A stretch of DNA of 64,000 nt, from positions 5,693-69,692 of the IMG/VR virus record IMGVR_UViG_3300006108_000015; one strand, 5' to 3'. Under the pieces are notes generated by a model. The model saw nothing but the letters and a program-made list of their open reading frames with translations, searched no databases and had not been told where the DNA came from. The position numbers and the translations under genes are program-made. Shown here piece after piece: positions 1 through 64,000 of the stretch (position 1 is its first letter; each line of letters begins with the position of its first letter). Source of the DNA: a virus.

Positions 1-793
1 CAGTAATAGATGATTCACCTTTAGCATCAGTTAAATTAGAATTCTGTTTACCCGGAACAGTTTCTTCAGGATCTTTAGGTGTCTCTTCACCAGTACCTTC
101 TGTATCTTCAGTTTCATTCTCTAGTTCTGATTCATCACCAAAGTCATCATAATCGTTCCAATCATCCATTCCTGAATCCGATTTAAATGATTCTTCTTCA
201 TCGTCATACTCTTCTTTACTTTGTTGTTTGTTCTTTTCTTTTTCTTCTTTGATGTGGTCCATCACCTTCTTGCAAAGAGTAATAACATCATCATATGATT
301 CAGTTGATTCTGCCTCACGAACCAATTGTTTCTCTTTCTCAGAGAATTTAATACCTAAGGATGTACCACCTTTTGAGTAAAGATTTAAACGATCAATGAA
401 GTTCATAAGATTGAGATCAGTACCTAAGGTATTGAAGAAATCTTTTTCAATTAATTCATTGTATCCTTTGAGGAAAGATTGACGAATACCAGGATATTTG
501 GTTTTGATTTTCTTTTCAATACGAACATCTTCAAGTACATTCATGATGGACTTGGATAATTTCATTTCATATGCTTTTTTCATGCCGTCAGCGGGAGTAT
601 ACAAAGCATGACCGACTTCATGACCCATGAATAGATCATATAAGAATGATGAAATGTTATTATCAAGTACGGGAACGGTGAGAATACGATTTTCAACATC
701 AAAGGATGCTGTTTGAACCTTACGCTGTTCAATAGTAAGGTTTTCAGTTGCCATCAATTTGGCCAGAAGGGATTTAGATTGAATGAGTTCCAT
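1..793 (-). CDS. HExxH metallopeptidase-like protein (CobT/VWA-associated type of T4-like phages), 3' end outside window
   Basis: Not in ORF track. Manual translation MELIQSKSLLAKLMATENL...FMGHEVGHALYTP; AGGAG RBS and sigma70 promoter upstream. Confidence 0.75.
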   Translation of the reverse strand, partial: MELIQSKSLLAKLMATENLTIEQRKVQTASFDVENRILTVPVLDNNISSFLYDLFMGHEVGHALYTPADGMKKAYEMKLSKSIMNVLEDVRIEKKIKTKYPGIRQSFLKGYNELIEKDFFNTLGTDLNLMNFIDRLNLYSKGGTSLGIKFSEKEKQLVREAESTESYDDVITLCKKVMDHIKEEKEKNKQQSKEEYDDEEESFKSDSGMDDWNDYDDFGDESELENETEDTEGTGEETPKDPEETVPGKQNSNLTDAKGESSIT

Positions 794-816
794 GTGATCT
801 CCTAGTTGATGAGACC

Positions 817-845
817 ATTATATCAGAGATTGATGATATGGTCAA
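817..845 (-). promoter_or_regulatory. sigma70-type early promoter
   Basis: TTGACC-N17-TATAAT. Confidence 0.7.
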
Positions 846-1513
846 CCGATATGTTCGTAAGTGTTGTATTTTAACAACACCTTTTTAAATTTCTTAACCA
901 TATCTTTACAATTTGAATAATCCATTCCAAAATCTTTAATTAATTCTTTTTTAGGTTCTGTTGCCATGTATGCTTGAATTTCATCAAATAGAACATTATT
1001 ACCATATTGCCTTGTATTAGTTAATACAGAACACATTCTATTGTAATCATCAATATGATTAGTTTGAAACTCTTTAATTAATTCACTCATTTCATTTTTA
1101 TAATCTAGATTCATGTAATATAATGCATGAGCAATTTCATGATCAATTGTATTGGTATCATTCATTAATGTTCCAATAACATAATACTTTCTATCTAGAT
1201 TGAGTCTATCTTTAATCAGACTAATCAGCATACTTTCACGAGGATAATATTCAGCATTAATCTTATTACTCCATTCTTCTATTACATATCCTGGAACATT
1301 AAATCCAGTCCAATAGTTAAAGTAATTAAGTTCACCATCAGATTTCATTTGTTCTTCAACAAATGTTTCTAATGTGAATGCTTTTTGATATAAATTAGGA
1401 TTTGCCGATTCGTAATACTCTTGGACTCTAAAAAAAGACATAGTAAGGTCTTTTTGTTCATTAAATTTAATTAATAAGCAATTATCGACAACAATTTCAG
1501 TTTTAAAATTCAT
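842..1513 (-). CDS. hypothetical protein with HExxH motif (putative Zn peptidase)
   Basis: DHEIAHALYY and downstream DEIQAY. Confidence 0.55.
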   Translation of the reverse strand: MNFKTEIVVDNCLLIKFNEQKDLTMSFFRVQEYYESANPNLYQKAFTLETFVEEQMKSDGELNYFNYWTGFNVPGYVIEEWSNKINAEYYPRESMLISLIKDRLNLDRKYYVIGTLMNDTNTIDHEIAHALYYMNLDYKNEMSELIKEFQTNHIDDYNRMCSVLTNTRQYGNNVLFDEIQAYMATEPKKELIKDFGMDYSNCKDMVKKFKKVLLKYNTYEHIG

Positions 1514-1737
1514 TATTTCTTCTCAAGTGTCCAAGATGTTTTTGTTTTATTTTCATTATCTAATCTACGACTTTCAATCATATGTTCAGCAATCATTTCA
1601 TCAATAAGTGTTCCAGAGTAGTCAAAATCATATTTTACGAGATGATATGCTAAATCTTGAGGAGTAATAAATCTTAAATTGTCAAAAATTTCAGAAAGTG
1701 CTTGCTGAATAACATCTTCTTCACTTTTATCTAACAT
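1513..1737 (-). CDS. hypothetical protein
   Basis: ORF abutting the next gene. Confidence 0.55.
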   Translation of the reverse strand: MLDKSEEDVIQQALSEIFDNLRFITPQDLAYHLVKYDFDYSGTLIDEMIAEHMIESRRLDNENKTKTSWTLEKK

Positions 1738-1753
1738 AATATATTTTTTCCTG

Positions 1754-2131
1754 TTAAAGAACTTCGTTTTTTCGACCGAGTGATGCAGGATTCATACCTG
1801 GTGTGACATAAACATAAGAAGATTTATGTACAGGTGCTGTACACATAGCAATTTCGTCAACTTTTTGCTTATCTGATTCAGAAAGTTTGTAATAATCTTT
1901 CATAATACCAGATTTTGTCAAAGGACCGAGAACAACAGTATCTAAAGATTGTATTTTTGCAGTTTGTCGATAATTTGGCAACAAATATTCATCACCTAAT
2001 GTCGTTTTTACATTAGGTTTCTTAGGTTTTGTCTCAATATTAAGAGATTTTAACCATTTTTCATATTCTTGCTGCTTTTTTACACTAATTTTACGTTTTT
2101 TTGACTTGGCAATTTTCGCATGAATAATCAT
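1754..2131 (-). CDS. basic hypothetical protein
   Basis: ORF downstream of a sigma70 promoter. Confidence 0.6.
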   Translation of the reverse strand: MIIHAKIAKSKKRKISVKKQQEYEKWLKSLNIETKPKKPNVKTTLGDEYLLPNYRQTAKIQSLDTVVLGPLTKSGIMKDYYKLSESDKQKVDEIAMCTAPVHKSSYVYVTPGMNPASLGRKNEVL

Positions 2132-2157
2132 TTTAGACTTCCATCACATAAAAATAC

Positions 2158-2186
2158 AGTATATCACGAAAAATTCATGTAGTCAA
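2158..2186 (-). promoter_or_regulatory. sigma70-type early promoter
   Basis: TTGACT-N17-TATACT. Confidence 0.7.
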
Positions 2187-2194
2187 GTGTAAAT

Positions 2195-2374
2195 TTACTT
2201 CATGTAAACAGTTTCAGCCTCATTTTCTTGAAAAAACTTCTCATATTCGAAATTTTTCATGTGTTTTTTAATTTCTGTATGAGTTTTTCTCTTTTTACCG
2301 TTCGGTTTCTTAGAAAAACCAAAATCATCATTATAATCTTTGTTCTTTCTGAACTTTCCTAAAAACTTTGACAC
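2195..2374 (-). CDS. small basic hypothetical protein (59 aa)
   Basis: Not in ORF track. GTG start after AGGAGA; MSKFLGKFRKNKDY...VYMK. Confidence 0.55.
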   Translation of the reverse strand: MSKFLGKFRKNKDYNDDFGFSKKPNGKKRKTHTEIKKHMKNFEYEKFFQENEAETVYMK

Positions 2375-2388
2375 CTACTTCTCCTATA

Positions 2389-2811
2389 TTATGGAATTAA
2401 ATTGGGAAATGCTTCTTTCACAAACTTATAATTCAAGCCTTTTACACCTAAATCTTTCTTAAAGATACCAATAACAACTTCAGCCTCACGAAATTCTAAA
2501 GATTCTAGAATTTGTAATAGTAATTCGTTTCTTTTTTGCGGGGATAGTTTTTCTGCTGTCGGATTACCCTTTTGGAAAAGGTATAGTTTTCTCAACTGAG
2601 CAGATATTTGAGATATTGAGATTCCAGGAAGAGTATCCGGAGCCTTGTAGTTTTCTGGTAAATCAGAAACCAACCATTCAAATTGTGGATGGTATGCCAA
2701 TTTTAGAACTTCTGTTAATGTATGTGATAGATTTTTCTCTATCACTGCCATTCTTTCTTTTTTTGAAGATGCTTCTTCAAATTCATCAAAAATCTCATAC
2801 ATATTTTTCAT
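2389..2811 (-). CDS. conserved T4-like phage hypothetical protein
   Basis: Abuts rnh; resembles a recurrent neighbour in T4-like phages. Confidence 0.65.
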   Translation of the reverse strand: MKNMYEIFDEFEEASSKKERMAVIEKNLSHTLTEVLKLAYHPQFEWLVSDLPENYKAPDTLPGISISQISAQLRKLYLFQKGNPTAEKLSPQKRNELLLQILESLEFREAEVVIGIFKKDLGVKGLNYKFVKEAFPNLIP

Positions 2812-3653
2812 TAGAATTCCTCAATTACATCCATTAAATTCTTTAATTTGTGTTCAATAAAATAACTTAACATTTTCTGTTTAGTTGCAGGTTTTGTTTC
2901 TTCGTATGTATTTATGATTTTCTGTTTTAGTTCGGAAGGAATCATGTTCAAATCAATCAGCATTTCATTTCTAGAGTAACCTATTCTAGAGTTTTCATCC
3001 CATTTAGTATGGTCCTCTGTCAGCAACTTTTCTAACACACCTTTTGTGATAGGTTTTTGTCTGAGATCACGAACAAAACAATCAGATGGTGATAGAATGT
3101 TTGGAATACCATCACCTTTATCACCCTTGATGATTTTCTCTTTTAATTCTAGTGTCGGATTAACAGATTTAACAAATTTCTTCTGAATGGGATTATATTG
3201 CTTCACATTCTTATACTTTTGAAGTTGAATGAAATCACCATCACTGGAAATAATCAATACCTTATCATGTACACTTTGTCGAGGAGCCAAAGTACCGATA
3301 ATATCATCCGCCTCGGCATTTTCAACATCAATCACTTTGTACGGAAAAGATTCTCGTAATTCTTGTTTGAATTTATCTAACATAGAGAAAATTAGATGCC
3401 AATCTAAATTAGACTTCTCTCTAGATTTTTTACGACCTGCTTTATAATATGGAAAGTACTCTTTACGCCAGTATTTTCTATTGTCACAACATAAGACAAC
3501 TTCACCATACTCATCTTTGAAGTTTTTCACATGTGTACGGATGATATTCAAAATCATATGACGAATCAAATCTTCTTCTAATTTCACAGACTTGTTTGAA
3601 ATCTGTGCCATCAGTCCAGCCAACAATACTTGATTTAGATCAATGAGAATCAT
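2811..3653 (-). CDS. rnh: T4-type RNase H / 5'-3' exonuclease
   Basis: MILIDLNQ, WRKEYFPYYKA, EADDII, SSDGDF, GDKGDGIPN motifs. Confidence 0.93.
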   Translation of the reverse strand: MILIDLNQVLLAGLMAQISNKSVKLEEDLIRHMILNIIRTHVKNFKDEYGEVVLCCDNRKYWRKEYFPYYKAGRKKSREKSNLDWHLIFSMLDKFKQELRESFPYKVIDVENAEADDIIGTLAPRQSVHDKVLIISSDGDFIQLQKYKNVKQYNPIQKKFVKSVNPTLELKEKIIKGDKGDGIPNILSPSDCFVRDLRQKPITKGVLEKLLTEDHTKWDENSRIGYSRNEMLIDLNMIPSELKQKIINTYEETKPATKQKMLSYFIEHKLKNLMDVIEEF

Positions 3654-3682
3654 GATATACTCTGGTTATTTTACAATGATTT

Positions 3683-3711
3683 ATTATATCACGAATTGAT
3701 TATACTGTCAA
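3683..3711 (-). promoter_or_regulatory. sigma70-type promoter upstream of rnh
   Basis: TTGACA-N17-TATAAT, perfect consensus. Confidence 0.8.
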
Positions 3712-4030
3712 GTAGTTTATCTGCGGTATATTGTGAGGTTGTAGTCTTCTTCATAAACATGCCATACCATCCTTGAGGTATCAAGGTTGAAGCATAATCA
3801 AGAGGAGATACAAGTACAGCATCGAACTTATCATATGAACAAATATCACCACTATCATCAAATTTAAATGTTATTATGTGATAAGAATCGCCTACGTGAC
3901 CCACATCTAGTTTTTCACCGGGATCAACATAATCTAATAACTCAATTTCCATTTCATCATCACTATCTCCGGGAAGGAAATAGATAATGTCGAAACTTCT
4001 ATGGCTCATTTCCCTTAAGTAATCTAACAT
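3689..4030 (-). CDS. hypothetical protein
   Basis: ORF in co-directional gene run. Confidence 0.55.
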   Translation of the reverse strand: MLDYLREMSHRSFDIIYFLPGDSDDEMEIELLDYVDPGEKLDVGHVGDSYHIITFKFDDSGDICSYDKFDAVLVSPLDYASTLIPQGWYGMFMKKTTTSQYTADKLLDSIINS

Positions 4031-4436
4031 TATATCCTTTAATATGTGATTTTCTTACTCTAACCATTATCCATGTATTGTAATAATCATCACTTTCCAT
4101 TACATTACGAGAAAATTGTTCCTTCGCTTCCAGATAACTACATTCACCTTTAGATTTACATATATGTAATATAGTTCTGTTGAAGTTTTCTTTTCCTAAC
4201 TTGATCACATCATTTTTTAGTTCTTCATTAGAACCATAATAGTCTTGCCAATCACTTAAAACTTTATATCTTTTTTTCTTACCTTTGACTTGTTTGGTTC
4301 TTGCTGAATGAAACAGTTTTTTGCCGATGTACTTTCTACCACTAATCAAATTGGTTATTTCGTACACAAAACCTATATTATCATCAATCAAGTCTTCTGT
4401 AAAGTCTTTTTCTTGATAAATCCAATTTAATCCCAT
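3999..4436 (-). CDS. GIY-YIG endonuclease
   Basis: GFVYEITNLISGRKYIGKK...YYGS...YYN. Confidence 0.8.
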   Translation of the reverse strand: MGLNWIYQEKDFTEDLIDDNIGFVYEITNLISGRKYIGKKLFHSARTKQVKGKKKRYKVLSDWQDYYGSNEELKNDVIKLGKENFNRTILHICKSKGECSYLEAKEQFSRNVMESDDYYNTWIMVRVRKSHIKGYNVRLLKGNEP

Positions 4437-4615
4437 GATTCATCATCAGAGTAATCATCATCTTCTTCATCATACTCTTCCGTCAACTCTTCTATCATCT
4501 CTCCACAGAAAGGACAGTGTTCTGGATACTCTTCGGATGCTAATTCTTGGTAATATTGTATGGAGTAAGTTGATTCACAACTTAGACATTCTCCCGATAC
4601 TATTTTTTCTATCAT
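4427..4615 (-). CDS. small Zn-ribbon protein with acidic tail
   Basis: CLSC...CPFC. Confidence 0.65.
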   Translation of the reverse strand: MIEKIVSGECLSCESTYSIQYYQELASEEYPEHCPFCGEMIEELTEEYDEEDDDYSDDESWD

Positions 4616-4639
4616 TTGATTTACTCTCTATTTTTGTTA

Positions 4640-5629
4640 TTATTTGGCCCACACATCACCCCAATCACCAGATAATGCACCTTTGGCATAATCTGTTGCA
4701 CGATTCTCAAAGAAGTTAGTGTGTGTTGGAGCATTAATCATTTCTTCTACCCACGGTAATGGATTCTTTTTGACTTTGAATACACCTTTAAGTCCTAGTG
4801 AAATTAGTCTACGATCTGCAATATATCTTATATATTTCTTAACTTCTTCTGATGTTAACTCTTCCATCTGATTTACATTAAATGCTAGATCAATAAATCT
4901 ATCCTCTAGTTCAACCATTTTTTCGGCAGTTGTATATATCTGTGATTTTAAATCATCTGTCCAAATCTCTCGATTCTCTTCAATATATGTTCTGAAAAGT
5001 TTAATCATAGACTCACAATGCTGAGTTTCATCAACAATAGACCAAGTAACAATTTGACCCATACCTTTCATTTTACCATGTCTCGGAAAATTTAATAACA
5101 TGATGAATGAACTAAACAGTTGCATACCTTCAGTGAATGCTGAGAATACTGCAATATGTTTTGCTGTATTTTCTTTACTCGTATTTTTACTTGCAATGTC
5201 CATGATATAGTCATGTTTATCTTTCATCTCTTGATACTCTAGGAACTCATTATAAGTCGTTTCCGGCAGACCTAAAGTCTCGATGAGATGTGAGTATGCT
5301 GCGATGTGTAATGCCTCCCTGGAAGCGAATCCAAGAAGCATCATACGCACTTCTGGTTGAGGAAAATATGGAAGATAATTTCTAACATATCCACCAGCAA
5401 CATCAATATCACCTTGAGTAAAAAATCTAAAGATATGTGTTAGAAATTGTTTTTCTTCTTTTGTTAGTTTCTTTTTCCAATCTTTAACATCTTCCAACAT
5501 TGGAACTTCAGTATGCAACCAGTGTGACTGCTCATGTTTCAACCAAGAATCATATGCCCATGGATATGTAAAAGGTTTAAAATAATCTCTTTCGTTTGTT
5601 AGTGTTAAGTCTTTATTCTTTTTAATCAT
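4640..5629 (-). CDS. nrdB: ribonucleotide reductase class I beta subunit
   Basis: FFTQGD, EALH..AY, EGMQLFSSF, DETQH, NFFE. Confidence 0.95.
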   Translation of the reverse strand: MIKKNKDLTLTNERDYFKPFTYPWAYDSWLKHEQSHWLHTEVPMLEDVKDWKKKLTKEEKQFLTHIFRFFTQGDIDVAGGYVRNYLPYFPQPEVRMMLLGFASREALHIAAYSHLIETLGLPETTYNEFLEYQEMKDKHDYIMDIASKNTSKENTAKHIAVFSAFTEGMQLFSSFIMLLNFPRHGKMKGMGQIVTWSIVDETQHCESMIKLFRTYIEENREIWTDDLKSQIYTTAEKMVELEDRFIDLAFNVNQMEELTSEEVKKYIRYIADRRLISLGLKGVFKVKKNPLPWVEEMINAPTHTNFFENRATDYAKGALSGDWGDVWAK

Positions 5630-5631
5630 TT

Positions 5632-7416
5632 TTATCCTTCACAAGCAATGCAATCATTGCCTTGTGCTATTTGAGTTAAGTCGAGTTCTTTAATAACTTG
5701 TCTTTCAATTTTCTTTGAAACTTTATCTGCTTTACCTATTTTCTCAGAACGGCAATAATAAAGTGTTTTCAATCCTTTCTTCCAAGCCATAAAGTGAATC
5801 GCATGTATATATTTGATATGTGAATCAGGTCTGAAGAAAAGATTCAAAGATTGCGCTTGGTCAATAAACTCTTGTCTATCAGCAGCAAGATCAATAACCC
5901 ATCTTTGATCTATTTCCATAGATGTTTTGAATACTGCTTTTTGTTGTTCATCTAATATATCTAAATGTTGGACTGAACCATCATTTGCAATTATTGATGA
6001 CCAGACTTCATTATATTTCTCTTCTTCTGGTAACAAATCTTTAAGTATGATATCCAACCATCTATTTTTGTTAAGATATGATCCAGATAAAGTATCTTGC
6101 CTATATGCATTAGCACGATATGGCTCAATAGAAGGAGAAGTATTACCCATAATGATAGAAGAAGAAGCATTGGGAGCAATAGCCATAAGATGACTAAACC
6201 TACGACCTGTGTTATAAGCATCAGGCGCTTCACCTCTTTCATCACCCAATTGTAAATTTGCTGCATCCAATTTCTCCCTAATGTTTTTAAACATATTCCT
6301 ATTGGTTATTTTAGCAACAACACTTTCAAAAACTATTCCATTTTTCTGTAAATATGCATGAAATCCTAATGCACCAATACCAATGGATCGTTCACGAGCA
6401 GCAGAGTATCTTGCTCTTGAAATCACATCGGGAGCATTATCTATAAAATGTTGTAATACATTATCTAACATTTCCGCAACATCTTTGAGGAATAACTTAT
6501 TATCTTTCCATTCGTCATAGTTTTCTAAATTCAAACTAGATAAGCAACATACAGCAGTTCTTTCCTCATTTGTAGGTAGAACAATCTCAGAACAAAGATT
6601 TGATTGATGAATTTTCAATCCCTTTTCTTTCAAGAAGAATGGTAAGGATTTGTTACTCGTGTCAATATAGTGGATATAAGGCTCTCCGGTGTGCATACGC
6701 AATTCTAATATCATCTGCCATAGATACTTAGCAGAAACGACCTCACGCACCTGTTTAGAGTTTGGATCGATTAATTCCCAACTATCATCATAGTCTGGAT
6801 CTAACATACACTTCTCAATGATGGCCATAAAATCATCAGTAATGTTTACTCCATGATGGAGATTTAAACATCTTACATTTGGGTCTCCTGTTGGCTTTCG
6901 CATCTCCAAGAACGGAATAATGTCGGGATGGCTGATATCAAGATAAGCAGCATAAGAACCACGGCGAGTCCTACCTTGGCGGTAAGCAAGAGAACTCGCA
7001 TCGTATATTTTAAGATGAGGCATAACGCCAGTAGACTTATCATCGGCAGAACGAATACCAAAGCCAATACCCACACCACCACCGAACATAGATAGCCAAT
7101 TAGTTTCTGATAGATTCTCAACTAAACCCTCCGCAGTATCTTCAACATAATTAAGAAAACAAGAAATAGGTAGACCTCTTTTAGATCGACCAAATGATAA
7201 AATGGGTGTGGAGTAACTCAACCAATGTTTACTACTATAATCATATAATCTTTGAGCGTGTTCTGGATTTGAAGAGAATGACTTTGAAACGAATGCAAAT
7301 CTGTGTTGAGGTGATGTTTCATCTTCTCTCATATAACTTTCTTGAAGTCTTTTGATGCCTAGATCATCAAATAAACTATCTCTATTTAAATCTATCTCTA
7401 TTCCCAAGTATTTCAT
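5632..7416 (-). CDS. nrdA: ribonucleotide reductase class I alpha subunit, no ATP cone
   Basis: PISCF, SNLCSEI, VCCLSS, APNASSS, KTLYY, C-terminal CIACEG. Confidence 0.95.
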   Translation of the reverse strand: MKYLGIEIDLNRDSLFDDLGIKRLQESYMREDETSPQHRFAFVSKSFSSNPEHAQRLYDYSSKHWLSYSTPILSFGRSKRGLPISCFLNYVEDTAEGLVENLSETNWLSMFGGGVGIGFGIRSADDKSTGVMPHLKIYDASSLAYRQGRTRRGSYAAYLDISHPDIIPFLEMRKPTGDPNVRCLNLHHGVNITDDFMAIIEKCMLDPDYDDSWELIDPNSKQVREVVSAKYLWQMILELRMHTGEPYIHYIDTSNKSLPFFLKEKGLKIHQSNLCSEIVLPTNEERTAVCCLSSLNLENYDEWKDNKLFLKDVAEMLDNVLQHFIDNAPDVISRARYSAARERSIGIGALGFHAYLQKNGIVFESVVAKITNRNMFKNIREKLDAANLQLGDERGEAPDAYNTGRRFSHLMAIAPNASSSIIMGNTSPSIEPYRANAYRQDTLSGSYLNKNRWLDIILKDLLPEEEKYNEVWSSIIANDGSVQHLDILDEQQKAVFKTSMEIDQRWVIDLAADRQEFIDQAQSLNLFFRPDSHIKYIHAIHFMAWKKGLKTLYYCRSEKIGKADKVSKKIERQVIKELDLTQIAQGNDCIACEG

Positions 7417-7435
7417 ATATTCCTACCTTATTATT

Positions 7436-8080
7436 CTATTTTATAAATTCAGTGATGATTGGAAAAATTGATTCTATCTCATCTGCACATGCAAGAGCAA
7501 CTTCACGATGTTCTTTTTGTGTTTCAATTCCGCTTCGTATCTGTATATAGTGAATCCAAGATCGTAAAGTTCCATTCATATACATTCTACTTTTTGTCAT
7601 ACCCTCAGGTAATATTGATCTCGCTTGTTCTTTTGCAATACCATTTTCTAAAGCCCATTCATAATGAGTTTGTATGTTTGATACGAGAACTTTTTGAATA
7701 CTATTCCATTTTTCTTGCAATTCAAGATTGTCAGTTTCAATACTATTCTGCCTATTTTTTAAGTCTTGTAGTCTTGCTTCACGCACTTCAAATCCCAACT
7801 GTGAAGCATCGGCATATCTTTGACTAAATTCTTGAAAACTAAAACTTCTATGTCTTAGGATTTGTCTTGCAATATCTCTAGTTGTTTCAATTTCAAGACA
7901 AACATTTACCATCTCCAAAGGAGACCAATGTTTATTTTTGATAAGATACCGAACTAACTTTTCAGCAGTTTCATTATTATGTTGATTTGATGGATTGGAT
8001 ACACGAGCAGCATATGCAACTTGTTCTAATAAATTTTTACCATCTTCTGTCTGCGAATAATTAATCAATGTAACTTTCAT
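7436..8080 (-). CDS. thyX: flavin-dependent thymidylate synthase
   Basis: HWSPLE, RQILRHRSFSFQEFSQRY. Confidence 0.95.
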   Translation of the reverse strand: MKVTLINYSQTEDGKNLLEQVAYAARVSNPSNQHNNETAEKLVRYLIKNKHWSPLEMVNVCLEIETTRDIARQILRHRSFSFQEFSQRYADASQLGFEVREARLQDLKNRQNSIETDNLELQEKWNSIQKVLVSNIQTHYEWALENGIAKEQARSILPEGMTKSRMYMNGTLRSWIHYIQIRSGIETQKEHREVALACADEIESIFPIITEFIK

Positions 8081-8081
8081 A

Positions 8082-9092
8082 TTATACCTTTTTCCAATTC
8101 ACGAATTCCATCTTTGCTCTCAAATTTACAAATGTGTTTTTCTCAATTATATCTAATAATTCTTCAATGTCAAAACCGGATAACACCATATCGTTTATGT
8201 CTTTTTCTTGAATCATCTCTGGCCAAATAACAACATTGAAATGTTCATCAATAGCCTTCTCTATAAGTTTAACAATGTCTTTGTTTCTAGGTTCATTATC
8301 AAAAATAAGTGTAACTTTGCTTCTATCGAATAGATCAACAACAGATTGTAAATTTGAATTGGCAACTGCTATACCATTCTTAAGAAACATTGAATCTATA
8401 GGACCTTCAACAACATATATCATCTGTTCTTCATCGACTTTATCTAATCCAAATGCTTTGGTACCTTCATCACTCATTTTAATAGTGATGTATCGCATTT
8501 TAGATTCACCCAATGCTCTACCTTGAAATGCTATCAGATTACCATCTTTATCATAGAATGGTATGACTAATCTTTGATCATTGTCATACAATTCTTTTTC
8601 AATACCTAGATCAGTTACAAACTTCTTAAAATCTTCCGCAAAATATAAATCAGAATATCTATCCTTAGGAATCATTCTGTTTATAACATATTTTTTAGCA
8701 AAATGATCATCAGATAGTGATTCGATACTAGGTATATCCAACTTCTTCTTAAAAACTGGAGTTGATGTTTTGACTTCATTAAACTCCGGTTTCGGATAGT
8801 TGTTGTTACCTGTCTCACCATTTTTATATCTCTCTAGAGCATATTCGCTAACAAGAGATGGATCAACTTGTTTGAGGAAGTTGTAAAAAGTTGTACTAAT
8901 GCTACAGTTATGACACATGTAGAAATAGTCGTTCTTTTTACGGTAAACGTAACCTCTAGATTTTGTTTTATTTTTCTGTGAGTCCCCACAGAGAGGGCAA
9001 CGAAAGTTGTATAGATCGTCTTTTTTGCGTGTAAATCTTTGTAGTTTTGGTGAAACTCTCAAAAGGAAACTTCTATCAATAAAAACACTCAT
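8082..9092 (-). CDS. 61: DNA primase
   Basis: CPLCGDS..CHNC Zn finger; VEGPIDS TOPRIM; FDNEPRN; KDIND. Confidence 0.93.
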   Translation of the reverse strand: MSVFIDRSFLLRVSPKLQRFTRKKDDLYNFRCPLCGDSQKNKTKSRGYVYRKKNDYFYMCHNCSISTTFYNFLKQVDPSLVSEYALERYKNGETGNNNYPKPEFNEVKTSTPVFKKKLDIPSIESLSDDHFAKKYVINRMIPKDRYSDLYFAEDFKKFVTDLGIEKELYDNDQRLVIPFYDKDGNLIAFQGRALGESKMRYITIKMSDEGTKAFGLDKVDEEQMIYVVEGPIDSMFLKNGIAVANSNLQSVVDLFDRSKVTLIFDNEPRNKDIVKLIEKAIDEHFNVVIWPEMIQEKDINDMVLSGFDIEELLDIIEKNTFVNLRAKMEFVNWKKV

Positions 9093-9107
9093 ATTATAAT
9101 ATTTAAC

Positions 9108-9539
9108 TCAATGTATGAAGATTCCTTTCATTATATCAAAGTTTTCACGAGAAATCAACCACATTAATAACATAATGGCACCAACGGTCATCCACTTCCA
9201 CTGATTCAACTTCTCAAGTTGAGATTCTTCATATTTACCACGCTTTAACATTTCTTCACGCAGTTCTTTTATGTCACCAGTAATTCTTAATTCAGATAAA
9301 TGCATTTTGTCTAATACAACATCTATTCGGTCGTGGATTTCTTTAATGTCAGATTCAGTTTCAAGTCTTCTATTGTCCATATCGGTATATACTTTGGCAA
9401 TATGACGGTCGTGCTGGTCTACCAGTTTTTCTATGACTGTATCCATTTTTGAGCAGAGTGTTGTTAAGGTTGAAACTTGGGTTTGTAATATACCAATATC
9501 AACTTTTACATCGACGCATTCGTCTGAAGCCTGTACCAT
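9108..9539 (-). CDS. coiled-coil protein with C-terminal transmembrane helix (lysis-cassette neighbour)
   Basis: Heptad pattern, then WKWMTVGAIMLLMWLI. Confidence 0.6.
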   Translation of the reverse strand: MVQASDECVDVKVDIGILQTQVSTLTTLCSKMDTVIEKLVDQHDRHIAKVYTDMDNRRLETESDIKEIHDRIDVVLDKMHLSELRITGDIKELREEMLKRGKYEESQLEKLNQWKWMTVGAIMLLMWLISRENFDIMKGIFIH

Positions 9540-9540
9540 T

Positions 9541-9687
9541 TTATCTCTTCTTTATCGGTGTTATTTTGTGACCATCAAATTTGTGATGATGTTTGATTAC
9601 TTTTTTTGGATGATGAGGAACTTTTGCTTCAGCATTTAGTGAAAATACAATCATTGTTGCTAATAATGTTATAATTGCTTTCTTCAT
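9541..9687 (-). CDS. small secreted basic peptide (48 aa)
   Basis: Not in ORF track. MKKAIITLLATMIVFSLNAEA signal peptide, then a K/H-rich tail; AAGGA RBS. Confidence 0.55.
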   Translation of the reverse strand: MKKAIITLLATMIVFSLNAEAKVPHHPKKVIKHHHKFDGHKITPIKKR

Positions 9688-9699
9688 ATTTATTTTCCT

Positions 9700-10146
9700 T
9701 TATCTTTCAGGTGGAGTTGATTGTGGTACTGAAATTGGTGTTGATGTTGATACAGGAGATGTCATAGATGTAACCGATGATTGCATCATGGAAGAACTAG
9801 TCATACCCATTCCTGGAAAACCAGAAGAAATGTTCACTCCTGCCATTTTCTCTTGTGTTCTACCATAAGCACTGATACCTATGATTGCACCCATAGAGAG
9901 ATGAAACAATCCAGCACCTTGCATAGTCAATGGTTGCCACTGAGATGTCACTTGACCTTTATAAACTGCTTGCAACAAAGACCATAATATGGGTGCTGCA
10001 ATAAAATCAAAAACACAGACGCAGAGATACATCCAACCCATCGCTGGACGCCATTTACTATTTAACCAATGTTCCTCTTGTGCATCAGGAGTATCAGTAG
10101 GTATCTCAGTTATTGAAGTTGTTTGATCACTTATTGTACTAATCAT
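9700..10146 (-). CDS. putative holin (GTA 3TM-holin-like)
   Basis: KWRPAMGWMY motif, hydrophobic helices, near endolysin; start moved to MISTIS. Confidence 0.7.
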   Translation of the reverse strand: MISTISDQTTSITEIPTDTPDAQEEHWLNSKWRPAMGWMYLCVCVFDFIAAPILWSLLQAVYKGQVTSQWQPLTMQGAGLFHLSMGAIIGISAYGRTQEKMAGVNISSGFPGMGMTSSSMMQSSVTSMTSPVSTSTPISVPQSTPPER

Positions 10147-10294
10147 GATGTTCGTGGTTGTGGAACTCAAATAATGTTTTCACTTTTTCTTCTAAAACTG
10201 AAACTCTATTATCGAGTTTTGCTAATACGATTACTAAAGATACAAATCCAACTGCTATAGGCCATAATTTAGATATTAGGTCTATTGTATCCAT
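10139..10294 (-). CDS. small single-pass membrane protein (51 aa)
   Basis: Not in ORF track. MDTIDLISKLWPIAVGFVSLVIVLAKLDNRVSVLEEKV; AAGGA RBS. Confidence 0.6.
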   Translation of the reverse strand: MDTIDLISKLWPIAVGFVSLVIVLAKLDNRVSVLEEKVKTLFEFHNHEHHD

Positions 10295-10323
10295 TTTGTT
10301 TTATTTTCCTTTTTTAGTGTGAA

Positions 10324-10947
10324 TTACATGTTTCCATAAAATAGAATGTTATATGCTTCATCATAGCGATTCATTCTATCCTGTAATCCCAATTCACCAC
10401 CATTTATAACTCTTGTAATTTGTTTAATGTCTTGACTATCTGCTAATGTATTTAGATTTTTATTTTCCCAGAAGAAACAAGCAGACTGTACTGCACCCTC
10501 ATAAGTTCCCAAGTATGCAGGAACATCATCAATACTCATTGACAATGAATCTGCAAAATCTTGGTAATTACTTCTACCAGTCAATTGTATCAAACCACGC
10601 CCACAGAATTTCCATCCATCTCCACTTACCTCATCACCATTACCCATTCTATTTGCATATGCTCGATTAGCAATCATTTCTTGATTATGAGCATATTGAT
10701 TTGCAATTTCCATGGTTGGAAAATGACTTGGCCAAGTTCTCATCAAACTTTCTGCTTTATAGTTTAGATTTTCTTGAACTGCTGTGAAGTCGGCAGATTC
10801 GTGGGCACACTGTGATATGAATGCTGCTATTCTTGGTGGAGTATCTATCTGATAGTCTGGTAAAACTTTAATTAATGCGTTATACCAATTCACATAGTCT
10901 GGATTATTATGTAATAGATTTCTTAGTTGATCTACTGTTAGATTCAT
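10324..10947 (-). CDS. endolysin, glycoside hydrolase family 19
   Basis: AAFISQCAHES, ENLNY, GRGLIQLTGRSNY, ITRVINGG. Confidence 0.9.
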   Translation of the reverse strand: MNLTVDQLRNLLHNNPDYVNWYNALIKVLPDYQIDTPPRIAAFISQCAHESADFTAVQENLNYKAESLMRTWPSHFPTMEIANQYAHNQEMIANRAYANRMGNGDEVSGDGWKFCGRGLIQLTGRSNYQDFADSLSMSIDDVPAYLGTYEGAVQSACFFWENKNLNTLADSQDIKQITRVINGGELGLQDRMNRYDEAYNILFYGNM

Positions 10948-10948
10948 T

Positions 10949-11155
10949 TCAAATAGCACCTGCCAATTGCACTACACTCATCAAAACAGAGTAATAGTTT
11001 TCATTTGTGTTTAGTTGATCACTTTGTTGACTTATTTCTTGCATAATATTTAAATCATCAACCAATTCTTTAAATTCTTGTGCAGATATTGCTTGCAACA
11101 TATATTGATTTTTATATTCCTGCGCTCTTGCGGTTAGTTCTTGAATTAATATCAT
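10949..11155 (-). CDS. hypothetical protein
   Basis: ATGA overlap with upstream lipoprotein gene. Confidence 0.55.
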   Translation of the reverse strand: MILIQELTARAQEYKNQYMLQAISAQEFKELVDDLNIMQEISQQSDQLNTNENYYSVLMSVVQLAGAI

Positions 11156-11505
11156 TTTGGTTTTCTCCCGATAACCTTTTGAATTTCCTCTGCGGAAATG
11201 GCAATAATATTTAGTTTTTCTTTGCAATAGAAATCACTAGGATTATCTTTTCTATGTAATTGATCTATAAGTATATTTAATTTTGTTACTAAATCAAAAG
11301 ATTCTTGATTTCTAGGAAGATATTGACTAAAGTTTTTAAGTTCTACAGACAATTCATATAATTCATTAATAGATATCTTGTTACAATCATGAAGTTGTGC
11401 ATATGTTTTTATTTTATTAATAAGTCCATATTCATTACTATCATAGTTAGCAACAAGTATAGAACAACTTGTGATTAAAAAACAAAATGGTATCAGATAT
11501 TTCAT
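11152..11505 (-). CDS. lipoprotein, candidate o-spanin
   Basis: MKYLIPFCFLITSC lipobox-like signal; follows Rz-like gene. Confidence 0.55.
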   Translation of the reverse strand: MKYLIPFCFLITSCSILVANYDSNEYGLINKIKTYAQLHDCNKISINELYELSVELKNFSQYLPRNQESFDLVTKLNILIDQLHRKDNPSDFYCKEKLNIIAISAEEIQKVIGRKPK

Positions 11506-12065
11506 GGATTCAATTCTTGCTGTTCTCTTATCCACTCCTGTAATGCTTTCAATTGTTCGGCAACTCTATGATATAATTCATAGTTTTCTACTATTGTTTT
11601 TTCTGCGGCAGAGAGTTCAATTCTGGAGGCGGTTCCATCAGTTCTTTCGGTGGTTGAGGAAAGGGAATCTTTAGCGGCGTTGTTGAACACGCTGACAAAA
11701 GACTCAGGCAAAGTACACATGTGATCGTCTTTAGTTGTGATAGATTCAGCAATTTTAGCATAGTCATGATTTAATTTCTTCCTTTTACTTTTATATTTCT
11801 TAATAATATATTTTGTTACAACAACTTGCTGGACTTTTGCTTCTTGAACTTCTTGTTTCGCATTTATCAAAATATCTTGACGACCTTCAATATAAAAACC
11901 TAAACCGAATATAGCAACCGCTAATAATCTAACTGGAAGTCTATAGAAAAAAGGTATCAATATTTCAAAAAACATTTCAAAAATAAAAAGGGCAGAACCT
12001 GTTGCAATTATAGCCCAAGGAACCCAAGTAGGTATTAAACCAAAAAACCAATTTAATGAGAACAT
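11502..12065 (-). CDS. Rz-like spanin (inner membrane)
   Basis: N-terminal TM helices, coiled coil, CTLPESFVSVFN and QLKALQEW segments. Confidence 0.6.
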   Translation of the reverse strand: MFSLNWFFGLIPTWVPWAIIATGSALFIFEMFFEILIPFFYRLPVRLLAVAIFGLGFYIEGRQDILINAKQEVQEAKVQQVVVTKYIIKKYKSKRKKLNHDYAKIAESITTKDDHMCTLPESFVSVFNNAAKDSLSSTTERTDGTASRIELSAAEKTIVENYELYHRVAEQLKALQEWIREQQELNP

Positions 12066-12067
12066 TA

Positions 12068-12280
12068 TTATTCCATTATTATAAATTCAGTATAATTACT
12101 AGGCTCTACTTTAATCCATTCAGATCCATCAAAAGTAACTTTTACATTATTAAATTCTTCAGATATCCACTTAGCCAAACTGTAAGTGTCCATTCCATGT
12201 ACTTTTATACAACATCTATTTGATGTATCTGAATCTAATCCAAAACTGTTAAAAATATGACTTTTTACTGTTTCAATCAT
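12068..12280 (-). CDS. hypothetical protein
   Basis: ORF overlapping the upstream stop codon. Confidence 0.5.
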   Translation of the reverse strand: MIETVKSHIFNSFGLDSDTSNRCCIKVHGMDTYSLAKWISEEFNNVKVTFDGSEWIKVEPSNYTEFIIME

Positions 12281-12468
12281 TTTGGTAATCTTCGATGTGT
12301 CATTGGCATAATAATTGGTTTACGTTTTCTTCTTTTTCGCATATCAACAGCAGTAGCACTAATTGGATCAGTACCACTTTGTGGACCAGTTACATTTGTA
12401 GGACCATGTGATCCTCCACCAACTGCACCAGCACCCATCTCTTGTATATATTCTTTAAACGATTTCAT
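12277..12468 (-). CDS. putative internal head protein
   Basis: MKSFKEYIQE resembles the T4 capsid-targeting sequence MKTYQEFIAE. Confidence 0.55.
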   Translation of the reverse strand: MKSFKEYIQEMGAGAVGGGSHGPTNVTGPQSGTDPISATAVDMRKRRKRKPIIMPMTHRRLPK

Positions 12469-12983
12469 CTACAGTTCCACTTACGCAATGCTAATGCTTT
12501 GCGTGTTGGTTTACCATTCTTTCTCATTGGTCCTTTCATACCAGACATTCTAGCACAAAATGATTTTCTACGGTTTGCTGCTTTACTTCCTTTCTTTAAT
12601 TTAGATGGTGGAGTAGTCACAGCCATCTTTAACTTAGAACCTGGATTCTCTCTACGATAAGAAGCAACACCTTTACGATTTAGACCACCTTTTGGATCTT
12701 TACCTTCTTTTCTACGCCATGCAGCAGTTTCAAACAACTCTTCGTCTGATACTTCTTCAAAATCTTCCCAAATGATTTCAGAATCCATATTGTTGGCTTC
12801 TGCAATATCTTCAATTACTTCTTCTAATATATCAAATAGTTCTTCCGCATCATATTCTTCGTAGAATTCAACTTCTTCTTTTTTACAAGAACCTTTTGAA
12901 TATGGTTTCTTACCGGGAACAGGTTTATATCCAGTCCAGCATCTACCTTCATCCAACTCTAAAAATTGTTTAAATGTTATCAT
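12465..12983 (-). CDS. putative internal head protein with DUF6321-like C-terminal module
   Basis: MITFKQFLE start; CWTGYK; GGLNRKG...RRKSFCARM...RKWNC. Confidence 0.6.
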   Translation of the reverse strand: MITFKQFLELDEGRCWTGYKPVPGKKPYSKGSCKKEEVEFYEEYDAEELFDILEEVIEDIAEANNMDSEIIWEDFEEVSDEELFETAAWRRKEGKDPKGGLNRKGVASYRRENPGSKLKMAVTTPPSKLKKGSKAANRRKSFCARMSGMKGPMRKNGKPTRKALALRKWNCR

Positions 12984-13366
12984 ATTTTCCTTAGTATATC
13001 TGCTACATCCATCTGAATAGGAATCATAGAGGAGTCTATATCTTTACCTTCAATCCCAACAACTTTTTCTGGCATCAAATTTAAATATAACAAAAATGTC
13101 TTAAGTATATCATAATCTCTGTGGTCTACTTTATAGAACAACATTCTAGTGGTTGCTTCTGGACCAAATACATTATTCAAAAGAATAATATGATTTAATA
13201 TCAATCTTTCTTTGACAGATTTAGTAATCTTATATCTTCGAAAGAGTCTCTTCAAATATTTTATTCTTTTTATATCACTTTCAAATTCTGACATTATACA
13301 ATTAGGTGAATCATAAGCCTTCATTGCATATAATGTAAAATTCTCATCATTCAAGTCATCAAACAT
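12980..13366 (-). CDS. conserved T4-like phage hypothetical protein
   Basis: YAMKAYDSP.C, RLILNHIILLNNVFG. Confidence 0.7.
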   Translation of the reverse strand: MFDDLNDENFTLYAMKAYDSPNCIMSEFESDIKRIKYLKRLFRRYKITKSVKERLILNHIILLNNVFGPEATTRMLFYKVDHRDYDILKTFLLYLNLMPEKVVGIEGKDIDSSMIPIQMDVADILRKI

Positions 13367-13400
13367 ATTTTATTATTTTTATTATAATTATTAACATAAT

Positions 13401-13419
13401 CGGGGTGGAAACCACCCCG
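13401..13419 (-). terminator. GC hairpin downstream of virion gene (terminator or stability element)
   Basis: CGGGGTGG-TTT-CCACCCCG; weak U tract. Confidence 0.45.
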
Positions 13420-13434
13420 TATTCACACATTCAC

Positions 13435-14100
13435 TTAACTATGAACTGTCAATACGCCAGCACTTGAATTAGCAGATACGCCAGTTCCTGTTACTGATAC
13501 CATAACCTTGTATTGATTTCCGGTATCACCTGTTGCCAAATGACCAGCGGAAATATTTAGAGTATTTGAAGTTACACCAGACCAAACACTACCGTTAGTT
13601 AAGTTAGTCCATGTTGAACCGCTATTGGTACTATACATCCACTGATATGTTAGAGGACCAGTAATTGGTGATGCAGAAGCACTAACAGAGAATAATGGTG
13701 TCTGTGCAGATCCTGCTAGAACATTAGGAGTATCTGGTTGAGTTACAAATGTGATTGCAGTATTTGGATATACTTGATCATCGCCATCAGTATTCATATG
13801 TGATAGTGCAACCAATACTTCTTCTTGAACACGACCAGCACGACCACCAGTTCCAACTGTTCTTAGTGTCCAACCTACCGCAGTGTGTTTACCGGTAACT
13901 GCTTCATTTTCATCTACACCGAACAAACCAATAGTTGCACCGGTTGTATATGCACTAGTTGTAGTATTACCATAAAGTAGTGCTACGTTTGCGGCAGTAG
14001 GTCTTGTTCCTACAGGTTGAGCATCTACTGTTGTTAGTGTTGAATTAACAGCCCAATATGGAGCATTGGCTGCGTTATCGTAATTTCCCCATGAGGACAT
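13435..14100 (-). CDS. virion structural protein with C-terminal Ig-like domain
   Basis: GGRAGRVQEEVLVA; LTYQW...YKVMVS Ig pattern; T/S/G-rich. Confidence 0.65.
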   Translation of the reverse strand: MSSWGNYDNAANAPYWAVNSTLTTVDAQPVGTRPTAANVALLYGNTTTSAYTTGATIGLFGVDENEAVTGKHTAVGWTLRTVGTGGRAGRVQEEVLVALSHMNTDGDDQVYPNTAITFVTQPDTPNVLAGSAQTPLFSVSASASPITGPLTYQWMYSTNSGSTWTNLTNGSVWSGVTSNTLNISAGHLATGDTGNQYKVMVSVTGTGVSANSSAGVLTVHS

Positions 14101-14112
14101 TATAGTCTCCTT

Positions 14113-14232
14113 TTATTGTTTTTTGGCAAAAAAGGATTGAACCTTTTCTTGCATCATTTTTGCCCAAAATGGCTGAGGGAAATTCCATCCCACAAACGCC
14201 CCGATTGTTACCCAAAGTAAAATGTCTAACAT
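14113..14232 (-). CDS. small membrane protein (39 aa)
   Basis: Not in ORF track. MLDILLWVTIGAFVGWNFPQPFWAK; AGGAG RBS; late promoter upstream. Confidence 0.6.
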   Translation of the reverse strand: MLDILLWVTIGAFVGWNFPQPFWAKMMQEKVQSFFAKKQ

Positions 14233-14257
14233 TTTAATACTCCTTTATGTTGTTTAC

Positions 14258-14265
14258 TATTTATA
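14258..14265 (-). promoter_or_regulatory. T4-type late promoter
   Basis: TATAAATA. Confidence 0.65.
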
Positions 14266-15294
14266 TTATTTCTTTTGTTTATCTTCTTGTTTTTTCTTAT
14301 CTTCTTTCTTCGTAGGATCTGGTTGTCCTGGTCGCATTCTCATCAATGGATCAATCTCAATAGTATCTCTTTTCTGCTTCGTCAAAGTTGTTCCACCAGA
14401 CATTACTGCTGATGCCTTTGGTTTATTCTCACCTGAGTTTTCTTTTTCATCTGCTTTATCAAACTTTGGTTTCTTACCATATGTTTGAACAGATTTATCT
14501 TCTTTCTCGTGATCATATAAATCTTCTTTCAACTTTCTTTTTTTCATGATATGGACAAGTTTATTTGCTTTAGACTTGTTTTCTGTTTCCATACCAACTG
14601 TTGGTGATGCAGCATATGAATCAGCAAACTTATCTTCTTTTCTTAAACCGTGCATAGAACCTGGTGGTGTTTTAATTTCACGATGTTTGGCAGCACGAGT
14701 AACTAACTTGTTCAATTTCTTTCTAGTTTCATGTGTATGTGGTGTCATACCAAACTTGGAATCTTCATCAACACTTTTTGTGACTTTAACATGATCTTTA
14801 TGTGGGTAAACATTTTTGCCACCACCATGTGGTTTCACTTCATATACATCTCCGTGAAAACCAACTATAGTACCTTTAGTTCCAGCATGTTCACCAGAAT
14901 GAATGTGTACTTGATCACCTGCAACATCTTCTTCTAGTTTATTTTTTCTAGATGCAACATATGATCTAAAATTATCATCAGTTTTAGCAGAAACTTCTTC
15001 TTGAACTTTCGCTCTACTTATTCTATCTGCTTTCCATTTCTCAAAAGCACGATCTTTAGAATATCCAATCTTTTGATTCAATGGAATAACATCAGGATCA
15101 AAACCCAAAGATGAGATATATTTGTCTAACAAACTCTCTCTACCTTCAGCAATATCAGCCTTTTGTGACCATGGATCCCAAGGATTTCTATTTGTTCCAA
15201 AAGTAGCATTCTTTGGATCTATTTCATTTCTAAGTTCTTTAAAGTTTTTCATTTTCTTTTTGGGAATATATGAGTTTGCCAATTTACCTAACAT
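14266..15294 (-). CDS. putative internal head protein (K/E-rich, KOW-like segment)
   Basis: Alternative start 15252 gives MKNFKELRNE; many L/V/I-x-E sites. Confidence 0.55.
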   Translation of the reverse strand: MLGKLANSYIPKKKMKNFKELRNEIDPKNATFGTNRNPWDPWSQKADIAEGRESLLDKYISSLGFDPDVIPLNQKIGYSKDRAFEKWKADRISRAKVQEEVSAKTDDNFRSYVASRKNKLEEDVAGDQVHIHSGEHAGTKGTIVGFHGDVYEVKPHGGGKNVYPHKDHVKVTKSVDEDSKFGMTPHTHETRKKLNKLVTRAAKHREIKTPPGSMHGLRKEDKFADSYAASPTVGMETENKSKANKLVHIMKKRKLKEDLYDHEKEDKSVQTYGKKPKFDKADEKENSGENKPKASAVMSGGTTLTKQKRDTIEIDPLMRMRPGQPDPTKKEDKKKQEDKQKK

Positions 15295-15297
15295 AAT

Positions 15298-16773
15298 TTA
15301 TTTCTTTTTAGTTCTTTGTAATGCTAATTGGGCTAAATGTTTTGCACGAGACATAGGTGTATGTGTTGCACCAGATTTATCGGTTTGTGTTCCTTTTTTA
15401 GTAACCCATCCAGTATCACCCATAATATCTTCGGCTGACAATTTCACTTTGTAACTCTTGTGTTCATTATCATATGATGGGGATACTTTAACACGACCAC
15501 GAAGCATATCTACAGTCTTATCTTTAGAATCAATAGTTTCATCTAACATTTCTTCATCAGTTTCAACTTCTTCACCATAACCTGATTTATATGTACGACC
15601 CAAATCAGTATGCTTCATAATCTTTCTTGGCTTTCTTGTTTTCTTTGGTTCAGTTTGAATTTTGCCACCAGACTTCATGAAATCTAATGTTTGCTGTGCA
15701 GCATCAGTTGCTTCTTTTTCTTTATCATCACGAACACTCATTCCACGCTTTTCGTCCAGTTCTGCAACTTCTTCACGATGATGTTTTGGTTTCACTCCAA
15801 TACTACCGTCATCTGGTTCAGAATTTATAAATCTTTTTGCTTTAGGTGGAACTGGTTTTGTTGATTTTGATGTAACATGTCTTATGATAGCAGGAACATT
15901 TGGTACATGATGTGGATGATGTGCTACATCCTCACCTATTTCATCATATTCTTCTTTATGATGCATGGTTTTTTCATGACCTTTCACTTCTTTTTTAGCA
16001 ATCTTCTTTGCTTCTGGTGGTGTAACGCAATCACCATCTTCGTTCATTGCCATCTTAGTAGCAGTTGCATACATCACATCTTTCCAACGAGCACCATACT
16101 TCTTCTTGAAGTCTGCTTGTTTATCTTTCATAGACATCACAATCTTCTCACGGCGTTTCATTTGTGCATCTGACATTTCACCGATGTTGTTGTCTGTAAA
16201 CAACTCTTCAGTTCCGGTTGCTTTGTTTTCTTTCAATGATTCAATGAGTTTATCTTTGAATGTGTATTCAGTTTCTTCATTTGTACTGTGAACAGTTGCA
16301 CCTTTGATCTTTTTAGCAACATTATCAGCATGACTTTTAGTTGCAAAAGTTTTCCACTTTTTGCCATTTATATGGACATCGTGACTGCCACCTGATTTAT
16401 TTGCGGGATGATCGGGATTCTCACCGGAGTCGGCAGCAGTTCTCGCAGCTAGTTGACTATCTTTATATTCTTTCTGTCTACGTATTGCTGTCATAGCGGC
16501 AGATTGGCTCCACATACTGGGACGCATTCTCATGACTCGTGCTTCATCCACACTGTTATGGTTTTCTTTTTGTTCTTCATCAATCTCAATTGCTTCTTTT
16601 TGAGATTTTGCTGTTGTTTTATATTTCTTACCTTGAAACATAAAATGTGGCAAACCTTCTTTTGCAGCAGCATGTGCAGCAGCATGGAAACCAGTTTCAT
16701 CTAGTTCTGCTTCATCCATTACTTTTTTAACTGCTTCAGCAATGGCATCCATTTGTAATTTATTATTAAACAT
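15298..16773 (-). CDS. large K/E-rich putative head core/internal protein
   Basis: Low-complexity modules separated by LDE/IDE/VDE-type sites. Confidence 0.55.
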   Translation of the reverse strand: MFNNKLQMDAIAEAVKKVMDEAELDETGFHAAAHAAAKEGLPHFMFQGKKYKTTAKSQKEAIEIDEEQKENHNSVDEARVMRMRPSMWSQSAAMTAIRRQKEYKDSQLAARTAADSGENPDHPANKSGGSHDVHINGKKWKTFATKSHADNVAKKIKGATVHSTNEETEYTFKDKLIESLKENKATGTEELFTDNNIGEMSDAQMKRREKIVMSMKDKQADFKKKYGARWKDVMYATATKMAMNEDGDCVTPPEAKKIAKKEVKGHEKTMHHKEEYDEIGEDVAHHPHHVPNVPAIIRHVTSKSTKPVPPKAKRFINSEPDDGSIGVKPKHHREEVAELDEKRGMSVRDDKEKEATDAAQQTLDFMKSGGKIQTEPKKTRKPRKIMKHTDLGRTYKSGYGEEVETDEEMLDETIDSKDKTVDMLRGRVKVSPSYDNEHKSYKVKLSAEDIMGDTGWVTKKGTQTDKSGATHTPMSRAKHLAQLALQRTKKK

Positions 16774-16774
16774 A

Positions 16775-18607
16775 TTATTTCCTTTTTTTCTTTTTATTTG
16801 ATATTTCTATACCGATATTTCTACTTTGATCTTTGTATGATTGCATAGGTTCTTTATTACTAGCACCACCTAATACACCACCAACTCCCATTCCTTCATC
16901 ATCATTTTGAAAACCATTATATTCTTTTAACTTCTTCTTATATCTTTTCAAAAACGGATTATGATCATTTGCTAAAGGATTAGGTTGCGGTCCTTTTGTC
17001 ATGCCAGCAAAATTAATCACATCATCATTATTATAATCTCTATCTTCAGCATATGTCTGATTACCTAAACCAGCACCTGCGGCAGCACCTTGACCACCTG
17101 CACGAGTATCATATTCTTGCCCAACTCCTGCGGGTTTACCAACACGAGCAGCACTTAAAGATGTATCACCACGTTTTCTAACTTTTTTCTTATCATTATC
17201 CATTTGAAAGTTTGGTTCTTTAGGTGGTGGATTAAACTTTACAGTTGGAGCACTTTCTGCATATGCTCCCGCACCACCTCCAAATGTATATGTTACACCA
17301 TTTGGATTCTTTCTTGGATTTGTATTACCTTTAATTTGATCACCATTTAGTCCAACAGTTTTTCTTGCATCCGGTAAACAGTCATCTGGACCTGGTGTAT
17401 CAAATCTTTTCTTTTCAAATATATTATTACTTAACCTTCTTTGTAACCAATCTGAAGATGTTTCGTTTGTTGTTTTGTTGCTTAGAAATTTATTAGTTGA
17501 TTGATATACAACATGAATATCTTCTTCTTTATTATCTAGTGAATCTGAATTTTCAAAAATTAAAAAGTCGTTAAATGATTCATTAAAAATATTCATATTG
17601 TGTTGTGACTGTTCCCATCTATCTCTACGAATAGATTCGGTCATCATTCTAGATAGATGTGAATTTCTTTCTTTACTCACTTCATCTGATGTATGAACAA
17701 ATATCATCATTGTTTCATAACCCAGTTCTTCTAGTTCTTCTTTGATATAAGAAATCTTTTCTAGATCATCTGCCGGACCATTGATGATAAGTGGACCACG
17801 ATTACGAATAGATTCTCTTCTGTAATCATTTGATTTTTCAGACAATTTCTGTTTATCACCAAGATACTGAATTGCTTGAGTATAATTTAACTCAACAGAT
17901 CGTTGTTCAGGTATGGATTCTCTAATAAGAATATCTTTACCTGATCCTGGGCCACCCGTAACGAAAATAGCCTTGAACATTCCATGATTAACATCTTCAT
18001 GTAATCCCATACCATGTCGTGTATCATTCATCAATTCTCTTGCGTGTTGATCTGAAACGTGACTTGGAACACCTTGTCTAAATGATGAAAAGTCATTATT
18101 CTTAGCATGTTCCCTCATCTTAGTAGCAGACATACCTTCTGCACCTTCAGAGTCTGGATCACGATGTCCAGCAGAAACCACACTAATCTTTTTGAAATTA
18201 AATAATGCACCCCTGTGTGTTCCATTATACTTATGTAAAGCATCATGAACTTCTTTTACACGATCTGATCCAGCAACATAAATTAAATGATCATGACCTA
18301 TTTTATGTAACGATGCTGCATGAGTCAAAAAATTAGGACTATGTTTTGATGATGATCTAATATTAGCTTTAGGTTCATATCGTTTAAGATGCTTAACTTT
18401 TTGTTCATCAGATAGTGGATTTTTTTTACTATCTTGTGTATGTGAAACAATAATGTGATGTGGTGCATTAAATCTTGATGCAGTATCCATAACTTTATGA
18501 ATTAATTTCATATGTCCTGTCGTTGGAGGATTCATGCGACCAAATGCCATTACCACAGGTTTGTGTATTTTTTCATTTTCTTCAAGTAATTTTAAAAAAC
18601 TCTTCAT
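16775..18607 (-). CDS. HIGH-family nucleotidyltransferase fused to P-loop kinase
   Basis: FGRMNPPTTGH, GSDR, SATKMR; then KAIFVTGGPGSGKD. Confidence 0.8.
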   Translation of the reverse strand: MKSFLKLLEENEKIHKPVVMAFGRMNPPTTGHMKLIHKVMDTASRFNAPHHIIVSHTQDSKKNPLSDEQKVKHLKRYEPKANIRSSSKHSPNFLTHAASLHKIGHDHLIYVAGSDRVKEVHDALHKYNGTHRGALFNFKKISVVSAGHRDPDSEGAEGMSATKMREHAKNNDFSSFRQGVPSHVSDQHARELMNDTRHGMGLHEDVNHGMFKAIFVTGGPGSGKDILIRESIPEQRSVELNYTQAIQYLGDKQKLSEKSNDYRRESIRNRGPLIINGPADDLEKISYIKEELEELGYETMMIFVHTSDEVSKERNSHLSRMMTESIRRDRWEQSQHNMNIFNESFNDFLIFENSDSLDNKEEDIHVVYQSTNKFLSNKTTNETSSDWLQRRLSNNIFEKKRFDTPGPDDCLPDARKTVGLNGDQIKGNTNPRKNPNGVTYTFGGGAGAYAESAPTVKFNPPPKEPNFQMDNDKKKVRKRGDTSLSAARVGKPAGVGQEYDTRAGGQGAAAGAGLGNQTYAEDRDYNNDDVINFAGMTKGPQPNPLANDHNPFLKRYKKKLKEYNGFQNDDEGMGVGGVLGGASNKEPMQSYKDQSRNIGIEISNKKKKRK

Positions 18608-18609
18608 TT

Positions 18610-19902
18610 TTATGGTTGACCCAATATTGCTAAATTTGTTAATGGACCATTTCCGTGTTTTACTTGAATACCAAAAGCTTTTCTTTTATTGCCATCTTTA
18701 TCTTCAGTATGAACATTAATTCCCGAGTCTCCACTCTTCTCAAGATGAATCTTTTTTGCATTTTTTATATGATGGTACATATCGTTATCTGAAGGATCAG
18801 TAGTGTGAGCAGAAGCCATCTTCTTACTATCACCTCCACCGGTACCGTGTGTTTTTACATAAGGTAAAGCGTGTTCAGAATTACCTTTTATATAAGTTTT
18901 CATTAGATGTTCTTTTAATTCTTGATGTCCCATCATACTATATCCTTCGTGTAACTTATCACGCACTTGTTTGTTTAGTTTCCTAGCATGTTCTAAACCT
19001 TTATGATACAAAGCACTATTACGGTATAGTTCGCTTTTTTCACCACTCTTGTCTTTTTTCTCACCAGCAATTTCTTTAGCAGCCGCAGATCTATTTTTAC
19101 TAACCATCTTATTAGTTTTCATAAACTTTTCTTGTTCTCTTTGCACATGACCAGTTAAGTCGTGACCAATAAGTTTTCCAATTTCACCAACACCACCATT
19201 ATGAAATCCTATAGCTTTAGATGAAGAAGATTTTAACGACAATCCTAAGTAACCATGTTTTGCTGTTGATGGTTTTTTCTTAAATTTAACAACAGCATCT
19301 GATGGATTTTCTTGCTGAGTGGCTTTGATACCTGTCTTTTCTTCAATTTGTCCAGGTTTAGAGGTGTGATGAACTTCTTCAATTCCTTCATAACCTCTTT
19401 GTTTAGCATGCTCTAAAAAAGACTTTGCTTGCTCAGGTGCTCTATCTTCTTGTGATTTAACTTCTTGAGTTCCATGTTTTTTATCGAAATTGGCCAAAAC
19501 TTTTTTATGATGTTCGGCAAAATCTTGATGTTCTTTATTAATCCATTTTTTACCATTTAGATGGTAAACAACCATAGCTTCATTGTAACTACCACGATTA
19601 ATATTAATTTCTTTACTATCTCTTGCTCTAGCTTTTTCTTGTGGTGTCTGTGAAGATTTTAATTCTGTAATATATTCTTCATGTAATTTTCCAGCATAAA
19701 TTAAATCATGATCATGTTTAAGAATATTAAGTACTTCATCGTCTGTTTTTCCAACGAAAGTATGTGTTACATCACCCTCATCATTATGAACGTGATGAAT
19801 TTGTCCGTCTTTGTGAACTTTATACATACCACGAACTGGATGAAAAAGTGTATGTATTTCTTTACCTTCTGATTCTTTTATAAATTGTATAAATGATTTC
19901 AT
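18610..19902 (-). CDS. His-rich protein with PD-(D/E)xK-like nuclease motif
   Basis: YNEA...NPSDAVV...GLSLKSS; MKSFIQFIKE start. Confidence 0.5.
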   Translation of the reverse strand: MKSFIQFIKESEGKEIHTLFHPVRGMYKVHKDGQIHHVHNDEGDVTHTFVGKTDDEVLNILKHDHDLIYAGKLHEEYITELKSSQTPQEKARARDSKEININRGSYNEAMVVYHLNGKKWINKEHQDFAEHHKKVLANFDKKHGTQEVKSQEDRAPEQAKSFLEHAKQRGYEGIEEVHHTSKPGQIEEKTGIKATQQENPSDAVVKFKKKPSTAKHGYLGLSLKSSSSKAIGFHNGGVGEIGKLIGHDLTGHVQREQEKFMKTNKMVSKNRSAAAKEIAGEKKDKSGEKSELYRNSALYHKGLEHARKLNKQVRDKLHEGYSMMGHQELKEHLMKTYIKGNSEHALPYVKTHGTGGGDSKKMASAHTTDPSDNDMYHHIKNAKKIHLEKSGDSGINVHTEDKDGNKRKAFGIQVKHGNGPLTNLAILGQP

Positions 19903-21080
19903 TTACGTACCCTAAGTAAATTAGCTTTTGCAAATTCCTTTCGATCAACCAATTTAGTTGGTTCGCCAGCATGATTAACTACAAATCCTTCAGGACCTGT
20001 TCTTTTACCATCAATGTGATGTTCCAAACCACCTTCATGTTGATTTAGTGTATTAACTAATACATCTTTAGCTTTCTGTAGATGATGATGAAGTTTCAAG
20101 ATATTTTCGTAATCTTCTTTATGTGAATCAATATGTTGTGTGTGATATTTCAATTCTGAGTTTTTACGTGATTGAGCAGCTGGAGTTTTTAATTTATCAA
20201 TTGCTTTTTTATACTTATCTGTAATATGTTTTTTTAAACCTTCAGCTGAAGGTTTTTCATCTGTTTTTATAGTATGATTAATATATGTTGCAAGATGACC
20301 TGTTTCACCTCCGTGAGGTTCTATCGTTTTATACATGTTTTTTTTGTGTTCATCATGTATCTTCTGTGCGGCAGTCATGTGATTATTGAATTCTTTTTGA
20401 TCAGATTCGGAATAATGAACTTGTTTTGTATCATGTGTTGGTGATTTTTGATACACATCAGGATGATGATTAAAATTATGCAAATCTGGATGTGGATCAG
20501 ATTTCATTGAATGAATATTATCACCATGATATTGAGTATGAGTTACAATACCAATTTTAGAATTTTTAATTCTATCAGCCTCTTCACCTTTAGCCGTATA
20601 TGTTATGGTATTAGGTGTGAAAGATACTTTTCCACCTTTTTCATGCTTCAAATCATCACCTGAATGCATGATATCACCTTGATAGACACCAGTTTTAGGT
20701 GCAACTTTTTTAAGGTGATTCAATGCTGCGTGTAATTTTTCCATGAGTCCTGGTGCATGACCATGATTTTTTTCAATATCTTCATGTGTGTAATTAATTT
20801 TTGGTGTCTTGTTAAATGCAGACTTACTTGCCACGAAAAACTTACCATTTTCTGGATGGTGACCGAATACAACAGCCGGTGAACCATCATATTTCATGGT
20901 TAGTGTTGAACTTTTATCACCAGATTTAATATGATTGTGAGCTTGTATCAATGCACCTTTGGTATGTTCAAAACCTTTTGATCCATGAAATATAGGACGA
21001 TCTTCAGCATGATGTATATGCTTGAGTTTACCATCTCCAGATTCTGTTTCCTCTTTAAGGAAACTTAAGAAAGACCGCAT
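19899..21080 (-). CDS. DUF6267-like protein with ATP-dependent ligase motifs
   Basis: KYDGSP, YQGD, EGFVV, KLVDR; start MRSFLSFLKE after GGAG. Confidence 0.7.
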   Translation of the reverse strand: MRSFLSFLKEETESGDGKLKHIHHAEDRPIFHGSKGFEHTKGALIQAHNHIKSGDKSSTLTMKYDGSPAVVFGHHPENGKFFVASKSAFNKTPKINYTHEDIEKNHGHAPGLMEKLHAALNHLKKVAPKTGVYQGDIMHSGDDLKHEKGGKVSFTPNTITYTAKGEEADRIKNSKIGIVTHTQYHGDNIHSMKSDPHPDLHNFNHHPDVYQKSPTHDTKQVHYSESDQKEFNNHMTAAQKIHDEHKKNMYKTIEPHGGETGHLATYINHTIKTDEKPSAEGLKKHITDKYKKAIDKLKTPAAQSRKNSELKYHTQHIDSHKEDYENILKLHHHLQKAKDVLVNTLNQHEGGLEHHIDGKRTGPEGFVVNHAGEPTKLVDRKEFAKANLLRVRK

Positions 21081-21137
21081 TGACTTTTCTCCAGATATGC
21101 AACACACTATGGTTGCTGATTTTCATTGTTACAGTCT

Positions 21138-21145
21138 TATTTATA
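21138..21145 (-). promoter_or_regulatory. T4-type late promoter heading the internal-protein cluster
   Basis: TATAAATA. Confidence 0.7.
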
Positions 21146-21201
21146 CAACTTTGAAGTTTCTATTTTTTTGACGTAGAAATCTTCAAACAAATACATAGTG
21201 G

Positions 21202-21729
21202 TCACAGAATTACATAACATCTTTGATATCCACACTTTGCAAATGTGATTTGACTACCAAACAATTCAGTTATTGCTCTTTTAGCACCTTCAAGTTCATA
21301 ATCATCAAACCACATAATACCACCTTTTACCATCATTGGTTTGAGGTAATTAATGCAGTCGATATATGACTTATACTGATCAACATCAATGTGAGCAAAT
21401 GCAATACTTGGCATTTCTACAGCACTTTTCGGAAATATACCTTGTACTACTTTAGCATAAGGTAATGCATCTCTGACTGCTTCAAAACTAGTATCTCCAA
21501 AGTCACCCACTTTATGTTTTTCATAATCCTCTCTGAAAGGAATACCAGTGAAAGTATCATACAAATAGATTTCTCTATTTTGTTTTTCTGCAAGTTCCGT
21601 CAAATATGATGCAGTACCACCTTTGTAAACACCAACTTCAACGAAACATCCTTCAGGAACATTACTTGCAGTTGCAACTAATTCTTTAATGATTCTAATA
21701 TCACCTACTGCTGATGGTAAATAATTCAT
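21202..21729 (-). CDS. TylF/MycF-family O-methyltransferase
   Basis: VEVGVYKGG, YDTFTG, HIDVDQY, FDDY. Confidence 0.85.
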   Translation of the reverse strand: MNYLPSAVGDIRIIKELVATASNVPEGCFVEVGVYKGGTASYLTELAEKQNREIYLYDTFTGIPFREDYEKHKVGDFGDTSFEAVRDALPYAKVVQGIFPKSAVEMPSIAFAHIDVDQYKSYIDCINYLKPMMVKGGIMWFDDYELEGAKRAITELFGSQITFAKCGYQRCYVIL

Positions 21730-21730
21730 T

Positions 21731-22450
21731 TTAAATCTCCAACTCTTTTACGTGAACTAGTTTTGATTTTCTGTTTAGATAATAGTGTCTTTCAAAATCA
21801 AACTCAACTGGTCTTCCATCCCAAACTCGCATATCTTCATCCCAACATACGATAGTTTCTTTATTCATCAAATCAGCAATGATACCGACTCCAGTAAATG
21901 TAGTAATAAACTTGTTAGGATTGGTCTTGATGATGAAACAATTATACATTAAATCTTTACTATAATCCAGATATGCTACTTTATTAGGATCTGGATTTGC
22001 ACCATTCTCCACAACATTAGTATTTCGTCTAGTATCAATAGTTGCATGATTCCATCTATCACCAATTATTACTTTATCAGTAAAACAATCAATATCTAAA
22101 TCTTGAACTTTTATTTCAAAAGAATCATCAACTTGAAAATCTAAATTGTAGTGATCTCTTAACCAGTTTTCATAACGACATGTTTCAATTGGTCTATTTG
22201 GATCAGTCTTATCTTCTCTTGTCCAAGAACTAAGATTTACATAATTACCATATGGTATAATATCATCATCAAAATTAACATCAGTAAACAAGTCCTGATA
22301 AAGTAGAAACTCTTTGATTCCATTAAACTTTTTCATTTCACTTCTTATAGTGAAATCTAATTTACCGTATGTATTCACTAATCCCGATATAACAGGAATA
22401 GCATTCATGAAATCGCCAAGATTTGCTGTACATTCAATTCTAACTTTCAT
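21731..22450 (-). CDS. putative glycosyltransferase (GT9-like N-terminus)
   Basis: NLGDFMNAIPVI and FTGVGIIA; glycan-cluster context. Confidence 0.45.
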   Translation of the reverse strand: MKVRIECTANLGDFMNAIPVISGLVNTYGKLDFTIRSEMKKFNGIKEFLLYQDLFTDVNFDDDIIPYGNYVNLSSWTREDKTDPNRPIETCRYENWLRDHYNLDFQVDDSFEIKVQDLDIDCFTDKVIIGDRWNHATIDTRRNTNVVENGANPDPNKVAYLDYSKDLMYNCFIIKTNPNKFITTFTGVGIIADLMNKETIVCWDEDMRVWDGRPVEFDFERHYYLNRKSKLVHVKELEI

Positions 22451-23240
22451 TGAAGTTCCTAAAAATAACAAATGGATCGTTTTCTTGAATTGGGTGAAGT
22501 TCAAATATATCTTTTTGGTATAGATATGCTAACAACATTAAAGTCTGGTCATCGTCAATCATATTTGCATCTGTAAGATTCTTAAATGCACCACGAATCA
22601 ATTCTTCTAACTTAGGCCACATTTCTTTACCTGCAATAATTTTAGCACCAAACATATGAACAATATTATTTGCAATAATAGTTTGAATAGGTTGACCTTG
22701 ATAATCTCTAAAATTAAAGAAATGTATTTTGTCAGTTGCAAATGGATATTTCCATTCTTTTACATCATTTAAAGTTTCTTTAGTTCTACAATATCCAAAA
22801 TCTAACCACGCAACAAGATCAGTATCTACAAAATTGTTCTGAATAGAAAAGTTTACCAAATGTGATTTTAGATAATTAACGAGAACATAATCAGCGGACC
22901 AGTATTCTGGATTCCTAACTTGCATTGGACTGATCATATTTTGAAAGTTTGGATTCTTCTGAATCTTAGAAATTAGGTCTCGTTCTTTTTGAAACGTGTT
23001 TGGAAAATCAATACTAATTATTTTAGTTTTAGTCATTTTATCTTTACGAATCTGGTAGACTTTATCTGCCAAATCTTCAGATGTAAAGATGACCATTTCA
23101 TTATCTAATTGTGCCAGATGGCCAAATCTTTCAAAATATGTATCAGTTGTTCTATGAAGATAGTGAGGAAGACCTTTCTCTGGAGTCCAGTTTCCTCTAC
23201 CTATGTCAAAGAAAGCAGTTACAATTGAGATATCACTCAT
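22440..23240 (-). CDS. HtrL/YibB (WlaTC)-family protein, putative glycosyltransferase
   Basis: IVTAFFDIGRGNW, AWLDFG, DDDQ. Confidence 0.8.
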   Translation of the reverse strand: MSDISIVTAFFDIGRGNWTPEKGLPHYLHRTTDTYFERFGHLAQLDNEMVIFTSEDLADKVYQIRKDKMTKTKIISIDFPNTFQKERDLISKIQKNPNFQNMISPMQVRNPEYWSADYVLVNYLKSHLVNFSIQNNFVDTDLVAWLDFGYCRTKETLNDVKEWKYPFATDKIHFFNFRDYQGQPIQTIIANNIVHMFGAKIIAGKEMWPKLEELIRGAFKNLTDANMIDDDQTLMLLAYLYQKDIFELHPIQENDPFVIFRNFNES

Positions 23241-24085
23241 TTGTATTTTGCCTCAATAGACTCTTTCCACTCAGGTACACGATCATATTGATGAACAATT
23301 GTGAATTCTTTGAACTTTGAAGTCAACACTTTGCCACCTAACCATTGTGGTTCTGCTTCCAATAGATTTGGACGGAATGAATCCATCTTAGAAGGATCAG
23401 CAACAGTACCTGCTTGACATGCCCAACCATCGCTTTGTTTTGCAAATAGAGTTACATCTTTGAATGGTTGAGTTTGAATCAATACATTGAATACTGCTTG
23501 ATCAACGATTCGAATTGGTCGTGATACTGAATTGAAGAAAATGTTAAATGCCAAATCTTTCATGTATTCGGCAGTACCACCTAGAGTACCTACATTATAG
23601 ATTTCATTTTCTTTGAAGATTTCATGAACATATGGACCATAGGTCTGCTTCAGATTATCATCACCCCATGCTTCATCTTTATATTTTAATGCTTCAGATC
23701 CAGCAACAAGTTTCTTGTCACCTAGATTTTCTTTGAGCCAGTCAATTGGATTCTTTTGGAAGATAACATCTTTAACATCAGTGGTAACAACATAATCATA
23801 CTCTTGCCATGTATCTTTGAGTAGATTGTAGATGTGGAAGAATCTCTCAATATGAATAGGTGCTGGTGTTTCATGTTTGAACATTTGTTCAGCATCATCT
23901 TGATCAAACACGATGACATTGAAACCAGAATCTGAGATTTTTTGAACGGTATCAAATGATGCGTTGAACACGATCATTACCTTGTCACCTTCAAACCCAC
24001 ATTGATTGACTGAGTTGATCCAAGGAGCAACTTTATCAAAATCATAATTTGTCATTGCACCAATAATTAAACTTTTCTTTTCCAT
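23237..24085 (-). CDS. putative GT-A glycosyltransferase
   Basis: TDVKDVIFQKNP, DQAVFN, HQYDR. Confidence 0.6.
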   Translation of the reverse strand: MEKKSLIIGAMTNYDFDKVAPWINSVNQCGFEGDKVMIVFNASFDTVQKISDSGFNVIVFDQDDAEQMFKHETPAPIHIERFFHIYNLLKDTWQEYDYVVTTDVKDVIFQKNPIDWLKENLGDKKLVAGSEALKYKDEAWGDDNLKQTYGPYVHEIFKENEIYNVGTLGGTAEYMKDLAFNIFFNSVSRPIRIVDQAVFNVLIQTQPFKDVTLFAKQSDGWACQAGTVADPSKMDSFRPNLLEAEPQWLGGKVLTSKFKEFTIVHQYDRVPEWKESIEAKYK

Positions 24086-24783
24086 GGGAATTCTCCATTA
24101 TATTTGTCATTCATAATTTTATTACCGTTTTCGAAAAACTCTTGAGTTACTGAGCCTTCATTTCCTGCTAATCTATAATTCACTGTATATTCACCAGTAC
24201 AATCAAATTGATTAAAATGTTGTGCTATGGTGTGTAAGAATACTCTATCTTGTCCCCAACCACCATGCCAAGCACTTGCTAATTTAGTTGCAACATCAGT
24301 TTTGATACAATATGTATTTGTATCAACATGATTCACTCCATGATATGTTGGCCACTTACCTAGTGATTCACAGTCATCATTACATATATATTCACCATTC
24401 TTATCACATATTTTTCTGAGAGAATAACACCAATCTAGATTTTTTGATTGAATAGTATCAACGCAAGATGCAACATGATTAGAATCAAACCAGTTATCTT
24501 GGTCCAAGTATAACACATAATCTGTATTAAGTAAATGGGTAAATGCAGCATAAACACGATGACCGTAGAATCCATTTGCACCAACATTAATTGGTAAATA
24601 ACAGATTTCTAAATTCTTATGGTGTCCTGCAATTAGTCTGGTCTTAGAATGAAACTTTCTACCATCTGCAACAACATAACATTTGGTCGGATATGACTGA
24701 GAAAGAACACTATCGATTGCCTGTTTAACTTCGTCTGAACCTGTTGTAGGTATAATCACTGTTGATGTCATAATAATATCCAA
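24067..24783 (-). CDS. glycosyltransferase family 2
   Basis: VIIPT, SVLSQ, VVADG, YLDQDN. Confidence 0.85.
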   Translation of the reverse strand: MDIIMTSTVIIPTTGSDEVKQAIDSVLSQSYPTKCYVVADGRKFHSKTRLIAGHHKNLEICYLPINVGANGFYGHRVYAAFTHLLNTDYVLYLDQDNWFDSNHVASCVDTIQSKNLDWCYSLRKICDKNGEYICNDDCESLGKWPTYHGVNHVDTNTYCIKTDVATKLASAWHGGWGQDRVFLHTIAQHFNQFDCTGEYTVNYRLAGNEGSVTQEFFENGNKIMNDKYNGEFPWKRKV

Positions 24784-24788
24784 TAAGT

Positions 24789-25934
24789 TTAATATATCTT
24801 ACCAAAAGGTCCAAATCCTTTTCCTCTTTTTTCAGCTAAGAAAAATAAATCGGTTATAAATTTTTCCATTCCATCATTACCTATGGATAATATTTTATAA
24901 AGAAAATCTAGCTGCATTAATTTAGAGTTTGCTGTTCCATAATTATCTTTATCATTTAACATTTTCATCATAGAAGTTGAAAACTCTATATCACTATCAA
25001 TTTGTGTTTTTGATTTTTTCTTAATACTGTTAAATTGTTTTTTATATTCTTTAATATTTGAATTGAAATCTGAAGCTGTTGTTGCAAAATTCTTCCAGTT
25101 ATTATCAATAGTTATGCCATGTTTTTTCCCGGCATCTATAACTAAATTAACAGGAGCTTTACCTATTTGAGCTGCTGCTCCAGGTTCTTGAAACTCAAAA
25201 ATTAAATTACCCGGATTATAAGTTCTACCTGAAGTTCTAACTGTCAATGTGTATTTCACTTCTTCTTTAGTGTATTTCACTGTGAAAAATATTCTTAAAT
25301 CATTAGCTTTAAAAGTTCCATCTGGACGAAGTAATAAATCATATCGTATTTCTTCAATATCAAAAGTTGGATGTTTTCCACTCGTAAATAAAACTCCATC
25401 TTTAATATTAACTTCTTGATATCTAGCAACACTTTCTTTATTTCCAACTTTTTTTAAAGATATTCCAACAACTTTTCTTTCCTGGAAAAAGGTACGTAAA
25501 AGAGCGTTTAATTTCTCAATATCGTTACTCGTATCAACAGTATCTGTTATTTCTTTGATAACTTGTTTTTCATTCTGTACACACCAAACATCAGCTGGAT
25601 CCCAAGCGTCTTTTTTTGAAATACCATATTTCTTATTGACTAATTTCGAAACAAATTCCATAAATCCTCCTTTTACACTAAATTCTTTAAATTTAGCGTC
25701 AGAGAATTCAACTAGGAATCTTTTTTGTTGTTTATAAAAAGTTTTAACCCAATCTTGATCAACATATGGATAAATTCCTTGTTTTGATTTTGTACCTATA
25801 ATGTTTTTTTGAAAATTAACATCTTTCCAAATTTCGTCAGGACTTGCATATTTTACATTATCATTTAATGCTCTGTCAAAAATCCATGCAGAAGTTTTTT
25901 CTTGCATTTCTGTCAATTCTGATGAACTTGGCAT
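24789..25934 (-). CDS. putative PD-(D/E)xK nuclease
   Basis: QE...WDPADVW...VVGISLKK. Confidence 0.5.
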   Translation of the reverse strand: MPSSSELTEMQEKTSAWIFDRALNDNVKYASPDEIWKDVNFQKNIIGTKSKQGIYPYVDQDWVKTFYKQQKRFLVEFSDAKFKEFSVKGGFMEFVSKLVNKKYGISKKDAWDPADVWCVQNEKQVIKEITDTVDTSNDIEKLNALLRTFFQERKVVGISLKKVGNKESVARYQEVNIKDGVLFTSGKHPTFDIEEIRYDLLLRPDGTFKANDLRIFFTVKYTKEEVKYTLTVRTSGRTYNPGNLIFEFQEPGAAAQIGKAPVNLVIDAGKKHGITIDNNWKNFATTASDFNSNIKEYKKQFNSIKKKSKTQIDSDIEFSTSMMKMLNDKDNYGTANSKLMQLDFLYKILSIGNDGMEKFITDLFFLAEKRGKGFGPFGKIY

Positions 25935-25960
25935 GTTCCGTTAACTCCAAATTAAAATAT

Positions 25961-27070
25961 TTATCTTATAATCTGAATATCTTTACCTGAAGTCCATACT
26001 TCAAGTTCTGTTCTTAATCTACCCTCTGATTTCAGAGTTTCGTATCTATTTATTGCTTTATTTCTCCACCATTCAACAATATTACTTAGATTATGTTTCT
26101 CATAATTTTCACCAGGAATTAATTTATCAGTTTTACATGCCATATAGTCTACCATATTTTTAAAACCATAATCACTAGTATAGTATCTTTTCTTTTCTGT
26201 TAAACTTTTAGCCGTTTCAATTGTATTTAAAAATTCATCACCTTCTTTAGTTCTTTTAAGTGCTGATTTAGTTAAAGCTATAATTTTAACAAAAATTCTA
26301 AGTTTTCTACTTGTTGTTGAAGTATCTCCTTCCAATATATCTCCAACACAACTTTCAACATAATCTTTTAGTTTATCATACGCATCACCATGTAACATAG
26401 GTACCATATCTGATTCTGTTAATCCTCTAAATCTAATATATGGTTTCATACCATCATATTGTGAAACACTCTTAGTGCTACCATATAAACTAGTGGTCTC
26501 AAATAAACATAAATTCATATTGTATTTTTTATTACACATCTCACGAACTTCGTGTGATGTACAAATTGCCGCTATAAGTTTACCGCCAAGATAATTATAT
26601 CCAAAAGGTTGAGAGGGTACGATCACAAATCCCATGATACTGGATGCATTAAATCTTTTAGATGTGTCTGGATTTTGAATCCATACATGACCTAATAGTT
26701 GATTTCTTGGTGCCATGTAAATCATTGGCGATCCCAATCGAATAAATCCTATAATCTTTCCTGTATTTTTTTCTCTAACAGCAAGTTGAATATTTTTACC
26801 AACCGGAGACTTATTCACATGTGAGGATGTAATACTGACTAATGTTTCCCATTGTTCGTTTGGTATCTCACATACTTCAATATCCATATCTTTTGGATGC
26901 ATAGTGAAATCTGAAAACAAATCATCCTCAGGAGGAAATAAAGATGAAGGAATAGATTGTACATGTTTTAATTTCTCTTCACGCATGTACTGTTCAATAG
27001 AACCAGTGTTCTCAAAATAATCTTTGAACATTTTGGCACAGTGTAATGCCTCATCCCTTGATAACATCAT
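25961..27070 (-). CDS. DUF4338 / DruA-like protein
   Basis: VPSQPFGYNYLGGKLIA, ETTSLYG..SQYDG. Confidence 0.65.
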   Translation of the reverse strand: MMLSRDEALHCAKMFKDYFENTGSIEQYMREEKLKHVQSIPSSLFPPEDDLFSDFTMHPKDMDIEVCEIPNEQWETLVSITSSHVNKSPVGKNIQLAVREKNTGKIIGFIRLGSPMIYMAPRNQLLGHVWIQNPDTSKRFNASSIMGFVIVPSQPFGYNYLGGKLIAAICTSHEVREMCNKKYNMNLCLFETTSLYGSTKSVSQYDGMKPYIRFRGLTESDMVPMLHGDAYDKLKDYVESCVGDILEGDTSTTSRKLRIFVKIIALTKSALKRTKEGDEFLNTIETAKSLTEKKRYYTSDYGFKNMVDYMACKTDKLIPGENYEKHNLSNIVEWWRNKAINRYETLKSEGRLRTELEVWTSGKDIQIIR

Positions 27071-28446
27071 ATTTTAAATCCTTCAAATGATTTCTTAAAC
27101 TTATCTTCTGATTTTTCTATTCTACCAGCATCCGCAATATCAACTTGTGCAGATTGTTCAGTATCATACAACTTCATCTTTGCTCGATCAATACCTACAG
27201 TGAATCGTTTATACATTGTTGGATCAGAATATCTATTCTTCAATTGTTTCACCATAATCTGACCAAGTTCTTCGAGTTCTTCACTGGAAATCAAAGCAAA
27301 CATCAAATCCGCGGTTGCCGGGAGACCAAACGATTCACTAGTGTCTTCCAATCCCGGATCACTGCTGGTAAATCCACTTCTTGTTGTCTGAGTAGCAGAT
27401 ACCAAGGGAACATTAAACTCAACTGCCAAGCCCCTAAGTTCTTCAGCAATTGCCTTAACATAGGTATAGGAATTAACAGATGCACCAGCTTTAATGCGAG
27501 AAGAACAACAGATATTGAGGTAATCAACAAAAATAATGTCGGGAACAAAACTACGCTTAAGATTAAGTTCATTTAACAAAGTCCTAAAATGTGTAGATGA
27601 TGCAGATGCAGTTGGATATTCTTTGATGATCAATTTACCATTTGTCATCTTTTTAACTCGATCTACTTTTCTATCATACATATCTTTTGGTAAGTCTACC
27701 AAATCATCAAGTGTTACATTCAAAAGATTAGCATCAATTCTTTCAGCAATCTTCTCTTCCGACATTTCCATGGTGATGTAAAGTACATTATAACCCTGTA
27801 CCATGCATCCTGCTGCAACATGACACATGAATAATGATTTACCGACTCCTGTACCAGCAAGTGCAATATTTAGAGTTTTATTTGGAAGACCACCCTTGGT
27901 AATCTTATTGAAGTATTCTAGATCAAATGGAATTCGTTCTTCTTTTTTATGATAGAATTCAAATCGTTCATCAGAATCATCTAGATAATCATGACCAACT
28001 GTTGTATCAAAACTGATAGCAAGAGCATCAGATAATATTGTAGGAATTGCACCTTTATCTTGTGTTTTATCTTTACCATCAAGAATTGTAATAGAATTCA
28101 ATACAGCATTATAGATTGCTTTTTCTTGACAGAATTTTTCTGTCTTATCTGTAAGCCATTGAATTTTAGACTCTTCTGATTTAATCTTTTCGATTTCATC
28201 AAGATAAGTCTTACAAGATTCTATTTCTTCGTTGGTGAGATTGCGTCTATCTTTGACAGATAGAATAATGGCTTCGGTAGATGCGGTGGAATTGTATTTT
28301 GTAGTAAAAGAGTGAATCTCTTCATAAATCACTCTTTCTGTTCTATCAGTAAAATACTCAGATTTTAAAAATGGTAATACTTTGCGGAGATATTCTTCAT
28401 TGTAAATTAAATTCTTCAGTATTGCTTGTTCCAATCTCTTCATCAT
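27067..28446 (-). CDS. 41: replicative DNA helicase
   Basis: LAGTGVGKS, DYLNI, ATQTTRSG, QLKNRY. Confidence 0.95.
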   Translation of the reverse strand: MMKRLEQAILKNLIYNEEYLRKVLPFLKSEYFTDRTERVIYEEIHSFTTKYNSTASTEAIILSVKDRRNLTNEEIESCKTYLDEIEKIKSEESKIQWLTDKTEKFCQEKAIYNAVLNSITILDGKDKTQDKGAIPTILSDALAISFDTTVGHDYLDDSDERFEFYHKKEERIPFDLEYFNKITKGGLPNKTLNIALAGTGVGKSLFMCHVAAGCMVQGYNVLYITMEMSEEKIAERIDANLLNVTLDDLVDLPKDMYDRKVDRVKKMTNGKLIIKEYPTASASSTHFRTLLNELNLKRSFVPDIIFVDYLNICCSSRIKAGASVNSYTYVKAIAEELRGLAVEFNVPLVSATQTTRSGFTSSDPGLEDTSESFGLPATADLMFALISSEELEELGQIMVKQLKNRYSDPTMYKRFTVGIDRAKMKLYDTEQSAQVDIADAGRIEKSEDKFKKSFEGFKI

Positions 28447-28723
28447 CTATTTCCTGATCAATATTAGCAGACATAAGTTCAACTAGAAAGTCACCAAGAT
28501 AGTTCTTAAAATCACTGTCTTTTTCTAATTTTTTTGGTTTATCTACTATAGATTCTAACACATCATAACCAAAAAGTAAATAGACTTGATCATCTTTTTC
28601 TTCAAATTTGACCTTACCATATTTAAATAATGTATCTTTGTATGGACCATCAAGCAGTTTAATGTGAACCGCTTGATTATCTTCTTTAGGATAAATGAAA
28701 CAATAATCTAGTCCTTCAATCAT
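28397..28723 (-). CDS. hypothetical protein at the position of T4 gene 40
   Basis: Between uvsX and 41; synteny only. Confidence 0.55.
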   Translation of the reverse strand: MIEGLDYCFIYPKEDNQAVHIKLLDGPYKDTLFKYGKVKFEEKDDQVYLLFGYDVLESIVDKPKKLEKDSDFKNYLGDFLVELMSANIDQEIDDEEIGTSNTEEFNLQ

Positions 28724-28724
28724 A

Positions 28725-29780
28725 TTATGCCTCTGCAAATATATTTTCCATATCGTCTTCCATGATATTTCCAGAAGCAACTTGATATTTGTTTTCAACA
28801 AATTTACGGAATGAGTTATCTTTAAGAATAGGTAACCAGAAATCTTTAGTATCAGTATCCTTGATACGATACTTCTTATCTTCTACCTCACCAGTTTCAG
28901 TATTCACTTTACTATACCAACCCACTGAAGGTTTAACAACATGTCCAGATTCTAATGCAATATCAAGAAGACCTGACCATTTACTGATACCACCATCAAA
29001 CGACACTGTAACTGGAATCTTAGACTTTTCTTTCACATATCTAGATTTCTCTACATTAATAATGAAATTGTAACCAACAACTTCTGTTCCTTCTTTTTCT
29101 TGTTGACGACCAATGATAAAGATATTATCAGCAGAATAATATGAACCAGTACCACCGCCTACCACGTCTTTGGCATACAGTTCCATCGTTTTATATGTAT
29201 GATTGACTACGATCATCGGAATATCTTTCATGGTCAAGTGTGGTGTGACCATGCGGAATAGAGATTTGATCTGTTTGGCTCTTGACATATCAGCAACAGA
29301 TTTACCTTCAAGAGTATCTTCAACTTCTTTCTTAGAAGCAAGATTACCAATAGAATCTATGACAATAATCAACTTATCGTCACGATCTAATTGTGTGAGT
29401 TGTTGCATTACATCAAATTTAAGTTGCTCAATATCAACCAAGGGAGTGTGTAATACTCGATCAGTATCAATGCCAAAAGTATCAAAATAAGATTGAGGAG
29501 TGCCAAATTCTGAATCATAGAATAGTAGTGCAGCATCCTTATATTTGTCTAGAAACGATTTGGCCATCAAAAGTGAAAATGCAGTTTTAAAGTGCTTTGA
29601 TGGACCTGCCCACATAGTAAGACCTGGAGTTAGACCACCATCTAACTTACCAGATAGTGCCACATTAATAATTGGCACTGCGGTAGGAATCATATCTTTA
29701 TCTAGAAAAAACTTAGATTTAGATAAAATTGCTGATTCCTTAATACTGCTATTTTTTCTAATTTTGTCAAGTATACTCAT
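28725..29780 (-). CDS. uvsX: RecA-like recombinase
   Basis: AGPSKHFKT, YDSEFG, DSIGNLASKKE, GGGTG. Confidence 0.95.
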   Translation of the reverse strand: MSILDKIRKNSSIKESAILSKSKFFLDKDMIPTAVPIINVALSGKLDGGLTPGLTMWAGPSKHFKTAFSLLMAKSFLDKYKDAALLFYDSEFGTPQSYFDTFGIDTDRVLHTPLVDIEQLKFDVMQQLTQLDRDDKLIIVIDSIGNLASKKEVEDTLEGKSVADMSRAKQIKSLFRMVTPHLTMKDIPMIVVNHTYKTMELYAKDVVGGGTGSYYSADNIFIIGRQQEKEGTEVVGYNFIINVEKSRYVKEKSKIPVTVSFDGGISKWSGLLDIALESGHVVKPSVGWYSKVNTETGEVEDKKYRIKDTDTKDFWLPILKDNSFRKFVENKYQVASGNIMEDDMENIFAEA

Positions 29781-29812
29781 TTTATTACTCCCATTCATAA
29801 CAACATTATTAA

Positions 29813-30808
29813 TTATTTCTTTCTCTTTTTTTTATCTACTGTAACATGTTCTTCCATATACACACCGGGTGCCAAATGTGTAGTCTGTTTAACAATATCT
29901 TCTTCAGGTTCTTGAACAATAGTATTTGCAACAGGTTCAGTATCGAACATTTCAATAGTTTTGTCAACCTCAAGTTCTCCAGATTCTTTTAATTTTTCAA
30001 GAATGACTTCTTCATCTGGTGATAGTTTAGGTAGTTCATCATTATGAATTTCTTCTACTTGTTGTTGTGCCTGTTGTATTTGATCTTCTGATAATGGACC
30101 ATCATCTCGTTCGTAATTAACTTGAGTTTGTTGAGATAGTTTTTCATCTTCTTTTTGCTTTAGTGAAATGTTAGCGGCAATTAACAATAAAACTGCAAGA
30201 GGATCAAATACTGCCATGATCAACATAATAACTAAACGAACAGCCTTATCAATAGAATCGCTTGATGTGCCATAAACCAACTCAGCAACATACTTAATTG
30301 GTCCAACTTCAACTGAAAGTGAATTAGATTCTTTGATTAGAGGTAATCTATCTTTAGCAATCTTTCTTAATTCTCTTTGTACATCTTGAATTTGATTGTC
30401 TAGTTTATTACTTGCTGTAGATGGATCTTTAGCACGAGCAAGAAGATAATTTAATTTATCATTTGCTAGTTTTTCTTGTTGATTAAGAGCAGTTAAGTCT
30501 GCTTGATTTGCACCTAGATCAATAGTTGAATTGATATGTGATTTGGCCAAGAAACCAAATATACCCATACTAGTAATGAACATTAAGGTTACAACAGCAG
30601 CCGAAAGATAACTCTTAAGTAAAACTGGAGCAGTTCTCCAATTACGATACAACCAAGATGCTGTGACTAGTTTACTCATCTCTAGTACAGAACCCATGAA
30701 AACGACTGGCCAAAATGCACCAGTGAAGATTGAAGCAAGTCCAATAACTGAGTAATATGCCGCTATTCCTGACAATAATATTGCCGATAGAAATGTTAGG
30801 TATATCAT
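29813..30808 (-). CDS. multi-pass membrane protein with coiled coil and acidic tail
   Basis: Three N-terminal hydrophobic helices; VFDPLAVLLLIAAN. Confidence 0.65.
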   Translation of the reverse strand: MIYLTFLSAILLSGIAAYYSVIGLASIFTGAFWPVVFMGSVLEMSKLVTASWLYRNWRTAPVLLKSYLSAAVVTLMFITSMGIFGFLAKSHINSTIDLGANQADLTALNQQEKLANDKLNYLLARAKDPSTASNKLDNQIQDVQRELRKIAKDRLPLIKESNSLSVEVGPIKYVAELVYGTSSDSIDKAVRLVIMLIMAVFDPLAVLLLIAANISLKQKEDEKLSQQTQVNYERDDGPLSEDQIQQAQQQVEEIHNDELPKLSPDEEVILEKLKESGELEVDKTIEMFDTEPVANTIVQEPEEDIVKQTTHLAPGVYMEEHVTVDKKKRKK

Positions 30809-33345
30809 GAGAAGAAGTCCTCGAGTGTGTTTTGTTTTTCGGTTTTCCAACCAATACAGTCTAATATGATTTTCAATGGTTCGACAAATGCTTTCTCAAA
30901 TTGAATATTATAATCTATATATTGGTCCATGTCAAATTCTTTTGGTAATCTAGAAGGGTATGAAATTACGGTATTCTTAAGAGGATTTGGCATTTTCAAA
31001 TACGCAAACTTGATCTTCTCACCTTCTTGTATAAGTGGATACTTTTTTGTAAGATTCTTTTCTTTTAGAAAATGATTATATAATATTGCACCCTTAACGT
31101 GAATCGGCGTTGAAGGTTTGTATAAAGTAAGTGCATCTGAATATTTATTCAATCCATTAAGTCCACGAGGAAAAGAAATATCTTCTGGTGGTAGACTATT
31201 AAATTTTATCTTAAAGTCCGCAATGAACTGTTGAATATCTATCTCAGTTCCTTCCATCATAATCTTGATTGATTCTGCCATTTTGTGCCGAATAACTTGT
31301 GGAGTGGATGACTTAATCATCTCTAGACCCATGACTTTTAAGTCTGGTTCTTTATATCTCACACCTTCATTATCAAAAACATTCAGAATGTATCGTTTCT
31401 TTGCAGTCCAAATACCTTTGTTTGCCAATGCTTCACGCTTCATTTGCATTTTTTGGTCGTATGCGTGAACGTAATCAGCAAGTTCCTGAAAACTCTTATC
31501 AATATATGGTTGAATCTTATCCTCACAAATCTTATCCATGAGGGTGATAACCTTTTCAGTTGTCTGTTCTTTTTCAAACATCCTATTAATAAGAGGACCA
31601 AGATGGAGATAAATTGAATCTGTGTCTGAGGCGATAACATAATCATGTTCCGTTTTCAAAAGTTTATTTAAATAATCATTTAACTTCGCTTCAATCCAAC
31701 GAATAGATAATTTACCTGCCATCGTAACAGCCAGTGCCATACGCAAATCATAAAATCTAAAGTATTGAGAACCTAATGCACCATAAGCAGAATTCAGTGA
31801 AACTTTCTTTGCTAACTGAATGTTGTTATATTTTGCAATATTCTTTGAAATCTCATACTTTTTATTATCATCCGATTCGTTTTCGTATTCTTGCTTTGCT
31901 TTCAACATCAACTTCTTAAACTTCTTTCGATCTTCATACATCTCTTCTAACATCTTTGGTAGAAAACCTTGAACGTCAGTTCTGAAAAATTGACCATTAG
32001 GTGTTAATGTAACATTAGTGAGTCTGAAAGTGTCTACATGTTTCATTAACAGTTCATCAACAGAAACACCAGAAGAAAGAATTTCACGCATTTCATTCGT
32101 ATAGTTTTGTGGGTCAATCAAAGTTTCCGGTGAGATATTATATTGCATCATCAAATGAGGATATAGACTGTTCAAGTCAAATGATGCAACCCAATCATAC
32201 ATTCCAGGTACAGGCTCTTTAACATATGCACCTTCAAATGCAGAATCTTTTTCTTGAATCTCTCGTGGTGGAACAATGATGTTTTTATTCAGAAGATATG
32301 AATATGTCATTGCATCCCACATTCTAGTTTGTGCAAAGACATCTTCAAAGTTAGACTTGGTATCATAAGCAAGAGTAATTGCTAATTCTACAAGTTTTAA
32401 CTTATCCTCGAGTTTAAGAATGAGTTCAACGTCTTTAATATTATATTCAATAAACTTCTGAAAGTTTAAACGATACAAAGAATGAAGATTATCATATTCA
32501 TCATATGATAATTTGCTCTCACCGAGTTCAACATTAGCAATACTATCTAACTTGTAAGATTCTTGTGATTTACCGCCAGGTGCATACCATTTGTATAGTT
32601 CGATATAATCTAAAGAAGATACACCCATCAAATCATATGATGTGAGTTTTCGACCATTATTTGCGTTGACTACTCTTTCACCAATATAATTCCAAGGAGA
32701 TAGTTTCTTGGCCTCATCTTCGCCAACTATTTTTCTAAATCGATTGACGAGATAAGGAATATCAAAGAACTTTGTATTCCAACCGGTGATAATATCTGGA
32801 CATTTTGCTTCCCACAGAGCAAGGAATTTCTTACATAAAGAATATTCATCTTTACACTTTACATAAATCTCATCTTCTTTTGCTTTGTAGTCTCCACAAC
32901 CAAAAACATAAGGTTTGATATCACCAAAATACTTAATAGTGATTGCTGTGATGGGTTCGTTAGCAAGATATGGATCTGGAAATCCATTCTCTGATCCGAC
33001 CTCAATATCGATTACACCAACAAGAACTTTCTCAACATCATAGTCAACCATTTCTCGATGTTGATCTGCAATGAAGGCATACTCGAATCGAGTTTGACCA
33101 TATATCTTTGGTGCATTATCTATATCTTTGAATTTTTTGACATATTCTCGTGCATCATTAATAGAGTCAAAAGTTTTCTCATCAAGATATTCACCAAGCA
33201 ATGATGTGATGTTGGTTACTTTTTTGGAAGGAATATAGAGTGAAGGAGAATAATCAATTCTCAATTTCACTCTTTTACCATTGTTGACTCCTCGATAAAG
33301 AATCTTATTACCGAAGGATTGTACATTCGTATAGAATTTTGACAT
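30805..33345 (-). CDS. 43: family B DNA polymerase
   Basis: DIEV exo I, SFDLNSLYP, KVSLNSAYG, SDTDS. Confidence 0.97.
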   Translation of the reverse strand: MSKFYTNVQSFGNKILYRGVNNGKRVKLRIDYSPSLYIPSKKVTNITSLLGEYLDEKTFDSINDAREYVKKFKDIDNAPKIYGQTRFEYAFIADQHREMVDYDVEKVLVGVIDIEVGSENGFPDPYLANEPITAITIKYFGDIKPYVFGCGDYKAKEDEIYVKCKDEYSLCKKFLALWEAKCPDIITGWNTKFFDIPYLVNRFRKIVGEDEAKKLSPWNYIGERVVNANNGRKLTSYDLMGVSSLDYIELYKWYAPGGKSQESYKLDSIANVELGESKLSYDEYDNLHSLYRLNFQKFIEYNIKDVELILKLEDKLKLVELAITLAYDTKSNFEDVFAQTRMWDAMTYSYLLNKNIIVPPREIQEKDSAFEGAYVKEPVPGMYDWVASFDLNSLYPHLMMQYNISPETLIDPQNYTNEMREILSSGVSVDELLMKHVDTFRLTNVTLTPNGQFFRTDVQGFLPKMLEEMYEDRKKFKKLMLKAKQEYENESDDNKKYEISKNIAKYNNIQLAKKVSLNSAYGALGSQYFRFYDLRMALAVTMAGKLSIRWIEAKLNDYLNKLLKTEHDYVIASDTDSIYLHLGPLINRMFEKEQTTEKVITLMDKICEDKIQPYIDKSFQELADYVHAYDQKMQMKREALANKGIWTAKKRYILNVFDNEGVRYKEPDLKVMGLEMIKSSTPQVIRHKMAESIKIMMEGTEIDIQQFIADFKIKFNSLPPEDISFPRGLNGLNKYSDALTLYKPSTPIHVKGAILYNHFLKEKNLTKKYPLIQEGEKIKFAYLKMPNPLKNTVISYPSRLPKEFDMDQYIDYNIQFEKAFVEPLKIILDCIGWKTEKQNTLEDFFS

Positions 33346-33651
33346 TTAACCCGTGATGAGTTGTTTTGAAGGAAGAACAATACCTGATCCAAAGATTTGA
33401 TTATAATTATTGATGAAATCTTCAGCAGGAACATAAGAGTATACTACAGAACTCTTAGGAATATCAATCACTGAATCTTTCTTTTGTTCTGCATGAAGGG
33501 GGAAGGGAGTTAGTCCAACATTAGGTTGTCCATTTTGTCCTCGAACAACTGCAATACCTACTGGATTTTTAATTGAATATGATGTTGAATCGTTCATCAA
33601 CTCACCTAAAACATCTTCACCACTAGTTAATTTAAAAACTTGAATATTCAT
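33346..33651 (-). CDS. Sm-like-fold hypothetical protein
   Basis: MNIQVFKLTSGEDV; start corrected to exclude the tRNA. Confidence 0.65.
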   Translation of the reverse strand: MNIQVFKLTSGEDVLGELMNDSTSYSIKNPVGIAVVRGQNGQPNVGLTPFPLHAEQKKDSVIDIPKSSVVYSYVPAEDFINNYNQIFGSGIVLPSKQLITG

Positions 33652-33673
33652 AATAACCTCATAATATAAAAAA

Positions 33674-33747
33674 TGGAGCGGAATACCAGAATCGAACTGG
33701 TGACCGAACCTTGGCAAGGTCCCGTTATACCATTTAACTAATTCCGC
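33674..33747 (-). tRNA. tRNA-Gly(GCC)
   Basis: Cloverleaf, loop TT-GCC-AA, encoded CCA. Confidence 0.9.
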
Positions 33748-33794
33748 AATTGAACTATTATAATATCATATTATATATGATTTGTCAATATATT

Positions 33795-34274
33795 TTATGC
33801 TGCTCTTGATAGAATCTCTTTCATCCTATCTGCACAATAACTTGCAGCAAATGCTTTAGGTTTGACCATAGGATATACATTACAAGTTCCTCGAATATAT
33901 CCTATTGCTTGTTGAACTACACATGAACTTCCGTGCATCTCATTTGGATTAATATCTAAATGCACTTCAACATGATAGTCTTCAACAATATCTGCTATAT
34001 TTTGAAATAGTTCAGATACTTTATAGACTTCATTCATCAATCGCATTGCAGGTTTATCTTTGCGTTGATCGAAATCTCTTTCTCGTGTTGTTTCACCAAA
34101 TACTTTACAACCATTGCAGGCGTTAATATGAACTACGATAGCAACAGTATAATCAGCATACCATTCGTCATCTATAATTAATCTTTCAGAATCGGCTCCT
34201 AGATAGATTTTGGTATCAGGTCCTTGTTTAGAAATAAAATCTCTAACTTCTTCAAAATTAATTCTTTTGTTCAT
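33795..34274 (-). CDS. RNase H-like YkuK-family protein
   Basis: IYLGADS, RLMNEV, VHLDIN, AASYCAD. Confidence 0.8.
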   Translation of the reverse strand: MNKRINFEEVRDFISKQGPDTKIYLGADSERLIIDDEWYADYTVAIVVHINACNGCKVFGETTRERDFDQRKDKPAMRLMNEVYKVSELFQNIADIVEDYHVEVHLDINPNEMHGSSCVVQQAIGYIRGTCNVYPMVKPKAFAASYCADRMKEILSRAA

Positions 34275-34298
34275 ACTAACACCTTTTTTAAAACAATA

Positions 34299-34370
34299 TT
34301 ACTTAGTTGCGATATACATTGTGACTTCAAATCCAAAACGCAAATCGGTTGCTTGAGGTGTTGTCCACAT
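34299..34370 (-). CDS. pqqA: pyrroloquinoline quinone precursor peptide PqqA (23 aa)
   Basis: Not in ORF track. MWTTPQATDLRFGFEVTMYIATK with W-x-x-P and GFEVTMY (E-x3-Y); AAGGAGA RBS 7 nt upstream. Confidence 0.92.
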   Translation of the reverse strand: MWTTPQATDLRFGFEVTMYIATK

Positions 34371-34493
34371 AGTCATTCTCCTTGTTGATAAAGTATGTAA
34401 TCAAAATGATCACATATAAGTATCTTATAAGAAAATCGAAGAAATTACAACGTAAACACACTTAAACACTAGTCACGATTTTCATGAGTTGGG

Positions 34494-34566
34494 CTACGAA
34501 GGAGGGACTTGAACCCCCAACCTACGGTTTTGGAGACCGTTGCTCTGCCAATTGAGCTACTCCGTA
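34494..34566 (-). tRNA. tRNA-Trp(CCA)
   Basis: Cloverleaf, loop CT-CCA-AA, G73; followed by CCC rather than CCA. Confidence 0.85.
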
Positions 34567-34583
34567 ATTATTACTAATATTTA

Positions 34584-34853
34584 TCAATCTCTTGGAGGAT
34601 ATAGACCTTGAATCGCAATAATTTCTCTAGGTTGACCTTCATGCCATGGTACTTTATGTCCAGTAGCATCGGTTGGACGCAAATCAGGTAAAGCAAATGT
34701 TGTTTTACCATCACCACCATACACATTACCTAACAAAGAATATAATGCTACATTTTGTTGAATTTGAAGTAGTCTACCATCACAGTCAGCAAATCCGATT
34801 GGAGTAAACATGCCTGCAAATTTAATAATCGTTGCCAAATAGATATCCATCAT
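34584..34853 (-). CDS. stand-alone phage tail-collar-domain protein
   Basis: GFADCDGRLLQI.QN.ALYSLLG..YGGDG.TTFALPDLR. Confidence 0.8.
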   Translation of the reverse strand: MMDIYLATIIKFAGMFTPIGFADCDGRLLQIQQNVALYSLLGNVYGGDGKTTFALPDLRPTDATGHKVPWHEGQPREIIAIQGLYPPRD

Positions 34854-34865
34854 AATCTCCCTATA

Positions 34866-35357
34866 TTAATGTTGATGTGTTTCAAAAGTTTTATCAAATT
34901 GATTCTGTGCATCCTCAAAACCAGGTTCTACAATTACCCACACTCTAGTTCCTTTAGGTACAACAAATGAATCTAGCATGATAGTGTTAGTGTCTGCGGT
35001 ATTAACACCTGTCATTCTACGATTTGGTGGCATCCAATAGCAATTTCCTGCTGGAGCAACAAGAGGTTCAGCACCTTCCATATATAGTGTCATTTCACCC
35101 GATACTACACAAGTTTGACCACCGTAAGGATGCATGTGAATTGGACTGCGTGTACCTTTTTGTCTTACTGTACGACTGGTGATAAGTTCCATACCGTTAA
35201 GACCTTCTGTAGCATCTAGAACTCTAGTCTCGAACATACTCTTACTAGGTGTCATTGGAGGAACTTGACCATTAATTTTGTTACCCATAATGTCTACTGC
35301 TGGATTGGCGTGAGCAAAAGTAGATAATAATACTAATGATAATAATACTTTTTTCAT
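34866..35357 (-). CDS. secreted cupin-domain protein
   Basis: MKKVLLSLVLLSTFAHA signal peptide; PIHMHP..G..CVVSGE. Confidence 0.75.
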   Translation of the reverse strand: MKKVLLSLVLLSTFAHANPAVDIMGNKINGQVPPMTPSKSMFETRVLDATEGLNGMELITSRTVRQKGTRSPIHMHPYGGQTCVVSGEMTLYMEGAEPLVAPAGNCYWMPPNRRMTGVNTADTNTIMLDSFVVPKGTRVWVIVEPGFEDAQNQFDKTFETHQH

Positions 35358-35386
35358 AATTAAACTCCTATTCTTAAACAATATTT

Positions 35387-35462
35387 TGGTGGGTTGTGAC
35401 GGGTTCGAACCGCCGACCATCGCCGTGTAAAGGCGGTGCTCTACCAACTGAGCTAACAACCC
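35387..35462 (-). tRNA. tRNA-Val(TAC)
   Basis: Cloverleaf, CCA end. Confidence 0.92.
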
Positions 35463-35468
35463 AAATTT

Positions 35469-35556
35469 TGGCGGAGACTGTGAGATTCGAACTCACGATA
35501 CCTTTCGGTATGACGGTTTAGTAGACCGTTGGTTTCAGCCGCTCACCCAAGTCTCC
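35469..35556 (-). tRNA. tRNA-Ser(ACT)
   Basis: Long variable arm, G73-CCA, stem ACGGT/ACCGT, loop CT-ACT-AA. Confidence 0.85.
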
Positions 35557-35557
35557 G

Positions 35558-35965
35558 TTAAGTTTCACAATGCATTGATACTACAGTAAGACCTACACCA
35601 TTAGCAACAACACCTTCACGAAGTAGATATTCTTTTTGTACACCATATGCTTGTCTTTCTAATGCTAAACTATTTTCACAAGACTTATCATTAAACATTC
35701 CATTTTTAAATTGAAGATAATGAACCATCTCATGTAGTATGATACTATCTGCAACTTCATTTGTCAAGTCTAATGAATCTAATATGTATATATTTTCACC
35801 GCCAGTTTCTGGAAACCATCCGGCAACTTTACAATTCATACTACCATAACATACATGGTCTACAAAGAATTGTTTGGGCATTAAAACGAGATTGGGAACA
35901 TTTTCGGAATGTAGATTACTCAAAATTACAGCATAACTAAAAAGTATTGCTACTAGAGTATCCAC
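35558..35965 (-). CDS. putative exported HExxH protein
   Basis: Hydrophobic N-terminus; ILHEMVHYLQ; E.QAY. Confidence 0.6.
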   Translation of the reverse strand: MDTLVAILFSYAVILSNLHSENVPNLVLMPKQFFVDHVCYGSMNCKVAGWFPETGGENIYILDSLDLTNEVADSIILHEMVHYLQFKNGMFNDKSCENSLALERQAYGVQKEYLLREGVVANGVGLTVVSMHCET

Positions 35966-35990
35966 AGTTTTTATCCTTTTTAGTGTGGAG

Positions 35991-36064
35991 TGGAGCGGAA
36001 TATCAGAATCGAACTGATGTCGAAAGATTGGAAATCTCTAGTTTTACCATTAAACTAATTCCGC
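35991..36064 (-). tRNA. tRNA-Gly(TCC)
   Basis: Cloverleaf, CCA end. Confidence 0.9.
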
Positions 36065-36068
36065 AATT

Positions 36069-36147
36069 TGGCTCCGGACAAGAGAATCGAACTCTTCTAA
36101 CCAGTGATTAACAGTCACGCCCATGCACCTTGCTCGGGTTTTCCGGA
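36069..36147 (-). tRNA. tRNA-Asn(GTT), atypical D arm
   Basis: Loop CT-GTT-AA, G73-CCA. Confidence 0.75.
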
Positions 36148-36154
36148 ATTGAAA

Positions 36155-36739
36155 CTAATAACTTTTACCTTCTTGATAACGAACTTTTCTGTAATGCCTT
36201 CCGTTACCTTTATTTGCACCTTTATATGTTGGTGTTTGTGAATGACAATTTGGACAGATTAGTGATAAGTTTTCTAAATGATTGTTTTCAGAATTACCAT
36301 CAATATGTTCCAATTCCATAACTATGGATTTATTATTCCATTCAGTTATATCACATGTCCAACATTTATTACCATAATTTTTTAACAGATATCTTTTTAA
36401 TGTTCTGTGAGAGGCTTTACCATTTTTAACAGATTGATGTAGATTAAAATCTTTTTGACACTGTATCGAACAATATTTCCTTAGTTTACCAAATATTTGT
36501 TTTGAACAACTTAAACATTTTATTGTTAATTTTTCTTTCAATAAATTATTGAATGTTGTAGCACATGATCTCGAACAAAATTTATTATTTCTTTTTTCAT
36601 AACTATGTTGATTATTACAATGTTTACATATTTTAGGTAACAGATAATATTGTTCCTTATCTCTTAAACTTTTTAATCTAAGATTCTCTTTAAACTTTAA
36701 AGCACCTAATTTACCTGCTTCACTTTTGGTCATAGACAC
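36155..36739 (-). CDS. HNH endonuclease with Zn-finger repeats
   Basis: ELEHIDGN..NN...NL..ICPNCH; several CxxC. Confidence 0.88.
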   Translation of the reverse strand: MSMTKSEAGKLGALKFKENLRLKSLRDKEQYYLLPKICKHCNNQHSYEKRNNKFCSRSCATTFNNLLKEKLTIKCLSCSKQIFGKLRKYCSIQCQKDFNLHQSVKNGKASHRTLKRYLLKNYGNKCWTCDITEWNNKSIVMELEHIDGNSENNHLENLSLICPNCHSQTPTYKGANKGNGRHYRKVRYQEGKSY

Positions 36740-36769
36740 AATCGAACTCCTAAATATTTTATATATTAG

Positions 36770-36777
36770 TATTTATA
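36770..36777 (-). promoter_or_regulatory. T4-type late promoter for HNH gene
   Basis: TATAAATA. Confidence 0.65.
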
Positions 36778-36804
36778 ATAATTCGATTTTATAATACAGC
36801 AAGA

Positions 36805-36889
36805 TGGTGCCCCCTGAGTGAATCGAACACTCTCTATCTTTCGAAGCCGGATTACAAATCCGGTGCCATCCCATTCGGCGCAAAGGGGC
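36805..36889 (-). tRNA. tRNA-Tyr(GTA)
   Basis: Loop TT-GTA-AT, long variable arm, ACCA end. Confidence 0.82.
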
Positions 36890-36913
36890 GTAAAACTTTT
36901 ACAACATTAAAAC

Positions 36914-36989
36914 TGGTGGAGGATAACGGGATCGAACCGATGACCTATAGCTTGCAAAGCTACCGCTCTCCCATCTGAGCTAATCCCCC
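36914..36989 (-). tRNA. tRNA-Ala(TGC)
   Basis: Cloverleaf, G3:U70, ACCA end. Confidence 0.92.
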
Positions 36990-37038
36990 ACAATAAAAAC
37001 AATATTAACACACTTGTATATATATGTCAACAAATTTT

Positions 37039-37123
37039 TGGTGCTCAGGGTCGGACTCGAACCGACACGCTGTTAAGCAATGGCTTCTAAGACCATCGTG
37101 GCTACCAGTTACACCACCTGAGC
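37039..37123 (-). tRNA. tRNA-Leu(TAG)
   Basis: Loop CT-TAG-AA, long variable arm, ACCA end. Confidence 0.88.
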
Positions 37124-37130
37124 ATTACAC

Positions 37131-37208
37131 TGGTCTCCGATGAGAGATTTGAACTCCCGTTATTCTTCATCCCAAATGAAGTGCCATACCAGGCTAGGCG
37201 AATCGGAG
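37131..37208 (-). tRNA. tRNA-Pro(TGG)
   Basis: Loop TT-TGG-GA, ACCA end. Confidence 0.88.
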
Positions 37209-37216
37209 ATAAAACT

Positions 37217-37306
37217 TGGCGGAAGTGGTAGGATTCGAACCCACGATAGGTTTCCCTATGCTTGATTTCAAGTCAAGTGCATTCAGCCAGACTCTGCCAC
37301 ACTTCC
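37217..37306 (-). tRNA. tRNA-Ser(TGA)
   Basis: Loop CT-TGA-AA, long variable arm, GCCA end. Confidence 0.9.
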
Positions 37307-37312
37307 TAAAAC

Positions 37313-37711
37313 TTATGTACCTCTATAATATTTGGATCTAGGTCTACCTTTCTTTATGTTTGCGCCTTTCCAAGTTGCCGTTAAAGCATGACAATTTGGA
37401 CATAATAATTTTAAATTATCTTCTTTATTATTTGTAAAATCGCCATCAATATGTTCTAACTCTAATGGAATCTTATTTGTGAATTGATTAACTTTAGACC
37501 AACCACATTCACAACAAGAATTATTAAACTTTTCAAACAAATATTTTCTAATATGATGTGATGTTGAAGTTTTTCCACGCATACCATCATGATTATTTAA
37601 TTTCCACTCAGTAATAAATTGTTTATATCTATAATCATTTTGACATTTTGAATTACAATATTTCCTATCATCGGATTCAAAATGTTTATCACAACTTAAA
37701 CAATTACTCAT
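37313..37711 (-). CDS. HNH endonuclease
   Basis: PLELEHIDGD..NN...NL.LLCPNCH. Confidence 0.88.
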   Translation of the reverse strand: MSNCLSCDKHFESDDRKYCNSKCQNDYRYKQFITEWKLNNHDGMRGKTSTSHHIRKYLFEKFNNSCCECGWSKVNQFTNKIPLELEHIDGDFTNNKEDNLKLLCPNCHALTATWKGANIKKGRPRSKYYRGT

Positions 37712-37738
37712 TTGTGTAAATCTCCTATGTTATACATA

Positions 37739-37746
37739 TATTTATA
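37739..37746 (-). promoter_or_regulatory. T4-type late promoter for HNH gene
   Basis: TATAAATA. Confidence 0.65.
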
Positions 37747-37779
37747 ACGGCAGTGTTTTACACAGATGCTTTTTAAACT

Positions 37780-38301
37780 TTACTTCTTATAACTTTTCTT
37801 CCAAAGTATAGGTTTCTTTTCCATTTTATACTTATCTGGATTACTTATCCCTTTGAAAACTTTCCACAACTTCTCTTCTAAAATAAATTTCTTGAGTAAT
37901 CCATATTCTACACCATGTGCTTCAATTTCCCATGGTCTAAAATAATAATATATTTTTTCTGGATCAACTTGAGTGCCTTTCCAGTTTGTTAAAAACGCAT
38001 TAAGTTCACCTAATGCATATTGTTTTATATGCACCATTTCATGTGCAAGGGTTTCAAATATTCTATCAGCACCTATTGTACCGTCAACTTTAATAATAAA
38101 CTTTTTAGGTTTACTAATTCTTTTAAAGTCATCAATAATGGCTTCACCCATGTCTTCCATTTTATCAAAGAACATAAGAGTGATCGATAACGACTTCATT
38201 AATTCTTTATCATCAAATAATAAATCACCAAAAAACTTTACAGCACGAATAGTAAATGGTTCAAAATCTTTATCAGGACAATTAATAACAGATATTTTCA
38301 T
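37780..38301 (-). CDS. HExxH metallopeptidase-like protein
   Basis: TLAHEMVHIKQY...PWEIEA. Confidence 0.7.
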   Translation of the reverse strand: MKISVINCPDKDFEPFTIRAVKFFGDLLFDDKELMKSLSITLMFFDKMEDMGEAIIDDFKRISKPKKFIIKVDGTIGADRIFETLAHEMVHIKQYALGELNAFLTNWKGTQVDPEKIYYYFRPWEIEAHGVEYGLLKKFILEEKLWKVFKGISNPDKYKMEKKPILWKKSYKK

Positions 38302-38708
38302 TCTATATATTCAACTTTTACATTACACTTAGTGAGAAAATCTAAACCATCATCTGTTCTATATTTCTGTTTATAATACACTTTACTAATACCTGATGTA
38401 TATATCATCTTCGCACAATGAATACACGGAGCATGGGTACAAAACATTACAGCATCTTGACCCGATTCTGAAGATTTGGCCAACTTTGCTATTGCATTTG
38501 CTTCAGCATGAATTACTTCATCTTTGGTTACTGTTCCATTTTCACACTCACATTCATTGGTCCATCCAGAAGGCATACCATTATAACCGATAGAAATGAT
38601 TCTATCATCTTTTACAATAATAGCGCCAACTTGAAGGCGTTTTGCAGTAGATAACTGAGAGAATCTGACTGCACAATCCATAAATGCTTCTATAAATTTA
38701 GTTTTCAT
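38298..38708 (-). CDS. cd: dCMP deaminase
   Basis: GYNG, HAEANAI, PCIHC. Confidence 0.92.
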   Translation of the reverse strand: MKTKFIEAFMDCAVRFSQLSTAKRLQVGAIIVKDDRIISIGYNGMPSGWTNECECENGTVTKDEVIHAEANAIAKLAKSSESGQDAVMFCTHAPCIHCAKMIYTSGISKVYYKQKYRTDDGLDFLTKCNVKVEYIE

Positions 38709-38718
38709 AATATATATT

Positions 38719-38795
38719 TGGTGGGCCCACTAGGACTTGAACCTAGGACCAAAGGATTATGAGTCCTCTGCTCTAACCAACTGAGCTATGAGCCC
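38719..38795 (-). tRNA. tRNA with CAT anticodon, most like Ile2 (lysidine) type
   Basis: TAGCTCAGTTGGTTAGAGCA..GACTCATAATC resembles bacterial tRNA-Ile2; elongator Met not excluded. Confidence 0.8.
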
Positions 38796-38809
38796 GATTT
38801 AACTAAGGG

Positions 38810-38888
38810 TCTGCCAGGAGGGACTCGAACCCACATACTCCATTTACTCGGTTAATGACGGTTTAGAAGACCGTTGAGATACTGGCAG
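38810..38888 (-). ncRNA. D-armless tRNA-like RNA with TCT (Arg) anticodon loop
   Basis: 7-bp acceptor CTGCCAG/CTGGCAG, anticodon arm and TTCGAGT T loop, only 7 nt in place of the D arm. Confidence 0.6.
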
Positions 38889-38894
38889 AGTTAA

Positions 38895-39197
38895 TTAATC
38901 TTTATAATCAATCTCGTTGATATAACTCAACTTTTGATCTACTGTCCAATTCTTTAGATACGAATTATCACTATCAAATAGTTCCAGATACTCCGCAGGA
39001 GAAATCTCACGACAATCTGAAATCACTTCATCCAATGCTCGTTGTGAAAACTCTTGCCAATCTTGATTAAATGATCCAGTAGTATTCATTACCACTTCAT
39101 CCATAGCATGGACTTTTTCACGAGCCTCTACCACATAACGAAACTTAGTCAATAAAAGAGTTTCAACCATATATAACTTCTTCACTCGTTCAGTCAT
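38895..39197 (-). CDS. hypothetical protein
   Basis: ORF with ATGA overlap. Confidence 0.6.
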   Translation of the reverse strand: MTERVKKLYMVETLLLTKFRYVVEAREKVHAMDEVVMNTTGSFNQDWQEFSQRALDEVISDCREISPAEYLELFDSDNSYLKNWTVDQKLSYINEIDYKD

Positions 39198-39433
39198 ACA
39201 CTCACCTTTTCTTTAAGAGTATCAAAAGAGTCTTTTCTTACATATTTTGGATAAGGATCTTTAAGATTCACTTTAACAGGAATAAATTCGATACCATCGA
39301 TTTGTTTTGATGGCCATTCCGAAGAAGAAAAATAAACATCTTCGAAATTCAATTTATTTCGAACTTTAATAATATTAACTTTTTGTTTTTGATTAGGTTT
39401 TTGGAATGATTTATTCATAATATAATAACTCAA
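39194..39433 (-). CDS. hypothetical protein
   Basis: ORF after a sigma70 promoter. Confidence 0.55.
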   Translation of the reverse strand: MSYYIMNKSFQKPNQKQKVNIIKVRNKLNFEDVYFSSSEWPSKQIDGIEFIPVKVNLKDPYPKYVRKDSFDTLKEKVSV

Positions 39434-39451
39434 TTAACATTCATAGATACT

Positions 39452-39480
39452 AGTATACACTAGTTTTGGGGACTTGTCAA
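39452..39480 (-). promoter_or_regulatory. sigma70-type promoter
   Basis: TTGACA-N17-TATACT. Confidence 0.75.
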
Positions 39481-39482
39481 GT

Positions 39483-39502
39483 GGGAGGGAAGAATCCCTC
39501 CC
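39483..39502 (-). terminator. hairpin downstream of hsp20
   Basis: GGGAGGGA-TTCT-TCCCTCCC; no U tract. Confidence 0.45.
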
Positions 39503-39511
39503 GAACTAGGA

Positions 39512-39967
39512 TTACTTGATTTGAATCTTCTTAACCGTATCTTGAAGTTTGATCATATTATTCAACCAAACTTTTAACATACCGTTAGTCAATTCAGCAC
39601 TATTAATCTCTACCTTGTCGGCAAGAGTGAATGTGCGAGTAAAGTTCCTATTGGCGATACCTTTAAAGATGTAAGTTTGAGCATCTTCTTGAGGAGTATC
39701 TTCAGTCATACCTTTGATAATCAATTTATTACCTTCCATAGTAACTTCAATATCTGATTTAGCAAATCCAGCAACTGCCATCTCAATGACATACTGAGTA
39801 TCACTCACTTTTCTGATATTGTATGGAGGATAACTTGGAGCAGATTTGGCTGCGGTATTGGCGATTTCGTTCAATTGCTTGAAGATATCACTATATCCTA
39901 CAGTAAATGGATCCAAAGACTTGTGGAGTGAATCGAAAGGGAATAGGGTACTTAGTGTGCTTGTCAT
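39512..39967 (-). CDS. hsp20: small heat-shock protein (IbpA-like)
   Basis: YPPYNI, EMAVAGF, GIANRNFTRTF, NGML. Confidence 0.92.
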   Translation of the reverse strand: MTSTLSTLFPFDSLHKSLDPFTVGYSDIFKQLNEIANTAAKSAPSYPPYNIRKVSDTQYVIEMAVAGFAKSDIEVTMEGNKLIIKGMTEDTPQEDAQTYIFKGIANRNFTRTFTLADKVEINSAELTNGMLKVWLNNMIKLQDTVKKIQIK

Positions 39968-40031
39968 AGGTTTCTCCTTATTGTTAAGCGAGTTAATAAA
40001 AATGTGTGGACCCGATTGGCATCCACACTAT

Positions 40032-40062
40032 TATTTATACACGAAACCTATGATTTTGTCAA
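40032..40062 (-). promoter_or_regulatory. overlapping sigma70 and late promoter for hsp20
   Basis: TTGACA-N17-TATAAATA. Confidence 0.65.
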
Positions 40063-40484
40063 GAGTTTTGATAGTTTTTCTTAGTACCAATAGAATACTT
40101 TGGAACTAATTCCCAATCATGCTTTTCTTTGTGAGAGATGATCTTAATTTGAGATAAGAAGATTGGCTCTGGATTCTCTGCGGATTTAGTATCAACTATA
40201 GTTAACAATTCCCAATCATTTAATAACTTGACAATAGCATTTCTGCGTGATAAATCATTCTCTGATATATCAGTAGACTTACCATCTAGTGCAAAGAGTT
40301 CTTTAAAATGAACAATTGCATAATGACCTCTTTTATGCAATATATGACAAGATTGATACAGGATTTTATCTTTCTTGGATGCTACACCGATTCTTGTTAA
40401 GGTTTCTCTAACCTTTAAGAAATCATCTTTTTCTTTTAACGATACTTCAACTCCATGACCAGAAAAAATATCTACTTCATTCAT
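40059..40484 (-). CDS. regA: translational repressor RegA
   Basis: DDFLKVRETLTRIG, LYQSCHILHK, HFKELF. Confidence 0.95.
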   Translation of the reverse strand: MNEVDIFSGHGVEVSLKEKDDFLKVRETLTRIGVASKKDKILYQSCHILHKRGHYAIVHFKELFALDGKSTDISENDLSRRNAIVKLLNDWELLTIVDTKSAENPEPIFLSQIKIISHKEKHDWELVPKYSIGTKKNYQNS

Positions 40485-40546
40485 TTTAAATCACCTCTAT
40501 TATTATTTTTATAGTTTTACCTCATAATAATAATATTTATCAAATA

Positions 40547-40936
40547 TTAATTCTTCACTCCACCAGTGTCAACTAATTTCTTAATAGAATCAATCTGTTG
40601 TTTAGATAGTATGCGAAGTGCTTGCTTAGCCTTTTCGTTAGAATATCCAAAATAGGTTTTTACGGCCTGTAAGTCATCATTTTTTTCTAATTTTTGCCAT
40701 GGTTGAAATTTACGCTTCATGGATCGAATAGAATGTAGATAAAAGTTGTATTGCATATCGTTATCAATGAATGCATATTGATTCATGATATTTGCATAAT
40801 GAATACAATCTGAATGATATGATAATGCTCTATTTACTATAAATGCGTCATATTTCTTGATATCCTCATCTGTTATCAATACGCTTTTTTTAGTTTGAAG
40901 AATAGATGGTACAATTTCTTTGAATAAATCAGCCAT
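40547..40936 (-). CDS. 62: clamp loader small subunit
   Basis: FIVNRALS, YFGYSNEKA; synteny. Confidence 0.9.
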   Translation of the reverse strand: MADLFKEIVPSILQTKKSVLITDEDIKKYDAFIVNRALSYHSDCIHYANIMNQYAFIDNDMQYNFYLHSIRSMKRKFQPWQKLEKNDDLQAVKTYFGYSNEKAKQALRILSKQQIDSIKKLVDTGGVKN

Positions 40937-41865
40937 TATTTAAATTCCAAATCAATCATCAATTCCGTTAAACAGGCCATTAGATTTATCTCTTGATCCA
41001 CACAGAACGCAGATTGATAACCATACTTGGCCAAATGTAGAACCAGTTGAGGAACAGAACTAGATTTCAACTCTTCTAAAAGACCATCATATAATGTTCG
41101 ATATAATCTAGCGGGTTCATTATCTAAATTATTAATGACCCATTTTTTACAAGCGGTGTAATCTTTCTCTCGCAAAGATTTAATCAAACTTGTCAGTTGA
41201 ATATTTGATATATGAGATAGTATACCCTTATCGATAACACCTGAAGATGCATATCTCTGAAGTTCATTCAACACTCTCCGATTATCTGGAAAATGTTTAG
41301 TAATCACCGCAGCAACAACTTCTTTATCATATTCAATATTTTCTTGGTCGAGAATCCATTCAACTCGTTTAAAGAATTGGGATGCCATTTTGGCTTTAGA
41401 ACCATTGATTTTGAAATCAATTACAGAACATCTAGAATGAATTGCATCAATAATTCTATTTTTATAATTACATGTAAAGATAAAAGAACAATTAAGAGAT
41501 ACTGCTTCCATCATACCTCTTAACGATTTCTGAGCATCTGGTGTAAGATTATCTGCTTCATCTAAGATGATCACTTTCCGGCCGCCAGTTAAACTCACGG
41601 AAGTGGCATAGTTCTTTACGGTTGTTTGCATGGTAGCAATACCTCGGTCATCTGAACCATTCAGTAGCAGATAATCACATCCGACTTCCTGACAGAGGGA
41701 TTTAGCAATCGTAGTTTTGCCAACGCCTGCCGTACCTGAAAGCAGTAGATTAGGTATTTCCTTTCTATTTACAAACTCCTGAAATGTTGATTTGATCGAA
41801 TCGGGAAGAATACAATCTTCCACCCGATTCGGTCGATACTTTTCCACCCATAACAAATGATCCAT
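40936..41865 (-). CDS. 44: clamp loader AAA+ subunit
   Basis: WVEKYRP, GVGKTT, ILDEAD, SRC. Confidence 0.95.
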   Translation of the reverse strand: MDHLLWVEKYRPNRVEDCILPDSIKSTFQEFVNRKEIPNLLLSGTAGVGKTTIAKSLCQEVGCDYLLLNGSDDRGIATMQTTVKNYATSVSLTGGRKVIILDEADNLTPDAQKSLRGMMEAVSLNCSFIFTCNYKNRIIDAIHSRCSVIDFKINGSKAKMASQFFKRVEWILDQENIEYDKEVVAAVITKHFPDNRRVLNELQRYASSGVIDKGILSHISNIQLTSLIKSLREKDYTACKKWVINNLDNEPARLYRTLYDGLLEELKSSSVPQLVLHLAKYGYQSAFCVDQEINLMACLTELMIDLEFK

Positions 41866-41895
41866 TCACATACCTCATAATATATTCATTGCACA

Positions 41896-42087
41896 TTAGA
41901 CCAAAGATAAATTTACTTCCTTTTCAATCTCTTCAATTCTATTTTTGAGAACACTAATTGTGGTAATAAGATGTCCAGTATCATACTTTTGAATCCTAGA
42001 GTTTAATATATCATACTTTTGAATCCTAGAGTTTAATACTTCAATTTCATTCTCTAGAAATTTTATGTAAACAAATTTATCAATCAT
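41896..42087 (-). CDS. hypothetical coiled-coil protein with internal duplication
   Basis: LNSRIQKYD occurs twice. Confidence 0.55.
   Translation of the reverse strand: MIDKFVYIKFLENEIEVLNSRIQKYDILNSRIQKYDTGHLITTISVLKNRIEEIEKEVNLSLV
41979..42038. repeat. exact 30-bp tandem duplication
   Basis: TATCATACTTTTGAATCCTAGAGTTTAATA x2. Confidence 0.9.
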
Positions 42088-42353
42088 TTGTCAATACCTT
42101 CAAATAGTGCTTCAAACTCTTTTTGTTCAGCAACTTCTTCTTGAAAGTTTTGTTTGTATTTCACCTTTGCCATTTTACGAATAATCTTTTTAGGAATATT
42201 CAATGCATCAAATGTTGAATCTAGAATGTCTTTGATAGCCTGTTTCTCAACATCCATTTTACTCATACAAACATTAATCTCATCAATAGAGTTTCTTAAT
42301 GTTTCGAGTTCTTCTTCATTGAAAGTACCGTACAAAGTTTGAACTGTTGTCAT
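42084..42353 (-). CDS. T4 DsbA-like dsDNA-binding protein
   Basis: Length and pattern IKDI...IPKKIIRKMAKVKYKQNF.E...E..EFEALFE. Confidence 0.65.
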   Translation of the reverse strand: MTTVQTLYGTFNEEELETLRNSIDEINVCMSKMDVEKQAIKDILDSTFDALNIPKKIIRKMAKVKYKQNFQEEVAEQKEFEALFEGIDK

Positions 42354-43024
42354 TATTTGACCTCACTTTCTTTAGACTCAAATGCAATCCAATAATCGAT
42401 ATCTTCTTTAGAATTCTTGAAGTGGCCAATACCTTTGAAAGAAACATCAACATCATATGAACCAGGAATCAATTTCATATTTTCAGTTTTGAATACAACT
42501 TTATAAGTCTTACCATTGCCTTCACCCAATTCAATTGAGTTAGTGTGTGCTGAATCATCAGCAGCATCAAATGTCAATAGATTGATTGTTTCACCATCTG
42601 ATTGTACAGCAATATGTGGTGATGATAGGACTGAAGATGTTTTCATGATCCAGTCTAGATCACTCTGAGATAGAGAGAACGAACAATCAACAGACGGCAA
42701 TACAATTTCTTTCTCAGGAGGAGTAACAATCATATTCTTATCGGTCATGCGATACTTCACTTTACTCTTACCACCTTTGAAGATGACATTTGATGAGTCA
42801 AAATCGATATCAGCACCATCTTTGAATAGACCATGAACTGCTAAGAACTGATTCAAATCATAAATGCAAAAGTCTTGAGGAAAAGTATCAGATAGGGTGG
42901 CTTGTGCAAGAACAGTTTTAGAAGATGACACAGTTGAAATCTTCTTACCTTTCTTGAACTGAAGACCCTGATTGATTGTTGAAAAGTTTTTGAGAACTGC
43001 TAGAGTTTCGTTTGAGAGTTTCAT
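42353..43024 (-). CDS. 45: sliding clamp
   Basis: MKLSNETLAVLKNFSTINQG, IYDLNQFL, YWIAFE. Confidence 0.93.
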   Translation of the reverse strand: MKLSNETLAVLKNFSTINQGLQFKKGKKISTVSSSKTVLAQATLSDTFPQDFCIYDLNQFLAVHGLFKDGADIDFDSSNVIFKGGKSKVKYRMTDKNMIVTPPEKEIVLPSVDCSFSLSQSDLDWIMKTSSVLSSPHIAVQSDGETINLLTFDAADDSAHTNSIELGEGNGKTYKVVFKTENMKLIPGSYDVDVSFKGIGHFKNSKEDIDYWIAFESKESEVK

Positions 43025-43071
43025 ATGTTTCTCCATTATGTAATAATAAATTCATCATATACGAAATATGA

Positions 43072-43455
43072 TTATTTGTCAACTGAATATTTAACATCGT
43101 GTTCATATAGGAAAGCAATACAACACATTGCATGTGCTAAATGATGTTTTCCGGATTCTGGATCAATTTGTTCACCTTCTTTCCACGCCCAAACATGCCT
43201 CTGAAGTGCATCAAAGTATCGTCGCTTGGCATCAGGAACATACATCCAGTTACCTCTTTCATATTTTTGAGCACCAAAGGTTAAAACTTCCACCAATGCC
43301 TTAAGAGCAAGTGGTGGAATTAAACCATATTCTAGTTTATCAGAATCAAATTTACGACCTTTGGTTGTATCTACAATAGAAAGTTTGTTTAAATCGTCAA
43401 TAGTAAGAGGTTCAAGAGGTTTTATAGTAAATTCTAAATCATATTCATTATGCAT
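43072..43455 (-). CDS. DUF5664-like dATP/dGTP diphosphohydrolase
   Basis: GRKFDSDK, GAQKYERGNW, DALQRH, DPESGKHHLAHA. Confidence 0.8.
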   Translation of the reverse strand: MHNEYDLEFTIKPLEPLTIDDLNKLSIVDTTKGRKFDSDKLEYGLIPPLALKALVEVLTFGAQKYERGNWMYVPDAKRRYFDALQRHVWAWKEGEQIDPESGKHHLAHAMCCIAFLYEHDVKYSVDK

Positions 43456-43456
43456 T

Positions 43457-44275
43457 TTACATTTCTCCTACAAAGTTTGCCACTGCTGGCATATCTCCTT
43501 GGAAATGATAGGTACCAATGTGTGCAGTTTTCATCCAAGGACATAACCAAATCTGGCCACCCATCTTACGCCACATCTGACAGAACATATAATCTTCTGA
43601 AAGATAACGATCAGAACCACCACCAGTGATACTATCTTTTGTATCAATAACAGTATCAAAGAATGCATGAATATATCGTGAACCATCAAAATTATCTTGA
43701 CCCACATGATCTGGACGGTACCGAATACTTGGATATTCTTCTTGCATCTTTTCAAACACTTCACGCTTGATCATCATGAATCCAGTACCAATTTCTAATA
43801 CCTCTAAAGGTTCAGTCACTTTAAATTGTGATGTACCTTTAACTGGATTAAAAACATAATCTCCAGTCAATTTCTCTAAAGTTTTAGGTTCAATATCGGG
43901 ATTCTTAGTCATTGCTGTTTTGATGGCTTTCCATTTGATAGCCTTCTTAGGATATGGACCACCAATAACATCTTTATCCAAGGCAAGAAGTGCAATCACA
44001 TCTCGTGGATCAAAGTTAATATCAGAATCTAAGAATAACATATGGGTACAATCTGATCGATGAAGAAATTCATCTACCAAATAGTTTCTTGCACGAGTGA
44101 TAAGTGATTCGTTGAAGAGGAATGAGAATTTAATTTGTAATCCATATTGCATGGATACTGATTGTAAATCTAGACAGGCTTTCATGTATAGTCCGTGATT
44201 GACACCACCATACATTGGAGTTGCACAAAACAGTTTCTTTTTGGCAAGGTCATCCTTTTTAATTGTTATTTCCAT
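43457..44275 (-). CDS. putative GT-A glycosyltransferase
   Basis: TPMYGG, ESLITRARN, FLDSD, GTGFMMIKR, LSEDYMFC. Confidence 0.7.
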   Translation of the reverse strand: MEITIKKDDLAKKKLFCATPMYGGVNHGLYMKACLDLQSVSMQYGLQIKFSFLFNESLITRARNYLVDEFLHRSDCTHMLFLDSDINFDPRDVIALLALDKDVIGGPYPKKAIKWKAIKTAMTKNPDIEPKTLEKLTGDYVFNPVKGTSQFKVTEPLEVLEIGTGFMMIKREVFEKMQEEYPSIRYRPDHVGQDNFDGSRYIHAFFDTVIDTKDSITGGGSDRYLSEDYMFCQMWRKMGGQIWLCPWMKTAHIGTYHFQGDMPAVANFVGEM

Positions 44276-44302
44276 AATAACTCCATATCAAAGTAATAAT
44301 AA

Positions 44303-44331
44303 AGTATAACACTACTTTATATATATGTCAA
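44303..44331 (-). promoter_or_regulatory. sigma70-type promoter
   Basis: TTGACA-N17-TATACT. Confidence 0.75.
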
Positions 44332-44345
44332 CACTCACGAACTAT

Positions 44346-44377
44346 AAAAAAAAGGGAGCACCAATTAAGATGCTCCC
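44346..44377 (-). terminator. intrinsic terminator
   Basis: GGGAGCA...TGCTCCC followed by a U tract. Confidence 0.75.
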
Positions 44378-44396
44378 ACAACCTTCAATCTACTAA

Positions 44397-44669
44397 TTAG
44401 TTACCAAAAGAATAACCAGCAGCAACAGCATATGCTACGATGTCACGAGAAGGTTTACCTAGACGATAAACGGAAACTTTAGAACCATCTGCAAGGGTCT
44501 TAGTATTGGTGTAAATACAATGACCTTCTTTACGCAACTCATTGATTCGTGCAGAAACATTAGTGATTCCGAAACGGCGTTGTGCCTGTTTGGTAGTAAA
44601 GGTGTTGTAGCCTTCAGTTTGTTGCAAAGCGGCCAAGATGCGTTGTTTAACAGATAGATTTTTGCTCAT
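44397..44669 (-). CDS. winged-helix DNA-binding protein
   Basis: FGITNVSARINELRKEGHCI; own promoter and terminator. Confidence 0.7.
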   Translation of the reverse strand: MSKNLSVKQRILAALQQTEGYNTFTTKQAQRRFGITNVSARINELRKEGHCIYTNTKTLADGSKVSVYRLGKPSRDIVAYAVAAGYSFGN

Positions 44670-44737
44670 AATAAAACTCCTATAATGTATAAAAAAAAGT
44701 AACTACAATCAATCCTCGTCATCAACGAAGTAATACC

Positions 44738-44766
44738 ATCATACTATGTGTTACAGTATTTGTCAA
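44738..44766 (-). promoter_or_regulatory. sigma70-type early promoter
   Basis: TTGACA-N17-TATGAT. Confidence 0.7.
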
Positions 44767-44832
44767 GTGTTTTTTCAACTTTTTTACAGATTTGTGACAT
44801 GTTTTATGTAAGTTGTTGATATATATGATTTT

Positions 44833-45735
44833 TTATGCTTTGAAGTTTTTAACTAACTTCATACCATAGTTGTTAGTTCCGTCAGGAATTACAATGCCAG
44901 GCTTCAATTTTAGTTCATTCTTCTTAAAAATACTATAATCAACATAGTGATGCCAACGGCCATATCTCTTAACCATAACAGCAACATCTGGATGAAGATC
45001 GACTAACATTTGAGATTTGTTCTTAGTACCTTCGGGATTAAGAGTACCATCTCGCCACTGACTTTTATCCAAAGTACCTTCTTTGTGATAAAATTCTTCT
45101 GTATTACCACCCTTAACTGTTTGAGTGGCTGCTTTACCTTGTAAAAATGCATTAAACTGAATAGTACAATCGCCGTCTTTCAATACTCGCAAACAGATAT
45201 CAGTATCTTCATTGTATCGACCTCGCCATCTATGTTTACAATCATTCGATATCAAAAGTGTAGAATAGATTCGAGTATTCTTAACATACGGAGGATATGC
45301 ACTATTAGGAGCAATAAAGAATCGATACTGAAATCCTGAGATAGGAACATTTTCATATCGATCTACGAAATCTTCTGCCGCTTTGAATATGGCACCAGAC
45401 TCCACTCTAATACGCTTATTTTGATGCAATCTATAAAAATCTGATATATTATCATCCAATACCCAATGTTTTTCAGCACCTATAGATATCGAATGATCCC
45501 AACACCAGTTTCTAGCACGACCTGGTCCATCTCCATGATTTGAAAATGGTGCAATCAAAAGTGTTACATAATCTCTGATACCAAAATTATCAAGTGCTTC
45601 ATTATAGTTTTTCTCATCTTGTGGTTCGATAGCAATATAATGTGGAACTTTCATTCGAGCCAGAGATTTTGAGGTCAACATAGATTCATGTCGACCTTTA
45701 GATATGATATAAACGGGATGAACAGGATTAGTCAT
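44833..45735 (-). CDS. TAGT/GREB1-like (TET-associated) glycosyltransferase
   Basis: PVYIISKGR, ARN, HWVLDDNI, RGRYNEDTD, KGGNT, RWHHYVDY. Confidence 0.72.
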   Translation of the reverse strand: MTNPVHPVYIISKGRHESMLTSKSLARMKVPHYIAIEPQDEKNYNEALDNFGIRDYVTLLIAPFSNHGDGPGRARNWCWDHSISIGAEKHWVLDDNISDFYRLHQNKRIRVESGAIFKAAEDFVDRYENVPISGFQYRFFIAPNSAYPPYVKNTRIYSTLLISNDCKHRWRGRYNEDTDICLRVLKDGDCTIQFNAFLQGKAATQTVKGGNTEEFYHKEGTLDKSQWRDGTLNPEGTKNKSQMLVDLHPDVAVMVKRYGRWHHYVDYSIFKKNELKLKPGIVIPDGTNNYGMKLVKNFKA

Positions 45736-46066
45736 TTTCTTCAATCCATCTCATCAATGCATTTTCTTCTCGATCCAACTTAGGATACCAAATACTCTTA
45801 GTTTTTTCTGAAAGATTCTGATCGACCAGTTTAGCAAACGCATCATAATCTTCTTTGTTTCTAAAGTTTAGATATATTTGTTTGTATGGAGGATTATTCT
45901 TCTGGTCATAGTCTGGCATACCTTTCCAGTGTTTCTTCCAATCTGGAGTATTATCAACAGGATCAGGAATCTCTTCACCAATAATATCTTCAAGTGTCAA
46001 TGCTTGAGATGTGTCTCTAACACCTATGCAACTTTCATATACTGTTGTTTCTTTCACTTTTGTCAT
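45728..46066 (-). CDS. small protein overlapping the TAGT-like gene
   Basis: HWKGMP.Y.Q, F....DYDAF..LVDQ....KTKSIWYP. Confidence 0.6.
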   Translation of the reverse strand: MTKVKETTVYESCIGVRDTSQALTLEDIIGEEIPDPVDNTPDWKKHWKGMPDYDQKNNPPYKQIYLNFRNKEDYDAFAKLVDQNLSEKTKSIWYPKLDREENALMRWIEEND

Positions 46067-46068
46067 GT

Positions 46069-46638
46069 TTATTTCTCCACAATACCCATCTTTTTCATAA
46101 ATTTGGATTGTTTCTTTTTTCCCATTTGTAATGCGACAGGTCCAACAAGATCAGTATACAGCACACCATTCAAATGATCAAGTTCATGTAAACAACATCT
46201 AGCAGTGATACCAGTAAACATTGCTTCTCGTAATTCTCCATTAAAATCATGATAACGGATATGAACTTCTTGAGGTCGTGTAATTTTTAATCCTAGAAAT
46301 GGAAATGATAAACAACCTTCTGGCATGTGAACAGTTTCTGGTGATGCATATTCAACTACAGGATTATAAAAAGCAACATAGTTATCACCAGATCCTACTA
46401 CAAATACACGATAAGGAAATCCACACTGATTAGCAGAAAGACCAAGTCCACCATGTGCCTTACAAGTTTCAACTAATGTTGATGCAAATTCATTAGGATT
46501 GACCGGTGGATTATTGAAATCAAATTCAGGCATAACTTGTCTGAGAATAGGGTCAGTGTGATGAACTAAATTGAAAATGTTAGGACCGTCAACTTTAACT
46601 GAGTTTTCTTCTGTATCAAATGTAATCAAATCGTTCAT
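46069..46638 (-). CDS. def: peptide deformylase
   Basis: GLGLSANQ, EGCLS, HELDHLNG. Confidence 0.93.
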   Translation of the reverse strand: MNDLITFDTEENSVKVDGPNIFNLVHHTDPILRQVMPEFDFNNPPVNPNEFASTLVETCKAHGGLGLSANQCGFPYRVFVVGSGDNYVAFYNPVVEYASPETVHMPEGCLSFPFLGLKITRPQEVHIRYHDFNGELREAMFTGITARCCLHELDHLNGVLYTDLVGPVALQMGKKKQSKFMKKMGIVEK

Positions 46639-48350
46639 TATATCACCTGACTGAAATTGTTTTTCTTATCAAACCGAATCACACTCCTAAATTTGTCAAA
46701 GAGTTGATCACCTTTATGACTGATCACGAACAAATTGGTGTCTGTGGTCAAGTCTTTTAATATGTCCATTAATAAATCTACTGAAACGGTATCTAAACTA
46801 CTATCAAAAATCTCATCTAAAATCAACAGATTGGTATTCATAGAGTTCTTCAACTTAGCAACTTGTCTCCAAGTAAGAAGAAGAGCCAAATCAATCTTTT
46901 GTTTCTCACCTTCTGAAAAGTTTGCATAAGTAAATTCATCACGAAATCTGGACTTGATTGTTTCTTCAAAGTTTTCATTGATATTGAAATTAACAAAGAA
47001 GTCCATCGATGCCAAATATTTGTTGATCAACTTATTCATGATCGGTAAATATTGCTTGATGATTTTTGTTTTAATGCCAGTATCTTTTAGTAGAGATGAA
47101 GCGTATTCATAATACTGTCGATCATTCAATATTGTCTCATATTCTTGATTCAATGTCAACAGATTATCATTCAATTCTTTCAGTTTAGAATTCTCTTCTG
47201 CTAGATTATCTTTTCTATTTGTGAGATCCTGAATTTCTTTCTGGGTTTTACTAATATACTTCGTGATCGCATTAATCGTAGAATTGTGCTTAACAATTTC
47301 AGAATTATGATCGGATATGTGTTTGATTAATTTATTAATTTCTTCAATTCTGGCGTTAACACTTTCAATTTGTTTTCCGATATCGACAAGTCCAGTTCTC
47401 TGAGTTTCTTGTTTCTCTTGTTTTTCCAGAATAGATTTTTGTTTAAAACTTTCTTCAATCTCTTGTTTGCATGTAGGGCACTGGTCATTACTCTCATAGA
47501 ACTCAATCTCCTTTTTTATTTTTTGGATATTTGATTCAAGTTTTGCTTCAAGTTGAACTAACTTTTTGCTCTTACTTTCAACTAAAGGTTTGTCATCAAT
47601 TTTTGATTGAAGTATGTCGATGTGTTTTTGAATTCCTTTGATATCTCTATTCAAGTCTTTGATTTGATTCTGACTTGTTTCTATTTCTCGGTTCTTCTTT
47701 TCAATTTCTTTGTCACTATGATTTTTATGTTCTTCAATGTTGTGATTCTGAAGTTCTATCTTCTCTTTGGTTAGTTCAATGTCATATTTAACTTTGGTAA
47801 GATTATCTTTGATCAAAGTCATCTTTTCTTTCACCAAAAGATTCATTGACGAGAAGATTTGAATATCTAGTAGATCCTCAATGATGGATCTCCGATCAGC
47901 AGGAGACAACTGCATGAATGGAACAAACGATGCGGATCCTAGAATCACAACTTGAGTAAACGACTTGAAGTTTATTTTTAGAATATTTCTTTCAAGGTGT
48001 TCTTGATAATCTCTAACGGACGAATCTTGATTGAGTAAAATACCATCACAATATATTTCAAAGATGTTTGGTTTCAATCCACGAACAACTTTATATTGCT
48101 TAGTGCCGATAGAAAATTCAATCTCTACAACACCATCTCGTTGATTGATAGAGTTGAGTAGAGAAGGTTTATTGATTTTACGGAATGGTTTACCAAACAA
48201 TCCAAAACAGAGAGCATCAAGAATGGTTGACTTACCTGCTCCATTACTACCAACAATAAGAGTATCTGTGGATCGTGTTAAATTAATCTCAGTAAATACA
48301 TTACCAGTACTGAGTATGTTTTTCCATCGTATGGTTTTGAAAAGTATCAT
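46638..48350 (-). CDS. 46: Rad50/SbcC-like recombination ATPase
   Basis: GSNGAGKST, CPTC hook, FSEGEK, ILDE. Confidence 0.95.
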   Translation of the reverse strand: MILFKTIRWKNILSTGNVFTEINLTRSTDTLIVGSNGAGKSTILDALCFGLFGKPFRKINKPSLLNSINQRDGVVEIEFSIGTKQYKVVRGLKPNIFEIYCDGILLNQDSSVRDYQEHLERNILKINFKSFTQVVILGSASFVPFMQLSPADRRSIIEDLLDIQIFSSMNLLVKEKMTLIKDNLTKVKYDIELTKEKIELQNHNIEEHKNHSDKEIEKKNREIETSQNQIKDLNRDIKGIQKHIDILQSKIDDKPLVESKSKKLVQLEAKLESNIQKIKKEIEFYESNDQCPTCKQEIEESFKQKSILEKQEKQETQRTGLVDIGKQIESVNARIEEINKLIKHISDHNSEIVKHNSTINAITKYISKTQKEIQDLTNRKDNLAEENSKLKELNDNLLTLNQEYETILNDRQYYEYASSLLKDTGIKTKIIKQYLPIMNKLINKYLASMDFFVNFNINENFEETIKSRFRDEFTYANFSEGEKQKIDLALLLTWRQVAKLKNSMNTNLLILDEIFDSSLDTVSVDLLMDILKDLTTDTNLFVISHKGDQLFDKFRSVIRFDKKNNFSQVI

Positions 48351-49429
48351 ACTTGTTCTAGACTTTGAGCCTCAACATATAGTTCACGCAATAGGGATTT
48401 TAGACGATTGTTGTCTACTTGACTGTTTGATTGACTATCAACAAAGTTATTAATAATAGTCAAGGTATCTTCAGCCTGATCAATAGTATCATCTTCCAAT
48501 TCTTCTGTCAAGATGGTAAAATCTTCAACAATACTAATATCAGCAGGATTTTCACTATACAGATTATTCATAAATTTATCAAAGACATAAGGATTTGATT
48601 TGTTTACAACAATCACTTTGACATATGCATTTTTATATTGTGAGAAATCTTTGTTAGTCAAATCTTCTATTGATGTTTCTTTATCATCATATACGATTTT
48701 ATGGAAGATGACATTAGGATTAGGAATGAACTCTATGGAACGATCTGCCAAATCAAACAGATGAAACCCTCTAGCATCATTGTAATCTTGCCAGGTGAGT
48801 TGGTAAGGGTTACCAAGATAGTGAATGTTACCGTTACTAGATTTGTGATGATAGTGACCAGAGAATGTCATGTCGAATTTAGAAAATAGACTAGGAGATA
48901 AACCACCTTCACATACAGCACCCGGATGCATCACAAAACCATCAATCTCAAAATGACCCATACAAATTTCAGCAGATGTATTTTTAATTTCTGCCATACA
49001 ATATAGATAATTCTCTTGGCATATCCAAGGAATCATACACACATCATGAGATGTATTTTGATAATCTAAATGAATAGTTTGAGGAGTATCAATAACATGA
49101 ATATTATCATACTCTTGTAGAAGAAGTTCTGGTGAATTTACATCATTGGTATTTTTATATGTCGTATCGTGGTTTCCTACCAACATATAAACTTGAATAT
49201 CCCTCTCTGCTAAAGGATCAAAAAACATATCTTTAGCACGTTTAAGTGAATAAAAGTTTATATATTTCCGTCTATCGAATGTATCACCCAAAATGAGAAC
49301 AGTAGTAATATTATTACTGTCAATATTGGAAAAGAATGTTTCAGCATAGAATTTCTCGTAGTAGTCTAGAAAAATTAAACTATCATTTCTTGCGCCAAAA
49401 TGTTGATCCGTTATAATTGCAACTTTCAA
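48347..49429 (-). CDS. 47: Mre11/SbcD-like nuclease
   Basis: TDQHFG, GDTFD, GNHD, SGHYH. Confidence 0.95.
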   Translation of the reverse strand: MKVAIITDQHFGARNDSLIFLDYYEKFYAETFFSNIDSNNITTVLILGDTFDRRKYINFYSLKRAKDMFFDPLAERDIQVYMLVGNHDTTYKNTNDVNSPELLLQEYDNIHVIDTPQTIHLDYQNTSHDVCMIPWICQENYLYCMAEIKNTSAEICMGHFEIDGFVMHPGAVCEGGLSPSLFSKFDMTFSGHYHHKSSNGNIHYLGNPYQLTWQDYNDARGFHLFDLADRSIEFIPNPNVIFHKIVYDDKETSIEDLTNKDFSQYKNAYVKVIVVNKSNPYVFDKFMNNLYSENPADISIVEDFTILTEELEDDTIDQAEDTLTIINNFVDSQSNSQVDNNRLKSLLRELYVEAQSLEQV

Positions 49430-49474
49430 TCAAATATCTCCATTATATATTTTATACTATGTATCGTGATAGTA

Positions 49475-50062
49475 TCAAGAATCAAACCACCAATCTTTAC
49501 CGTCTGTAGTTAAACCACAATCTAAAGAAAAGAATGTACATTTGCATTCTTTTGCAAACATTTTTGAGATTTTTTCACCAAATTCGGTAAAACAGAATTG
49601 CTCTATTTTTTCATTTCCGATATTTGAAACATCAATATTGTCAATATCTGTTATTTTTGGCATAGGTGTCCAAACATCTTCAATCAAACCGATATACAAA
49701 GAATCAAAAACTTGTCTAGAGTTTATGTAAGGAGGTTCAAACAATGATGTTTTTTCTGGCCAATTTTCTTCATCATCGTCAAAGTTAATAGTTGAAGACC
49801 ATTCTGAATATTTTCTACCAATATAATCCGACTTAAAAACTACATAGATAGTATCACCTTTATCGTTTTCCAAATACATCCGATAAACATCATCATCATA
49901 TCCATAATATACTTCATCTGGATTTAATCCATACTCCACTCGTTCTTCTTCGGTTAGAGTATTGGGTTCAAACCAGGTGTGTATAAAAGGATGAATCCAC
50001 TTTTCTTCGCCATACATTATGTAAAGTGGTTCAGTATCAACAAATTCAAAGTTTTCTATCAT
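49475..50062 (-). CDS. acidic hypothetical protein
   Basis: ORF between cytidylyltransferase gene and 47. Confidence 0.55.
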   Translation of the reverse strand: MIENFEFVDTEPLYIMYGEEKWIHPFIHTWFEPNTLTEEERVEYGLNPDEVYYGYDDDVYRMYLENDKGDTIYVVFKSDYIGRKYSEWSSTINFDDDEENWPEKTSLFEPPYINSRQVFDSLYIGLIEDVWTPMPKITDIDNIDVSNIGNEKIEQFCFTEFGEKISKMFAKECKCTFFSLDCGLTTDGKDWWFDS

Positions 50063-50083
50063 AATATTTAATATCCAAATGAA

Positions 50084-50497
50084 TTATTTTTTGATTGCGT
50101 TTAACACCCTCTGTCTAAGTTCTGTGGTGCTAAAACTATGTTTTCGAGAATTATAGTATACATTCATAGACAAGTTATGACCAGTATACTGTTTATCTCG
50201 ATACTCTTCACCAATGATTCTAACATCAATTGGATGAGATGTCAAGATATCTAACAACTCTTTTTCTGTAGCATACGGAATGATCTCATCCACATACTTA
50301 CATGCCTGTACTTGTGCGAATCTTTCAAAAACTGACTGTACTGGTTTGTTCTTTTCTGGTCTATCAATAGTTGGATCAGTTTGAAGTCCCACTATGAGAT
50401 AATCACACTGTTGTTTTGCTTCTTTAATCATCATCACATGACCGGCGTGAAATAAATCGAAACAACTACAAGTAAATCCAATAGTTTTTTTATCCAT
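50084..50497 (-). CDS. glycerol-3-phosphate cytidylyltransferase-like (TagD family)
   Basis: FDLFHAGH, YVDEI, RKHSFSTTELR. Confidence 0.85.
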   Translation of the reverse strand: MDKKTIGFTCSCFDLFHAGHVMMIKEAKQQCDYLIVGLQTDPTIDRPEKNKPVQSVFERFAQVQACKYVDEIIPYATEKELLDILTSHPIDVRIIGEEYRDKQYTGHNLSMNVYYNSRKHSFSTTELRQRVLNAIKK

Positions 50498-51096
50498 TAT
50501 TCCTCCATAAATTTTTCAAGTCCTTTCTCTCCATCTTTTGATTTTTTAATAATCTTTCTTACTCGCTTTTTCTCTTTTTGAACTTCTTCAAAGTTACCTA
50601 TAAATTCTGAAATATTTTCATACATTTCAAACTGTTTTGTTGATCCTGTATCTGGATCCATAATTTCATATTCTTCCATGATACCAAAGTTTTCAGTTGA
50701 TTTATACTTGATATACAACTGCTTCTTTTCTTTGGCAATTCTTCTTAAAAATGCAAAGTACACGATCTGTGTGAAATATGCAAATGGATTACTAGATTTA
50801 TCTGGATCAAAATTTGAAAAGTACATGAGACAGTTTTCAACTGCATCAGCCACCATTTCATCTCTGTAGGTATAATTAATGTAGTTTGGTTTATGCGAGA
50901 AACCTTCAGCAATCTTCATGAAGCACTCACCAATATAATTTGGTATAGGTGGTTCAGATTTCCCTTGTTCTTTGGCATCTTTACACTTCTGTTTATAATC
51001 TATAAGTGCTTGTAAAAAATCAGCATTATTGACATATGCTTTCTTTTTCTTTTCGATTTTCACTTCAACTTTTTCTTCCATAATAATCACTTCCAT
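50497..51096 (-). CDS. 55: late-transcription sigma factor
   Basis: YVNNADF, NYTYRDEM, NPFAYFTQI..AFLRRI.KEKKQ. Confidence 0.95.
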   Translation of the reverse strand: MEVIIMEEKVEVKIEKKKKAYVNNADFLQALIDYKQKCKDAKEQGKSEPPIPNYIGECFMKIAEGFSHKPNYINYTYRDEMVADAVENCLMYFSNFDPDKSSNPFAYFTQIVYFAFLRRIAKEKKQLYIKYKSTENFGIMEEYEIMDPDTGSTKQFEMYENISEFIGNFEEVQKEKKRVRKIIKKSKDGEKGLEKFMEE

Positions 51097-51137
51097 ATAA
51101 TAAATTAAAAATATTTACAAAAAACTTACAAAAATAC

Positions 51138-51166
51138 TTGACAAACCACTTGACAGTGTGTATATT
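51138..51166 (+). promoter_or_regulatory. plus-strand sigma70-like promoter, antisense to the gene run
   Basis: TTGACA-N17-TATATT. Confidence 0.5.
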
Positions 51167-51205
51167 CGACTATGACCCTCTTTCAGATTATAGTATTAGT
51201 TATAT

Positions 51206-51589
51206 CTAGTGTATAACAACATTATTATCTTCTTGTAGTTCTTCCATTGCCATACTTATAGATTCCATCTCATCCTCAAGTTCATCTTCATCTAAATCAT
51301 CTTTACCAGCAAACAAATTCTTGATATGTTCCACAGTGTTCATATAATACTGTGTCAGTTCATCGTTGGGTTCAACCACGCAAATAATATCTTTTGCCTG
51401 TAAGATAGTCTCATTCTTTTTAATGAGTTGAATAGGTAACCAATGTTGAAGAATCAATCCCATGTGTGTACCTCGATGATGCATCTCAACCAACATTGGT
51501 TCAGAAATTCTGATTATAGTATCTTCTATCTCAAATGATGCGATAATATCATCACCATTCTGTAATCTTATTAAGCGGATATTGTTCAT
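51206..51589 (-). CDS. Sm-like-fold hypothetical protein
   Basis: IRLQNGDDII; sits between uvsW and 55. Confidence 0.65.
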   Translation of the reverse strand: MNNIRLIRLQNGDDIIASFEIEDTIIRISEPMLVEMHHRGTHMGLILQHWLPIQLIKKNETILQAKDIICVVEPNDELTQYYMNTVEHIKNLFAGKDDLDEDELEDEMESISMAMEELQEDNNVVIH

Positions 51590-53088
51590 TTTTTTAATCC
51601 TATCTTGTAGATTTTAAATGGGAACTTCTCTTCATTGTAAATTCGACATCTTTCAATGAAATGTTTTAACGTGAAGTTCATATATTTATTGTGTCTCAAA
51701 TCATCAGCAATATCATATAGTGTTGCTATTTCTTTTCCTTCTGACTGTCTAAGTCCTCGTCCAATTGATTGAAGATTTCTGATACGACTTTTAGACGGCG
51801 ATGCAAAGATAATGTTATGTAAATTCCGTATATTGGTACCGGTTGAGAAACAACCAAATGATGCAATTATTATAGCATTATTTTCTATTTCCATTATTTT
51901 TCTAATGTTTTCTCTATCTGAAGTTTCTACACCACCATGTACAAAGAACACTTTTCTATCACCTATTTTTTCTGATGATTTAATAATATTATACAGATTT
52001 TTTCCATGTTTGTCAACGAGTTGGAACAAAACCAATGTATTTTTTTCTAATGAAATGGCTAAGTTTTTAATGAATTTATTTCTCTGTTCATTTAGAATTA
52101 AATACTCAATTTCTTCTTGATATGTCATTTCCGAAACTTGTTCACAACACTCATCGGAATGTTTTAGTATTAGACATTTTATGGTGAATGGTGATAATTG
52201 ATTTTTGTCAATCAGTTCTTTGGTAGTTGTAACTTGTTTGACTTTACCAAAAACACCTTCAAGGATTAACTTATGTGTTTTTGTTCCATCTAATGTACCA
52301 GTTAGTCCAATTCTATACTTGGTGTTGATCAAACTGGACATAATATATTGAAGAGACTGTGCTTTGAATAGATGACACTCATCTCCAATCACATAGTCAA
52401 ATTGTTCGAAATATTCTTTAGGCATCTTGTAAATAGATTGCCATGTAGATATAATGAGTTTTTTCTCAGATACTTTATCTCTTCCTTGAAACACATAGTG
52501 TACGTGTGAATCAACATCAAAGTCAGTTTCACTAGAATAATCTTCAAAATCAGAATACAACTGTGAAACGAGAGATGTTGTGGGTACAATAATCAAACCT
52601 TTTAGGTTTTGGTAATCTAGTAACTGTCTAAACAAAAGATAGATGATAAGAGATTTACCTGATGCAGTAGGAGAAAGAAGTAGTCCTCTTCTATTTCTCA
52701 TGATATGTATAAATGCATCTCTTTGATGATCTCTTACTTCTATTTTCTTTTCACGGGAATGTAAATCAAGATATTCAAAAAACTTAGTTGCATGATATAC
52801 TGGATAATCATCAGTAGTATCTAGATTATCCGCATATTCAAATGTGTAATCTCTTTCTTTACAAAACTCTTCAATGTATGATAGAAGTCCAAGATATATC
52901 TGTGATGTTTGTAGATTGAATAATCTAATTTTACCATCCCAAATTCTATTTCGAAATGCTGGAACAAATTGGTGTCCAGGAACCATGAATGAAAAGAATT
53001 CATGAAGTTCTTTTGCAATATCTTTCTCACATTTTACATGAGCATACACCTCATTTATTTTGGAGATAATAAGTTTATTGTCCGGCAA
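51586..53088 (-). CDS. uvsW: SF2 helicase
   Basis: SPTASGKS, GDECH, GLTGT, QSIGRGLR. Confidence 0.95.
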   Translation of the reverse strand: MPDNKLIISKINEVYAHVKCEKDIAKELHEFFSFMVPGHQFVPAFRNRIWDGKIRLFNLQTSQIYLGLLSYIEEFCKERDYTFEYADNLDTTDDYPVYHATKFFEYLDLHSREKKIEVRDHQRDAFIHIMRNRRGLLLSPTASGKSLIIYLLFRQLLDYQNLKGLIIVPTTSLVSQLYSDFEDYSSETDFDVDSHVHYVFQGRDKVSEKKLIISTWQSIYKMPKEYFEQFDYVIGDECHLFKAQSLQYIMSSLINTKYRIGLTGTLDGTKTHKLILEGVFGKVKQVTTTKELIDKNQLSPFTIKCLILKHSDECCEQVSEMTYQEEIEYLILNEQRNKFIKNLAISLEKNTLVLFQLVDKHGKNLYNIIKSSEKIGDRKVFFVHGGVETSDRENIRKIMEIENNAIIIASFGCFSTGTNIRNLHNIIFASPSKSRIRNLQSIGRGLRQSEGKEIATLYDIADDLRHNKYMNFTLKHFIERCRIYNEEKFPFKIYKIGLKK

Positions 53089-53509
53089 TGAAACGCTCCC
53101 ATTGACAAAAATCTCTTAGTTGAAAAGTCCTAGATTTTAATTCAGACATAATGGCTTCAATTACAGAAACACATTCATCATGATATACTTTCTTTTCTAG
53201 AAGTTTAATCAAATCATTATCAGATTCTAGATAGGTTGATATATCAGATTTGAGTGTATATCTAAATGGTTCCCAACCGTGTTCTTCCAATTCTTCTTGT
53301 GACATTTTACCGGTGTAATATTCCCACTTTGTTTTCTTCATACGAAGATAATCATAGTTTGCCTTCTTGGAAGCAATCTTATGTTTCGTTAATATGGTGA
53401 GATATTTGTTGTGAAGTGTTGGGATTTTAATGAGTTCTTTACCAGGTTCTGTCTGGTCTATAACAGAATCGGATTCCCAATGTTTTAGTATTTGATCAAG
53501 ATTTTCCAT
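53075..53509 (-). CDS. uvsY: recombination mediator
   Basis: LHNKYL, WEYYTGK, C-terminal RFIAG; synteny. Confidence 0.88.
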   Translation of the reverse strand: MENLDQILKHWESDSVIDQTEPGKELIKIPTLHNKYLTILTKHKIASKKANYDYLRMKKTKWEYYTGKMSQEELEEHGWEPFRYTLKSDISTYLESDNDLIKLLEKKVYHDECVSVIEAIMSELKSRTFQLRDFCQWERFIAGQ

Positions 53510-53524
53510 AATATTATCAATTAA

Positions 53525-54055
53525 TTAAGTTACAAATTCAAAATATTCATACCTAAATGATGCCGATGTTGTAATGATATCATCAGCAGATTGAGATGTA
53601 TCAAAAGTGATATCTGAGAGTGACACAGGAAACATGTTTATAAAATTAACTTTCAGTATTGGATTATTTAGTGCTGATAAAATAGTGAGTGTGGAATCAG
53701 AAAAATTCTTAAATCTGGTATTCGGTGTATATTGATTTTGAAGTTCAGTCAGCCGATTGCGTTCATCAAATCCTTGAGGTGATGCAATAGCTTGAAACCA
53801 GTTATACAGTTGCTTCCAAGATTCTAGTTGTTCATCTACAATAAAATTAATATTAAATTCATTATATGATAATTTGTTTCCAGGTGAGTAAATATCCATT
53901 ATTGGTGTATTAGTTGTTACTTCACCCAAACTAATACCTGGAATATTTAATGATTGACAGAAATATTGAGTTGTACTAATTCGATCAAATACAAGAATAT
54001 ATTTGGTTGGTTGTAGTAAATTAGTATTCTGTGGAGTTCTACCTAATGCGGTCAT
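53525..54055 (-). CDS. 3: tail completion / sheath stabilizer
   Basis: YFCQSLNIPGISLG, FIVDE, FPVSLS. Confidence 0.85.
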   Translation of the reverse strand: MTALGRTPQNTNLLQPTKYILVFDRISTTQYFCQSLNIPGISLGEVTTNTPIMDIYSPGNKLSYNEFNINFIVDEQLESWKQLYNWFQAIASPQGFDERNRLTELQNQYTPNTRFKNFSDSTLTILSALNNPILKVNFINMFPVSLSDITFDTSQSADDIITTSASFRYEYFEFVT

Positions 54056-54240
54056 TTCTTAATTTCCAATATGGATTCCGTTTCAATCATTACAATAATT
54101 TTATTAGTAATGTTTATTTCACTTTGAATAATAGACATGCGTAACCTAAGTTCGTCAAGTTGTTTCTTGTAGAACTCTAACTCTTTTTCTTTACGCTTTT
54201 TGAGATCAATAAGATCGGTGATTAAAATTATTTCGCTCAT
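54052..54240 (-). CDS. small coiled-coil protein
   Basis: ORF right after a late promoter. Confidence 0.6.
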   Translation of the reverse strand: MSEIILITDLIDLKKRKEKELEFYKKQLDELRLRMSIIQSEINITNKIIVMIETESILEIKK

Positions 54241-54245
54241 GTGAT

Positions 54246-54253
54246 TATTTATA
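54246..54253 (-). promoter_or_regulatory. T4-type late promoter
   Basis: TATAAATA. Confidence 0.7.
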
Positions 54254-54257
54254 AGAC

Positions 54258-54288
54258 AAAAAAAGAGGGAAGATTTCTCTTCCCTCTT
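54258..54288 (-). terminator. intrinsic terminator after major capsid gene
   Basis: AGAGGGAAGA...TCTTCCCTCT followed by a U tract. Confidence 0.8.
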
Positions 54289-54329
54289 AAGACCACTCTT
54301 AATGGTGGTTTTATCAGTAACTCATTGAA

Positions 54330-55652
54330 TCACATCAAATTTTTGACAGAAAATAAACGGTAGTAAACATTTGAACGTGCATTCAACTGTCCATTACCTG
54401 CTGTTAGGCCTTGTGCAAATGGGTTTGCAACCATGCCATAACGTGTCTTAAATCCAATCTTTGGTTGGAATGTGTACTGATCAACTGCACGAACCATTTG
54501 TAGAGGAACGTATGGGCAGTAGAATAGACCAGCGTCATAAGGTGATGAACCCTTATAACCAATTGTAACCAACTCTTGGTTAGATGTGTAACCACCAAAG
54601 TATGGATCAATGTAAACCTTGATACGACCATGTAGAAGACCAGCAAATGTATTGCCTGTATCGTCAACTTGTAGATCAGCTTGTAGTGCTGGTGTGTATG
54701 ATAGAACACCTGCCATAGCCATTGCTGAAGCAACGTCTGAAGAAACGATCAATACATTACCTTTACCTCTACGTGTCTGCTTTGCAATTACGTTAGCATC
54801 ACGTTCAATTTGGAAGATCAAACCTTTGAAACGCTCAACTGACCAACGGCCATTTGAATCTGTATCTAGGTCAAAGTAACCTGGAGTTACTGTACCGTAC
54901 TGAGCACCTGCAACAGCGCATGTGTAAATTGTACGGATAACTTCACGGTTGATCTCAGCAAGAATCTCTGTTGAAAGAATGTTTGACAATTCTGTTTCAG
55001 CATCTAGACCATGAATTGCTTTCAAGTCTTGTGCCAATTCTAGAGAGTATTCAGCCTTTAACGCACGAGATTGAGCAGTAACAGTAACTTTCTCAATACT
55101 GAATGCCATTTGCTGGAATGGATTGCCTACATCTGAACCCAAGAATTCAGCATTTGCTGTTGGCATACCGATACCAGTTGTGGTATGGAGTGATGTTGGG
55201 TTTTGTGTATCTGTTGCAACGTCTTTTGAGTTGTTGCCTTGGAAACCATATGGATTGTTAGCAGAACCAACACCAGAGAAGATTGTATTTGCTTCGTTAT
55301 AGAATGCCTCATCGCCTGATTGATTAGCATAACGGGCACGCATTGCGAAGATCAAACCTGTTGGACCAGTCATTGGTTGAACACCAGCAACGTCATAAGC
55401 GATCAAGTTTGGTAGTGAACGGCGAACCAATGAAATCAAGATTGGGTCAAAGTTCTGAACTGCACCACCAGTTACGTTTGTTGGGCCATTGTCTGTCTCG
55501 TTCAACTGCATTGCATCTTGACGCATTGCTTGATGTTGATTTTCTAGTACAAGTGCTGTAACAGCACGCTTGTATGGATCTTTAATGGTTTCTAGTTCTG
55601 GATGCTCAAGAACTGGCTTCCATTTGTTTTGTAGTTCTTCGGTCATAAACAT
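54330..55652 (-). CDS. 23: major capsid protein
   Basis: GVQPMTGPTGLIFAMR, RALKAEYSLELAQDLKAIHGLDAE, FQPKIGFKTRYG. Confidence 0.97.
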   Translation of the reverse strand: MFMTEELQNKWKPVLEHPELETIKDPYKRAVTALVLENQHQAMRQDAMQLNETDNGPTNVTGGAVQNFDPILISLVRRSLPNLIAYDVAGVQPMTGPTGLIFAMRARYANQSGDEAFYNEANTIFSGVGSANNPYGFQGNNSKDVATDTQNPTSLHTTTGIGMPTANAEFLGSDVGNPFQQMAFSIEKVTVTAQSRALKAEYSLELAQDLKAIHGLDAETELSNILSTEILAEINREVIRTIYTCAVAGAQYGTVTPGYFDLDTDSNGRWSVERFKGLIFQIERDANVIAKQTRRGKGNVLIVSSDVASAMAMAGVLSYTPALQADLQVDDTGNTFAGLLHGRIKVYIDPYFGGYTSNQELVTIGYKGSSPYDAGLFYCPYVPLQMVRAVDQYTFQPKIGFKTRYGMVANPFAQGLTAGNGQLNARSNVYYRLFSVKNLM

Positions 55653-55673
55653 GAGTGAATCTCCTTGTTTTTC

Positions 55674-56864
55674 TTATTTGTTAAGAGTTTTTGAAATTGT
55701 TTGTGCATATGCATTAATTGAAGGATCAAATGAACTTGAATTTTTCTTAGGTTCATCTTCAATGATAACTTCTTCGTTCAATGTATTGTTGTTAGCATAA
55801 TTTACTTTGAAATATGATTCTTTCAATGTTTCAATTTTACTAACGAATTCATCCTCAGTAGTAAACTCAATACTCTCTGCGAGTCCTTTTAGTTTTTCTA
55901 CTTGAGTCTGAGTTAGGCCTTCACACGCTGTGTAGATTGCCTCAATTTTTTTCTGTTCGTTTAATTCTTGTGTTAAGTAAACATTATTGTTGATTTCTTC
56001 GTTGAGTGAAGATTCTAGTTCTGCAACACGAGCAGCCAATTCTTCAACAACATCAACTTTCTCTTCTGGAACTTCAATATAGTTCTCAACGAAAAGATTA
56101 TGTAGACCATTCAAGAATTCTTCTGTAATTTCTGCACGGAGACCAGATTCGATAGCAACTTCATTCTCTGCCATCCATTCTGCTGCCATGTATTCTAGAT
56201 ATGCATCAACTTTTTCAGCCAAATCTTGTTTAACTTCTTCAACAGCAATTTCAAATTGCTCAATTAGTTGATTCTCTGCTTCTGCAATAACTTCTTCAGC
56301 ACGAGCAATAACTGCTGCTTCAAAAATCATAGTTGCTTTAGAAACAAACTCTTCTGATAGATTCTCACCTTGCATTAGAGCATTGATATCTTCACCGTAT
56401 GACTGGAATGTTGCACCTGGATTTTTCATCATGGTTTGTGTTGGCATTTTACCAGCAACACGGTCACGAATGTTTTCGTAATCTGTAGCAGATGTCTGTG
56501 CTGTCATTCTTAGATCGGAACGACCCATGGTCTCTTGTGGCTGACCTTTTAGTGTTGTGTAACCAACGCCATCTTTCTCTGAACCAACTGGTGGTGTTGC
56601 ACCTGGTGGTGTTGCTGTTGGTGTACCTTTTAGGTAATCTGGTAGGTGGTCATCTTGCATCTCTGGTGACTGGCCAATTAGACCGGCATCTTTTTCACCA
56701 TATGCTACAGAAGTTGATAATTTATCATCGCCAACTTCACCCATTTTGTGTGCATCTTGACCACGCATTGCTCTTTTTGCGGCAATATTAGAGTCAAAAG
56801 TTGACTTTGAATCTTCACCCAATAAGACTTCTTTAGCGGCTTCAGACAAATTAAAATTTCCCAT
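55674..56864 (-). CDS. 22: prohead core scaffold protein
   Basis: LSEEF..KA..IFEAAV, W..ENEVAIESGLR; synteny. Confidence 0.9.
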   Translation of the reverse strand: MGNFNLSEAAKEVLLGEDSKSTFDSNIAAKRAMRGQDAHKMGEVGDDKLSTSVAYGEKDAGLIGQSPEMQDDHLPDYLKGTPTATPPGATPPVGSEKDGVGYTTLKGQPQETMGRSDLRMTAQTSATDYENIRDRVAGKMPTQTMMKNPGATFQSYGEDINALMQGENLSEEFVSKATMIFEAAVIARAEEVIAEAENQLIEQFEIAVEEVKQDLAEKVDAYLEYMAAEWMAENEVAIESGLRAEITEEFLNGLHNLFVENYIEVPEEKVDVVEELAARVAELESSLNEEINNNVYLTQELNEQKKIEAIYTACEGLTQTQVEKLKGLAESIEFTTEDEFVSKIETLKESYFKVNYANNNTLNEEVIIEDEPKKNSSSFDPSINAYAQTISKTLNK

Positions 56865-56893
56865 TTTTGAAAATCTCCTTGATTTGTATTGTT

Positions 56894-56901
56894 TATTTAT
56901 A
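56894..56901 (-). promoter_or_regulatory. T4-type late promoter
   Basis: TATAAATA. Confidence 0.7.
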
Positions 56902-56924
56902 ATACTATGATTTTATAGTAGGTT

Positions 56925-57572
56925 TTATAATCGTTTTAGAAAGTTTTCAAATATTCTTAGGCTAACTGCCTCAATATCTCTACTTGAAGCCTTGCGTACT
57001 TCTTGCACTGCTTGTGAGTATTGAACTTCTGTCCAAACGCCATCTACTAACATCCACTCTTTACCTTCCATAATACCTTGTACGAATGCACCAGGTGCGG
57101 AAGGGTCTGCTACAATATCAGCCGCTGTGGCTAGATAAAAATCTGGTTGAACTACATTAACACCGTTAACATTTTTCAATGAACCCATACCCCTAGAAGA
57201 AACACCTAATTGAGCACCACCTTCAATTAGATTCTTGGCAATATTACCCATAGGTGTTTCTAATATCTTTGCTTTACCAATCCATTGTGTACCATCTTCT
57301 CTAAGAGATGTGATGATATGTGATACACGATCTAGATTAATTGATGGTGTTTCTGGATGTCCCAATTCACCAAACGCCCGTTTCTTATTAATGTAATCTT
57401 CAGTGTAACGATGAACTTCTTTCTTCATCGTATTGTATTCATACAGACGACCATTCTTGTTTTTCTTTTCGGCAACTAGAAAAGGACCTTCAATGTGCAA
57501 AGATTTCTTTCCATTGGATTCTTCCAAATACTCATAATTAACTGTTTCGTAAATCTCTTTAATTAGTTTCAT
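56925..57572 (-). CDS. 21: prohead protease
   Basis: NKNGRLY, GELGHP, GVSSRGMGS, DIVADPSAP. Confidence 0.95.
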   Translation of the reverse strand: MKLIKEIYETVNYEYLEESNGKKSLHIEGPFLVAEKKNKNGRLYEYNTMKKEVHRYTEDYINKKRAFGELGHPETPSINLDRVSHIITSLREDGTQWIGKAKILETPMGNIAKNLIEGGAQLGVSSRGMGSLKNVNGVNVVQPDFYLATAADIVADPSAPGAFVQGIMEGKEWMLVDGVWTEVQYSQAVQEVRKASSRDIEAVSLRIFENFLKRL

Positions 57573-58087
57573 GGAGTAACACCATATGGTGGATAATTGA
57601 AAGCGGCTGGGTCCGAGAACTGACCACGCTGATACATTGCATTATCTTTACGCAATTCTAATACAATTGTGTATGATGAGTTTGCAGATGCACCAACTGT
57701 AGTAATACCAATATGACCATTTGCTCCAACAGCATTATTAGGAATAGATGGCATATTCAAATGCTCACCGTATTCACCATTTCTGTTTAGATTTGCAATA
57801 GTTGTTGGTGTTGTACCTTGCCAGTATAATTGAACATATCCAACAGTGCCCATACTGACACCATAAATGATCCGAGTAACTTGCAGATTGTAATATGGTA
57901 ATGGTGTGTTACTTACAGATAGTGCAGAACCTAGTGGAACATTATTAGCATCTAATGCACCATACAAAGTATTGGCCATGATTCTGTAAGTATTAGACTC
58001 TTGTGAAGTACCATCAAAAGAACCAGTTAATTTAATAACTGACTTTTGAGTGGTATCTGTTAATACTTGATAGGTAAACTGATTCAT
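57569..58087 (-). CDS. putative virion protein
   Basis: Beta-rich composition; inside the head module. Confidence 0.55.
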   Translation of the reverse strand: MNQFTYQVLTDTTQKSVIKLTGSFDGTSQESNTYRIMANTLYGALDANNVPLGSALSVSNTPLPYYNLQVTRIIYGVSMGTVGYVQLYWQGTTPTTIANLNRNGEYGEHLNMPSIPNNAVGANGHIGITTVGASANSSYTIVLELRKDNAMYQRGQFSDPAAFNYPPYGVTP

Positions 58088-58102
58088 AATTTTTCTCGGT
58101 TA

Positions 58103-58696
58103 TTAATCTTCGTCTTTCTCTTTATCGTCACGCTTCGCACCAGAATCTGAATGACCAGCAACCTTTCTGATTGTCTTTAATGTTTTCTTTGGTTTTTTAT
58201 CAAACTCGTAATTTGCTGCTTTCTTTTCTGCTTTTTCTTTACGAGCATCCTCTAGGTCGTCCATTTTACCTTCATAGATAACTTCTTCATGCATTGTTCT
58301 GTCAGAATGAATAACATGATTCTTAGATACTTTCATTACTTTTAGACCATGTTTACCTGCCATGTTCTTTGCTTGTCTGACTGCATGATTGTCATTATCA
58401 GCATTCATTAACATCTTGCCTTTCCATTCACCAGATACTGGATCTGCCATGTGAACAGTATGGGTATGCATGTGATGACCTTCAGTTAATTCTTCTTCAG
58501 ATACAATCTCTTCTACTTGAGATTCAACTGGTTGTTCTTTCTGTTCATTTCGTGTAATTAGATTCTGAGCAACTTCTTGTTTCTTTGCTTCAATGTGAGC
58601 AGTAACTCTATCATGGATAGCAGAATACAGTGCATCTCTAAATGCTACTCCATTATCTTCGGCTGCGTAATCAATTAGTTTTCTAGTATCTGACAT
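58103..58696 (-). CDS. gp67-like prohead core protein with extra modules
   Basis: Immediately after portal; N-terminal helix I.AKKQEVA; many x-x-E sites. Confidence 0.55.
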   Translation of the reverse strand: MSDTRKLIDYAAEDNGVAFRDALYSAIHDRVTAHIEAKKQEVAQNLITRNEQKEQPVESQVEEIVSEEELTEGHHMHTHTVHMADPVSGEWKGKMLMNADNDNHAVRQAKNMAGKHGLKVMKVSKNHVIHSDRTMHEEVIYEGKMDDLEDARKEKAEKKAANYEFDKKPKKTLKTIRKVAGHSDSGAKRDDKEKDED

Positions 58697-58742
58697 GGTT
58701 ATTTGCTCCTAATATTTAATTATTAACTTATTTAGTATTAAA

Positions 58743-60320
58743 TTATTCTTCATCTGGTTGATTACGAACGGATTGTTGAGGTTCTTCTTGTTCTTGTGGT
58801 TGTCCACCCATTCCCATGATTGGTTGACCAATACCTTGTGCTTGTTCCTCGTCAATCTCTTTTTGCATTTCTTTAATTTGATCATCTGTCAACCGCAACA
58901 CATTTCTTTGAATCCATGCTTGAGAGAAGTAACGTCCAGTATATGGATCAACTGCACCTAATAATCCTAATCTCTCTTTCATCAATTCAGCATCTTTCAG
59001 TTCACTAAAGTTATTATCTTTAATGAAGTCATAATGAATGTGTTCTTTGAATTCTTTCCATTCATCATCAGTGCAGATACCTTTCAATACGCACTGAACT
59101 CTTAATGCCTGATCAAATAAATCCGCAAACTTATTGCGTAATCTATCTACAAACTTAGTAAACTTTAATTCATCTCGTGTTACTTCTGCTACACGACCAA
59201 TTGAGAAACCTTGATTTGGTTCTAATCGTGAAATAGGTACATTCAAAGATTTATACAGTTTCTTTTCAAAGTACTTGATATCTTCTAATTCACCTAGATT
59301 TTGTCCACCAGGTAGTGTAGTAATTTCTGTACCTTTACCACCTTCTCTCCGTGGTAACCAGAAGTCTTCCATCATCGACAGAAACTTTCTGTCATCTCTT
59401 ACTTCACCAGTATTTGCATCATAGACAAGTTTGTTCTTATACTTAACCATAATGTCACGCAGATACTGTTCCGCTTTTAACTTAGGTAAATTACCGACAT
59501 CAATATAAAATATTCTACGCTCAGGTGCTCTTGATATCCGATAGATAACAATAGCATCTTCAATCATTCTTAATTGGTTAAGGGGTTTGATGGCTTTGTG
59601 AAGATATGACAATACAACTGCTCGCCTTGAATCCATCAAACCAGATACCACTGAAATGATTGAGTCTGTTGTAATTCTTACACCAACTGGACCAAAATTA
59701 GAAGATGATCCGGTGGTTACTTTGTCATTAAAGATGTAGTATTCGTTTACTACATTCATTACATCTACGCCAGTTCTTTCGTCTTTCTTCTTTTTGATTT
59801 CACGAACTTTTCTGAGTTTTCGTGGATCAATATATCTTAATTCTTTGATACCTTCCATTGGTTTTTCACGATCAATTATGATGTGGTAATACATCTTACC
59901 ATCAACATAATATCTACGGAAGATATCAACTGCCATATTATTGTAATTGAGCATTCTCAATACATTATGAAACTCATCTTTGATGGCTTTCTTAATTTTA
60001 TCTGGTTGATTTAATCCATCCAGAACAATCTCGATAATCTTACCATCATCATCAGAACAAATTGCTTCATTGACGATATCGTCAATAGCCGATTCGATCT
60101 CCGGCTGCATGGCCATTTCACGATATCGAGAGATTAACTCTACTTCATTCTTGGCGGTGCCGTCAAGGTCCACGTAGGTTCCGTAATAGGCCGCACTAGT
60201 AATCGTTAATGCACCATCCTCATTCTGTGGTGGTGAGAACGATTGTTGTTTCTTTTGATCTTCATCGTTCTTATCACGAGATATACTGAAACCAAATAGG
60301 CTAAATTTATTTGCCGACAT
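58743..60320 (-). CDS. 20: portal protein
   Basis: YRISRAPERRIFYIDVGNLP, EDFWLPRREGGKGTEI. Confidence 0.97.
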   Translation of the reverse strand: MSANKFSLFGFSISRDKNDEDQKKQQSFSPPQNEDGALTITSAAYYGTYVDLDGTAKNEVELISRYREMAMQPEIESAIDDIVNEAICSDDDGKIIEIVLDGLNQPDKIKKAIKDEFHNVLRMLNYNNMAVDIFRRYYVDGKMYYHIIIDREKPMEGIKELRYIDPRKLRKVREIKKKKDERTGVDVMNVVNEYYIFNDKVTTGSSSNFGPVGVRITTDSIISVVSGLMDSRRAVVLSYLHKAIKPLNQLRMIEDAIVIYRISRAPERRIFYIDVGNLPKLKAEQYLRDIMVKYKNKLVYDANTGEVRDDRKFLSMMEDFWLPRREGGKGTEITTLPGGQNLGELEDIKYFEKKLYKSLNVPISRLEPNQGFSIGRVAEVTRDELKFTKFVDRLRNKFADLFDQALRVQCVLKGICTDDEWKEFKEHIHYDFIKDNNFSELKDAELMKERLGLLGAVDPYTGRYFSQAWIQRNVLRLTDDQIKEMQKEIDEEQAQGIGQPIMGMGGQPQEQEEPQQSVRNQPDEE

Positions 60321-60357
60321 ATTATAGATTACCTTTCAAATTGTATATCAAAATCAA

Positions 60358-60894
60358 TTAAAACTCGTCAGTTGTTCCAATATTTGCCCAATACTGGTAT
60401 GCGAATGTAACCTGGAATTCTTGAATAGAATCGTTTGAACCCCAATCTAGATCAATTGGTGATAGATCGATTGGAAACATTCCTACAAAATTATAAATTT
60501 GAATTGGAGTACCAGTTTTACTATATTGAGTTACAAATGCATCAGAAGTATATGTAGCAGGTGATGCATATAGCGGATTTCTCACGTTACCTGCATGACT
60601 ATTGATTTGACTCATCCAAATTTCAAATGCGGATCTGAGTTCAAAACTTTCGTCATTCAATACTGTAACTGACCAATCTGAGAAAGTTCTATTACCTGCA
60701 AATTTAACTTCACGACCAAAATAATTAATAGTTGTTGCACCAATTGATGAACCTGGTAAAGATGCTGATTTTACAGTGAAGGTACTGTCTAATGGTATAT
60801 CGCCAGGAAATGTCAACTGTACATCGAATAGATTTGAACGAGCACCATCAAAAGGTAATGCTCGTGATCTAAAAGTGGATACATTAAATGCCAT
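60358..60894 (-). CDS. 19: tail tube protein
   Basis: GREVKFAGNRTFSDW, FQVTFAYQYW. Confidence 0.93.
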   Translation of the reverse strand: MAFNVSTFRSRALPFDGARSNLFDVQLTFPGDIPLDSTFTVKSASLPGSSIGATTINYFGREVKFAGNRTFSDWSVTVLNDESFELRSAFEIWMSQINSHAGNVRNPLYASPATYTSDAFVTQYSKTGTPIQIYNFVGMFPIDLSPIDLDWGSNDSIQEFQVTFAYQYWANIGTTDEF

Positions 60895-60924
60895 TTTATT
60901 CTCCTTATATCGTTGATTTATTTA

Positions 60925-62631
60925 TCAAAATTTGCCCACAATCTCCGTAAAGTCAACACCAGTACGTACTGCGACAAACGAAAGTTGGATATAATTTACA
61001 CTTCTTGCAGGTTTTACGTATATATCTCCAACAAACTGATTTGAATCAACAACTTGTGGTGTATTGTTTGTAGAATCGCATACTACTTTAAAATCATAGA
61101 TTCCACGGCGACCTTTGACATCACGCAAGAATGGAGTAACTAGTGATACAAACTGTGCTTGTGTAAATGAATCATTAAATTCAAATAGTGAGAACTTAGA
61201 AGCAGTTGAAATTGCTTTCTCTAGTACAATGAACAATCTACGGACATTAATTCTGTCAAATGCAGATGGTTTAGATTGTAGGGTCTTATCTCCATACAAT
61301 ACTGTACCTTGACCAGGGAAAGAAACAACTGGATTAACACCGATTGAATAGATAGTATCTCTTTGTGTCTTATTTGGATTCCATGCCAACTTAACAACAT
61401 TCTTTAGGTTGCCACGATTGAAACCAGCAGGTGACCACCATGCATCACGAACGGTATCTGTATAAACACATAGACCTGCAATGTCACCGTTCAATGGTAC
61501 CCAACGATATACGTTGTTATACTTATCAAACATATACTTCCAACCAGAATCAGCAACAACATAAGATGATGATCTTGATACTAGATTAGACCATGTTGTG
61601 ATGTTTGCAGTTTCATCACCTGCTTGATTGATAACATCAGATGATCTTGGTGAAATAAATGCAACACAATCTTTACGATATGTTACGATATCATCAATAA
61701 CATACTGTTGAACTGTAACATCTGCTGCACCTGTCATCACTAGAGAAATGTCAACTTCTTCTGAGTTTGCAAATAGTCCGTATGCAGTAATCAAGTCTGC
61801 ATCATTTGGAACTGCATCTGTACCATTACTCAATGTGTATGTTTCAGATGTTGCAACAGTTGCATATGATGTTCCGGACATTGTTTTACCCCATGTTGAA
61901 TGGGTATTTGCATAATCAACTGGATCAACAGCATAGATGTACTTAGAATTATTAAAGATATAATTCTTGTAATAGTTTGAATTACCTAAGGAATCGGTTG
62001 CGTCAGATGCTTTAGATAGATAAGGATAAACTTCTAGTACTGTACCTTGTACACCTGAGAATAAACCACCAGTGTCTACAACGATAACATGCATTTCATC
62101 ATTTGATGCGCCTGCTGCCATAGCCTGTTCAGAAGTTGTAGGTGCGCCAGTAAAATAACTGGATACCATTGCTCCGTTTACATTCCATGTTGGGAAATCA
62201 CCACCAGCATCTAGTACAGAAATTGTCAATGAATTTCCTAATTGTCCAGGATATCTTGCAGCAAATGGACCGTGTGCATTTGTGTTATCTGAATGTAGAT
62301 ATGAGAATTCAAATGCATCTTCATTTGCAATTTGAATACCAGAATTTTCAGCAACAGCATTGTGACTATTTGCGTTAGCAGCACGAACAACTTGTAGATT
62401 ATTACCGTATGCTAGAAAACTAGCAGCAGTAAAGAAAGATGTGTATGTGTTACTATCTGGTTGATAGAATGTTTTGTTAAGAGTGATTTCACTGTCAACT
62501 TGAATTCGTTTGTTTACTGGACCCCATTGGAATGCACCAGCAAAAGCACCGGCAGTGGTAGATACTGAAGGAACAACTGTTGTTAGGTCAACTTCAGAGA
62601 CATTTACCCCTGGAGATAATTGAAAAGCCAT
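60925..62631 (-). CDS. 18: tail sheath protein
   Basis: SPGVNVSEVDLT, WSPAGFNRG, FDRINVRRLF. Confidence 0.96.
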   Translation of the reverse strand: MAFQLSPGVNVSEVDLTTVVPSVSTTAGAFAGAFQWGPVNKRIQVDSEITLNKTFYQPDSNTYTSFFTAASFLAYGNNLQVVRAANANSHNAVAENSGIQIANEDAFEFSYLHSDNTNAHGPFAARYPGQLGNSLTISVLDAGGDFPTWNVNGAMVSSYFTGAPTTSEQAMAAGASNDEMHVIVVDTGGLFSGVQGTVLEVYPYLSKASDATDSLGNSNYYKNYIFNNSKYIYAVDPVDYANTHSTWGKTMSGTSYATVATSETYTLSNGTDAVPNDADLITAYGLFANSEEVDISLVMTGAADVTVQQYVIDDIVTYRKDCVAFISPRSSDVINQAGDETANITTWSNLVSRSSSYVVADSGWKYMFDKYNNVYRWVPLNGDIAGLCVYTDTVRDAWWSPAGFNRGNLKNVVKLAWNPNKTQRDTIYSIGVNPVVSFPGQGTVLYGDKTLQSKPSAFDRINVRRLFIVLEKAISTASKFSLFEFNDSFTQAQFVSLVTPFLRDVKGRRGIYDFKVVCDSTNNTPQVVDSNQFVGDIYVKPARSVNYIQLSFVAVRTGVDFTEIVGKF

Positions 62632-62684
62632 TGTCTTCTCCTTAAATTATTATTAATATTTGACAATTACGAATACCATGAACA

Positions 62685-62692
62685 TATTTATA
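62685..62692 (-). promoter_or_regulatory. T4-type late promoter
   Basis: TATAAATA. Confidence 0.7.
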
Positions 62693-62722
62693 AAATCAAT
62701 AATTTACAAGTACATTTCATAA

Positions 62723-63952
62723 CTAAATATATCTTAATGTATCTCTAATGAAGTTCACATAAGTTTCAGAACTGTCTGCTTTTTCCCAAACATCACCATC
62801 CATCAATTCAAACTTATGCTCAAGTCCATTTTCAATAATGGGTGCGGGTAAATTCTCATCATCTAACTGATTCATTGTTTCTATTTGAATCTGTTTTCTT
62901 ACATCGTGGCTGACAATTTCTTTGAAATATTTCTGTGTGGCCAACCATGAAAATATAACAAGAGTCATTACTAAGTCATCATTTGAATCTTCTTCAGCAG
63001 CAAATGAAGTTTTATTGGCTACAAATGTGGTGAGTTCGGAAATGGTATCAAAATCTTGAATGATTAATTTATCATTCTCAATTAATGTTTTAAGATTAGA
63101 ACAACCAATTCGTTTGACAGCAGGAGACATTTTAAGTCCCATCTGTACACCACGACCAAATCCTGCCGATAATTGCTGAGGTTTCTTATTACCTGTAAAT
63201 ATTTTGAATAGATTTTCATATTCAAAATCTTGATGAATCACATCTGCTACTTGTGGATTATTATTAATCTCAACTAGTATATATGCGTCATTATAATACC
63301 GTGCTGCGTTGTAGATGTGTGTTGGAAATACCATAGGTGATATTCCAGGATTCTTGTATCGTGCTACTTGTCTGTACGGCATAGTAGAGATATCAAATAC
63401 TGAAAATGCTGATGAATCTAGGTTGCGTCCTTCTGATACATCCACAGTAACCACATATAAATGATCTTTAATCTTATCATCATCGCTTTTAATAGGATGT
63501 TCATATATTAAAGTTTCATCGTGTTCTGCAATTGGATTTTGATAGACAAGTTGTTGTAGTTTCTTACCGGATATGAGTGTATTGGATGAACCTAAGAAAT
63601 CACAATTATGGGATACTATATTGTTTGTATAATAAAGATGTTTTGTTCCGGAGTTAACAATATCATAAAGTTCTATTTTCTTTTTGATTATACGTTTAGA
63701 GGTAACAAAACAAGGATTACCTTTAGTGTAGATTTCTTGTTTTTTAGTTAAATCTTTGGCTTTTATTATACCATCAATTGTCATCAATGGATGTTCTTCT
63801 GAACACTTTAACTCTTGGTCATTTGAAAATTTTAGATGAATATAAGAACTTTTAGTAATCTTATTCACTCCCAAGAAAGGTACAAACCCTTCTGGAGAAA
63901 GAACTTTATAATTTTTAGAGTTTAATATTACTGATTCAGGAATGCTAGACAT
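62723..63952 (-). CDS. 17: terminase large subunit, C-terminal (nuclease) part preceded by an intein fragment
   Basis: After SHN: CDFLGSSNTLI, VDVSEG, KRIGCSNLKTLIE, DDLVM. Confidence 0.9.
   Translation of the reverse strand: MSSIPESVILNSKNYKVLSPEGFVPFLGVNKITKSSYIHLKFSNDQELKCSEEHPLMTIDGIIKAKDLTKKQEIYTKGNPCFVTSKRIIKKKIELYDIVNSGTKHLYYTNNIVSHNCDFLGSSNTLISGKKLQQLVYQNPIAEHDETLIYEHPIKSDDDKIKDHLYVVTVDVSEGRNLDSSAFSVFDISTMPYRQVARYKNPGISPMVFPTHIYNAARYYNDAYILVEINNNPQVADVIHQDFEYENLFKIFTGNKKPQQLSAGFGRGVQMGLKMSPAVKRIGCSNLKTLIENDKLIIQDFDTISELTTFVANKTSFAAEEDSNDDLVMTLVIFSWLATQKYFKEIVSHDVRKQIQIETMNQLDDENLPAPIIENGLEHKFELMDGDVWEKADSSETYVNFIRDTLRYI
63605..63952 (-). mobile_element. intein C-terminal fragment (116 aa), apparent atypically split intein
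   Basis: Block B LKCSEEHP, block F LYDIVN, block G YYTNNIVSHN then Cys+1; no block A; in-frame TGA at 63965-63967. Confidence 0.8.
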
Positions 63953-64000
63953 TTTTCTATCACTTCAGTTGGTATTTTTTGTTGTGTTATATTGATTGAG
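63928..64000 (-). CDS. 3' end of an upstream ORF overlapping the intein gene start (possibly a homing endonuclease)
   Basis: Frame reads ...IPTEVIEKCLAFLNQ*; only about 23 codons visible. Confidence 0.35.
   Translation of the reverse strand, partial: SINITQQKIPTEVIEKCLAFLNQ

Follow-up and report, generated by a model that had tools for sequence, protein, structure and literature searches.

Why would a phage carry the gene for the precursor peptide of PQQ? The question is raised by an open reading frame (ORF) of 72 nt in a 64,000-nt stretch of viral DNA, referred to here as the window, which covers bases 5693-69692 of a linear virus record in IMG/VR; the record is 69,692 bp long and its completeness is put at 42%. 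In PQQ synthesis, the radical-SAM enzyme PqqE acts on the peptide PqqA as presented by PqqD; the later steps to PQQ depend on a protease, PqqB and PqqC, and every PQQ made costs one peptide. Methanol dehydrogenases, on which abundant aquatic methylotrophs such as OM43 and LD28 rely for energy, use PQQ as their cofactor.

The pqqA open reading frame

The ORF and its ribosome-binding site (RBS) are as follows:
34299..34370, minus strand: pqqA ORF, 23 codons and a TAA stop, encoding the PQQ precursor peptide (PF08042, TIGR02107)
34383-34378, minus strand: Shine-Dalgarno sequence AAGGAG, 7 nt before the ATG at 34370

A 23-codon PqqA ORF with a strong RBS had been predicted at 34299-34370, with no strand given. 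The ORF is real and intact and lies on the minus strand, where 34370-34299 (stop included) reads MWTTPQATDLRFGFEVTMYIATK; the plus-strand translation of the same interval is unrelated to PqqA. Start codon, RBS at 7-nt spacing, uninterrupted frame and TAA stop are all present, as expected of a translatable gene. A second in-frame ATG (34376-34374) would give a peptide of 25 aa, and it is this form that is called as a gene by IMG, where it stands as a singleton cluster among ~15 billion proteins. Since that ATG sits 1 nt from the Shine-Dalgarno sequence, the 23-aa form is the likely product. A scan of positions 33300-35000 gave 8 promoter-like sites against 9.0 expected, none of them directly upstream of pqqA, and no terminators.

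Family membership is clear from curated models. The 23-aa peptide scored 42.0 bits (E 8.3e-11) against Pfam PF08042 PqqA, which has a cut-off of 21.1, and 37.2 bits against the NCBIfam equivalog TIGR02107, which has a cut-off of 20; both models were aligned over their full length and exceeded at about twice the cut-off. A further PqqA HMM, built from bacterial peptides, was run with filters off over the window and 80 related loci; of the 34,510 stop-to-stop frames in these with a length of 15 aa or more, it matched the ORF alone (56 bits). The W-x-x-P and E-x3-Y features that had led to the prediction can be read in the translation as W2-x-x-P5 and E16-V-T-M-Y20. The Glu-Tyr pair of PqqA, here Glu16 and Tyr20, is reportedly cross-linked by PqqE.

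The phage and its relatives

Among the ORFs of the window with 80 aa or more, nearly every long, non-nested one runs on the minus strand. Matches to PHROG and Pfam include a major head protein (54330-55652), portal and tail sheath, DnaB-like and UvsW-like helicases, an SbcC-like nuclease, UvsX, ribonucleotide reductase and dCMP deaminase, together with the gene that served as the anchor for finding relatives:
30805..33345, minus strand: T4-type family B DNA polymerase (phrog_262, 1070.9 bits)

Of 600 pattern matches in IMG/VR, 593 were confirmed by their DNA polymerase as relatives, and the best 80 of these (67-91% identity) were kept. As the polymerase has no cultured relative above ~51%, the record is, by its gene content, a fragment of a T4-like myophage from a clade without a cultured member. 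Its capsid protein is closest to that of the OM43 phage Melnitz (66.6%), with next-best matches (~62-65%) that include a Stenotrophomonas phage, cyanophages and pelagiphages. A cyanophage identity of the clade is unlikely because psbA was absent from five related records (three of them 92-98% complete) as well as from the window's own record. DNA near-identical to the record occurs in two runs labelled as freshwater metagenome. One of them may be the source of the contig, and in the other, which belongs to a different study, 84% of the words sampled from an 8-kb region are present; no RNA run was among the sequencing runs listed with near-identical DNA.

The site of insertion

The neighbourhood of pqqA consists of the following features:
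33674..38795, minus strand: tRNA array of 11 tRNAs (ARAGORN) interspersed with two HNH endonuclease genes; the variable region that holds pqqA
34490..34567, minus strand: tRNA-Trp(cca), the upstream border (ARAGORN; Rfam tRNA, 67.6 bits)
34292..34502, minus strand: inserted cassette of ~200 nt, comprising a 119-nt leader, RBS, pqqA and stop; absent from relatives
33795..34274, minus strand: RNaseH-like gene, 159 aa, the downstream border (PF04308 RNaseH_like, 59.5 bits; phrog_11311)

The edges of the cassette are sharp. Homology to the relatives in blastn ends at ~34503, at the 3' end of tRNA-Trp, and restarts at ~34293, at the RBS of the RNaseH-like gene, the ATG of which lies 24 nt past the pqqA stop. 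Homologues of the RNaseH-like gene (64-71% identity) are present in 13 of the best 80 relatives, and in 11 of these 13 a tRNA-Trp(cca) ends 13-24 nt before the RNaseH-like ATG; the corresponding gap in the window is 215 nt. In the two exceptions, a tRNA called as Ile lies 20 nt away and the gene follows 370 nt after a tRNA-Asp, respectively. The cassette has the same orientation as all the surrounding phage genes. On both sides these are viral, with the tRNA array and HNH genes upstream and the RNaseH-like and DNA polymerase genes downstream, collinear with the 80 viral relatives. All Rfam matches in the window were to tRNAs, and the 119-nt leader gave no match to a known RNA motif.

No PqqA-like frame was found in the fetched loci of the best 80 relatives (polymerase 67-91% identical), which extend upstream of the polymerase by 1,100 nt or more in 59 cases, by 2,000 nt or more in 48 and by 5,000 nt or more in 29. 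In addition, PF08042 had no match at E up to 1 in five whole related records, three of which are 92-98% complete. The stretch between dCMP deaminase and polymerase varies strongly among relatives in its content of genes and tRNAs, and HNH endonucleases occur there.

In a FastTree tree of the polymerase, which has SH-like support values only, the window falls inside the 80-row clade, and its 79 clade-mates lack pqqA. The T4-like phages that do carry pqqA (contigs L069/L040 and L118, and Melnitz) fall outside this clade; the join between L118 and Melnitz runs a long-branch risk and is possibly false. An ancestral pqqA upstream of the polymerase was rejected on the basis of these positions. Because the relatives lack pqqA and the window sits inside their clade, pqqA is, on this comparison of sequences, a lineage-specific gain into a variable tRNA/HNH region. 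No donor was found: the homology of the cassette to other pqqA loci is limited to the ORF and ~20-30 nt, and, of 66 bases compared, the ORF shares 53 with its best nucleotide match, a viral locus, and 50 with the best one from bacteria.

A general habit of T4-like phages of carrying pqqA beside tRNAs was considered and rejected, since none of the 20 listed T4-like pqqA-bearing IMG/VR loci has any tRNA; among the T4-like pqqA loci compared, a tRNA is found in those of Melnitz and the window only.

Three other features of the array were seen. A weak twelfth tRNA (38810-38888, minus strand) scored 32.9 bits in Rfam against a gathering score of 29 and was not reported by ARAGORN. A 197-aa cupin ORF with a TTG start (34866-35459, minus strand) overlaps tRNA-Val (35387-35462), so that its true start is probably further downstream. 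An 89-aa ORF (34584-34853, minus strand) corresponds to a phage tail-collar domain that stands alone within the tRNA array.

PQQ pathway genes in the record

The original prediction had noted that there is no pqqBCDE in the window, and this holds across the 69.7-kb record. No pqqB, pqqC, pqqD or pqqE was found by tblastn in the whole 69,692 bp, with ~58% of the genome lying outside the record, and HMM searches of the record for pqqE, pqqC, pqqB and PqqD were all negative. The pqq operon that provided the tblastn queries (PqqB, C, D and E) lies in a GenBank record named 'Acinetobacter phage MD-2021a' whose DNA is in fact bacterial chromosome. They were sensitive enough, since the same queries detected pqq genes (32-79% identity) in 47 of the 120 bacterial pqqA loci listed. 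Nor did an HMM search of the record (PQQ_2 dehydrogenase repeat) reveal a PQQ-dependent dehydrogenase. The pqqA of the window is therefore not linked to pqqBCDE; such linkage is not obligatory in the family, as the copies of Methylophilaceae are mostly unlinked.

Under the name 'Acinetobacter phage MD-2021a' there is a 144-kb record (CAKLQF020000010.1) with ppk, pqqB, pqqC, pqqD, a pqqE-like radical SAM gene and a dipeptidase, which looks like a bacterial chromosome under a phage name.

pqqA in other phages

A short-query tblastn search across phage genomes had also been proposed. When the window peptide was compared with 50,697 phage records, 12 were matched. Nine of them are cultured phages of Methylophilales/Methylophilaceae (P19250A, MEP301, Venkman, four Melnitz records, MEP401 and MEP402); the other three are an uncultured podovirus from a spring and two 'Acinetobacter phage' contigs that contain ppk and pqqBCDE and are bacterial. 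All six phage loci that were read (Melnitz, P19250A, MEP301, Venkman, MEP402 and the podovirus) have an intact ORF of 23-24 aa with an AGGA-type RBS. In the GenBank annotation of these same six records (five cultured phages and the podovirus), pqqA is absent or lies under a hypothetical CDS on the opposite strand.

A wider set was obtained from IMG/VR with a degenerate pattern back-translated from the RFGFEVTMY core, which matched at least 120 contigs. All 120 contigs listed have an intact PqqA frame (48 distinct peptides), although broken copies are invisible to a pattern that depends on an intact core. By shared ORFs, using best-reference assignment and Louvain communities, the 120 listed loci fall into Venkman-like (42), P19250A-like (20), T4-like (20) and MEP402-like (5) groups, with 33 unassigned. 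Single-linkage clustering was dropped since mosaic genes merged 108 of the loci together. None of the 120 listed viral loci has pqqB-E, in contrast to the 47 of 120 bacterial loci listed.

At the 13 codons outside the search pattern, pN/pS was 0.31 (pS 0.48, pN 0.15) over 108 distinct nucleotide sequences. Judged by this ratio, orphan pqqA is kept by purifying selection in at least four unrelated phage groups, and its recurrence across phage lineages argues for selection rather than accident.

The setting of the gene differs from phage to phage. In Melnitz (MZ577097.1, 76100-76205) an intact 24-aa pqqA ORF with its own RBS, ~10 nt upstream of a tRNA-Leu, lies opposite the hypothetical CDS MelnitzEXVC044M_152, which has probably been called on the wrong strand. 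In Venkman, P19250A and MW202481, which are sipho- or podovirus genomes, pqqA occupies a gap between annotated genes; that of Venkman is antisense to both flanking genes and that of P19250A lies between converging gene blocks. A GC-rich, hairpin-like sequence follows pqqA in all three, where the gene looks like a stand-alone moron with its own terminator. Among IMG/VR contigs of T4-like and other myoviruses (L102, L075, L094, L114 and L122) the contexts of pqqA also differ: in L102 it adjoins the major head protein gene, and in L069 and L040 it is upstream of the polymerase. Such variety points to several separate insertions.

Bacterial PqqA peptides and the likely host

The RFGFE(V/I)TMY form of the peptide had been taken to point to Betaproteobacteria, including Methylophilaceae. 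As stated, this was not supported by a wider search. The RFGFEVTMY-core pattern matched at least 120 bacterial loci when run against one genome per GTDB species, and the matches listed are mostly from Methylophilaceae, Methylococcales and Methylophaga, with a few from Burkholderiales and others, including Cycloclasticus and Arcobacter MAGs. As it is present in Methylococcales, Methylophaga, some Burkholderiales and others, the core is, on its distribution among these sequences, a methylotroph-type PqqA rather than a Methylophilaceae signature. Moreover, the variant of the window, with D-L before the core and Y-I after it, was present in none of 151 Methylophilaceae-family genomes. The best bacterial matches to the window peptide among the 120 listed are from a Ferrovum MAG (19/23), a Methylotenera MAG (18/23) and Paraburkholderia terricola (18/23); the commonest Methylophilaceae peptide matches at 17/23 and differs at 6 positions.

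Methylophilaceae carry the gene many times over. PqqA matches above cut-off were found in all of 101 genomes of the family of Ca. Methylopumilus universalis, 479 in total and two or more in 98 of the 101; even the genomes of 1.2-1.4 Mb in this Methylophilaceae family have 2-3 each. By comparison, pqqE was present in 41 of 41 Methylophilaceae-family genomes, mostly once. A 1.3-Mb genome of Ca. Methylopumilus universalis (G010) has pqqA at 416, 457 and 1,186 kb and pqqE at 578 kb, all three pqqA copies being > 100 kb from pqqE. Three copies in so streamlined a genome suggest strong selection on the dosage of the precursor, and many unlinked pqqA for about one pqqE in Methylophilaceae fit a precursor that is consumed and limits by dosage. 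These counts agree with those in the passages on PQQ genes of Beck et al. (2014, PMC4109929), where Methylophilaceae have 3-12 pqqA copies and a single pqqBCDEFG. According to passages in PMC9851590, the rate of PQQ synthesis is tracked by pqqA expression, and in a cell-free study cited there added PqqA peptide led to PQQ at 70-80%.

The host of the phage must be a PQQ-synthesising proteobacterium, and is probably a beta- or gammaproteobacterial methylotroph, with Methylophilaceae as a candidate family.

Proposed role and alternative explanations

Taken together, the ORF is probably a functional pqqA, an auxiliary metabolic gene by which a lytic T4-like freshwater myophage would feed PQQ synthesis in its host; this reading is drawn from sequence. 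The phage peptide would be translated during infection and bound by host PqqD, host PqqE would cross-link Glu16 to Tyr20, and the host protease, PqqB and PqqC would complete PQQ. Since one peptide would be destroyed for each PQQ and the enzymes reused, the phage would supply the sole component that is stoichiometrically consumed, presumably the part that runs out once host transcription stops. In this way the phage copy could maintain or increase the PQQ available to periplasmic dehydrogenases, such as those for methanol, alcohol or glucose, and the maintained dehydrogenases could keep up the energy supply for phage replication.

Cyanophage psbA (D1) is a precedent, as are similar auxiliary genes for high-turnover components: what the phage provides is the part of a host pathway that is consumable or quickly lost, and everything else is left to the host. 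By analogy with psbA, pqqA of the window would supply the consumable part only, and it is plausible that substrate alone sustains PQQ-dependent dehydrogenases. The two differ in that psbA encodes a full enzyme subunit, whereas pqqA encodes a chemically consumed substrate and, at 72 nt, is far smaller. PQQ itself is a stable cofactor, and a need for new PQQ within one latent period is an assumption.

The absence of pqqA from the 80 closest relatives means that the gene may be a recent passenger, and that its conservation within its own lineage is not demonstrable. Illegitimate recombination in the hypervariable tRNA region could have brought in a copy with no role, or none yet, which has stayed intact through its youth and its size of 72 nt. 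Its absence also from the five whole related records, the variability of the region between dCMP deaminase and polymerase with its HNH endonucleases, and the many dispersed pqqA copies that hosts offer for capture are all as such an origin would predict. It is nevertheless unlikely that the gene is neutral. It is not a fresh copy of any sampled donor (best nucleotide matches of 53/66 and, for bacteria, 50/66), its GC3 of 0.32 is in line with a phage GC of 0.34, it retains a consensus RBS at ideal spacing, and orphan pqqA appears to be under purifying selection in at least four unrelated phage groups.

A peptide made to inhibit rather than to feed the pathway is a good deal less probable. Such a decoy would bind host PqqD or PqqE non-productively or flood the pathway, stopping PQQ synthesis or radical-SAM consumption, or it might act as a signal. 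That the window peptide departs from the commonest Methylophilaceae form at 6 of its 23 residues, and that its exact sequence is unique among ~15 billion proteins, could be taken in this sense. Against this, neither of the two cross-link residues nor any part of the family core has been lost, and the two commonest viral peptides (23 and 19 of the 120 listed) are letter-for-letter those of host Methylophilaceae, as is expected of a substrate and not of an inhibitor.

That pqqA is an artefact of host contamination, of chimeric assembly or of an attachment-site remnant of a host pqqA is hardly credible: the gene is tiny and two matched GenBank 'phage' records are bacterial chromosome with pqqABCDE, but the phage genes on both sides are collinear with relatives and meet the cassette at clean junctions, most of the words sampled from the 8-kb region (84%) recur in the freshwater run of the other study, the phage is of T4-like lytic type with no integrase seen among the ORFs scanned, and there is no near-identity to any bacterial pqqA. 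Contamination was rejected specifically on the absence of pqqB-E from the record and the 120 listed viral loci (compared with 47 of 120 bacterial loci), and an attachment-site remnant on the lack of a near-identical bacterial pqqA.

Comparison with known systems

Phage pqqA as such is already published. PqqA is named for the Lake Baikal viral population VP_266 in passages of Coutinho et al. (2020, Microbiome, PMC7678222, and its preprint), with a proposed role in supporting methanol dehydrogenase in methylotroph hosts, which bears out the remark in the original prediction that viral pqqA had been mentioned in freshwater metagenomes. As far as these passages go, the window resembles VP_266 in having a freshwater phage-borne pqqA read as an auxiliary metabolic gene. 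Compared by that description, VP_266 differs in encoding methanol dehydrogenase and in having been assigned to Methylophilaceae hosts, whereas no PQQ-dependent dehydrogenase was found for the window; in addition, the T4-like clade of the window is otherwise without pqqA. In passages of a 2026 reservoir-sediment study (PMC13188868), pqqA, pqqE and pqqD are among the virus-encoded genes.

The cultured Methylophilales phages (Melnitz, Venkman, MEP301, MEP401/402 and P19250A) likewise carry the ORF as an orphan: it is 23-24 aa long, has an RBS of its own and is not accompanied by pqqB-E. Their peptides are 65-74% identical to that of the window and are of the Methylophilaceae E-M...Y-V type, in contrast to D-L...Y-I in the window; the phages belong to other lineages (sipho-, podo- and myoviruses), have other insertion sites and have known hosts. 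In Melnitz, unlike in the window, pqqA is ~72 kb from the polymerase, beside tRNA-Leu. The chromosomal orphan pqqA genes of Methylophilaceae, as treated in passages of PMC4109929, are likewise stand-alone and unlinked to pqqBCDE, and the extra copies imply that precursor dosage matters. However, those copies are chromosomal and host-regulated, whereas the copy in the window is viral and diverged (17/23 to the common host peptide).

The main texts on Melnitz (PMC9004378), MEP401/402 (PMC10580990), MEP301 (PMC8024684) and Venkman (PMC8163748) do not mention PQQ biosynthesis or pqqA in phage, and nothing on the presence of pqqA in the cultured methylophages or on its breadth across lineages was found in the titles, abstracts and passages of literature on phage or auxiliary-metabolic pqqA. 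What may be undescribed is the clean insertion, its place in a T4-like clade otherwise without pqqA and the broad, unannotated recurrence of the gene across lineages.

A more general proposal can be put forward tentatively, as something that could hold but is open to considerable doubt: pqqA may be a hallmark gene, convergently and repeatedly captured by phages that infect PQQ-dependent methylotrophs. At 69-75 nt it may then be the smallest auxiliary metabolic gene, and the sole one whose product is a consumed substrate rather than an enzyme, and the window would be a fresh, base-pair-delimited gain, perhaps one that accompanied a move to a PQQ-dependent host. In that case orphan pqqA could be used as a marker for host prediction, and C1 cycling in lakes and oceans would generally involve control by phages over the supply of a cofactor. 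If phages do top up the PQQ precursor, a step in aquatic C1 metabolism is tuned by a gene of 72 nt that standard annotation misses. What the window contributes is an insertion with clear-cut ends and a case from a T4-like clade without a cultured member. The idea of a phage pqqA that serves the host pathway is directly testable because the gene is present in cultured phage-host pairs, among them Melnitz or Venkman with OM43 H5P1 and P19250A with IMCC19250. The medium published for OM43 (PMC9004378) includes 1 nM PQQ, an amount that could hide an effect of phage pqqA.

Other genes in the window

Two further loci stand out. A 369-aa protein (25961-27070, minus strand) matches the Druantia DruA domain (PF14236, 36.2 bits, cut-off 27), a defence-system domain in a phage of lytic type. 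At 16775-24783 (minus strand) there is a cluster resembling those for glycan or surface modification, with a cytidylyltransferase fusion (610 aa), DUF6267, a TylF-type methyltransferase, HtrL_YibB and a family 2 glycosyltransferase; near it are two large ORFs (430 and 491 aa) with no Pfam family.
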